Assembly (NCBI GenBank): GCA_947648905.1
Contig: CANSPP010000001.1
Location: forward strand, 90,230 to 122,229
From: an uncultured Clostridium sp.
GTDB lineage: Bacteria; Bacillota; Clostridia; TANB77; CAG-508
DNA: 32,000 bases
Reading direction: 5' to 3'
Both the position numbers and the translations under genes were made by a program. Of the stretch, positions 1 through 32,000 are shown in pieces. Under the pieces are notes generated by a model that was not told where the DNA came from, ran no database searches, and was given only the letters and a program-made list of their open reading frames with translations. How positions within the stretch are numbered: position 1 is the stretch's first letter; the number at the start of each line of letters is the position of its first letter.

Positions 1-740
<740 letters not shown>

Positions 741-843
741 ATTACTTCACCTCTTTATCATTCTTTCCAAATTATATCTTTTTAAACAAATTTTCTGCCA
801 ATGAGGTCGGACCTTTTTGACAGAAAAACATCTCTCATTTATC

Positions 844-873
844 TTGACAATTTTAGGCAAAAAACTATATAAT
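844..873 (+). promoter_or_regulatory. Sigma-A type promoter upstream of the NRPS gene
   Basis: TTGACA (844-849), 18-nt spacer, TATAAT (868-873), about 30 nt upstream of the SD GGAG (893-896). Confidence 0.5.
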
Positions 874-902
874 TTGACTATAAAACTTAATTGGAGAAAA
901 AT

Positions 903-3900
903 ATGAAAAAGGAAGTATATGAATTAACAAACCCACAGAAGAATATATGGGAACTAGAACAAATAAATGGAGATGGAACACCAATAAATCATATTATGTC
1001 AGTGCTAAAGCTTAACAGAAAATTGGATGAAGATTTATTAGTAAAAACTATGAACAAAATTATCGAAGTAAATGATTCTTTCCATTTAAAATTCATTAAG
1101 GATGGCTCAAATTTATATCAATATGTTGATGAGTATCACTATGTACCTATTGAAACCAAGCACTTTGATACAGATGATATTTCCGTTGCTATTGAAGAAT
1201 ATCAAAATTTAGAGCTTTCATTAAACAAGCTTTTTAGTATTTGCCTAGTTTTCACACCTTGTTCTTCTTATGTTTTATATAAATCACATCATATTATTGC
1301 TGACGCTTGGAGTATGTCCCAAGTTGCTGAGCAAATAAAAGATTTTTATGAGAAATTACAAAGGAATGAGAGTGAAGAGGCTTTCGAAAAACCTAGTTAT
1401 CTTCCTTTTATTAATAGAGAAAAAACTTATTATGAGAGTAATAAGTTTAATATAGATGAACAATTTTGGATTGATTATGTAGCAAATATACCTTCTACAA
1501 AGTTATTTCAAAATTCTGATTACCTAAAAAAGAATGGAAAGCGTTATATTCAGCCACTTGACAGCAATTTATTTACTTCTATTTCTACTTATTGTCAAGA
1601 GAATAAGATTACAGAATATTCTTTCTTTTTAGGAATATTGTCTATTTATTTTAGTAAAATTTATAATTTGCAAAAGGTTACATTTGGTACTCCTTTTTTG
1701 AATCGTCAAAAAAGATTAAAGGAGCTTGAATGCACTGGTATGTTTGTCTCAACTTTACCTTTATTGGTAGAAATTGATAATAATGATACCTTTTTATCTT
1801 TGTGCAAAAAAATATCTTCAACAAATATGTCATTATTCAAACATTCTGGATATCCATATCACAAAATACAAGAAACTTATTGCAATACGGCACAAGACAA
1901 TTCTGGTTTATACGAAATTGGATTTTCTTATCAAATTAATAAACAAGAAAATGCTATGGAAAATAATGATTTAGGCGAATGTAGCTGGCTTTTTTCAGGT
2001 CAACAAAATAATCCCCTTACTATACATCTAACAACTTTAAATAATGACAAAGTCTTAAATTATGACTATTTATTTACCTGTTTTACTGAAGCAGAAATTA
2101 AAAAAATGAATTCATTTATTTTACATATAATTTCTCAAGTGTTAAGAGGAAAGTCAAATCTATCTGATATAACACTTTTAACAGATGAAGATGTTTCAAC
2201 TTTAACTGCTTTTAACTTGACAGGAACTATCGAAAATTCAAATGAAACTGTAGTTTCAATTTTTGATAATATTGTTGCAAAATATCCTGATAATATTGCA
2301 GTTTGCTGTGATAATACAGAAATAACTTATTCTGAATTAAATAAAAAAATAAATAATGTAGCAAAAGCATTAATAAATCTAGGAATTACGAAAAATACAC
2401 CAGTTGCCCTATTTTTAGATAAAAGCATAGAGATGATTATAGCTATGTTTGCTGTTCTAAAGGCTGGTGGTTGTTATGTACCGATTTTACCAGACGAGTC
2501 CGCTTCTAGGATTGAGTATATTTTAAATGATTGTAAACCAAAATGTGTTTTAACGCACAAAAATTATGACACAAAAATTCCAACAAAAGCTATTATTATT
2601 AACCTAGACAACTATGGATTTAATGGTTTTTATGATATTAGCGAAAATAGGCCTTCTCCAGAGGACACAGCCTATATAATTTATACATCTGGCTCTACTG
2701 GTAACCCAAAAGGTACTATGGTAATGCATAAAAATATTGCTGGATTAAGAACTTCAATTGAAAAAGATGCAATTTTAAAATCAACTAGTAAAGATGTATC
2801 TATGTCACTTTTAAAATATTCTTTTGATGCATCTGGAATTGATATTTATAGTTCTTTGCTTTTTGGTGGTAAACTTATTTTAGTAAAGAAAGAAGATGAG
2901 TTAAATCCAGAAAAAGTTATTAGAATTATGGAAAAAGAAAAAGTAACAAGGTCTTTTCTAATTCCAAAATGGGTTGAGCATATTGCCTTACAAGATAAAT
3001 TGTTAGATGCAGATTTATCTTCTCTTAGAATTCTTGGAACTGGTGGCGAGACTCTAAAACCATATATTATAGAGAATTTACTTTCTAAATATAGTAACTT
3101 AAAAGTTCTAAATTTATATGGACCAACAGAAACAACAATGTTTACAACTTATAAAGAAGTAAGCGTTTATGAAATAAAAAATAATCATACTTCAATTGGC
3201 AAACCTATTTATGGCTCTCGACTTTTAGTTATTAATTCTAATTTAGAAGTTATGCCAATTGACACAAAAGGAGAATTAGTAGTTTACGAAGACGAAAATT
3301 CTATACAAAATATTGCTAAGGGATATCTAAACTTGCCAGAAGCAACAGAATCTAGATTTGTGCAAATTTATCATCCTATTTTAGGTAAAACTGTTAAAGC
3401 TTATAGAACAGGTGATATAGCAAAGATTAGTAAAGATTTAGATATTGAATTTATTGGTAGAAATGATGATGTTGTAAAGGTTAATGGAGGATACTTGGTT
3501 GCATTAAACGAAGTTCAAAATAAAATTCAAAAATTACTTGGAAATAATTTTGAGGTATTCCCTGTTGCCATACCATACAAGAATACAAAAGCAATTTACT
3601 TATTCTTAACAAAAAAAGAAAAGAATATCAATTTATATAATATAAAAAATTACATTAACAGTAATATTTCATTTTATATGAAACCTAAAAAAATTATTGA
3701 GCTAGATGACTTTCCTCGTAATTCTTCTGGCAAAATAAATAGAAAAGAGTTAGAAAATTTGGCACTTAACTATTTAGAGAAAAATAATAGTAAACGTATT
3801 GCGCCAAAAACAGATTTAGAAATTGATATTTATAACTATGTAAAAGAGTTAGTTGGAATAGATGAGTTCTCTATAACTGATGATTTAATTGAAGATTTAG

Positions 3901-5162
3901 GAATTGATTCTTTATCTTTAACTGCTATTTATACATATTTAGAAAAATATAATATCTTAATTCAAGATATATACAACAATTCTAATATAAAAGACTTGGC
4001 AAACTTTATTGAAAACAACTCTTCTAGCGAAGCTAAACCAGATTTAACTAATATCGAAAATATTCAAATTTTAAATAATGTAAAAAAATTTGATTTAAGT
4101 ACTGTTCTAATTACTGGGGTTACAGGATTTTTAGGAATTCACTTGTTGAAGAATTTACTTATAAATGAAAAAGTTGAAAAAATTTATTGTATAATAAGGA
4201 ATAAAATTAATTTAAATGGTAAAATTAGATTGCAAAAAATGATTGATTTCTATTTTGCTTCTGATGAAAATCTGTTAAAATTAATTGATAAAAAAGTCAT
4301 CATTTTAAATGGTGACATAACAAAAAACCAATTAGGCTTAGATCAAAATACATATTTTAAAATTAAGGAAGACGTAACTTGCGTTATTAACAGTGCTGCT
4401 AATGTAAAACATTTTGCAAAACCTGGCAAAATTTATATAGATAATGTGCAAAGTGTTATTAATCTAATTGATTTTTGCGAAGATAAAATATCTTTAGCGC
4501 ATATTTCTACTTTATCAATCGCAGGTTATAAAGGTGACTTAACTAAAAATAAAGTTTTTGATGAAAATACTTTGTTTATAAATCAAGAATTTAACAATAA
4601 TCCTTATTTAGTTACTAAATTTGAAGCAGAAAAGGAAATATTAGAGGCAACTTCAAATGGGTTAAACGCTGTTATTTTTAGATTAGGAAATATTATGCCA
4701 AGAGCTAGTGATGGAGTTTTTCAAGAAAATTCTAATCAAAATGTATTTTTGGCTTCACTTAAAGCTATCATTGATAGCAAAGTAGTTGCAAAAGACTTAC
4801 TTGGTTTAAAATTGGAATTTAGTCCTGTTGACGAATGTGCTGATATAATTTTAGGCTTATTAGAAAATAGTTCATCAAATTCTATTTATCACATTTTGAG
4901 TAATAAAGAAATTACTGTAGCTGAATTAAAGACTATTCTTAAATTTTTAAATTGTGATTTATTAGATGTTGATTTAAAAACTTTTATTGAGGAAATGAAA
5001 CAAAATGCAGATGAATATACAAAAGAATATATTTTAGGTACTAATTTAAATACGTATTCTCAAGATATTACTTTATCAAAATTAGAAGAACTTAGTTTAG
5101 ACTGGTCTTCTATTGATATTCATTATATGCAAAAAATTTTAGATATTATTAGAGGGATGTGA
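903..5162 (+). CDS. Single-module nonribosomal peptide synthetase with domain order C-A-T-R (terminal thioester reductase)
   Basis: C domain: HHIIADAW (HHxxxD, codons from 1287). A domain: FDAS (A4), AYIIYTSGSTGNPKG (A3, about 2670-2714), NLYGPTETT (A5), YRTGDIA (A7), GRNDDVVKVNGGY (A8), SSGKINRK (A10). T domain: LGIDSLS (Ser codon about 3909). R domain: ITGVTGFLG Rossmann motif (about 4110-4137) and YLVTK (YxxxK). I prefer the ATG at 903 (SD GGAG 893-896) over the track's TTG at 891. Confidence 0.9.
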   Translation: MKKEVYELTNPQKNIWELEQINGDGTPINHIMSVLKLNRKLDEDLLVKTMNKIIEVNDSFHLKFIKDGSNLYQYVDEYHYVPIETKHFDTDDISVAIEEYQNLELSLNKLFSICLVFTPCSSYVLYKSHHIIADAWSMSQVAEQIKDFYEKLQRNESEEAFEKPSYLPFINREKTYYESNKFNIDEQFWIDYVANIPSTKLFQNSDYLKKNGKRYIQPLDSNLFTSISTYCQENKITEYSFFLGILSIYFSKIYNLQKVTFGTPFLNRQKRLKELECTGMFVSTLPLLVEIDNNDTFLSLCKKISSTNMSLFKHSGYPYHKIQETYCNTAQDNSGLYEIGFSYQINKQENAMENNDLGECSWLFSGQQNNPLTIHLTTLNNDKVLNYDYLFTCFTEAEIKKMNSFILHIISQVLRGKSNLSDITLLTDEDVSTLTAFNLTGTIENSNETVVSIFDNIVAKYPDNIAVCCDNTEITYSELNKKINNVAKALINLGITKNTPVALFLDKSIEMIIAMFAVLKAGGCYVPILPDESASRIEYILNDCKPKCVLTHKNYDTKIPTKAIIINLDNYGFNGFYDISENRPSPEDTAYIIYTSGSTGNPKGTMVMHKNIAGLRTSIEKDAILKSTSKDVSMSLLKYSFDASGIDIYSSLLFGGKLILVKKEDELNPEKVIRIMEKEKVTRSFLIPKWVEHIALQDKLLDADLSSLRILGTGGETLKPYIIENLLSKYSNLKVLNLYGPTETTMFTTYKEVSVYEIKNNHTSIGKPIYGSRLLVINSNLEVMPIDTKGELVVYEDENSIQNIAKGYLNLPEATESRFVQIYHPILGKTVKAYRTGDIAKISKDLDIEFIGRNDDVVKVNGGYLVALNEVQNKIQKLLGNNFEVFPVAIPYKNTKAIYLFLTKKEKNINLYNIKNYINSNISFYMKPKKIIELDDFPRNSSGKINRKELENLALNYLEKNNSKRIAPKTDLEIDIYNYVKELVGIDEFSITDDLIEDLGIDSLSLTAIYTYLEKYNILIQDIYNNSNIKDLANFIENNSSSEAKPDLTNIENIQILNNVKKFDLSTVLITGVTGFLGIHLLKNLLINEKVEKIYCIIRNKINLNGKIRLQKMIDFYFASDENLLKLIDKKVIILNGDITKNQLGLDQNTYFKIKEDVTCVINSAANVKHFAKPGKIYIDNVQSVINLIDFCEDKISLAHISTLSIAGYKGDLTKNKVFDENTLFINQEFNNNPYLVTKFEAEKEILEATSNGLNAVIFRLGNIMPRASDGVFQENSNQNVFLASLKAIIDSKVVAKDLLGLKLEFSPVDECADIILGLLENSSSNSIYHILSNKEITVAELKTILKFLNCDLLDVDLKTFIEEMKQNADEYTKEYILGTNLNTYSQDITLSKLEELSLDWSSIDIHYMQKILDIIRGM

Positions 5163-5166
5163 TATT

Positions 5167-7191
5167 TTGAAAGAGAAATCCACAAAAGAATTAAAAAATT
5201 TTAAATTAAAATTTATAACAATGATTTTGCTTGTTGACTTAATTGCTGTTGTAGTTGTTTACTTTATTATGCCTTTGGTGCAAAATTTCCCGCCACTTTC
5301 CGAGAACTTTGCTTTCCAAAAAGAAGTACAACCACTTACTCATATACAGCAATACACAGTTGTTTATATACTTGGTATATCAGTTCATTTACTTTCTTTT
5401 TCTATATTAATGAAAAGAATATATAAGTATTTGAATAAGCATTACCGTAAAGAACCAATTTCTTATGCAGAAATTAAACAGGTTAGAAAAGATTGTATCA
5501 ATATTCCGTATAAAGTTTTCTTTGTACAAATGGTAACAATTACATCTATTGGAATTCTGTTTAACTTTATAATGCTAGCTTCTGCTTTTGCGATATTAAG
5601 ATTTACATTGATGATTATTGCTATTGCTTCTATCATCTCAATTATTTTGTTAATTGTATCACAGAAATTTTTGTATAGTGTTATTTTAACAACATACGAA
5701 GTCTCTAATAAATACGAAAAAAATATTGGATATAGAATTACTAATTCGCAAAACTTATTGTTCCAAATGGTTCCTTTTATTGCAGTAATATTAATTGTTA
5801 TATCCTTAATTGGATATTCAAAAGCTGTTCAACAAGAAGGATTTTCAACTGGTAACTATTATAGAGCATATATGGAATCAAAAAATATTGCACCATCACA
5901 AGTAAATATGGAAAACTTAAAACAAATTCTATCTACAATACCACTTCAGGACCCATCACATTATTACTTTGTAATTTCACCAAATGACGAGGATATCTAT
6001 GTATCTTCTCCAGATGGAGTTGTTAGTGATTTTGTATTAAGTTATAGAGATTATTTTTATGATGAAACAAATGGCTTTTTATATGAAAAATTTGGTATAG
6101 ATGAACAACTATATGCTATGAAATTAACAGATTTGAATGGTCAAACTTGGTATATCGGTTACAAATATCCTGTTGTGGATATGGATTTACTTGTATACTA
6201 CTTTACACTTATAATTATTTTGCTAGTTATATACTCTGTCTTATTATTAATATGGTCACGTAATATATCTAGTAACTTAATAAAAACAACAAATAGCCTA
6301 AAAAACATTGTAGACACTGAAAATATTGATAAAAATATGATATTGCCAGTTGCATCAAATGACGAATTTGGTGACTTAGCATACTACTACAACAAAATTC
6401 GAGAGTTGACTATAAAAAACATTGAGCAAATTCACGATAACCAAGAAACACTAATGGAAAAAGAACGTCTAGCATCACTAGGACAACTAATAGGTGGAAT
6501 TGCACACAACCTAAAAACACCTATAATGTCAATCTCTGGTGCAGCAGAAGGATTACACGATTTAGTAAAAGAATATGACTCATCAATAGATGACCCAGAA
6601 GTAAACAGTCAAGACCACCACGAAATTGCAAGCGATATGAACACTTGGATTTCTAAAATCAAAACACATACTGAATATATGTCAGACGTTATAACAGCAG
6701 TAAAAGGTCAAGCTGTTAACCTATCAAACGAAGAAGACATATCATTCACAATCGGAGAACTATTAAAAAGAGTAAATATATTAATGAAACACGAGCTTAA
6801 AAACTCTATCACTTATTTAAACATATCTATGCAAACTAACGAAAACCTAGTAATTAGAGGAGATGTTAATAGTTTAGTACAAGTAATAAACAATATGATA
6901 TCCAATGCTATTCAAGCCTATGGCGGAAAAACTGAGCAAAACATAGACCTAATCGTTGAAAAAGACAATAACAACAACTTGGTAATCTCTATAAAAGACT
7001 ATGGACCTGGAATACCTAAAAAGGTCAAAGATAAACTATTTAAAGAAATGATAACAACAAAAGGAAAAAACGGTACAGGACTTGGACTATATATGTCTTA
7101 CTCAACTATTAGAGCACACTTCAATGGAAATATATCTATTGACTCAACCGAGGGCGTAGGCACTACATTTACAATTACTTTACCTTTATAA
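5167..7191 (+). CDS. Multi-TM sensor histidine kinase (HisKA + HATPase_c)
   Basis: About 6 predicted TM helices and a roughly 130-aa loop domain. H-box LIGGIAHNLKTP (His codon 6504-6506). N box NNMISNAIQA, G1 DYGPGI, G2 GTGLGL. The TTG start is 4 nt after the NRPS stop codon (TGA at 5160-5162), with SD GAGGGA 9 nt upstream. The start codon is uncertain; an alternative ATG is at 5221. Confidence 0.85.
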   Translation: MKEKSTKELKNFKLKFITMILLVDLIAVVVVYFIMPLVQNFPPLSENFAFQKEVQPLTHIQQYTVVYILGISVHLLSFSILMKRIYKYLNKHYRKEPISYAEIKQVRKDCINIPYKVFFVQMVTITSIGILFNFIMLASAFAILRFTLMIIAIASIISIILLIVSQKFLYSVILTTYEVSNKYEKNIGYRITNSQNLLFQMVPFIAVILIVISLIGYSKAVQQEGFSTGNYYRAYMESKNIAPSQVNMENLKQILSTIPLQDPSHYYFVISPNDEDIYVSSPDGVVSDFVLSYRDYFYDETNGFLYEKFGIDEQLYAMKLTDLNGQTWYIGYKYPVVDMDLLVYYFTLIIILLVIYSVLLLIWSRNISSNLIKTTNSLKNIVDTENIDKNMILPVASNDEFGDLAYYYNKIRELTIKNIEQIHDNQETLMEKERLASLGQLIGGIAHNLKTPIMSISGAAEGLHDLVKEYDSSIDDPEVNSQDHHEIASDMNTWISKIKTHTEYMSDVITAVKGQAVNLSNEEDISFTIGELLKRVNILMKHELKNSITYLNISMQTNENLVIRGDVNSLVQVINNMISNAIQAYGGKTEQNIDLIVEKDNNNNLVISIKDYGPGIPKKVKDKLFKEMITTKGKNGTGLGLYMSYSTIRAHFNGNISIDSTEGVGTTFTITLPL

Positions 7192-7199
7192 ATTTTTTA

Positions 7200-7253
7200 A
7201 AAAGCAAGCTTTTAAATGATTTTTGTTTAAAATACTTGCTTTTTATTTTTTTT
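7200..7253 (+). terminator. Rho-independent terminator after the kinase gene
   Basis: AAAAGCAAGCTTTTAAA ... TTTAAAATACTTGCTTTT imperfect stem followed by a long T-run (7241-7253). Confidence 0.5.
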
Positions 7254-7264
7254 ATTAATATAAT
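7236..7264 (+). promoter_or_regulatory. Candidate promoter for the response-regulator gene, overlapping the terminator 3' arm
   Basis: TTGCTT (7236-7241), 17-nt spacer, TATAAT (7259-7264). SD AAGAGG precedes the ATG at 7301. Confidence 0.4.
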
Positions 7265-7300
7265 GTAGAAAATACTAAAATTTTATTTAAGAGGTATTCT

Positions 7301-8362
7301 ATGAGAAAAGGATTGCAAAATTTAGAAAATAATGAAAATAAAAACTACAGAATTATAGCCGTTGATGATGAAGAAGGAATTATTGATTCTTTGTCAATCT
7401 TCTTAAAAAGATCTGGTTATGACTTTGTTGGTGCAACTAATCCAGAGCAAGCTATAGAAATGGTAAAAAATGAACATTTTGATTTAATGATATTAGACTT
7501 TATTATGACGCCAATTCATGGAGACCAAGTTGTTGAGGAAATACGTAAATTTGATAAAGAACTTTATATTTTATTGCTAACTGGTCATAAAGATTTAGCT
7601 CCTCCACTAGACACAATCAGAAGACTTGATATTCAAGGTTATTGCGAAAAAAGTGATAAATTTGACCAGCTCTTACTATTGATTGAATCTGGTATTAAAT
7701 CTATAAAACAGATGAATGAAATCAAGAAAATAAATAATGAATTATCTGATACATATGAAAAATTAGAAAAAGCTTATTTAGAAAGTGTTCAAACTTTAAG
7801 ATATACTGTTGAAGCAAAAGATTCTTATACACGTGGTCATTCTGACCGTGTTTCAGAATACTCTGTATTGCTTGGCAAATATTTAAATCTTCCAGAGGAG
7901 ACACTTAATACATTACGTATTGGTGGATTATTCCACGATATTGGAAAAATTGGTGTGCCTGATAGTATTTTACAAAAAGAAAGTAAATTAACTGATGATG
8001 AATATTCTGAGATAAAAAATCACCCTTCAATTGGTGCTCATATATTATCAACTGCAACGATTTTCCACGATATAATTCCAATTGTAAAACATCATCACGA
8101 AAAATATGATGGAACAGGTTATCCAGGAAGGTTACAAGGAGAAAACATTCCTTACTTAGCTAGAATTGCTGCTATTGCAGATAGTTTTGATGCTATGACT
8201 TCTAGAAGAACTTATCGTGACTCTTTGCCTATGGATGTTGTTATTTCAGAGTTTAAAAGATGCAAAGGAACTCAGTTTGACCCTAAATTAGCTGATGTTT
8301 TCTTAGATATTTTAGAAAATCACTTTGATGAAATTAAGGAAATTCAAGAAAAATATAAATAA
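7301..8362 (+). CDS. Response regulator with REC domain and HD-GYP c-di-GMP phosphodiesterase domain (RpfG-like)
   Basis: REC: VDDEEG acidic pocket, phospho-acceptor Asp in LMILDF (codon 7496-7498), LLTGH, GYCEKS. HD-GYP: GHSDRV, FHDIGKIGVPD, HHEKYDGTGYPG. Confidence 0.9.
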   Translation: MRKGLQNLENNENKNYRIIAVDDEEGIIDSLSIFLKRSGYDFVGATNPEQAIEMVKNEHFDLMILDFIMTPIHGDQVVEEIRKFDKELYILLLTGHKDLAPPLDTIRRLDIQGYCEKSDKFDQLLLLIESGIKSIKQMNEIKKINNELSDTYEKLEKAYLESVQTLRYTVEAKDSYTRGHSDRVSEYSVLLGKYLNLPEETLNTLRIGGLFHDIGKIGVPDSILQKESKLTDDEYSEIKNHPSIGAHILSTATIFHDIIPIVKHHHEKYDGTGYPGRLQGENIPYLARIAAIADSFDAMTSRRTYRDSLPMDVVISEFKRCKGTQFDPKLADVFLDILENHFDEIKEIQEKYK

Positions 8363-8365
8363 ACA

Positions 8366-8433
8366 TTTTTGGGACAGACCCAAAATTCATCACCTTTTTA
8401 ATTGATAATGTATTTTAGGTCTGTCCCATTTTT
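8366..8433. repeat. REP/REPIN-like inverted doublet between the convergent regulator and tex genes
   Basis: TTTTTGGGACAGACC (core 8371-8380) and GGTCTGTCCCATTTTT (core 8418-8427) are reverse complements separated by 37 nt. Confidence 0.7.
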
Positions 8434-8440
8434 CATCATA

Positions 8441-10624
8441 TTATACTTTCATAGAAAGTCCAACTTTTTGTCTTTCCATATCTATCTTAATAACTTTAAC
8501 TTTTACAACATCTCCTACTGAAACAATCTCAGATGGATTTTTAATAAATTTGTCACTCATTTCTGAAATATGTACAAGTCCATCGTGTTTTACACCAATA
8601 TCTACAAATGCTCCAAAGTCTATTACATTTCTAACTGTTCCTGTTAATATCATTCCTTCTTTTAAGTCTTCTAGTTTTAAAACATCGCTTCTTAAAACTG
8701 GTTTTGGCATATCTTCACGTGGGTCTCTTCCTGGCTTGTTAAGTTCTGCTATAATGTCTGTTAATGTCATTTCTCCTATTTCTAGTTCTTTTGCTGTTTT
8801 GGCAATGTCTATATGTTTTAGTTTATTTCTTAAGTCTTCTAATTTTTCCTTATTTTTTAGGTCGTTTACGTCAAAGCCTATTTCTTTAAGTAATTTTTCT
8901 GTCGCTTCATAACTTTCAGGGTGAACTGCTGTTATTTCTAATGGATTGTCTCCATCAAATATTCTTAGGAACCCTGCGCATTGCTCATATGCTACTTTCC
9001 CTAATTTTGGTACTTTTAGTAATTGCTTTCTATTTTTAAGTTTTCCATTTTCGTCTCTATATTTTACAATATTTTTAGCTATTGTGTTGTTAATTCCTGC
9101 TACATATGAAAGTAGTGATGGTGTTGCAGTATTTACATCTACTCCAACTTTATTAACGCTGTCTTCCACTACGCCTGTTAAACTTTCAGCTAATCTTTTT
9201 TGATTTACGTCGTGTTGATATTGTCCAACTCCAATTGCTTTTGGGTCAATTTTAACCAATTCTGCTAATGGGTCTTGTAATCTTCTTGCTATTGATATTG
9301 CTCCTCTTATTGATACATTTATGTCTGGATATTCTTCTGTTGCAAGCTTAGATGCTGAATAAACTGATGCTCCTGCTTCGCTTACAATTACATAGCATAC
9401 ATCTCTTTTGGTTTCTTTTAACATATCTGCAACAAACATTTCTGATTCTCTAGAAGCTGTACCGTTTCCTATTGCTATCATATCGATTTTATGTTTTTCT
9501 ATTAATTTTAAAAGTTCCTTTTTAGCGTTTTCAACATCATTTTGTGGCGCTGTTGGGTATACAGTTGTATAGTCTAAAACTTTTCCAGTTTCATCTATAA
9601 CAGCAATTTTACATCCTGTTCTATAAGCAGGGTCAAATCCCATAACTGTTTTACCTTTTATTGGAGCTCCTAATAATAATTGTTTTGAATTTTGACCAAA
9701 TACTTTAATTGCCTTTTCTTCTGCTTTTTCAGTTAAATCTGAACGAATTTCTCTTTCAATTGAAGGTTCAATTAATCTTTTAAAACTATCTTCAATCGTT
9801 GTTCTTAACATATCTGTAAATTGTGTTTCTCCCTTGATAACATCTCTTTCAATATATTTTAAGATTTTCTCTTCAGGCTTTTCTAATTTAACTTTTAAGA
9901 AATCTTCCTTTTCTCCACGGTTTATCGCTAAAATTCTGTGGCTTGGTATGTATTTAATTGCTTCTTTATATTCATAATACATTTCATAATTAGATTTTGC
10001 TTCTGGGTCTGCTGCTTTAGTTTCAACTAAACCTTCTCTATAACATTGTCTTTTAATTTCTTTTCTATATTTAGCATTATCAGAGATATTTTCTGCAATA
10101 ATATCTAAAGCACCTGCAATCGCATCTTCCGCAGTCGCTACGACCTTATCCTTATTCTTTTTATCTTCTTCTGATAATTTATCAATATTTACATACTCTT
10201 TAGCAATTTCATAAATATCTCTTGTTTCTTTTTGCTCAATTATAATATTAGCAAGTGGCTCTAACCCCTTAGCTTTAGCAACAGTCGCTCTTGTCTTTTT
10301 CTTTTGCTTGTAAGGTCTATAAATATCCTCTACTTCCGCTAGAGTTTTGCTAAGAGCAACCGCTTTTAAAATTTCATCTGTTAGCTTTCCTTGCTCATCA
10401 ATAGAATTAATAACTTCCTCTTTTCTCTTCTCTAAATTTCTTAGGTATGCTAGCCTGTCGCCTAATTCCCTAAGAGTCTCATCACTTAATCCTCCAGTTA
10501 CTTCTTTTCTATATCTTGCAATAAAAGGTATTGTATTGCCTTCATCAATTAATTTTATTGTATTTTCTACTTGATTCTCTCTTATCTTTAGTTCTTCTGC
10601 TATTGTTTTTATAATTTTATCCAT
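8441..10624 (-). CDS. tex: Tex-like transcription accessory protein (S1 RNA-binding domain at the C-terminus)
   Basis: 727 aa. N-terminus IAEELKIRENQVENTIKLIDEGNTIPFIARYRKE. YqgF/RuvX-like core VMGFDPAYRTGCK, HhH region, C-terminal S1 domain GTVRNVIDFGAFVDIG...GLVHISE. Confidence 0.9.
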   Translation of the reverse strand: MDKIIKTIAEELKIRENQVENTIKLIDEGNTIPFIARYRKEVTGGLSDETLRELGDRLAYLRNLEKRKEEVINSIDEQGKLTDEILKAVALSKTLAEVEDIYRPYKQKKKTRATVAKAKGLEPLANIIIEQKETRDIYEIAKEYVNIDKLSEEDKKNKDKVVATAEDAIAGALDIIAENISDNAKYRKEIKRQCYREGLVETKAADPEAKSNYEMYYEYKEAIKYIPSHRILAINRGEKEDFLKVKLEKPEEKILKYIERDVIKGETQFTDMLRTTIEDSFKRLIEPSIEREIRSDLTEKAEEKAIKVFGQNSKQLLLGAPIKGKTVMGFDPAYRTGCKIAVIDETGKVLDYTTVYPTAPQNDVENAKKELLKLIEKHKIDMIAIGNGTASRESEMFVADMLKETKRDVCYVIVSEAGASVYSASKLATEEYPDINVSIRGAISIARRLQDPLAELVKIDPKAIGVGQYQHDVNQKRLAESLTGVVEDSVNKVGVDVNTATPSLLSYVAGINNTIAKNIVKYRDENGKLKNRKQLLKVPKLGKVAYEQCAGFLRIFDGDNPLEITAVHPESYEATEKLLKEIGFDVNDLKNKEKLEDLRNKLKHIDIAKTAKELEIGEMTLTDIIAELNKPGRDPREDMPKPVLRSDVLKLEDLKEGMILTGTVRNVIDFGAFVDIGVKHDGLVHISEMSDKFIKNPSEIVSVGDVVKVKVIKIDMERQKVGLSMKV

Positions 10625-10647
10625 ATTTAATTTCCTTTCTTTTAAAC

Positions 10648-10684
10648 TTTTTGGGACAGGCCAAAAAAGTTTTGGACATTTTTT
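10648..10684 (+). repeat. REP-like repeat copy flanking the 3' side of the Y1 transposase gene
   Basis: TTTTTGGGACAGGCCAAAAAAGTTTTGGACATTTT (core 10653-10662). It contains the small palindrome CCAAAA-AAG-TTTTGG. It would lie in the tex 5' leader if the promoter at 10714-10741 is real. Confidence 0.7.
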
Positions 10685-10713
10685 ATATTTTTAACTTGTT
10701 TGGTTACTGTCTT

Positions 10714-10741
10714 ATTATATCTTATTTTTTGCAAATTTCAA
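10714..10741 (-). promoter_or_regulatory. Candidate sigma-A promoter for tex
   Basis: On the minus strand: TTGAAA (10741-10736), 16-nt spacer, TATAAT (10719-10714). Confidence 0.45.
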
Positions 10742-10744
10742 GTT

Positions 10745-11506
10745 TTAGATTTCTTTTTTCATAATTTTTTGCATTGAATTTTTAGTCATTTCAAAATATT
10801 CTCTTATAGCTACATATTTTATACTTTTATTATTTTTTAAATATTCTATTAGTTCTTTTAAAATTTGTTTGTTACTAAAAATTTCATATAATTTGCATTC
10901 TTTAATTCTTACAAATTCTTGTATTGATAACAAAATCTTCTCTTTGATGTCATTATCTACATCTAAAAAAGTTATGTTATACTCTATATTTTTGCATATA
11001 TTTTCGTAGTCTTCTTTTGATAATTCTTCTATGAATTTATTTTGAATTAAACTTCTGCAAAAATAGTTGTATGATGAATACTTATAATCTTTACAATTGT
11101 CTACTATTTTCGCTTTTACTGGATTAAAATGAATATACTTAATACATTGAATTAAATATCTTTTTGTTGTAATTGGTTCACTCAGAAATCTATCTCTATA
11201 AACGTGACCAACACGTCCTTCTTCCATATAATTATAATACGCTGCATAACTAAAATTTATTTGATGCATAAATTTTGATAATTCTTCAATTTTTTCTACT
11301 TTGATTAGAAAATGTGCATGGTTGTTCATAATACAAAATGCTATTATTTTAATTTGATATTTTCCTAAATATTTTTTTATTATTTCTATGTATTTTTTTA
11401 TATTTTTTTTCTTTTGAAATATATATTCCTTTCTATGTCCCTGTATTATAACATGAAAAAAGGAACTATTTAAATTATCTCTTGCAATTCTTGGAATTGT
11501 AATCAT
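10745..11506 (-). CDS. Y1 HUH tyrosine transposase of the IS200-like / REP-associated (RayT-like) type, with a C-terminal helical extension
   Basis: FFHVIIQGHRKEYIF (YHV..RG block). HUH motif MNNHAHFLI (plus-strand 11312-11320). RDRFLSEP. Catalytic Tyr block KYIHFNPVKAKIV (Tyr codon about 11135-11137). KYSSYNYF. At 253 aa it is longer than typical IS200 TnpA, as I recall it (about 130-150 aa). GGAG abuts the ATG, so initiation context is poor. Confidence 0.8.
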   Translation of the reverse strand: MITIPRIARDNLNSSFFHVIIQGHRKEYIFQKKKNIKKYIEIIKKYLGKYQIKIIAFCIMNNHAHFLIKVEKIEELSKFMHQINFSYAAYYNYMEEGRVGHVYRDRFLSEPITTKRYLIQCIKYIHFNPVKAKIVDNCKDYKYSSYNYFCRSLIQNKFIEELSKEDYENICKNIEYNITFLDVDNDIKEKILLSIQEFVRIKECKLYEIFSNKQILKELIEYLKNNKSIKYVAIREYFEMTKNSMQKIMKKEI

Positions 11507-11540
11507 CTCCTTTTTTATTTAGCCCCTATTTTTATATTTT

Positions 11541-11573
11541 TATCCAAAACTTTTTTGCATGTCCCAAAACGTC
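11541..11573 (-). repeat. REP-like repeat copy flanking the 5' side of the Y1 transposase gene, inverted relative to 10648-10684
   Basis: The reverse complement reads GACGTTTTGGGACATGCAAAAAAGTTTTGGATA. It matches the 10648-10684 copy except for GGCC versus TGC and one C/T change. It abuts the stop codon of the HTH gene. Confidence 0.7.
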
Positions 11574-11812
11574 TATTTTATTTTATTTGGAATATAGTCT
11601 ATAATATCTGTTATTGTGCATTCCAAATAGTCACATAATCTTGCTATCACAAATATATCAAACCTCACTAATTCCCCTGTTATTATACGTTTTAAAACTT
11701 TAAAATCTGTATTTGTATCTCTCATCAACTTATTTATGCTGATTTTCCTATCTTTCAATAAATCTTCTAACTTAAATAGATATACTCCCTTTTCTATATT
11801 TACCCTAATCAT
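11573..11812 (-). CDS. Small XRE/YozG-like helix-turn-helix transcriptional regulator
   Basis: 79 aa. LEDLLKDRKISINKLMRDTNTDFKVLKRIITGE...IARLCDYLECTITDIIDY fits the short HTH family usually paired with a small membrane protein. SD GGAGA lies 6 nt upstream of the ATG. Confidence 0.8.
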   Translation of the reverse strand: MIRVNIEKGVYLFKLEDLLKDRKISINKLMRDTNTDFKVLKRIITGELVRFDIFVIARLCDYLECTITDIIDYIPNKIK

Positions 11813-11860
11813 ATTTTATCTCCTAAAAATATAAATAAATTATATATTTTTATTGGATAC

Positions 11861-11889
11861 TTGACTATTGGTTATATAACCAGTATAAT
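11861..11889 (+). promoter_or_regulatory. Consensus promoter with an embedded palindromic operator, driving the small membrane-protein gene
   Basis: TTGACT (11861-11866), 17-nt spacer, TATAAT (11884-11889). The spacer contains the perfect 14-bp palindrome TGGTTATATAACCA (11869-11882). Confidence 0.6.
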
Positions 11890-11953
11890 AACTATAGCAT
11901 TAATTATATTTGCTTATTTTATTAATTTTTTACAAATGAAAGGGGGATTCACA

Positions 11954-12265
11954 ATGAATGAAGATAAAGCTTTTAGCAATGCTAAATGGTTTGCTATAGG
12001 ATTACTTGTTTTGGCTATAATTGTTTTAATTTTTAATTTTGTAGCTTCTCCAAGTCAAAATATTATTAAAATTGTATCATACAGCATTCAAATTATTCTG
12101 TTGTTAGCAACTGCTATTGGATGTGGCAAAAAAATGATATATGGTCCTGTTTGTGGAATTGTTGTTTCTATTTTGTTAATAATTTCACTTGACATAATTT
12201 CTTTGATTTTTGGTATACTTTATTTAATTGATTGTATAAAATTAGTTAAATTTATAAAAAATTAA
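11954..12265 (+). CDS. Small integral membrane protein (about 4 TM helices), divergent partner of the HTH regulator
   Basis: SD AGGGGG (11941-11946) lies 7 nt upstream of the ATG at 11954. The track's TTG at 11861 coincides with the -35 box, so the long form is unlikely. The sequence is hydrophobic throughout. Confidence 0.6.
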   Translation: MNEDKAFSNAKWFAIGLLVLAIIVLIFNFVASPSQNIIKIVSYSIQIILLLATAIGCGKKMIYGPVCGIVVSILLIISLDIISLIFGILYLIDCIKLVKFIKN

Positions 12266-12293
12266 AAATTTTGATTTAAATTTTTTGGTAAAT

Positions 12294-12350
12294 TTTTTGG
12301 GACAGGCCAGAAACGTCCGCTAATAAAACTTTTTTGGTCTGTCCCAAAAA
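12294..12350. repeat. REP/REPIN-like inverted doublet between the convergent membrane-protein and ABC-F genes
   Basis: TTTTTTGGGACAGGCC (core 12299-12308) and GGTCTGTCCCAAAAA (core 12336-12345) are separated by 27 nt. The spacer carries GAAACGTCC, the reverse complement of the GGACGTTTC module seen at 14012 and 19882. Confidence 0.7.
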
Positions 12351-12364
12351 TGCTCCAAAAATGT

Positions 12365-13948
12365 TTACTCAACTCCCAAGTATTCGTTATATGAAACTTC
12401 TCTATCCACAACCGTTCCATCTTCTTTAATATCAATTATTCTGTTTGCAACAGTTTGTGTTAGTTCGTGGTCATGTGATGTAAATAAGATATTTCCTATA
12501 AATTTTTTCATTCCTTCGTTTACTGATGTGATACTCTCCATATCTAGGTGGTTTGTTGGTTCATCAAAGATTAAGAAATTTGCTCCTGATAGCATCATTT
12601 TTGATAATACACATCTTACCTTTTCTCCTCCTGATAGCACTTTTACTTCTTTTAATGCTTCATCTCCAGAGAATAGCATTCTTCCTAAAAAGCTTCTTAC
12701 ATATGTTTCATCTGGGTCTTTTGAGTATTTTCTTAGCCATTCTGTTACATTTTCATCTGTTTCAAATAAATAGTTGTTGTCTTTTGGGAAGTAGTTTTGA
12801 GTAATTGTTGTTCCCCATACTAATTCTCCTTCGTCTGGTTCAATTTCTCCTGCTATTATTTGAAATAATACTGTTTTTGCAAGTTCATTATCTGCTAAAA
12901 ACGCTATTTTGTTTCCTTCTTTTACATCAAATGATATATTATCTAATAGTTTTACTCCATCAACTGTTTTTGATATATTTTTTACTTGTAGTATTTCTCT
13001 TCCTGGCTCTCTATCTGGCTTGAAGTCCACATATGGATATTTTCTATTTGATGGTTTTATTTCGTCTAACTCTATTTTTTCTAATGTTTTCTTTCTTGAT
13101 GTTGCTTGTTTTGATTTTGAAGCATTTGCACTAAATCTTGCAATAAAGTCTTGTAATTCTTTAATTTTTTCTTCTTTCTTCTTGTTTTGTTCTCTTGCTT
13201 GTTTTAAAGCTAATTGGCTTGATTCATACCAGAAATCATAATTTCCTGGATATACTTTAATCTTTCCGAAGTCAACATCAGCAATATGTGTACAAACTTT
13301 GTTTAAGAAATATCTATCGTGTGATACAACTATTACAGTATTTTCGAAATCCATTAAAAAGTCTTGCAACCAGTTAATGCTCTTTAAGTCTAAATCGTTT
13401 GTAGGTTCATCTAATAAAAGCACATCTGGATTTCCAAATAAACTTTGTGCCAATAAAACTTTTACTTTGTCCCTTGCTTCAATTTCTTTCATATATTTAT
13501 AATGATTTTCTGGAATAATTCCTAAGTCATTTAAAAGTATTGCTGCATCTGACTCTGCATTCCATCCATCTAATTCTGCAAATCTTTCTTCTAATTTTGC
13601 AGCCTTCATACCATCTTCTTCTGAAAAATCAGGTTTTGCATATATAGCTTCTTTTTCTTTCATTATGTCATATAACTCTTTATTTCCCATAATTACTGTA
13701 TCAATTACTGTATAATCTTCATAAGCAAAGTGGTCTTGTTTTAGAACTGATAGTCTTTCTCCTTTATCTATAGAAACATCACCTTTGCTTGGTTCAATCT
13801 CTCCTGATAAAACCTTTAGAAAAGTTGACTTTCCTGCTCCATTCGCTCCTATTATTCCATAGCAGTTTCCTTTTCCAAATCTTATATTTACATCTTCAAA
13901 TAAAACTCTTTTTCCAAATCTAACTGTAACATTGTTTGCACTTAACAT
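12365..13948 (-). CDS. ABC-F family ATPase (soluble, two NBDs plus linker; YbiT/YkpA-like by length and layout)
   Basis: NBD1 Walker A GANGAGKST and Walker B LLLDEPTNDLD. ABC-F linker FIARFSANASKSKQATSRKK. NBD2 signature LSGGEK and Walker B LIFDEPTNHLD. No TM segments. SD GGAGG lies 7 nt upstream of the ATG. Confidence 0.9.
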   Translation of the reverse strand: MLSANNVTVRFGKRVLFEDVNIRFGKGNCYGIIGANGAGKSTFLKVLSGEIEPSKGDVSIDKGERLSVLKQDHFAYEDYTVIDTVIMGNKELYDIMKEKEAIYAKPDFSEEDGMKAAKLEERFAELDGWNAESDAAILLNDLGIIPENHYKYMKEIEARDKVKVLLAQSLFGNPDVLLLDEPTNDLDLKSINWLQDFLMDFENTVIVVSHDRYFLNKVCTHIADVDFGKIKVYPGNYDFWYESSQLALKQAREQNKKKEEKIKELQDFIARFSANASKSKQATSRKKTLEKIELDEIKPSNRKYPYVDFKPDREPGREILQVKNISKTVDGVKLLDNISFDVKEGNKIAFLADNELAKTVLFQIIAGEIEPDEGELVWGTTITQNYFPKDNNYLFETDENVTEWLRKYSKDPDETYVRSFLGRMLFSGDEALKEVKVLSGGEKVRCVLSKMMLSGANFLIFDEPTNHLDMESITSVNEGMKKFIGNILFTSHDHELTQTVANRIIDIKEDGTVVDREVSYNEYLGVE

Positions 13949-13972
13949 TACTCTTCCTCCTTAACTTTTGGT

Positions 13973-14001
13973 ATTATACACTATTTTTCCTTATTTTTCA
14001 A
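13973..14001 (-). promoter_or_regulatory. Sigma-A promoter for the ABC-F gene
   Basis: On the minus strand: TTGAAA (14001-13996), 17-nt spacer, TATAAT (13978-13973). Confidence 0.5.
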
Positions 14002-14040
14002 GTGTCCAATTGGGGACGTTTCTTTCTTGGACATTTTTAA
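14002..14040. repeat. Composite repeat-family module (TGTCCAA / GGGGACGTTTC / TTGGACA hairpin)
   Basis: TGTCCAA (14004-14010) and TTGGACA (14028-14034) are inverted and enclose GGGGACGTTTC (14012-22). The TTGGACATTTTT tail matches the 10648-10684 copy. Confidence 0.5.
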
Positions 14041-14085
14041 TGGAGGCTTTTGAGTGACAAATCAAAAAATATTTATAAGTGGTGC

Positions 14086-14106
14086 ATTTTAGGTCTGTCC
14101 CAAAAA
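14086..14106 (-). repeat. Single REP-like copy in the ABC-F/capA divergent spacer
   Basis: ATTTTAGGTCTGTCCCA (core 14092-14101) is identical over 17 nt to the copy at 8412-8428. Confidence 0.65.
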
Positions 14107-14170
14107 ATCTTACTTGAATTTTGTCGAATTTTGTGATATTTTGTTATTATAAAAAATGGGGTGATTTATT

Positions 14171-15472
14171 TTGAGAAGAAATACTAGAAATCGAAATAAA
14201 AGAAACAAGCAAAAGCAAGATATTGACCACAAAGCAGCACGAAAAGAATTAAGTGTTATAATTATTGTTTTATTTGTTTTGCTTATTATTGTTAGCACAT
14301 TTTATTTTTTCAAAAATACTGGTATATACAAAAAAATAATTGAAACTTCTAGGCAAGAAATTGAAAACGAGAAACGTTTAGAAGAACAAGCTAGAGAAAA
14401 TAAAGAAAAGGAAAATGCTACAGAGGAGACGGATACGACTTTTACTTTGACTGCAATTGGAGATGTAATGTGCCATGACACTCAATTTAGAGATGCTTAC
14501 AATGCAGATACGAAGGAATATGATTTTTCTTATGTTTTTGATGAAATAAAGTTTTATACCCAAACAGCTGATATAGCTGTTGGAAGTTTAGAAACTTCTT
14601 TTGCTGGCCAAGAACGTGGATATAGCAATTATCCATCTTTTAATACTCCTGACGCATTAGCTTATTCTTTAAAGGATATTGGTATTGATGTTCTTTCTAC
14701 TGCTGGTAATCATTGTTTAGATATGGGATTTAGCGGTTTGTCTAGAACTATTGATGTTTTAGATGATGCTGATATATCTCATCTTGGTACTTACAAAACT
14801 CAAGAAGAACAAGACCAAGTTTTATTTAAATATGTAAAAGGTGTAAAAATTGCATTTATTAATTATACTTATGGAACCAACGGAATTTCTGTTCCAAAAG
14901 ATAAAGATTTCTGTGTTAATTTAATTGATAGAGATTTAATTAAAAAACATATAGAAACTGCAAAAAGCCAAAATGCTGATATGATAGTTGCTTGTATGCA
15001 TTGGGGTACTGAATATAGAACAACTGCAAATAAAGAGCAAGAAGAATTAGCTGATTTTCTATTCCAAAATGGAGTTGATATTATTTTAGGAAATCATCCT
15101 CACGTTTTGGAACCTATGGAAAAAAGAACTGTTACTTTAGAAGATGGCACTACTAAAGAGTGTTTTGTAATCTATGCTTTAGGTAATTTTATATGTGACC
15201 AAAGGCTAGATAACACTAGAAATTCTATTATTTTGAATTTAACTATAACAAAACATCTTGATGGAAAAATTAGTATTGATAATGCAAAATATGTTCCTAT
15301 TTATATGTATAATGATGCAAGTAAAAAAGTTAAAGGTATGAAATTGATTGATATTAATAAAGCAATTGAAACTTATGATGCAATGCAAGAAGGTGCTGTT
15401 GATACAAATCTATATAATTTGCTAAAAACTCAACTAAATAAAATTGTTAGTATTGTGGGAAATGGATTTTAA
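14171..15472 (+). CDS. CapA/YwtB-family metallophosphoesterase-like protein with an N-terminal basic tail and TM anchor
   Basis: FTLTAIGDVMCH, LETSF, STAGNHCLDMG, MHWGTEY and LGNHPHVLEP blocks typical of the CapA (PGA_cap) family. TTG start with GGGGTG 8 nt upstream. Confidence 0.8.
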   Translation: MRRNTRNRNKRNKQKQDIDHKAARKELSVIIIVLFVLLIIVSTFYFFKNTGIYKKIIETSRQEIENEKRLEEQARENKEKENATEETDTTFTLTAIGDVMCHDTQFRDAYNADTKEYDFSYVFDEIKFYTQTADIAVGSLETSFAGQERGYSNYPSFNTPDALAYSLKDIGIDVLSTAGNHCLDMGFSGLSRTIDVLDDADISHLGTYKTQEEQDQVLFKYVKGVKIAFINYTYGTNGISVPKDKDFCVNLIDRDLIKKHIETAKSQNADMIVACMHWGTEYRTTANKEQEELADFLFQNGVDIILGNHPHVLEPMEKRTVTLEDGTTKECFVIYALGNFICDQRLDNTRNSIILNLTITKHLDGKISIDNAKYVPIYMYNDASKKVKGMKLIDINKAIETYDAMQEGAVDTNLYNLLKTQLNKIVSIVGNGF

Positions 15473-15475
15473 CTC

Positions 15476-15504
15476 TTGACAATCTTTGCAAAAGGTATTA
15501 TAAT
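15476..15504 (+). promoter_or_regulatory. Perfect-consensus sigma-A promoter for tRNA-Lys(CTT)
   Basis: TTGACA (15476-15481), 17-nt spacer, TATAAT (15499-15504), 24 nt upstream of the tRNA 5' end. Confidence 0.65.
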
Positions 15505-15528
15505 TTTTATTGTACCTTTTGTGTATAT

Positions 15529-15604
15529 GGGTTATTAGCTCAGTTGGTAGAGCAGCGGACTCTTAATCCGAAGGTCCGGGGTTCGACCCCCCGATGACCC
15601 ACCA
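15529..15604 (+). tRNA. tRNA-Lys (anticodon CTT), CCA encoded
   Basis: Hand-folded cloverleaf: acceptor GGGTTAT/ATGACCC, D arm GCTC..GAGC, anticodon loop CTCTTAA, T arm CGGGG-TTCGACC-CCCCG, 3' ACCA. Confidence 0.9.
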
Positions 15605-15616
15605 ATTAAATATATT

Positions 15617-15653
15617 AGAACAAGTCAAAAAGCCTTGTTCTTTTTTATTTTTT
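15617..15653 (+). terminator. Rho-independent terminator after tRNA-Lys
   Basis: AGAACAAG (15617-24) / CTTGTTCT (15634-41) stem followed by TTTTTATTTTTT. Confidence 0.6.
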
Positions 15654-15750
15654 CCTAATTCCAAAAAACGCCAAAAAATATCTTTATTTAACAAATATAG
15701 CCTTTAAGAATACAATAATAATATACACTAAATATAAAGAGGTGAAAAAT

Positions 15751-16206
15751 ATGTTAAAAAAAATCTTTAATACAGCAAAAGCAACTATAAAAGGTGGCAA
15801 GAGTAATCCAAAAATAAACGGAACTGTGACCTTTAAAGAAACAAAACAAGGTGTACTGCTAACAGCAAAAATTAATGGACTACCTAAAACACAAGGTAAA
15901 TGTGGCGGTAAATTCTTTGGTTTCCATATTCATAGTGGGTCATCTTGTACAGGAAACGCACAAGATGAATTTGCAAATAGCGGTGCACATTACAACCCTA
16001 ATGATTGCCCACATCCTTATCATGCAGGCGATTTACCACCATTATTTTCAAATAATGGCTATGCATATATGACTGTTATAACAAATAATTTTAAAGTCAA
16101 AGATATAATAGGAAAAACAGTAATTATTCATGAATCTCCAGATGACTTTACAAGTCAACCTAGTGGAAATTCTGGTAAAAAGATTGCTTGTGGTAAAATA
16201 ATATAA
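15751..16206 (+). CDS. sodC: Cu/Zn superoxide dismutase family protein, no recognisable signal peptide
   Basis: FHIH, GAHYNP, YHAGDLP and VIIHESPDD metal-ligand blocks, plus the Cys pair (SSC ... IACG). I prefer the ATG at 15751 (SD AAGAGGTG just upstream) over the GTG at 15742. Confidence 0.85.
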   Translation: MLKKIFNTAKATIKGGKSNPKINGTVTFKETKQGVLLTAKINGLPKTQGKCGGKFFGFHIHSGSSCTGNAQDEFANSGAHYNPNDCPHPYHAGDLPPLFSNNGYAYMTVITNNFKVKDIIGKTVIIHESPDDFTSQPSGNSGKKIACGKII

Positions 16207-16207
16207 A

Positions 16208-16236
16208 TTGACAAAATCTTTAAAAAGAGCTAAAAT
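16208..16236 (+). promoter_or_regulatory. Sigma-A promoter for corA
   Basis: TTGACA (16208-13), 17-nt spacer, TAAAAT (16231-36). Confidence 0.55.
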
Positions 16237-16262
16237 AATAGTATTGAATAAAATAAGGGGTG

Positions 16263-17219
16263 ATGGATTTGCTAAAAATATATAATACAAATTTAGAAAC
16301 AAATGAATTAGAAGAAATTAAAGAATTCAAAAAAGGAGCATGGATAAACTTAGTAAATCCATCGGAAAACGAAATAAAAAGACTATGTGAAAATCTAAAA
16401 ATAGAAGAAGATTTTATTCGTTATTCTTTGGACTATGAAGAAAAAGCCAGAATTGACCAAGAAGAAGACGACAACACAACGCTTTTTATAGTAGACGTAC
16501 CTATTATTGAAAGAAAAGAAGAGAGTGAAGTTTTTACAACAATGCCACTTGGTATGATAGTAGTTAGAGATGACTTTTTTGTAACAGTATCTTTAAGAAA
16601 AAATAAAATAATAGAAACATTTGAAAAAGCAAAAATAAAGAACTTTCAAACATACAAAAAAACAAGGTTTATCTTCCAAATACTATATCAAAATGCTTCA
16701 TACTACCTAACATACCTAAAACAAATTAATAGAGAAACTGAAATTGCAGAATATATATTAAAAAATTCTATGAAAAATAAGGAACTTTTGAAATTACTAA
16801 ACTTAGAAAAGAGTTTAGTATATTTCACAACATCATTAAAATCTAACGAAATAGTTATGGAAAAAACATTAAGAGGAAAAATTGTAAAACTATATGACGA
16901 AGACGAAGAAATACTAGAAGATGCTATTACAGAAAATAGACAAGCTATTGAAATGGCTCAAATATATAGTAATATTTTGAATGGAACAATGGATGCATAT
17001 GCATCTATAATTTCAAATAATCTAAATGGCGTTATGAAATTTTTAACATCAATAACAATTATTTTAGCAGTACCAACAATGATTTCAAGCTTTTGGGGTA
17101 TGAATGTTGGACTTCCATTACAAAATAGTCCATTTGGTTTTGCTGTTATGGTTGTAATCTCAATTCTTTTAACACTAGGTGTTTCTTGGTGGCTAAAGAA
17201 AAAAGATATGTTAGACTAA
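16263..17219 (+). CDS. corA: CorA-family Mg2+/Co2+ transporter
   Basis: C-terminal two TM helices with the FWGMNVGLP (GMN) signature and an acidic cytoplasmic N-domain. The exact start is ambiguous (GTG 16260, ATG 16263 or TTG 16269) relative to SD AAGGGG (16255-60). Confidence 0.85.
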   Translation: MDLLKIYNTNLETNELEEIKEFKKGAWINLVNPSENEIKRLCENLKIEEDFIRYSLDYEEKARIDQEEDDNTTLFIVDVPIIERKEESEVFTTMPLGMIVVRDDFFVTVSLRKNKIIETFEKAKIKNFQTYKKTRFIFQILYQNASYYLTYLKQINRETEIAEYILKNSMKNKELLKLLNLEKSLVYFTTSLKSNEIVMEKTLRGKIVKLYDEDEEILEDAITENRQAIEMAQIYSNILNGTMDAYASIISNNLNGVMKFLTSITIILAVPTMISSFWGMNVGLPLQNSPFGFAVMVVISILLTLGVSWWLKKKDMLD

Positions 17220-17230
17220 TTAAAAATATC

Positions 17231-17261
17231 AAAAGAGAGTAAAATAAATTTACTCTCTTTT
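17231..17261. terminator. Bidirectional terminator between convergent corA and vanW-like genes
   Basis: AAAAGAGAGTAAA(A) / (T)TTTACTCTCTTTT, 13-14 bp stem with a short loop, and A/T runs on both sides. Confidence 0.65.
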
Positions 17262-17275
17262 ATTTGGCTATATCT

Positions 17276-19135
17276 CTATTCTCCTTCGTTTCCAGTATCT
17301 GTTGGTGTTTCTGTTCCTGTTGGTTCTGTTGGTGTTGTTGGCTGTTCTGGAGTTGTTGGAGTTTCTGGTTGTTGAACTGGTGTTGTTGGCTCAGTAGGAG
17401 TTGTTGTTGGTTGATTATTTGTTGTTGCTCCACCTGTTCCTTTTATTATAATTCTTGGCATTGCATCATATGTATCTCTTGATAATAATTTTGTTGAAAC
17501 TACTTTTCCGTTTAGCATTTTTGTAATATATGTTTCTGTTTTTTGTCCGTTTGCACCTTTTTGCTTTACTTTTTCTGTTCCTACTGGTAAAGTAGGATCT
17601 TCTACATATTTTGTTGTTGGGGCAATTGTTGAAAGTACTTTTGTACTAAATGAAAATGTATATTCTTCAGCTTCTTTTATTCCATAAATTGCTACTGTTG
17701 CAATTCCATTTCTTGCACTTGCTGATATTCTTATAGGATATTTTCTTGTATTTTTAAATCTAAAATCTGTAACTCCATATACGACTGTTGCATCTCTTCC
17801 AACTGGTATATATGCTGTTGTAAATTGATGATTTCTTCTTTCTAAAACTTCTAGATTTCCTTCTAATACTGCATTATATAAAGTAGAAGAAATTTGGCAA
17901 ATTCCTCCGCCTATTCCATCAACAACTTCTCCTCCTGAATAAATTGCACCATTTCTATATCCTGCTTTAGCCGTTCTTTCTCCTAGGGCTTTATTATAAG
18001 AAAATGTTTCTCCTGGTAAAATTACTTTTCCGTTTATTTTTTGACAAGCTATAACTAAGTTTGTTGATCTATCAACATTGCTTACATCATATCTTGTTGT
18101 ATATACTGATAATCTATCTGGAAAAGCTTCATCTCCTATTTGGCTCAATGTAATTTTTGGTTTTGTAATTGTTAATTTAATTACATATTCTTCTTTATCT
18201 TCTGCAAGTATTGCTTTTGCTGTTTCTAAATCAAAACTTATTCCTTCTACTTCTGGGTGAACTGTGAATGGGTCTTTTGTGTAATATGCATCTTGTGCTT
18301 CTTTACAAATTTCATCATGTATTTTTTCTATATCTATTGGTTCTGGTTCTTTTTCTTTTACTGGTATTTCAATGTATTCTTCAGTTAAGTTTATATCTTT
18401 TAGTCTATCTTTTACTTTTTCAAATAGACTGTCTGTATCTATTACTACACCTTTTTTTCCTTTAGTAATGATTAATTCATCACCTTCGACTGAATAGCTT
18501 GAATCTAAAACTATCCCTGGCAAATTTACTCCAATATCATTTATTGTTTGTTTTGCTATTTCCTCGTTCAATGTCATATTTACATCTACATTCTTCTTCC
18601 CAATTAGAGTAAATAGAATATCGTAATTGCTTATAAAGATGTTTTCTTTTCTACCAATTAAGTAGGCTTCTTCTACAGCCTTGTCTATTTCGTAATTAAC
18701 TTCCATTATTGTTGGATTTAGATTTGTTTCGTGTTCTTGGTATTTTATATCAATTTCTTTTTCCTTTTTCTCATTATATATTGCTTCTAACTTACCTTTT
18801 GCCTCTTCTTTTGATAATCCTGATACTTCAATTCCTGATATTGATACTCCACTTACTATTTTTTCGTTAGATAGGGCGAATAATGCAAAAATTGTTGAAA
18901 CTATTATTGCTATTACTATTATTACTGCTATTAAAATTCCTATAATTAGTCCTTTTTTCTTTTTTGGCTTTTCGGTTTCTCCCATATCTTTAATTGATTT
19001 TTCTTGTTTTTTAGGACTTTCTTTAACTTTTTTAAATTGTGCATCGTTTTTTTCTTCTTTTTTAGCATTCTCTTTATTTTTATTTTCAGCTTTTTTAGGT
19101 TTGTCTTCTTTTTTTGTTAAAACTTTCTCCTCCAT
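17276..19135 (-). CDS. VanW-family protein with a K-rich cytoplasmic tail, TM anchor, G5 domain and C-terminal Pro/Thr-rich linker
   Basis: VanW core GETFSYNKALGERT...GGGICQISSTLYNA. G5-like EDPTLPVGTEKVKQKGANGQKTETY. C-terminus PTTTPTEPTTPVQQPETPTTPEQPTTPTEP. SD GGAGA lies 5 nt upstream of the ATG. Confidence 0.85.
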   Translation of the reverse strand: MEEKVLTKKEDKPKKAENKNKENAKKEEKNDAQFKKVKESPKKQEKSIKDMGETEKPKKKKGLIIGILIAVIIVIAIIVSTIFALFALSNEKIVSGVSISGIEVSGLSKEEAKGKLEAIYNEKKEKEIDIKYQEHETNLNPTIMEVNYEIDKAVEEAYLIGRKENIFISNYDILFTLIGKKNVDVNMTLNEEIAKQTINDIGVNLPGIVLDSSYSVEGDELIITKGKKGVVIDTDSLFEKVKDRLKDINLTEEYIEIPVKEKEPEPIDIEKIHDEICKEAQDAYYTKDPFTVHPEVEGISFDLETAKAILAEDKEEYVIKLTITKPKITLSQIGDEAFPDRLSVYTTRYDVSNVDRSTNLVIACQKINGKVILPGETFSYNKALGERTAKAGYRNGAIYSGGEVVDGIGGGICQISSTLYNAVLEGNLEVLERRNHQFTTAYIPVGRDATVVYGVTDFRFKNTRKYPIRISASARNGIATVAIYGIKEAEEYTFSFSTKVLSTIAPTTKYVEDPTLPVGTEKVKQKGANGQKTETYITKMLNGKVVSTKLLSRDTYDAMPRIIIKGTGGATTNNQPTTTPTEPTTPVQQPETPTTPEQPTTPTEPTGTETPTDTGNEGE

Positions 19136-19321
19136 AAAAAATCTCCTTTTTCATTTTCTCTTTTTATCTTATCATAAACTTGTTTTTTTGACAATATTTT
19201 TACTACTTTTTTATAGTTTAATATAATCGCTCTAATTCCCTATTTAATGGTATGTTTAAGCTTTTTATTTATTACTATTTTTAAAAATTAAAAAAATTGT
19301 CAAAATTTTTCATAAAAATAC

Positions 19322-19350
19322 TTGAACATTGTAGAATTTAATATTATAAT
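19322..19350 (+). promoter_or_regulatory. Sigma-A promoter for the CBM-like gene
   Basis: TTGAAC (19322-27), 17-nt spacer, TATAAT (19345-50). SD AAGGAGAG (19371-78). Confidence 0.55.
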
Positions 19351-19385
19351 GTTATAAGCAAAAGATAAATAAGGAGAGAAAATCA

Positions 19386-19862
19386 ATGGAGTTAACAAAG
19401 AATATATTCTTTAACACAGACAAATTAGTAGAAAACAGTAAAGTAAAAATCTCATATATCGGAGAGCTTTTTAAAAATGCCTCTGAAGAAGTAACCATAC
19501 ATTATGGCTTTGGTAACAATTGGGACAATGTAACAGATATAAAAATGGAAAAAACAGAATTAGGATTTCAAGCTGAAATAAATTTATTAGAAGGCGAAAC
19601 ATTCAACTTCTGCTTCAAAGATGGAAACAACAATTGGGACAACAACAATGGTCAAAACTACGTATTTCCATTAGAAAAAGTCACTACAGAATTACTAGTA
19701 TTAGATGATGAACCTGTAGCTCTTGGTAGTGCTAGAAAGCTAAGAAGATCTTATTTATGGAGCAAAAAAATTCGTTTAGCAGTTTATAAAATAATAACAT
19801 ATCTTCCAAAAATAATCTCTGGAAATTATAGAACGAAACAAGCAAATACAGATAACGGATAA
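19386..19862 (+). CDS. Small protein with a starch/glycan-binding-module-like domain (CBM25/26-type W..NN.G.NY signature) and a basic amphipathic tail
   Basis: IHYGFGNNWDNV ... FCFKDGNNNWDNNNGQNYVF resembles CBM repeats. The call rests on motif recall only. Confidence 0.45.
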   Translation: MELTKNIFFNTDKLVENSKVKISYIGELFKNASEEVTIHYGFGNNWDNVTDIKMEKTELGFQAEINLLEGETFNFCFKDGNNNWDNNNGQNYVFPLEKVTTELLVLDDEPVALGSARKLRRSYLWSKKIRLAVYKIITYLPKIISGNYRTKQANTDNG

Positions 19863-19899
19863 AAAACGCCCCAGGACATTTGGGGACGTTTCTTTTTTT
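19861..19899. terminator. Bidirectional terminator between convergent CBM-like and SDR genes, built from repeat-family modules
   Basis: AAAAAACGCCCCA / TGGGGACGTTTCTTTTTTT: 10-bp stem with one bulge, 7-nt loop GGACATT, and an A-run and T-run on the flanks. Confidence 0.65.
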
Positions 19900-19904
19900 A
19901 CCCA

Positions 19905-20636
19905 TTATGTTATAATCCAACCACCATTTACAGAAATAATCTGACCTGTTGTATAATTATCTTCAATTAACCACTTTACACATTTAGCAATATCTTCTGG
20001 TCTACCTATTCTTTCTAGTGGAATTTCTTCTTCTATTTCCTTCAATTCCTCTTCACTAAACTTAGAATTCATTTGAGTATTTATCATTCCAGGCGCAATT
20101 GAATTCACTCTTATATTTGATGGTCCAAGCTCTTTTGCTAGTGCTTTAGTTAATCCATCCATACCTGCTTTTGAAACAGAATAAATTACTTCCAAAGCTC
20201 CACCAACTACTCCCCAAGCTGATGATATATTTATTATACATCCATTTTTATTATGAACCATATTTGGAATTACTTCTTGTGACATCGCAAATGCTGAATA
20301 TAAATTAGTATTAATTACTTTTTCCCAGTCACTATCTGTTTCATCTGTAAATAATTTATATTCTGATATTCCTGCATTATTAATTAAAATATCTACTCTT
20401 CCATATGTTTTTATAGCATAACTTACCAATTCTTTGGCTTCTTCTCTTTTTGAGACATCTGCTTTTTTTATATCTATTTGAATATTTTCTGTTTTTAGCT
20501 CTTCTTGTAATTTTAAAGCTTCTTGTTCTGATTTATTATAATTTGCTATTACTTGTATATCTTTTCTTGCAAGCATTTTTGCAATTTCTCTTCCTATCCC
20601 TTTTGATGCTCCTGTTACTATTGCAACTTTTTTCAT
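19905..20636 (-). CDS. Short-chain dehydrogenase/reductase, FabG-like 3-oxoacyl reductase family
   Basis: VTGASKGIGREIA (TGxxxGxG), NNAGI, catalytic S...YSVSK (YxxxK), PGMINT. Confidence 0.85.
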   Translation of the reverse strand: MKKVAIVTGASKGIGREIAKMLARKDIQVIANYNKSEQEALKLQEELKTENIQIDIKKADVSKREEAKELVSYAIKTYGRVDILINNAGISEYKLFTDETDSDWEKVINTNLYSAFAMSQEVIPNMVHNKNGCIINISSAWGVVGGALEVIYSVSKAGMDGLTKALAKELGPSNIRVNSIAPGMINTQMNSKFSEEELKEIEEEIPLERIGRPEDIAKCVKWLIEDNYTTGQIISVNGGWIIT

Positions 20637-20751
20637 ATTTTTTACCTTCCCCTTTTTTATTTTTATATTTTGACGATTTTATTGTAACATTTTTATTTAA
20701 AAAAATCAAAAAAAAGCCAATAACTAAGATTATTCAAAGCTACTGACAATT

Positions 20752-20828
20752 TGGAGCCACTTCCCAGATTCGAACTGGGGACCCCCGCATTACAAGTGCG
20801 GTGCTCTGGCCAACTGAGCTAAAGTGGC
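20752..20828 (-). tRNA. tRNA-Thr (anticodon TGT), CCA encoded
   Basis: The reverse complement GCCACTTTAGCTCAGTTGGCCAGAGCACCGCACTTGTAATGCGGGGGTCCCCAGTTCGAATCTGGGAAGTGGCTCCA folds as a cloverleaf with anticodon loop CTTGTAA. Confidence 0.9.
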
Positions 20829-20840
20829 AATTATTTAATT

Positions 20841-20915
20841 TGGTGACCCGTACGGGAATCGAACCCATGTCTCCGCCGTGAAAGGGCGGTGTCTTAACCG
20901 CTTGACCAACGGGCC
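20841..20915 (-). tRNA. tRNA-Glu (anticodon TTC), CCA encoded
   Basis: The reverse complement GGCCCGTTGGTCAAGCGGTTAAGACACCGCCCTTTCACGGCGG... has anticodon loop CTTTCAC and T loop TTCGATT. Confidence 0.9.
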
Positions 20916-20923
20916 TTATATAT

Positions 20924-20958
20924 AAAGAACTAAATAATGTTGCATTATTTAGTTCTTT
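20924..20958 (-). other. Perfect 16-bp hairpin in the tRNA-Lys/tRNA-Glu spacer
   Basis: AAAGAACTAAATAATG (20924-39), loop TTG, CATTATTTAGTTCTTT (20943-58). Confidence 0.6.
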
Positions 20959-21034
20959 TGGTGAGCTATCCGCGACTCGAACGCGGGACAACTTGATTAA
21001 AAGTCAAGTGCTCTACCACCTGAGCTAATAGCCC
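20959..21034 (-). tRNA. tRNA-Lys (anticodon TTT), CCA encoded
   Basis: The reverse complement GGGCTATTAGCTCAGGTGGTAGAGCACTTGACTTTTAATCAAGTTGTCCCGCGTTCGAGTCGCGGATAGCTCACCA has anticodon loop CTTTTAA. Confidence 0.9.
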
Positions 21035-21064
21035 ACATAACTGTGATACTCACAACGCCTTTAT

Positions 21065-21093
21065 ATATTACAACATTTTTTCACAAATGTCAA
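21065..21093 (-). promoter_or_regulatory. Sigma-A promoter of the tRNA-Lys/Glu/Thr operon
   Basis: On the minus strand: TTGACA (21093-21088), 17-nt spacer, TAATAT (21070-21065), about 30 nt upstream of the tRNA-Lys 5' end. Confidence 0.55.
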
Positions 21094-21109
21094 TACATTT
21101 GTGAAAAAA
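21076..21109. terminator. Bidirectional terminator-like hairpin downstream of the DUF1858 gene
   Basis: TTTTTTCACAAATGT (21076-90), loop CAAT, ACATTTGTGAAAAAA (21095-109): perfect 15-bp stem flanked by T and A runs. Confidence 0.6.
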
Positions 21110-21139
21110 AAATTGAACTTTTTGTGTTTTTTGTGTTTT

Positions 21140-21325
21140 TTAGGCATTTAATTTCTCTAAAACCTCTTCAACATCTATTCCGTGAACACCACATGCTTCT
21201 TCTAAAGTTTCCATTTGAGAAGCTGGGCATCCTAAACAATGCATTCCTATTTCTAGTAATATATCTGCTTTTTCTGGTGCAACTTCTAATATTTCACCAA
21301 TTTTTGTATCTTTGTTGAATTTCAT
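21140..21325 (-). CDS. DUF1858-type small redox-disulfide protein (hybrid-cluster-protein-associated family)
   Basis: IGEILE...IGMHCLGCPASQMETLEEAC...HGID signature. I prefer the ATG at 21325 (SD GGAGA 6 nt upstream) over the track start at 21355. Confidence 0.75.
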   Translation of the reverse strand: MKFNKDTKIGEILEVAPEKADILLEIGMHCLGCPASQMETLEEACGVHGIDVEEVLEKLNA

Positions 21326-21684
21326 AATTCTTCTCCTTTCAAATAATATACTCATAATTTATTTTATAAATTACTTTTTTAGATAAATTTTTATATCTTG
21401 TTTTAATTGAATTTATCCCTGTTTTTCGTTTTTACAAAATTAATTTTATCACAAATTTCAAAAAAAGTATAGACAAATCAAAAAAAATATTGTATTATGA
21501 TAAAAATTGTAAGGCGGTGATATTTATTTCTAACATAATTAATCTATTTTTTCTGTCCTTTAGTATTAATCTTTTTATAACTTTATATTCGTTATATTCA
21601 TTTTTTTATATAATTTTATTTCACAGAAAACAAGGTTCAAAATTAGAAATCAAAAAGAAAATTTCCAAATAAGGAGGCATAAAT

Positions 21685-23418
21685 ATTTTAAAATTAATTA
21701 GAAGACTTTTATTTATCTTGACTTTTTTTATTATTTCTAGCATTATATCAACTATTACTTTTTATCCAATTTTTACAGCAACAGAAATAATTATTCCTTA
21801 TGGCATACATCCTTTTGACATTTGCTCTAATAATCCAGAATTATGGAACATTATTAAAACAACATACATTTTCACATTTATCTTTTCCAATTTAATAATT
21901 AGCAATTTTATTTATACCAGAATAATTTTAAAGCTAATAGACTTTATTAAATCCTATAAAAATACTTCTGTCACAAAAGAAAATCAAATATCTCATCCTA
22001 AAAATTCAGAAAATTCGCTAAATTTACTAATTGGACTAGATGAAAAGTCAAATTCAAAAATATATATTCCAGAATCTGGGCTATATCAAAATTTTTTAGT
22101 AACTGGAACTATTGGCTCTGGTAAAACCTCTAGTGCTATGTATCCATTTACAAGACAATTACTGCAATTTAATAGCAAAAATCCAAAGAAAAAAATTGGA
22201 ATGCTAATTTTAGATGTCAAAGGAAATTATTTTAGGCAAGTAAAAAGATATGCAAAAAATTTTAATCTTTTAAATAATTTAATTGTACTTAGTTTAAATT
22301 CAAAAGTATTTTACAATCCACTTCACAAACCAAACTTAAAACCACAGGTTCTAGCTAATAGAATAAAAACTATATTGCTTTTATTTTCAGAAAATAATTC
22401 TGAATCTTATTGGTTAGATAAAGCAGAGCAAGTAATTTGCGAATGCATAAAATTGTGCCGTTTATACAACGATGGTTACGTTACTTTTTTAGAATTGCAC
22501 AAATTAATTACAATTCCAAATTATTATAGAGAAAAAATAGAAAAGTTAAGAAATTTATTCATTTCTTCTAAACTATCACACGAGCAAATTTATGAATTAA
22601 ATGCCAGCCTAAACTTTTTTGAAAAAGAATTTTATAATTTAGATGAACGAACAAAAGGAATTTTAATTTCAGAAATAACTAGAATTACAAATACATTTGT
22701 TTCTGACTATGATGTGATGAGAACATTTTGTCCACCTAAAGAAAAACTTACTTTTACAGGATTTTCTGAAGTTATAAAATCTGGAAAAATAGTTGTACTT
22801 AACATGAATATCTTTGAATACAATATGCTCTCAAGAATAATTGCAACTTATCTAAAATTAGATTTTCAAACAGAGGTTATGACCAATTTATCTAAGAACA
22901 ATATTAGACCTACAGCCTTTATATGTGATGAATATGATAAATTTGCAAGTAAAACTGATGGAGAATTCTTTTCATTAAGTAGAGAAGCCAAATGTATTAA
23001 TATCGTCAGTATGCAAAGCTACTCTTCTTTAAAATCCATACTAAAAGAAGAAGCTACCGTCAAAGTAATAACCCAAAACCTTATAAATAAAATATGGTTT
23101 AGAACAGATGACATTTTCACAATTGAAGAAGCACAAAAGCAACTAGGGAAAGAAGAAAAAGAAAGAGTTTCTAAAAGTATTTCTGAAAGTGCAAAAGAAA
23201 CAAGATTTAACTACATAACAAACACTCTAAATTCTGAAAATTCTAATATATCAGAAACATTTAGTACGTACTTACAAAACGATTTCGCATTTGAGACTAA
23301 CTTTTTTACCCAAAATCTAGAAACATTCACCGCCCTTACATTTTTGTCTGATGGAAACAAAATTTGCACACCAAAAAAACTAAGAATGTTTCCACACTTT
23401 AAAAATACTGGTTTATAG
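21685..23418 (+). CDS. Type IV secretion coupling-protein-like P-loop ATPase (VirD4/TraG/TraD family) with two N-terminal TM helices
   Basis: Walker A LVTGTIGSGKTS, ILDVKGNY, Walker B FICDEYDKF, and a T4CP-type Q motif VSMQSYSSLKS. The frame is open from 21673. AAGGAGG (21671-77) sits 7 nt before an in-frame ATT (21685). The first canonical start (TTG at 21718) has no SD. Confidence 0.6.
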   Translation: MLKLIRRLLFILTFFIISSIISTITFYPIFTATEIIIPYGIHPFDICSNNPELWNIIKTTYIFTFIFSNLIISNFIYTRIILKLIDFIKSYKNTSVTKENQISHPKNSENSLNLLIGLDEKSNSKIYIPESGLYQNFLVTGTIGSGKTSSAMYPFTRQLLQFNSKNPKKKIGMLILDVKGNYFRQVKRYAKNFNLLNNLIVLSLNSKVFYNPLHKPNLKPQVLANRIKTILLLFSENNSESYWLDKAEQVICECIKLCRLYNDGYVTFLELHKLITIPNYYREKIEKLRNLFISSKLSHEQIYELNASLNFFEKEFYNLDERTKGILISEITRITNTFVSDYDVMRTFCPPKEKLTFTGFSEVIKSGKIVVLNMNIFEYNMLSRIIATYLKLDFQTEVMTNLSKNNIRPTAFICDEYDKFASKTDGEFFSLSREAKCINIVSMQSYSSLKSILKEEATVKVITQNLINKIWFRTDDIFTIEEAQKQLGKEEKERVSKSISESAKETRFNYITNTLNSENSNISETFSTYLQNDFAFETNFFTQNLETFTALTFLSDGNKICTPKKLRMFPHFKNTGL

Positions 23419-23449
23419 GCTTTCCATAAAACCTAAATAAAATTAAGGA

Positions 23450-23794
23450 ATGATATTATTGAATAAAAAAATCTATTATACAATTTTTATAGCTATATTT
23501 GCACTTATATTTTTGCTTAGCCTATCAAGTTCTGTATTCTCCGCTTGGGGTGATCCACAAATTGTAACAAAAATAAACTCAGCTTTTGAAAGCATAGAAA
23601 GTTGGATTTTGAAACTATCAACTCCTGCAGCCGCAGTAGCTGTTGGCAGTGGTGTATTTATGAAAAAATTTAGCTTTGGTGACGAAGAAAAAATACGAAC
23701 AGGTAAAAGAATTATAAAAGGCTCACTTTTTTCATATGCATTTATCCTTGCAATTGACTTAATTTTATCTGCCATTAAATCACTAGTAAGTTAG
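23450..23794 (+). CDS. Small signal-peptide-bearing two-TM protein, TrbC/VirB2-pilin-like (or Maff2-like)
   Basis: The signal-peptide-like N-terminus ends VFSA/WGDP. Two hydrophobic helices are separated by a basic loop (KKFSFGDEEKIRTGKR). Position is immediately after the coupling protein. The start may instead be the TTG at 23459. Confidence 0.5.
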   Translation: MILLNKKIYYTIFIAIFALIFLLSLSSSVFSAWGDPQIVTKINSAFESIESWILKLSTPAAAVAVGSGVFMKKFSFGDEEKIRTGKRIIKGSLFSYAFILAIDLILSAIKSLVS

Positions 23795-23803
23795 GAGGTA
23801 ACT

Positions 23804-24676
23804 TTGGAAAACACAACAAACATTACTCAAACTATTATCGACACAATCAACACAATTTTTGAAAATGTATTATCATCTATTGATAATAATCTATATTCTG
23901 TATTAGATGATATTACATTTGTTGGTTCTGATATTTTAACAGACAAAAACTTTGAAAAAATCTTTGGAACATCTGCATCAAATGGAATTTTATTAATCGC
24001 AAACTCTTTGCTACTTGGATTTCTACTATACTATGCTATCCGTTATCTTATGTCACATCTCACTTATCAAAATGTAGAACATCCCTTTAGCTTTATAATA
24101 AAGATGGTCATATTTGGAATATGTATGAACTTCTCATTTTTCCTAGTTCAAATGTTTCTCGATTTAAATTTCAATATATCTCTTGCTATAAGGAATTTAG
24201 GAGAAAATCTCTTTGGAAAAAATATATGTTTTTCAGAATTAATTTCTACAATAAATACCAGTATGTCAATTAATACAAATTCTATAAACATTTTTTCAAT
24301 AGATGGTTTAATAAAAAGCACTCTAAGTCTTTCACTTTTAAACTTAGTTTTATCTTACTCAATTAGATATATAACAATAAAAGTGTTTGTACTATTAGCA
24401 CCTTTTGCCCTATTATCCCTAACACTAAACTCCACAAGTTGGTTCTTTAAATCGTGGTTAAAAAACTTATTTTCTTTATTATTTATTCAAATTATAGTTT
24501 CTCTAGTTCTTCTTATATTATTTTCTCTAGATTTTTCTTCTGCAAATTTACTCAACAAATTTATTTATGTTGGTGGAATTTATTCTTTAATAAAAGCAAA
24601 TTCCTTTGTACGTGAATTTATTGGCGGAGTTTCCACAAATGTTTCGCAAGCTGTGAATAACTTTATTAAAAATTAA
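23804..24676 (+). CDS. Polytopic membrane protein, VirB6/TrbL-like
   Basis: 290 aa, about 6 TM helices, soluble N-terminal segment. GGAGG (23794-98) lies 5 nt before the TTG start. The call rests on topology and gene order only. Confidence 0.45.
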   Translation: MENTTNITQTIIDTINTIFENVLSSIDNNLYSVLDDITFVGSDILTDKNFEKIFGTSASNGILLIANSLLLGFLLYYAIRYLMSHLTYQNVEHPFSFIIKMVIFGICMNFSFFLVQMFLDLNFNISLAIRNLGENLFGKNICFSELISTINTSMSINTNSINIFSIDGLIKSTLSLSLLNLVLSYSIRYITIKVFVLLAPFALLSLTLNSTSWFFKSWLKNLFSLLFIQIIVSLVLLILFSLDFSSANLLNKFIYVGGIYSLIKANSFVREFIGGVSTNVSQAVNNFIKN

Positions 24677-24698
24677 TCAATTTTTGAAAGGAGGCTTT

Positions 24699-24995
24699 AT
24701 GAAATTTATTTTTCCACAAAATTATAATTTTAAAAATAAACTATTAGGTATTATTGATTATTCAACTGCTATTGCTAATGTTATTTGGTATGCTCTTGTT
24801 TTCCTTTTGGTAAATGTTTTATTTTCTAGTATTAATATTAAAGTAGTTGTTTTTATATCTTTTTGTTTTCCTTTATTCCTTTTTAGCTTTGTTGGCTTTA
24901 ATGGTGAAAATATTATTGTGGTTTTTAAATATATGCTTAAATTTATATTAAAACCAAAATTAATCTTCTATTCTAAAATAAAGAAAAACTTTTAA
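24699..24995 (+). CDS. PrgI/VirB3-like small two-TM protein
   Basis: KNKLLGIIDYSTAI, then two TM helices, then GENIIVVFKYMLKFILKPK, as in PrgI-family proteins. AAGGAGG (24688-94) lies 4 nt before the ATG at 24699. Confidence 0.5.
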   Translation: MKFIFPQNYNFKNKLLGIIDYSTAIANVIWYALVFLLVNVLFSSINIKVVVFISFCFPLFLFSFVGFNGENIIVVFKYMLKFILKPKLIFYSKIKKNF

Positions 24996-25005
24996 TCATT
25001 TTGTC

Positions 25006-25034
25006 TTGAATTTTTTGTCTAAAAAAGTTATAAT
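25006..25034 (+). promoter_or_regulatory. Sigma-A promoter for the dnaD-like/dnaC-like pair
   Basis: TTGAAT (25006-11), 17-nt spacer, TATAAT (25029-34). The direct repeat TTTTGTCT x2 flanks the -35 box. Confidence 0.6.
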
Positions 25035-25069
25035 TTGAATTACAACATTACTTTTTAGGAGAGATTATT

Positions 25070-26053
25070 ATGAAGTTAGAACAAAATGACAAATCACTAT
25101 TATTTTCAGAAACAATGATACCAGACATATTTTTTTCAGAGCACCTTTCTGAACTTCCAGGAGATTATTTAAAAATTTATATGTATATCATATTTTTATC
25201 AAAATATGGAAAAGACATAAAACTAACTGATTTGTCAAAAAAATTAAACATACCTTTAAAAACGATTAATGATGGGATGAAATTTTTAGAAGACCAAAAA
25301 TTAGTTACGAAAAAAACAACTGGATATATAATAGTAGATTTACAAGAGCAAACTCTTCACAATTTATATACTCCTAATTTAACAATGTCAAAAGAAAAAG
25401 TAGAACAAACAGCAAAAAATAAATCTAATGCAAAAGCTATAGAACATATAAACAATATGTATTTCCAAGGAATAATGGGTCCATCTTGGTATAATGACAT
25501 AGACCTATGGTTTAGAAAATATAATTTTGATGAACAAGTTATGATTGCTTTATTTGATTATTGTTATAAACGTAGTGCATTACATAGAAATTATATCCAA
25601 ACAGTTGCAGACGCTTGGGCTGCAAACAAAGTAAAAACTTGGAGTGACCTAGACAAATACTACGAAAAACAAGAAAGTCTAAACAAAATAAAAAAATCAA
25701 TAGCAAAAAAACTTGGTAAATACAACGGACTTACACAATACGAAGAAGCATACATAGAAAATTGGATTATAAATTTTGGATACGATATGTCTATTATAGA
25801 AATAGCATTAAAAAGAACAACATTTAAACAAAATCCAACATTTGAATATATAAACAACATTATTACAGATTGGCATGACAGAAATTTAAAAACACCTTCT
25901 GAAATAACTGCATTTGTTGAACAAAGAAAAAAACAAGAAAAGAACACCAAAGATTTAAAAACGCAAGTAAATAAAGCAAATTATGAACAAAGAAAATATA
26001 CAAACTTAGATTTTCTATATGCAAATAATACTGTAGAAAACGAGGGGAATTAA
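25070..26053 (+). CDS. DnaD/DnaB(Bsu)-type replication initiation/helicase-loading protein (winged-helix N-domain plus two DnaD-like C-domains)
   Basis: N-terminal wHTH (LTDLSKKLNIPLKTINDGMKFLEDQKLV). Two DnaB_2-like repeats (NFDEQVMIALFDYC...YIQTVADAW and GYDMSIIEIALKRT...YINNIITDW). SD GGAGAG precedes the ATG. Confidence 0.8.
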   Translation: MKLEQNDKSLLFSETMIPDIFFSEHLSELPGDYLKIYMYIIFLSKYGKDIKLTDLSKKLNIPLKTINDGMKFLEDQKLVTKKTTGYIIVDLQEQTLHNLYTPNLTMSKEKVEQTAKNKSNAKAIEHINNMYFQGIMGPSWYNDIDLWFRKYNFDEQVMIALFDYCYKRSALHRNYIQTVADAWAANKVKTWSDLDKYYEKQESLNKIKKSIAKKLGKYNGLTQYEEAYIENWIINFGYDMSIIEIALKRTTFKQNPTFEYINNIITDWHDRNLKTPSEITAFVEQRKKQEKNTKDLKTQVNKANYEQRKYTNLDFLYANNTVENEGN

Positions 26054-27056
26054 ATGGCCAATGAAGTTTTAAATTCTTTATTAAAAGAATATGAGCAAAA
26101 AAAAATAAAAGCAGAATATCAAGCAGAAAAAAGAAAAGAAGAACTATATGAAAAAGTTCCAAAATTAAAAGAAATAGAAAATGAATTAAATCATTTTGCT
26201 ATATCTACTGCAAAAAACATATTAAATAATAGTAATTATTCATATGCAGAATTACAAGAAAAAGCAGAAAAACTAAAAATAGAAAAACAAGAAATTTTAT
26301 CTTCACTAAATTTATCAGAAGATTATTTAAAACCTTCATACGAATGTAAATTATGTAATGATACTGGATACATTATGTCTAAAGATTACAAAACAACAAT
26401 GTGTAACTGTTTAAAACAACAATTATTAAATGACTCTTTTAATAAATCAAATATATCAAATTTAGAAAAAGAAAATTTTAATAATTTTAACGAAGATATA
26501 TTTTCAAATGAAGTAGATATTTCAAAATATAATTTTAATATATCACCAAGAACTAATATTTCTAACATAAGAAATAAATGTATAAAATTTGTTGAAAATT
26601 TTGATAACATTGAACAAAAAAATCTTCTATTTGTCGGCAATACCGGTTTACGGTAAGACTTTTATGTCAAATTGTATTGCTGGAGAATTGCTAAAAAAAG
26701 GTAGAACCGTACTTTATCAAACAGCGCCTGTTTTGCTTGAAAGCGTAATAGATTATAAGATGAGTAAACAAAAAAATACAGAAAATAATTTCTATAAATC
26801 TGTATTAGAAGCAGATTTACTTATTATTGATGATTTAGGAACTGAAAGTTTGAATAGTATGAAACTTAGTGAACTTTTTACTATACTAAATGCTAGACTT
26901 TTGAATTTGAATAATAAAGTTACTAAAACAATTATTTCTACAAATTTAAATATTAATGATATCTTTAATCATTATGAAGAGCGTATTGGTTCTAGAATTG
27001 TTGGATATTATGATATTTATTATTTCTTTGGAGAAGATTTAAGATTTAAAAAATAA
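26054..27056 (+). pseudogene. DnaC/DnaI-type AAA+ helicase loader, split by a +1 frame break inside Walker A (about 26651)
   Basis: The upstream ORF has a DnaI-like zinc ribbon (CKLCNDTGY...CNC) and ends LLFVGNTGLR*. The downstream frame reads ...GKTFMSNCIAGELLKKG, LLIIDDLGTE (Walker B), IISTNL (sensor I), RIGSRI. Deleting C26651 gives GNTGLGKTF (GxxxxGKT). The ATG directly follows the dnaD-like stop. Confidence 0.75.
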
Positions 27057-27064
27057 ATATTAAC

Positions 27065-27111
27065 AAAAAAGAATTGAATTTTACATTTTATAGTAAATTC
27101 AATTCTTTTTT
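27065..27111. terminator. Bidirectional terminator between convergent dnaC-like and gyrA genes
   Basis: AAAAAAGAATTGAATTT (27065-81) / AAATTCAATTCTTTTTT (27095-111): perfect 17-bp inverted repeat with a 13-nt loop. Confidence 0.7.
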
Positions 27112-27120
27112 ATTTACGTT

Positions 27121-29574
27121 TTATTTTTCTTCCATATCTGGAGTTAAAGTTTCAATACTTACTACTTTTCCACCATCATTAGTTCTCATTAAAGTAACAC
27201 CTTGTGTTGATCTTCCTAAAATGCTTACTTCTTTTACTTTTAATCTAATAATTGTTCCTGTATCTGTAATTAGCATAACATCATCATCTTCTGTTGCTAT
27301 TCTAACTCCAACTAATTTTCCTGTTTTTGGTGTAATTTTATAAGTTATTACTCCTCTTCCGCCTCTTTTTTGAACTCTATATTCATCAAGTTCTGTTCTT
27401 TTTCCAAATCCATTTTCTGTAATAGCAAGTAAAGTTGCTTTTCCACCAACAATTACTGATTCCATTCCAATTACTTCATCGTCATCATCTAAACGAATTC
27501 CAATAACACCTTGTGAAACTCTTCCAATTGGTCTAACATCTTTTTCGTCAAATGTAATACATAGTCCATTTCTAGTAACAAGTACTACATTATCCTCTCC
27601 ATCTGTTAATCTAACGCCAATTAATTCGTCCTCGTCTTTTAAAGTAATTCCTTGTAATCCAGTTTTTCTTGTTGTATCATATTCTTTTAACGCTGTTTTC
27701 TTAATTAAACCATTCTTTGTTGCCATAAGAAGATATTTTCCCTCTGCAAAATTTTGAATTGGAATAACTGCTGATACTTTTTCTCCTGGATCTAAACTTA
27801 ATAAATTTACAATAGCTGTACCTTTTGCAGTTCTTCCTGCTTCTGGTATTTCATATCCTCTTAATTTATAAAGTTTTCCTTTATTTGTAAAGAATAATAT
27901 TGTATCATGTGTTGAAGCTGTAAATATTTGTTTAACAAAATCTTCTTCACGTGTTGCAATTCCAGTAATACCTTTTCCACCTCTTCTTTGGCTTCTATAT
28001 GTATCTATTGGCATTCTTTTGATATATCCAAAATGTGTTAAAGCTACAACGCATTGTTCCTCTTTTATTAAATCTTCTAAATCTATTTCTCCTTCAGCTG
28101 CAACAATTTTAGTTTTTCTATCATCTCCGAATTTATCTTTTATTTCTAATAATTCTTCTTTAATAATATCGAAAACTAATCTTTCGCTATTTAATATTGC
28201 TCTTAAATGTTCTATTAATTCCATTAATTGTCTATATTCTTCTTCAATCTTTTCACGTTGCAATCCTGATAAAGTCTTTAATCTCATATCTAATATTGCT
28301 TGTGCTTGTATATCTGAAAGTCCAAATCTTTCCATTAATCTTTCTTTTGCGTCATCATATGAAGAACGAATTATTTGAATTACTTCATCTATATAATCAA
28401 GAGCTATTTTTAACCCTTCTAATATATGAGCTCTAGCTAATGCTTTGTCTAAATCAAATTGAGTTCTTCTTAATATAACATCTTTTCTATGATCTATGTA
28501 ACAATCTAAGCATTGTCTTAATGTTAATATTTTGGGTTCTCCATTTACTAATGCTAACATTATAATTCCAAATGTTGTTTGCATTTGTGTATGTTTAAAT
28601 AATTGATTTAATACAACTTGTGCATTTGCATCTCTTTTTAATTCGATAACAACTCTTACTTTATCTTTTCTGTCTGATTCATCTCTACATTCAGAAATTC
28701 CTTCAACTTTTTTCTCTTTTGAAAGGTCTGATATTGCCTTAATTAAATTAGCTTTATTAACTTGATATGGTAATGAAGAAACAATAATTCTTTGTCTATT
28801 TCCACTCATTTCTTCTATGTCTGTTTCTGCTCTTAATGTTATTTTACCTCTACCTGTTTTATATGCTTGTTTAATTCCTTCAAGCCCTAAAATAATTCCT
28901 TCTGTTGGGAAGTCTGGTCCTTTTATAACACTCATTAAATCTTCATCTGTCACTTCGTCTTCATCAATTATTTTTATAATTCCGTCAATTACTTCAGTTA
29001 AATTATGTGGTGGTATATTTGTTGCCATTCCAACCGCAATTCCTGAAGAACCATTTACTAATAACGCAGGTATTCTTGCTGGTAAAACTGTTGGTTCTTG
29101 TAATCTATCGTCATAGTTTGGCATAAAATCTACTGTATTTTTTTCAATATCTGTTAACATATATTGAGAAATCTTAGACATTCTAGCCTCTGTATACCTC
29201 ATTGCCGCAGCTCCATCGCCATCAACAGAACCAAAATTTCCGTGTCCATCTATCAACATATATCTCATAGAGAAGTCTTGAGCCATTCTTACCATAGCAT
29301 CATATACTGAACTATCTCCATGTGGATGGTATCTACCAAGAACTGAACCAACTGTATTAGCACATTTTCTATATGGCTTATCTGCAGTTATTCCGTCTTC
29401 ATGCATAGCATAAAGAATTCTTCTATGAACTGGTTTTAAACCATCTCTTGCATCAGGAAGCGCACGAGAAACTATAACACTCATTGCATAGTCAATGTAG
29501 GCTGTTCTCATTTCTTTTTCGATGTCTCTTTCTATTATTTTACCGTCATTTCTTTCTTGTGGTCTATCTTCCAT
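27121..29574 (-). CDS. gyrA: DNA gyrase subunit A
   Basis: [43 protein letters not shown]. Active-site [10 protein letters not shown]. GyrA box QRRGGKG. Six-bladed C-terminal repeats. Confidence 0.95.
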
Positions 29575-29610
29575 TTTATTCCCTCTTTTCCTTTATTTTT
29601 CTACATTTGT

Positions 29611-29639
29611 ATTATACTAAACCCTTGCAAAATATGCAA
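29611..29639 (-). promoter_or_regulatory. Sigma-A promoter dedicated to gyrA
   Basis: On the minus strand: TTGCAT (29639-34), 17-nt spacer, TATAAT (29616-11). The -35 box is embedded in the inverted repeat CTTGCA-AAATA-TGCAAG. Confidence 0.55.
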
Positions 29640-29713
29640 GTAAAAACACATAAAAATCATTAAAAAGTTTAGGGAATTCACTATTTGAAAGATCTATTTA
29701 CATATTTTATTTT

Positions 29714-30769
29714 TTAATTTCTTTTATTATTTTTCTCCACAACTTCTATTTCTTTCATCTCTCTTATATGCAACTCAATTTCTTCTACTTTTGGTAGTTG
29801 TAATTGTAAATATTCTGGTATATCTTCTAATAATTTATACTCACTTACTCCAATGGGACTTTTTAAATTTCTTAATGAATATTCAGCCGTAAAATTATCT
29901 TTATTTTTACATAGTAATAACCCAATTGTTGGATTATCATCTTTGTCCTTTATCAAATCATCAATTGCCGATAAATAAAAATTTAATTGTCCAACATCTG
30001 TCGGTTCAAATTCTTTTGCTTTTAACTCCACAACGATATAACATTTTAGTTTTAAATGATAAAATAATAAATCTATAAAATATTCCTTTCCACTCACTAT
30101 AACTTTATATTCGCTTCCTACAAAGGCAAATCCTTTGCCTAATTCAATAAGGACATCTTTTATTTTATTTATCATTGCTTTCTCAATTTCAAGTTCTTTA
30201 ACTTTACCTTTTATTGATATAAAGTCAAACAAATATGGGTCTTTCATAGTTTGTATTGCCAAATCGCTTTGGACATTCGGCAATGTCCTTTGGAAGTTTG
30301 TTATTTTCTTTGCTATAACTTGTCTATTATATACTTTTCCATTAATTTGCATTTTTAACATACTTCTTGACCATTCATTTTTTAACGTCTCATTTATATA
30401 CCATTGTCTTTCTTCCATATCTTTAACCTTATCTAACAGAATTATATTGTGTCCCCATGGAATTTGTGCAACAGCTTGTTGCACAAATTTCAAATCAGAA
30501 TATTCTTCTGCAAATTTTCGCATATATTTTAAATTTCTAACTGAAAATCCTGTTGAATTCGGAAAGTCTAGCTTCAGGTCTATTGATAAATTCTCAATAA
30601 ATTTATTTCCCCATTCACTATTTTCTAATATAATTTTTCCAATATGCCAATACATAAGAATTAATTCTTTATTAACTACTCTCATTGCCTTATATTGTGA
30701 TTTTACTACTTCCTGTTTTATGTTTTCAAAAATTTGATTATATTTACTTATATTTATTTTGCTTTTCAT
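29714..30769 (-). CDS. DUF1016/YhcG-family PD-(D/E)xK nuclease-domain protein
   Basis: The N-domain (MYWHIGKIILE..., FSVRNLKYMRKFAEEY, IPWGHNIILL, WYINETLKNEWSRSML) is typical of YhcG. The C-terminal core is FIDLLFYH...YIVVELK. Confidence 0.8.
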   Translation of the reverse strand: MKSKINISKYNQIFENIKQEVVKSQYKAMRVVNKELILMYWHIGKIILENSEWGNKFIENLSIDLKLDFPNSTGFSVRNLKYMRKFAEEYSDLKFVQQAVAQIPWGHNIILLDKVKDMEERQWYINETLKNEWSRSMLKMQINGKVYNRQVIAKKITNFQRTLPNVQSDLAIQTMKDPYLFDFISIKGKVKELEIEKAMINKIKDVLIELGKGFAFVGSEYKVIVSGKEYFIDLLFYHLKLKCYIVVELKAKEFEPTDVGQLNFYLSAIDDLIKDKDDNPTIGLLLCKNKDNFTAEYSLRNLKSPIGVSEYKLLEDIPEYLQLQLPKVEEIELHIREMKEIEVVEKNNKRN

Positions 30770-30824
30770 TTTTACTTTTCACTTCTATAAAATAATTTTC
30801 TATAATCTATATCCTTTCAATTTT

Positions 30825-31550
30825 TTATTTTAATTTTTCGGCCAATTCTAATTCTTCATTACTTAAATTAAAATTTTGTCCATTATTCTTAATTAAATTA
30901 TGTAATACTTCTATTGTCTTAGCTTCATTTATTGTCTTCTCAATTGGCACAATATCTTTTATTTGTTTCTCCAATTTTTTATATTCCTTCTCCATACCAT
31001 TGAAGTCCTGATTTTGATAATAATCTTTCCATTTACTAATATACTTGTCCATATTTTCTATAGTTTCATATTGTTTATTGAAATTTCTTTCAATATTGCT
31101 TTCTACATTATTTAATATTAAATTTTTTCCTTGTTTTATAATGTTAATTACATTATTGTCAAGTGCACCTGAATATTTGACTTTATTTAGAACTGTATCA
31201 ATTAATAAAGAAACTCCATCAATTAATCCTCCTGATTTAACTACACTTTGCATTTGTACAACATTTTCAAAATTGCCTGTAACCATACCAACAGCACTTT
31301 TTCCTAAATCTATTGCATCATCAATTGTTTTTGTTATTCCATCTTTTAATCCATAATTAAATAAATTATTTTTTACATTTATAATTTGGTCTTCTACAAA
31401 TTCTGGTAATATAGCTCTTATTCCTATATCTATCGCTGTATTTATTGTTTTACCTAATGTCGTCTCTAAAAAATCCTTTTGTGTTTTCTCATTTATTGTC
31501 ATATTTTTTAATTCTATATTTTTATTTTTTTCTAAATTATTTATCTCCAT
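30825..31550 (-). CDS. Hypothetical 241-aa soluble protein, helical, with a coiled-coil-like C-terminus
   Basis: Long ORF with good SD (GAGGT 8 nt upstream of the ATG). I recognise no catalytic or TM motifs. Confidence 0.45.
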   Translation of the reverse strand: MEINNLEKNKNIELKNMTINEKTQKDFLETTLGKTINTAIDIGIRAILPEFVEDQIINVKNNLFNYGLKDGITKTIDDAIDLGKSAVGMVTGNFENVVQMQSVVKSGGLIDGVSLLIDTVLNKVKYSGALDNNVINIIKQGKNLILNNVESNIERNFNKQYETIENMDKYISKWKDYYQNQDFNGMEKEYKKLEKQIKDIVPIEKTINEAKTIEVLHNLIKNNGQNFNLSNEELELAEKLK

Positions 31551-32000
31551 ATTTATTACCTCTTTCTTTTAATTATTTATTATTAATTTATATTAATAAA
31601 TATTTTTAATTAATTTAACATTATTTTTTATTTATCATTTATAAAATTGTTTTAATAAATATTTTTTTATTTACTAAATATTTTTCTACTACTTTGTTTA
31701 TTATTTCTAAAATAAATTTCACTTTTTTCTAAACTTTCTTTATTAGAATTTCTTTTTATAAAATTAGAACTTTTAAATTTCATATTTTATTATTCTTTTT
31801 TGTTTTAAATATTATAATTTTATATAACTAGTAGACTATCTTTTTATTTCAGACTTATATTTTAGATGCAATTTGTATCACTTTATCTCCACTATATGTA
31901 AACTAATTCTAATCAATTTATCCTTTATAAAAAATCTCTTCTTTCTGCATAACGCCTATATCTTTCTGGCTTACTGTTATTGTTATTGTCCTAATATTTG

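Follow-up and report, generated by a model that had tools for sequence, protein, structure and literature searches.

The interval 8366-14106 of the window (the whole 32,000-nucleotide stretch of DNA from an uncultured Clostridium sp. analysed here) is probably a 'REPtron' or 'TIRtron', meaning the home locus of a family of REP-like repeats together with the single-strand DNA transposase that is cognate to them. The first-pass annotation had interpreted the intergenic repeats of this interval as REP/REPIN elements, and this reading was supported by a RAYT-type gene with inverted flanks in the middle of the interval, by five homologues of this gene with hairpins of their own, and by the dispersal of the family in a congeneric genome. 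Since the hairpin repeats are clustered around the gene that likely spreads them, a REP/RAYT-type system is indicated; such systems have hardly been described in the low-GC gut Clostridia lineage.

Results

The motif GGGACAGRCC was found six times in the window, on the forward strand at 8371, 10653 and 12299 and on the reverse strand at 8418, 12336 and 14092; the chance expectation was 0.01 and none of 100 dinucleotide-preserving shuffles reached six. The variant GGGACATGC at 11557-11565 represents a seventh copy, and all seven copies are intergenic, outside ORFs. The positions of the copies and their intergenic placement had been given in the first-pass annotation and were reproduced here, as were its descriptions of the flanks (a T-run 5' of the core and an A-run 3'), of a 17-nt identity between 8412-8428 and 14086-14102 (ATTTTAGGTCTGTCCCA), and of two doublets with gaps of 37 nt (8366-8433) and 27 nt (12294-12350). 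Both doublets had been proposed to fold into long hairpins, and folding of the single strands yielded -14.3 kcal/mol (z -4.6) for 8366-8433 and -16.2 kcal/mol (z -4.5) for 12294-12350.

The label 'dispersed', in contrast, proved right for a congeneric genome but not for the window, where the copies cluster at one locus. All seven units are confined to 5.7 kb and none was found in the remaining 26 kb. Of the six successive spacers from 8363 to 14170 they occupy five, and the window's 19 other spacers have none (P ~ 1e-4, hypergeometric estimate), indicating that they are grouped around a single gene. A further ~16 kb of strain DNA contributed one unit, at position 10281 of L141. The features of the locus are listed in Table 1.

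Table 1. Repeat units, related repeats and the transposase gene in the window
Feature	Position	Strand	Remarks
Inverted doublet, two units 37 nt apart	8366..8433	.	Between convergent RR-HD-GYP and Tex genes
REP unit, 3' flank of transposase gene	10644..10678	+	AAACTTTTTGGGACAGGCCAAAAAAGTTT plus TTGGACA; matches 29-nt singlet consensus of relatives
RAYT-type Y1/HUH tyrosine transposase gene, 253 aa	10745..11506	-	Inside repeat interval
Degenerate REP unit, 5' flank of transposase gene	11542..11570	-	GTTTTGGGACATGCAAAAAAGTTTTGGATA; opposite orientation to the 10644-10678 unit
Inverted doublet, REPIN-like, two units 27 nt apart	12290..12352	-	Between convergent 3' ends of small membrane ORF and ABC-F gene
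Truncated copy of a second related repeat, family D	14003..14038	+	TGTCCATTGGGGACGTTTCCTTTTGGACA...; beside the 14092 unit
Single REP unit	14086..14107	-	TTTTTTGGGACAGACCTAAAAT; divergent spacer between ABC-F and PGA_cap genes
Degenerate hairpin of a third related family, family C	791..828	+	Core GGGGACGGACC; L152 has a three-unit main-family cluster in the same spacer

The repeat unit is a hairpin of about 29 nt with the consensus AAACTTTTTGGGACAGGCCAAAAAAGTTT, in which a T-run is matched by a complementary A-run, a small number of outer pairs are variable, and a conserved GGGAC(A/G)G occupies the hairpin top. Alignment of copies from relatives revealed sharp boundaries at 29 nt. In a covariation test on 13 units from nine loci, 95.7% of the cells were paired, a fraction inflated because the units had been picked by eye as palindromic, and slid controls gave 55-66% pairing. 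Changes on both sides were detected in five of the nine stem pairs (22 cells), and the observed level was reached in none of 500 shuffles. A GTAG or GTGG sequence at the hairpin foot is absent from the consensus and from every variant, conservation being apical; because this GT[AG]G guide tetranucleotide is missing, the recognition mode is not transferable from the E. coli structure.

The transposase gene is flanked by the inverted units 10653(+) and 11557(-), which have in common a longer arm, TTTTGGGACAKGC(C)AAAAAAGTTTTGGAYA, of 30 nt. The 10644-10678 unit lies directly upstream of the Tex ribosome-binding site and forms a hairpin of -7.3 kcal/mol; Logan contigs from both sides terminate within its sequence. 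The 11542-11570 unit has two mismatches relative to TTTTGGGACAGRCC, its alignment with the 10653 copy runs through AAAAAAGTTTTGGA, and by itself it folds only weakly (-1.9 kcal/mol).

Two further repeats in the window are related to the main family. The family D element is about 55 nt long, with 13 copies in the fetched loci; the window copy comprises the first ~35 nt and lies just upstream of a promoter-like site of the ABC-F gene. Family C copies were also found in L043 and L084. The window spacer 787-859, where the family C hairpin lies, lacks the three-unit cluster carried by L152, which is a close relative as judged by its ~85% DNA identity to window 1-1636; this was the sole difference in occupancy found at an orthologous site, and it is one between species, not strains.

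The transposase gene, which the first-pass annotation did not mention, encodes a predicted catalytic N-terminal domain followed by a helical HTH-like C-terminal domain. The protein matched Pfam Y1_Tnp (E 3e-12), and the best NCBIfam model was REP_Tyr_transpos (75.5 bits, just below the cutoff of 80). An IS200/IS605 identity was rejected on the basis of the Y...NP motif and an IS200 model score of only 20.6 bits, where the cutoff is 55. Among PDB entries, a profile search ranked 4ER8 (E. coli TnpA-REP) as the best match (E 8.6e-5), in a sequence alignment that takes in both the HUH region and the motif YI..NPVK. The same structure was the top Foldseek match (4ER8_A; E 7.7e-6, target-normalised TM 0.70) of an AF2 model with a pLDDT of 85.8, followed by IS608 and ISDra2 TnpA. 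In this model, residues 146-249 of the C-terminal part are helical. The window protein contains the motifs NHAH, YIHFNP and Y-S-S-Y (residues 143-146). His-63, His-65, Tyr-124, Asn-128 and Pro-129 are invariant in 37 homologues, down to 46% identity, and Ser-144 and Ser-145 are at least 90% conserved among them; the HuH motif varies as NHVH, NHGH and NHTH.

Homologues 51-84% identical to the window transposase are also flanked by hairpin repeats, and flanking by inverted units recurred at five of them (L183, L185, L187, L189 and L191). Four (L183, L185, L187 and L189; 51-60% identical) occupy the same ABC-F/Tex slot, with Tex annotated next to the gene in the first three and the next gene of L189 cut at the contig end and unannotated. 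Compared with the window proteins, those of L183, L185 and L187 show 75-91% identity for Tex and 84-96% for ABC-F, whereas the transposases reach only 51-55%. The repeats of the homologues keep the GGGAC core and their stems vary in a compensatory way: the cores read GGGACAGGCC in the window, GGGACAGGGC/GGTC in L191, GGGGACGGGGC in L183, GGGGACGGAGC in L187, GGGGACGGAGG in L185 and GGGACGGGGTC in L189, and the stems are all different. L185 and L187 each use their local variant again in an adjoining spacer, and the spacer orthologous to 8366-8433 contains an inverted doublet of the organism's own type in these two loci and one unit in L183. Each transposase has its own repeat variant, and the two co-vary between species.

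The dispersal of the family was evident in relatives. Exact 20-mer matches numbered 53 on 12 long contigs from three metagenomes (1.55 Mb in total; ~1 per 30 kb), a count that partly covers one organism sampled twice. In 313 kb of fetched sequence, 114 units formed 62 clusters, among them 23 singlets and 12 tandem pairs in addition to inverted doublets and tandem clusters. The modal doublet spacing in the relative is 27 nt (19 convergent pairs), equal to that of window 12299/12336, and over 15 loci of the related genome matched the 59-nt doublet at window 12292-12350 with 85-91% identity. Tandem arrays consist of two to four units with a 36-37-nt period, and their 26-28-nt 'spacers' are conserved (AAAAAAGTTTCRCTCGCGGACGTTTT). 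A CRISPR array was rejected, since a tandem cluster holds only two to four units and the 'spacers' themselves are conserved; a phage- or plasmid-borne locus was rejected as well. The intergenic preference noted in the first-pass annotation extended to the relative, where 41% of units fell under a crude ORF mask covering 86% of the DNA (P 6e-29), and those under the mask were mostly mask artefacts or motif matches without repeat flanks.

Discussion

By analogy with E. coli TnpA-REP and with IS608 and ISDra2 TnpA, the tyrosine (HUH) transposase most likely spreads the hairpin repeats. The enzyme would bind the hairpin in single-stranded DNA, such as the lagging-strand template, and cutting and rejoining would proceed via the HUH metal site and Tyr-124. 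Units would be excised and inserted at new intergenic sites, and the copies around the transposase gene itself would be renewed. Some copies have probably acquired side effects at the host level: the regulator transcript could end at the 8366-8433 doublet, and the 10644-10678 unit would sit in the Tex 5' leader.

Among the alternatives, the one that survives best, though we judge it unlikely, is that the system is a relic, in which the transposase is inactive or domesticated for another single-strand DNA task and old, decaying repeats persist by descent and gene conversion only. The fixed syntenic slot of the gene across species would fit such a history, as would the lack of a second transposase copy in any fetched locus, the degenerate 5' flanking unit, the divergence of the window copies among themselves outside the core, and the weak or absent repeat association of Group 1/subclass 2.1 enzymes (PMC5581495, PMC6006769). 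However, the catalytic residues have stayed invariant among the homologues, and many of the relative's copies show no differences over 29 nt and are sharply delimited. Moreover, the repeats of a species match the variant adjacent to its own transposase even where the housekeeping neighbours are 89-96% identical, which requires recent turnover.

We see only a slim chance that the hairpins serve the host in a regulatory or structural role (such as terminators, mRNA-stabilising stem-loops or leaders) and are kept by selection at each site, with the proximity of the transposase being incidental. Both window doublets lie between convergent 3' ends, the doublet between Tex and the regulator gene is retained in L185 and L187, and the transposase-side unit directly adjoins the ribosome-binding site of Tex in all homologues fetched with a downstream gene, all of which would suit host elements. 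The same holds for a small terminator-like hairpin flagged by the scan at 8385-8367 and for the ATTTTT that follows 8366-8433 on the plus strand; because of this sequence, the doublet, the only unit with a plausible T-run, may double as a terminator of the regulator gene, as the first-pass annotation had allowed. In the singlets and the 12294-12350 doublet, on the other hand, a T-run leads into the stem and an A-run comes after it whichever strand is read, which is the reverse of terminator geometry and bears out the earlier statement that these are not terminators; L183 even has a separate classical terminator within the Tex-regulator spacer. Intrinsic terminators were also rejected because only two sites were flagged in the interval, which equals the shuffle level, and because six clusters of the relative lie in divergent spacers. 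Of the relative's clusters, 32 lie in co-directional, 6 in divergent and 6 in convergent spacers, the tandem arrays are unexpected for terminators, and the repeat sequence shifts along with the transposase between species, none of which a host-element origin would lead one to expect.

It is comparably improbable that the core is a double-strand site for a dimeric DNA-binding protein (the HTH-like domain of the transposase, the HTH_26 protein or a nucleoid protein) and that the copies form a regulon or structuring motif and are not mobile DNA. Such a site would account for cores that are perfect palindromes in some copies (TTTTGGGAC-A-GTCCCAAAA, and exactly palindromic GGGACAGTCCC variants) and for the recurrence of GGGAC at ~10-nt phasing in family D and near the ABC-F promoter. 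Weak matches to HTH_24, HTH_11 and HTH_26 in the C-termini of several homologues, and an HTH_26 gene adjoining the transposase gene in the window, would supply candidate binders. The commonest core, GGGACAGGCC, is nonetheless non-palindromic, yet the outer stems covary, which points to a folded single strand. L183, L185, L187 and L189 have the repeats but lack the HTH_26 gene, and dozens of copies lie between co-directional or convergent genes or in tandem arrays, unlike a set of operators. Protein binding to the core is partly compatible with spreading by the transposase, because the HTH domain may aid targeting.

Spreading by a cognate transposase can be compared with known systems. With IS200/IS605 (TnpA-IS200, subclass 1.1), the locus shares the HUH/Y1 catalytic fold and, presumably, the recognition of subterminal hairpins on single-stranded DNA. 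It differs in having Y...NP instead of Y...Q, in its fixed chromosomal position, in the absence of identical multi-copy genes from the fetched loci, and in the absence of a tnpB partner, neither neighbour of the transposase gene resembling tnpB.

The likeness to the canonical REP/REPIN-RAYT systems of Enterobacteria and Pseudomonas lies in short extragenic palindromes, present in many copies in the congeneric relative, inverted doublets that fold into long hairpins, and BIME-like clusters. As in the REPtrons of Group 2/3 RAYTs, a chromosomal Y1/HUH gene is accompanied by inverted units, and repeat and enzyme co-vary between species. In contrast to those systems, the conserved motif is apical and not a GT[AG]G foot, the stems are AT-rich instead of GC-rich, and singlets, tandem pairs and inverted doublets occur at similar frequency. 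A canonical GTAG-footed REP system (subclasses 2.2, 2.4, 2.5, 2.7 and 2.8) was rejected because of the absent foot. Unlike E. coli TnpA-REP, the window enzyme has an extra C-terminal domain of ~100 aa, and the position of Trp-94, a residue of the GTAG-recognition region in the E. coli protein, is taken by Phe/Tyr in the window transposase family. Group 4 and 5 RAYTs are reported to evolve slowly, like housekeeping genes, whereas the window-type transposase diverges much faster than its neighbours.

By its protein motifs and its repeat core, the predicted transposase matches TnpA-Y1 subclass 2.1, equivalent to Group 1 RAYT and TIRYT; Group 1 RAYTs have already been recorded in Clostridia (Bertels et al. 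2017, PMC5581495). Subclass 2.1 is characterised by NH[VYF]H, Y[IV]HLNP or YIELNP, an SS motif, a C-terminal HTH and a median length of ~238 aa (Quentin et al. 2018, PMC6006769, Table 1). The window protein has NHAH, YIHFNP and 253 aa, with an SS motif past the core and an HTH-like C-terminal extension; its W motif is Y/F-R as opposed to W[EQ]/FQ. The TIRs flanking TIRYT genes have GGGGWSAS in common, and some of them are repeat families occurring in dimers or clusters (Di Nocera et al. 2013, PMC3733652). The sequence GGGGACAG of the related copies L043 and L166 fits this motif at 8 of 8 positions, and the window copies (TGGGACAG; tGGGACAG) and those of L183, L185 and L187 (GGGGACGG) at 7 of 8. 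As with TIRYTs, the inverted flanking repeats belong to a moderately abundant family of singles, dimers and clusters.

The main survey of this transposase family found no REPs adjoining subclass 2.1 genes (PMC6006769), whereas the flanks here are self-complementary, REP-looking hairpins whose stems covary and whose ends are sharply defined at 29 nt. Group 1 and subclass 2.1.2 enzymes are reported to be patchily distributed, with signs of horizontal transfer and occasional plasmid carriage, in contrast to the single syntenic slot occupied across species here. We tentatively propose, as a possibility that we hold at somewhat below even confidence, that in a low-GC gut Clostridia lineage a vertically inherited, fixed-locus subclass 2.1-type RAYT drives a true REP/REPIN/BIME-like population. 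The hairpins would be recognised via the apical GGGAC and the covarying stem, perhaps aided by the HTH, and not via a GTAG foot, and enzyme and repeats would switch specificity together, far faster than the housekeeping neighbours diverge, the transposase being 51-55% identical where Tex and ABC-F reach 89-96%. In that case, the locus would rank as the first REPIN-RAYT system worked out in Firmicutes, and subclass 2.1 enzymes could no longer be regarded as lacking REP partners.

Repeat copies cluster around a RAYT-type transposase gene

A pattern search of the 32-kb window identified six exact GGGACAGRCC cores (8371+, 8418-, 10653+, 12299+, 12336- and 14092-). Shuffled sequences gave an expectation of 0.01 and none of 100 shuffles reached six, in line with the first-pass annotation, which had put the chance expectation far below one. 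When three mismatches to TTTTGGGACAGRCC were allowed, the GGGACATGC variant at 11557-11565(-) was recovered as well. All seven copies were located between ORFs, and further details of that annotation proved correct, namely the 17-nt identity between 8412-8428 and 14086-14102, the T-run preceding and the A-run following the core, and the gaps of 37 nt and 27 nt in the two inverted pairs. Both doublets fold into hairpins as single-stranded DNA (-14.3 kcal/mol, z -4.6; -16.2 kcal/mol, z -4.5), and terminator geometry is seen only at 8366-8433, where ATTTTT comes after the stem on the plus strand, as had been proposed. The description of the family as dispersed did not hold within the window, where copies occupy five of the six consecutive spacers in 8363-14170 and none of the 19 other spacers. 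Searching Rfam with the window repeats yielded no family at gathering thresholds and only sub-threshold microRNA-hairpin look-alikes. The REP/REPIN interpretation itself was supported by the RAYT-type gene amid the copies, the hairpins at its homologues and the dispersal in a relative. The window cluster is very likely the home cluster of a subclass 2.1-type RAYT (TIRYT) together with its cognate hairpin repeats.

The product of the ORF at 10745-11506(-), 253 aa in length, contains a Y1_Tnp domain (Pfam E 3e-12). Its best NCBIfam model was REP_Tyr_transpos (75.5 bits; curated cutoff 80), and the IS200 model scored 20.6 bits. Since a PDB search with the single sequence returned nothing, a profile search was needed; using a profile of 37 homologues, the best solved structure was E. 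coli TnpA-REP (4ER8), with an alignment spanning the HUH region and the motif YI..NPVK. The AlphaFold model of the transposase (pLDDT 85.8) also had 4ER8_A as its top Foldseek match (E 7.7e-6; TM 0.70 normalised to target), followed by the IS608 and ISDra2 transposases. In this model an additional helical domain spans residues 146-249, and several family members gave weak winged-helix or HTH matches. The protein family is large (1135 matches at E <1e-5, many of them on ~1 kb contigs). The 37 homologues show no variation at H63 and H65 of the NHAH motif, Y124, N128 or P129, and conservation reaches at least 90% at S144 and S145. Comparison of the protein with plasmids and phages gave distant, partial matches only, and viral contigs scanned with a 20-mer of the repeat gave no match. 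Five of six homologues (the window, at 11520-11535, and the fetched loci L183, L185, L187 and L191) have a short RGGGGCWAAAT motif ~20-30 nt ahead of the transposase start codon, which may serve as a promoter element or in autoregulation.

Inverted units flank the gene, and their stems covary

The transposase gene lies between two inverted units sharing TTTTGGGACAKGC(C)AAAAAAGTTTTGGAYA (see the table), the REPtron arrangement described for RAYT genes. Logan contigs on both sides of window 10644-10672 end within that unit, suggesting that it is multi-copy in the Logan samples, although mixed samples could also produce such ends. The whole unit (to 10678) has a promoter-like site (10741..10714) on one side and the ribosome-binding site of Tex on the other, and, judged from the sequence, host-level side effects of the units are plausible.

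Repeat units beside transposase genes, and arrangement of units in the fetched repeat-rich metagenome loci
Feature	Locus or position	Strand	Sequence, number or remark
Unit on 3' side of transposase gene	window 10644-10678	+	exactly the singlet consensus of the family
Degenerate unit on 5' side of transposase gene	window 11542-11570	-	
Flanking hairpin	L183		GGGTGTTTTTGGGGACGGGGCAAAAAAACACCC
Flanking hairpin	L187		ACCTGTTTTTGGGGACGGAGCAAAAAAACAGGT
Flanking hairpin	L185		CCATGATTTTGGGGACGGAGGAAAAAATCATGG
Flanking hairpin	L189		GCGATGTTTTTTGGGACGGGGTCAAAAAACATCGC
Flanking hairpin	L191		GAAACTTTTTGGGACAGGGCAAAAAAGTTTC
Singlets			23 clusters
Convergent doublets			16 clusters
Tandem pairs			12 clusters; period ~36-37 nt
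Three- and four-unit clusters			several; resemble BIMEs

In a set of 13 units from nine loci, chosen by eye as palindromic, 95.7% of cells pair, and five of nine stem pairs have changed on both sides, which involves 22 cells. Such values were not matched by any of 500 shuffles, and slid controls showed 55-66% pairing. The hairpin thus consists of a variable, compensating stem, the T-run/A-run and an apical conserved GGGAC(A/G)G. The association of repeats and gene, the flanking arrangement and the stem covariation are established observations.

Several Logan contigs (L001-L010, L136-L140, L190 and L191) end in repeat units flanking the transposase gene on both sides. Because the repeats break short-read assemblies, transposase homologues are typically found on ~1 kb contigs, and such breaks probably explain why the association of gene and repeats has been overlooked in metagenome-assembled genomes.

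The transposase gene occupies a conserved slot with changing repeats

We fetched the surroundings of five homologues, whose identity to the window protein is 51-84%. In L183, L185, L187 and L189 the homologue occupies the same slot after the ABC-F gene. The gene that follows it carries a Tex annotation in L183, L185 and L187; in L189 the contig end truncates this gene, which has no annotation. In these three Tex-annotated loci, Tex and ABC-F are 75-91% and 84-96% identical to their window counterparts, whereas the transposases are just 51-55% identical. All five homologues carry flanking hairpin repeats of their own type. The Tex/regulator spacer contains an inverted doublet of the organism's own variant in L185 and L187, as in the window, and one unit plus a separate classical terminator in L183. 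Between species, the repeats change with the enzyme and the gene remains in a conserved slot.

Repeat units border the ABC-F/transposase spacer (window 11573-12265; L186 251-697; L189 4416-4697), whose content varies. The window has an HTH_26 gene there together with a small membrane ORF, L186 and L189 have a dCMP-deaminase-like gene, and L183 and L187 have no gene. On the side of Tex, window 891-8362 and loci L183, L185 and L187 share one gene order, made up of a large NRPS-like gene with Condensation, AMP-binding, PP-binding and reductase domains, then a histidine kinase and an HD-GYP response regulator.

A composite transposon with 44-nt inverted arms (8350-8393 and 14079-14122) was considered and rejected, as it would enclose Tex and ABC-F, which are conserved housekeeping genes with an unchanged order in relatives. 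Neither a CRISPR nor a DDE-type MITE reading fitted the anatomy, and both were rejected.

The repeats are dispersed in a close relative

Scanning a 596-Gb genome collection with the 15-mer TTTTTGGGACAGRCC, which is too short for that volume, gave mostly chance singletons from unrelated phyla among the matches listed, alongside four real relatives labelled Clostridia or Clostridium (L017, L043, L084 and L091). The metagenome scan, using the 20-mer TTTTTGGGACAGRCCAAAAA, was clean and returned 41 stretches, of which nearly all belong to 12 long contigs assembled in three JGI metagenomes. These contigs (1.55 Mb, partly the same organism sampled twice) contain 53 exact 20-mer matches, the chance expectation estimated from base composition being ~1e-5. 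Since DNA of locus L152 is ~85% identical to window 1-1636, the organism is a close, probably congeneric, relative. The flanks of L162 are identical to L084, which belongs to a GTDB species-representative MAG ('uncultured Clostridia bacterium').

The fetched repeat-rich metagenome loci (313 kb) contained 114 units in 62 clusters. The 27-nt spacing of window 12299/12336 recurs in 19 adjacent pairs, and the window doublet 12292-12350 aligns whole, at 85-91% identity, to more than 15 relative loci. Singlets have sharp boundaries, with the consensus AAACTTTTTGGGACAGGCCAAAAAAGTTT. Under a deliberately generous mask covering 86% of the DNA, only 41% of units fell 'in ORFs' (P 6e-29), most of them, when inspected, in over-extended ORF starts or unsupported 100-130 aa ORFs, or being matches without repeat flanks. 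The spacers carrying clusters were co-directional in 32 cases, divergent in six and convergent in six. Extragenic dispersal in the relative is a matter of observation. A tblastn search of the 313 kb with the transposase found no copy, so that the organism's own gene was not recovered. Searching all fetched loci for occupied versus empty sites gave one informative case, in which an L152 spacer carries a three-unit cluster and the orthologous window 787-859 a degenerate hairpin of another family; other occupancy matches were discarded as the same strain sampled twice or as paralogous flanks.

Other repeats and mobile elements

A second repeat of ~55 nt, TGTCCATTGGGGACGTTTCCTTTTGGACATTTTGTCCATTTTGGGACACATC, has 13 copies in the fetched relatives (L043, L142, L146, L151, L153, L154, L158, L159, L164, L167, L170 and L175), often beside main-family units. 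Its window copy (14003-14038) is truncated and lies just upstream of the ABC-F promoter-like site; the similar AGGACATTTGGGGACGTTTC occurs at 19873-19893, in a terminator-like hairpin after ORF 19386-19862. The third hairpin family, ATTGCCAnnGGGGACGGACCTTTTTGGCAAT, has three copies each in L043 (741-817) and L084 (4290-4366) and a degenerate member at window 791-828, in the spacer 741-890, where the orthologous L152 4003-4085 has the main-family cluster instead. The fourth variant, GGGTGTTTTTGGGGACAGWCCTTAAAAACACCC, forms inverted pairs ~60 nt apart with very long hairpins (L166: -41 kcal/mol, z -11) in L161, L164, L166, L173, L175, L177, L180 and L043; one genome thus harbours several GGGAC-core families at once.

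Window 20755-27056 looks like an integrated mobile element, in which TraG/TrwB-like, DnaB_2 and IstB-like genes come after a row of three tRNA genes (20755-21034, minus), and mobile-element content to the left of the window varies among strains (L136 vs L137 vs L141). The longest inverted repeat of the window (15524-15605/20958-21039; 82 nt, 74% complementary) turned out to be two similar tRNA genes on opposite strands and nothing more.

Proposed mechanism and comparison with known systems

By analogy with E. coli TnpA-REP and IS608/ISDra2, the enzyme would bind the hairpin on single-stranded DNA and cleave and rejoin it via its HUH site and Tyr124, a cut-and-rejoin reaction that could move or renew units; on this analogy we lean toward transposase-driven mobility. 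The recognition mode probably differs from that in E. coli, since the repeats lack a GT[AG]G foot, Phe or Tyr stands in this family where the E. coli enzyme has a tryptophan in its GTAG-recognition region, and conservation of the DNA motif is at the apex of the hairpin. Recognition may also involve the additional HTH-like domain, and GGGACAGTCCC is a candidate double-strand target for the C-terminal domain.

REPIN-RAYT systems have been studied as long-lived, vertically inherited replicators within genomes, and to our knowledge nearly all detailed work concerns Proteobacteria, mainly Pseudomonas and enterobacteria. The RAYT group of this enzyme is the largest and least understood; its members have an HTH tail and, according to earlier descriptions, no REPs. 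Searching a literature collection for the repeat sequence yielded nothing relevant. The window protein matches TnpA-Y1 subclass 2.1 in its motifs (NHAH, YIHFNP and SS), its length and its HTH-like tail (Quentin et al. 2018, PMC6006769, Table 1). The same study found no REP-like structures beside subclass 2.1 genes and equated the subclass with Bertels' Group 1 and the TIRYTs of Di Nocera et al. 2013 (PMC3733652). Group 1 has been recorded in Clostridia, and the 16-mers beside its genes are modestly frequent (Bertels et al. 2017, PMC5581495). The inverted repeats on either side of TIRYT genes have GGGGWSAS in common, and some are moderately abundant families present as dimers or clusters (PMC3733652); GGGGACAG fits GGGGWSAS.

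The locus is a compact and testable case from an uncultured lineage. Assays of binding and cleavage could draw on the five homologues from other organisms, which differ in their cognate hairpins and so form a natural specificity series; four of them share the chromosomal slot. Systems of this kind are known; what is new is the lineage (low-GC gut Clostridia), the clear hairpin nature of the repeats and the fixed syntenic locus.

Follow-up and report, generated by a model that had tools for sequence, protein, structure and literature searches.

The 32,000-nucleotide stretch of an uncultured Clostridium genome analysed here (the window) probably harbours a REPtron/TIRtron-type system, in which a Y1 endonuclease of the TIRYT class encoded at a single locus is enclosed by two inverted cognate hairpins, with further copies of the hairpin in intergenic spacers. 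The initial annotation had interpreted the locus as a REP/RAYT-like layout, and this interpretation was supported. No multi-copy unit of gene plus ends was seen, as the gene has one context in the listed contigs and a syntenic slot across species; the protein falls outside canonical IS200 TnpA; and the flanking repeats belong to the dispersed family, whose core has matches in the window and in related MAGs. The class assignment was right in the REP-type layout but not in the type of protein, which belongs to the TIRYT branch, or TnpA-Y1 subclass 2.1, instead of the canonical GTAG-REP RAYTs. The locus is a real system and a further member of a known but poorly characterised type. The following features make up the locus and its surroundings:

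8366–8433, no single strand: inverted doublet of type B repeats (GGGACAGACC) with decayed stems
10644–10678, plus strand: type A repeat on the 3′ side of the Y1 gene, with the hairpin AAACTTTTT-GGGACAGG-CCAAAAAAGTTT at 10644–10672 followed by a TTGGACA tail
10745–11506, minus strand: Y1 HUH nuclease gene of the TIRYT/RAYT-like type, 253-aa product
11522–11527, minus strand: AGGGGC motif, about 20 nt upstream of the Y1 start codon, after a TAAAAT-like box
11541–11575, minus strand: repeat on the 5′ side of the Y1 gene, inverted relative to 10644–10678, degenerate (GGGACATGC) with one deletion
12293–12350, no single strand: inverted REPIN-like doublet, 15 nt past the ABC-F stop codon
14000–14036, no single strand: probable relic of a partner copy (GTGTCCAATTGGGGACG...TTGGACA), aligning with the second copy of the doublet in relative L135
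14080–14109, minus strand: single type B copy (GATTTTTTGGGACAGACCTAAAATGCACC), upstream of ABC-F

The Y1 protein comprises a catalytic HUH/Tyr domain (residues ~10–146, with H63, H65, and Y124) and an extension of about 100 residues forming a conserved helical C-terminal domain (residues ~150–253). The motifs first quoted for the protein are all found in the ORF translation, namely FFHVIIQG (16–23), NHAHFLI (62–68), and KYIHFNPV (123–130), and H63, H65, and Y124 are invariant across 43 homologues. The Pfam model Y1_Tnp (PF01797) matches with 47 bits against a cut-off of 23, placing the protein in the Y1 HUH endonuclease superfamily. REP_Tyr_transpos (NF047646) is by far the top NCBIfam match even though its 75.5 bits lie just under the cut-off of 80, whereas the IS200 TnpA model (NF033573) reaches 20.6 bits against a cut-off of 55. 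Because a single-sequence search of the PDB with the Y1 protein returned no match, a family profile was required, which identified TnpA-REP (4ER8) with E = 2e-5 and ISDra2 TnpA with 0.46. The AlphaFold model (pLDDT 86.6) likewise has 4ER8 as its best fold match (E = 7.8e-6; TM-score normalised to target length, TMt, 0.67), and its predicted fold also matched IS608 TnpA. By family HMM and BLASTP, published TIRYT proteins (Additional file 5 of PMC3733652) scored 69–109 bits, compared with 30–45 bits for the canonical RAYTs (eco b228 and the Pseudomonas and Stenotrophomonas RAYTs). The protein thus groups by sequence with TIRYT/subclass 2.1 and is not close to the RAYTs, even though its locus has the REPtron layout.

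The C-terminal domain is probably HTH. It gave weak HTH_24, HTH_11, and HTH_26 matches only, in up to 10 of the 43 members, and a weak winged-helix (S25) match in the profile search; Bac_DnaA_C, HTH_23, and HTH_28, the HTH families by which TIRYT extensions are defined, were absent from the hits listed for this domain. With a dN/dS of 0.22–0.33, the Y1 gene is under purifying selection. As the initial annotation had claimed, there is no tnpB-like neighbour, the adjoining genes being tex and the HTH_26 gene, and GGAG stands directly against the ATG. In the initial annotation this spacing was suggested to keep expression low; GGAG or GAG directly before the ATG recurs among several homologous genes.

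Inverted repeats bracket the gene at the places first reported, with about 27 of 30 positions matching and one gap between 10649–10678 (TTTTGGGACAGGCCAAAAAAGTTTTGGACA) and the reverse complement of 11542–11573 (GACGTTTTGGGACATGCAAAAAAGTTTTGGAT). The type A repeat on the 3′ side follows the Y1 stop codon and precedes the start of tex (10624), and its hairpin, consisting of stem AAACTTTTT, loop GGGACAGG, and stem AAAAAGTTT, has a DNA folding energy of -7.3 kcal/mol (z -3.25). A small CCAAAA/TTTTGG hairpin had been proposed for each flank; on the 3′ side a hairpin is present but longer (AAACTTTTT...AAAAAGTTT), whereas the upstream copy folds poorly (z -1.6). The end of this upstream repeat overlaps the stop codon of the HTH_26 gene.

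Both flanks share the core of the dispersed family, as had been proposed. The core TTTTGGGACAGRCC, with up to two mismatches, has six matches in the window against 0.18 expected; none of 100 shuffles of the window reached six, and the core is over-represented against dinucleotide shuffles. The sites are 8367 (+), 10649 (+), 11556 (-), 12295 (+), 12336 (-), and 14092 (-), together with a degenerate partner at 8412–8433. The doublet at 12293–12350 forms a long hairpin (-16.1 kcal/mol, z -5.7), and that at 8366–8433 separates the convergent tex and response-regulator genes, a spacer whose orthologues in L135 and L132 hold doublets of each species' own repeat type. Copies of the repeat are scattered through at least four related MAGs of Clostridia, and among the matches listed for the window and four related MAGs, 75 of the 88 cores fall outside any long ORF. 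CATGLK01 is the nearest genome among the matches listed, with about 86% DNA identity. The repeats occur as singles, inverted doublets, and direct arrays, and their core spacing is quantised to 36 nt in direct and 37 nt in inverted orientation, always plus followed by minus. Among the matches listed, nine such plus–minus pairs are exactly 37 nt apart and none is minus–plus, which is the arrangement of REPIN doublets; the inverted doublets fold at z of about -5 to -5.7. The repeat consensus, aaacTTTTTGGGACAGgCCaAAAAagt, lacks at the hairpin foot the GTAG tag that characterised REPs carry. An Rfam scan returned four tRNAs only, so no curated RNA family covers the repeat.

The association between repeat and Y1 gene extends across species. 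Homologues with 47–63% identity fill the same slot between ABC-F and tex in other species, and no relative without the gene at this slot was found among those examined. Every syntenic homologue checked has inverted hairpin flanks, in which the GGGAC[AG] loop is kept and the stems are species-specific and compensatory. Counting all flanking copies without pre-filtering for hairpin potential, 82% of the cells in the flanks are paired, compared with at most 58% when the partner is slid, and eight pairs have changed on both sides. Inverted flanking repeats with GGGGAC[GA]G also accompany relatives down to about 30% identity, some of them outside the ABC-F/tex context; tblastn detected the ABC-F/tex neighbours in L135 and L136 alone. 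The dispersed copies are of the type that brackets the genome's own Y1 gene, with eight own-type copies in 10.7 kb in L135 and four in L132. However, L125, L129, and L134 show just the two flanking copies within 12–20 kb, and repeat dispersal is therefore lineage-specific. The repeat-bearing blocks of the repeat-rich MAGs exclude the ABC-F/tex locus, and only a 41%-identical Y1 paralogue was caught there. As for alleles, P0002 (84% identical) shares the window's type A repeat, whereas P0004 (63% identical) has another repeat type, which the window's copy at 14080–14109 resembles.

The term "host-domesticated" in the initial annotation applies only with a reservation: although the locus is fixed, the cassette of Y1 gene and hairpin differs sharply between near-identical backbones. 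One strain with a tex about 95% identical in DNA (Tex 98% identical) carries a Y1 protein only 63% identical, with a different hairpin type. Since such a near-identical tex backbone carries a sharply divergent Y1 allele, the cassette looks replaceable. Simple vertical descent of the Y1 gene was rejected after the L215 comparison. Judged from the sequences, Y1 divergence is decoupled from host divergence, which complicates the picture of a vertically inherited domesticated gene; the Y1 gene is not an active IS, yet not simply vertically inherited. It is conceivable, though we consider it somewhat doubtful, that the Y1 gene and its cognate hairpin together act as a specificity cassette that can be exchanged at one fixed position in the chromosome. 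Bearing on this reading, each allele has its own hairpin type, and the window's genome keeps decaying copies of the other type (8366–8433 and 14080–14109). If it holds, nuclease and repeat would have been replaced repeatedly or have co-evolved rapidly, with repeats arriving in successive waves, unlike the slow vertical picture of REPIN-RAYT systems.

We know of no biochemistry on record for subclass 2.1/TIRYT proteins. In the mechanism we propose for the REPtron/TIRtron-type system, the repeat, folded into a hairpin in single-stranded DNA such as the lagging-strand template, would be bound by the HUH/Tyr domain, which would read the conserved GGGAC(A/G)G on the loop's 5′ side and take only shape from the stem. 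Tyr124, with a metal held by His63 and His65, would cut and rejoin the DNA, thereby moving or copying units of about 36 nt to give singles, 37-nt inverted doublets, and 36-nt direct arrays; the Y1 protein would thus be the disperser of the repeats. The C-terminal helical (probable HTH) domain may contribute DNA binding or dimerisation. By analogy with rolling-circle Rep origins, the invariant GGGAC in the loop may be the nick site, whereas TnpA-REP and IS608 use a site lying outside the hairpin. Given flanking copies on opposite strands, of which the upstream one has degenerated, we propose that the gene does not move itself. The RAYT model score under the cut-off, the missing GTAG tag, the position of the motif in the loop, which differs from that in the TnpA-REP and IS608 complexes, the restriction of dispersal to some lineages, the degenerate upstream flank, and the decoupling of Y1 from host divergence count against this explanation.

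The presence of a Y1_Tnp domain, hairpins at both ends, and many homologues on contigs of about 1 kb, which is common for repeated elements, would also be expected of an ordinary active IS200/IS605 insertion sequence, whose TnpA moves the 0.9-kb unit by its end hairpins and whose solo ends or MITE-like derivatives are the short repeats. We regard this as very improbable and already largely refuted. Besides the low score against IS200 TnpA and a fold and profile nearer to TnpA-REP, the exact protein occurs in a single context (ABC-F, small ORF, HTH_26, Y1) in all contigs listed, from independent samples, with no near-identical whole copies among them, and the same slot is filled in species whose Y1 is only 47–63% identical. 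Recognition of IS200/IS605 ends takes place on a single strand, whereas the hairpins at the two ends here are inverted, one on each strand. What interrupts the short contigs is the 30-nt repeat and not a repeated gene: each of the ten Logan contigs, which come from independent samples, terminates within the 3′-side repeat. The family is also nearly absent from mobile elements, with 16 weak partial matches in 72,556 plasmid records and one match in phages. Alternatively, the hairpins might have nothing to do with the protein and be intergenic palindromes of a generic kind in A+T-rich Clostridia, located by chance next to the relic of a transposase gene. The genome has 27.7% G+C, so T-run/A-run palindromes are easy to form, and the upstream flank is degenerate. 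This reading is already disfavoured, and we give it little credence, because the core far exceeds its frequency in dinucleotide shuffles, homologues retain the G-rich GGGAC[AG] loop in both flanks despite wide divergence and also in G+C-richer contexts, and the repeat type follows the Y1 allele. Nor is the Y1 gene a relic, since it is intact, with the dN/dS given above and invariant catalytic residues.

A host role deserves more weight, although we consider it unlikely. Under this explanation, the protein is a domesticated hairpin-binding nuclease acting on replication-fork structures or on the mRNA or transcription of neighbours such as tex, and the repeats spread otherwise or are kept by selection. 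It would suit the long conserved residence beside tex and ABC-F, the purifying selection, and the several relatives with two flanking copies only. Moreover, the 3′ repeat would be in the tex leader, as it lies between a promoter-like site (10741–10714) and the tex start, and doublets occupy the usual terminator place between convergent genes. However, similar flanking hairpins are found in unrelated contexts (L130/L131 and many metagenome loci), which ties the protein to the repeat and not to tex. In their quantised 36/37-nt spacing, the arrays resemble products of a site-specific DNA reaction, as do the lineage-specific cognate bursts. In addition, the hairpins do not have the G+C-rich stem plus T-run of intrinsic terminators. 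Neither the promoter scan (37 matches against 34 expected) nor the terminator scan (2 against 1.2) rose above chance, and the repeats were not taken to be terminators.

Among known systems, the best sequence matches are to the TIRYT/TIRtron type (Di Nocera, De Gregorio and Rocco, 2013; PMC3733652), a type that has been identified with subclass 2.1 of the TnpA-Y1 proteins (Quentin et al., 2018; PMC6006769). Both have a long Y1 protein with a C-terminal extension and the common signature blocks C-[IL]-M-x-N-H-x-H and Y-[KW]-x-S-S-Y, as well as inverted flanks with the published TIRYT inverted-repeat motif GGGGWSAS (PMC3733652), to which TGGGACAG in the window conforms at 7 of 8 positions and GGGGACGG or GGGGACAG in some homologues at all eight. 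The published repeats were described as TIRs "rather than typical secondary structures" (PMC3733652), whereas those studied here are clear hairpins with covarying stems and a conserved loop. Moderate-size repeat families, as dimers or clusters, were noted for some TIRYTs (PMC3733652); in the study of Quentin et al., subclass 2.1 genes had no REP-like sequences nearby (PMC6006769). The present system further differs in its host, an uncultured low-GC Clostridia lineage, in a C-terminal domain without detectable similarity to the aligned TIRYT C-termini, and in occupying a fixed place between ABC-F and tex with alleles that diverge sharply.

E. coli TnpA-REP (RAYT), which with REP/BIME constitutes a REPtron (Ton-Hoang et al., 2012; structure 4ER8, PMC3479197), is the nearest solved structure by profile and fold. 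It shares the single-copy Y1 gene (here, a single locus) inside inverted copies of a dispersed extragenic palindrome, and repeats clustered in alternating orientation. However, identity is only about 16–20%, the protein has 165 aa compared with 253 aa and an extra domain here, and the repeats studied here have their conserved motif in the loop and no GTAG at the foot. The REPIN-RAYT systems of Pseudomonas and Enterobacteria (Bertels and Rainey, 2011, PMC3116915; Bertels et al., 2017, PMC5581495) likewise have inverted doublets of fixed spacing (37 nt here) and a lineage-specific repeat population for their own single-locus Y1 gene, essentially absent from plasmids. The Y1 branch here differs from that of those systems, although it could coincide with "Group 1" of Bertels et al., which was reported also in Clostridia (PMC5581495). 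Moreover, direct arrays at 36 nt occur as often as inverted doublets, and 63% Y1 identity beside a 98%-identical Tex contrasts with slow congruent vertical evolution. With IS200/IS605 TnpA (IS608, ISDra2), the Y1 protein shares the HUH/Y1 fold and an expected recognition of DNA hairpins, but the sequence match is weak, tnpB is missing, the ends are inverted instead of on the same strand, and the unit was not seen as multi-copy in the listed contigs and has fixed synteny.

What is known of REP/RAYT biology comes almost wholly from Proteobacteria, and the locus provides a Gram-positive case of the little-studied TIRYT branch, which is the second largest Y1 subclass. It offers a defined hairpin with a conserved GGGAC loop and a free stem, natural pairs of allele and repeat, and close genomes differing in allele, so that recognition of the repeat by the Y1 protein and repeat turnover become directly testable. 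The repeats also break up short-read assemblies of gut Clostridia. Finally, the AGGGGC motif at 11522–11527 is kept upstream of homologous genes, distant ones included, and could be a promoter discriminator or a binding site.

The initial annotation described a Y1 transposase gene bracketed by inverted repeats and lacking a tnpB partner, and each of these elements was found in the window, which has a G+C content of 27.7%. The 253-residue product carries all three quoted Y1_Tnp hallmarks and matches Pfam Y1_Tnp over residues 17-126 with 47 bits against a cut-off of 23. According to the window ORFs and their domain annotation, tnpB is absent beside the gene, whose neighbours are tex and an HTH_26 gene. 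About 1,100 homologues of ~250 residues each are conserved over their full length, with H63, H65, Y124, and several C-terminal positions invariant. Residues ~150-253 form a conserved helical domain with weak similarity to HTH/winged-helix folds.

Features of the Y1 locus and its repeats in the window
8366-8433: inverted repeat doublet
8412-8433: seventh repeat copy, degenerate
8441..10624, minus strand: tex
10649-10678, plus strand: 3'-side flanking repeat of the Y1 gene, reading TTTTGGGACAGGCCAAAAAAGTTTTGGACA
10745..11506, minus strand: Y1 gene, with FFHVIIQG at residues 16-23, NHAHFLI at 62-68 and KYIHFNPV at 123-130
11542-11573, reverse complement: 5'-side flanking repeat of the Y1 gene, reading GACGTTTTGGGACATGCAAAAAAGTTTTGGAT
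11573..11812, minus strand: HTH_26 gene, 79 aa
12293-12350: inverted repeat doublet

The protein does not fall within IS200 TnpA, an outcome that would have spoken against the REP-RAYT reading of the initial annotation. The best NCBIfam model is the REP-associated tyrosine transposase (75.5 bits, just under the cut-off of 80), and the IS200 model reaches 20.6 bits (cut-off 55). In the PDB, the family profile matches 4ER8 (E. coli TnpA-REP in complex with a REP hairpin) with E=2e-5, the value for ISDra2 TnpA being 0.46. The AlphaFold model (pLDDT 86.6) also finds 4ER8 as its best structural match (E=7.8e-6; TM-score 0.67, target-length normalised), ahead of IS608 and ISDra2 TnpA. RAYT-like genes flanked by inverted repeats were named TIRYTs or TIRtrons by Di Nocera et al. 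(2013; PMC3733652), who gave the repeat motif as GGGGWSAS and reported some repeat families as moderately abundant, in dimers or clusters. Quentin et al. (2018; PMC6006769) equated TIRYTs with TnpA-Y1 subclass 2.1, long proteins with an HTH-like C-terminal domain, and did not find REP-like sequences near subclass 2.1 genes. Among the sequences printed in Additional file 5 of Di Nocera et al. (PMC3733652), the TIRYTs match the window protein with 69-109 bits, being 28-35% identical to it within the Y1 domain, and the canonical RAYTs with 30-45 bits. The window repeat reads TGGGACAG, agreeing with GGGGWSAS at 7/8 positions; agreement is complete in the repeats of some homologues, which have GGGGACGG or GGGGACAG. 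The REP-RAYT reading is thus supported in general, with the amendment that the protein, judged from its sequence, is a TIRYT/subclass 2.1 member and not a canonical RAYT. The gene and its repeat are an additional case of a known, poorly characterised class of system.

The flanks belong to the dispersed repeat, as proposed: the common core TTTTGGGACAGRCC, with up to two mismatches, occurs six times in the window versus 0.18 expected by chance. Each repeat forms an imperfect palindrome, AAACTTTTT / GGGACAGG / CCAAAAAAGTTT. Folding energies for single-stranded DNA are -7.3 kcal/mol (z -3.25) for the copy at 10644-10672, and -16.1 kcal/mol (z -5.7) and -14.3 kcal/mol (z -5.0) for the doublets. The small CCAAAA/TTTTGG hairpin suggested for each flank exists in a longer form at 10644-10672, but the upstream flanking copy is degenerate, with poor folding.

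The ABC-F - Y1 - tex slot is shared by homologues with 47-63% protein identity, and where the contig is long enough, the response regulator and histidine kinase genes downstream are syntenic as well. Inverted hairpins bracket every one of these homologues; the GGGAC[AG] loop is kept, and the stems are lineage-specific yet complementary (GGGTGTTTTT / AAAAACACCC, CTGTTTTTT / AAAAAACAG, ATGTTGTTTTT / AAAAACAACAT, CATGATTTT / AAAATCATG, and GATGTTTTTT / AAAAAACATC). Across all 18 flanking copies of nine loci, taken unfiltered, with at least six stem types and the two flanks of a locus being non-independent, 82% of the stem cells are paired (52-58% with the partner slid by 1-3 columns), the covariation score is 0.34 (0.07-0.15 slid), and both sides have changed in 8 pairs (5-7 slid). 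Since pairing is preserved while the stem sequence is arbitrary, the target of selection would be a single strand in its folded form and not a double-stranded operator. A metagenome scan added 80 further loci, where relatives with identities down to ~30%, most of them in contexts other than ABC-F/tex, have inverted stem-GGGGACGG-loop-stem repeats at their flanks, e.g., GTGTCAAGGGGACGGTTCTCTTGACAC and GGCAGGCAAGGGGACGGTTCTGTTGCCTGC.

Dispersed repeats are of the same type as the flanks of that genome's own Y1 gene, with eight GGGTG-type copies in 10.7 kb at the related locus L135 and four CATGA-type copies at L132. In the window, L135, and L132, the tex/response-regulator spacer holds a doublet, each time of the local type; L125 and L129 have none there. 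All seven window copies lie in 5.8 kb (8.3-14.1 kb), within five consecutive intergenic spacers, and none in the other 26 kb; copies near the Y1 gene were also observed in L135 (3.1-9.5 kb) and L132 (9.3-13.1 kb). This concentration in the spacers beside the gene suggests local (cis-proximal) spreading.

We scanned one genome per GTDB species with the pattern TTTGGGACAGRCCNAAAA. The matches listed comprise isolated single matches in unrelated taxa and numerous 8-kb blocks from four MAGs of uncultured Clostridia, of which CATGLK01 is a congener of the source (~86% DNA identity over window 1-3121).

Repeat cores in four Clostridia MAGs, among the matches listed
CATGLK01: at least 23 blocks, at least 49 cores, on at least 12 contigs
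CAOPES01: at least 7 blocks, at least 16 cores
CASSLW01: at least 9 blocks, at least 9 cores
CANBES01: at least 6 blocks, at least 8 cores

The 88 copies from the window and these MAGs, among the matches listed, give the consensus aaacTTTTTGGGACAGgCCaAAAAagt; 75/88 lie outside long ORFs, same-orientation neighbours are spaced by 36 nt in 10/12 pairs, and inverted neighbours by 37 nt in nine pairs, all in the order plus then minus. Ten Logan contigs with the exact Y1 protein, from independent samples, all end inside the repeat at 10648-10673, the effect expected of a multi-copy 30-mer on short-read assembly.

Against syntenic homologues, the dN/dS of the Y1 gene is 0.22-0.33, compared with 0.05-0.15 for tex and 0.01-0.12 for ABC-F, so the gene is functional yet fast-evolving. 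L215, a relative with the P0004 allele, shares 63% protein identity with the window in Y1 and 98% in Tex (ABC-F is off the contig), and L135 shares 57% in Y1, 94% in Tex, and 99% in ABC-F; Y1 divergence is not proportional to host divergence. DNA identity between the window and L215 is mostly 87-100% across tex and falls at the repeat near 10648 to ~58-88% over the Y1 gene. The flanking repeats of L215, ATGCATTTT-GGGAC(A/G)G(T/A)CC-TAAAATGCAT, resemble the window "type B" copies at 8366 and 14092, and the P0002 allele (84% identical) has the type A repeat found at the 3' flank in the window. The simplest reading, drawn from few loci, is that the Y1-plus-hairpin cassette was replaced at a fixed slot, or diverged there very fast, and that older repeat types are decaying where they lie. 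In place of "host-domesticated", the gene is better described as fixed in its locus but variable in its allele.

An ordinary active IS200-like element, which would move as a unit, is essentially excluded: the exact Y1 protein, present in 81 blocks of the assembly collection, has one context throughout the contigs listed, and plasmids and phages almost lack the family (16 weak partial matches in 72,556 plasmid records; one phage match). That the hairpins are unrelated to the protein is disfavoured by the loop motif conserved across homologues and by the match between repeat type and Y1 allele. The protein may instead have been domesticated as a hairpin-binding nuclease that serves the host and does not itself spread the repeats; the 3' repeat is located downstream of a promoter-like site (10741-10714) and ahead of the tex start, and in several relatives no copies were seen besides the flanking pair.

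The locus combines, at a single fixed site, a Y1 HUH protein of the TIRYT class whose catalytic residues are intact and a cognate hairpin that flanks the gene on either side, in opposite strands, and keeps its loop while its stem covaries, alongside lineage-specific hairpin populations of singles, doublets, and arrays in fixed register. By analogy with TnpA-REP (PMC3479197, PMC8266576) and IS608, a repeat-spreading enzyme would bind the hairpin on single-stranded DNA and cut and rejoin it via Tyr124 and a metal bound by His63/His65, a reaction that would create and move ~36-nt units; the C-terminal domain could add DNA binding or dimerisation. Unlike in both structural models, the conserved motif here lies in the loop. 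Rolling-circle Rep origins are nicked within the loop, and this position of the motif means that the nick may likewise fall inside the hairpin loop. The locus is chiefly of value because it offers a tractable Gram-positive model in which specificity variants occur naturally.

Several observations concern the surroundings of the gene. A good sigma-70-like site (TTGAAA-16-TATAAT, 11/12; 10714-10741, minus) directly follows the Y1 stop; if it is a promoter, the 3' hairpin (10644-10672) would lie in the tex 5' leader beside the tex ribosome-binding site. Promoter-like sites in this A+T-rich region show no enrichment over chance. In the window (11522-11527, minus) and at the same position in L125, L129, L130, L132, L134, L138, L149, and L044, an A(T)AGGGG(C/T) motif precedes the Y1 start by 20-35 nt, usually right after a TAxAAT-like box, and is kept even in distant relatives; it may serve as a G+C-rich promoter discriminator or for autoregulation. 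The GGAG abutting the ATG, pointed out earlier as poor spacing, is present at 11504-11512, and GGAG or GAG/TGAG recurs there in the L129, L130, and L132 homologues, so the unusual spacing is a conserved feature of the gene and not an accident of the window copy.

The HTH_26 gene and a 134-aa membrane-like ORF (11861..12265, plus) separate ABC-F from Y1 in the window lineage only; in relatives, the upstream hairpin directly follows the ABC-F stop. At this position, L132, L133, and L217 have different inserts, among which L133 and L217 show a dCMP-deaminase gene or a fragment of one, and the 5' hairpin region thus resembles a hot spot for insertion or rearrangement. In L134, a more distant relative, an insertion (16459-17685) with a Transposase_mut (IS256-type) gene and a few small ORFs separates tex from the response-regulator gene. 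L044 (CATGLK010000001.1, 3005-5000) carries a 246-aa Y1 paralogue, 41% identical over the Y1 domain and of the same two-domain architecture, between dnaB and tilS. Different GGGAC-type repeats (GGGACGGACC..., GGGACACTCC) lie upstream of it, and the adjoining tilS ORF contains a tandem NCQKGPS(L/P)VA segment resembling in-frame repeat copies. The window also holds four tRNA genes, at 15529-15601 (plus) and 20755-21034 (minus), and its 82-nt inverted repeat I1 (15524-15605 / 20958-21039) consists of two similar tRNA genes on opposite strands.
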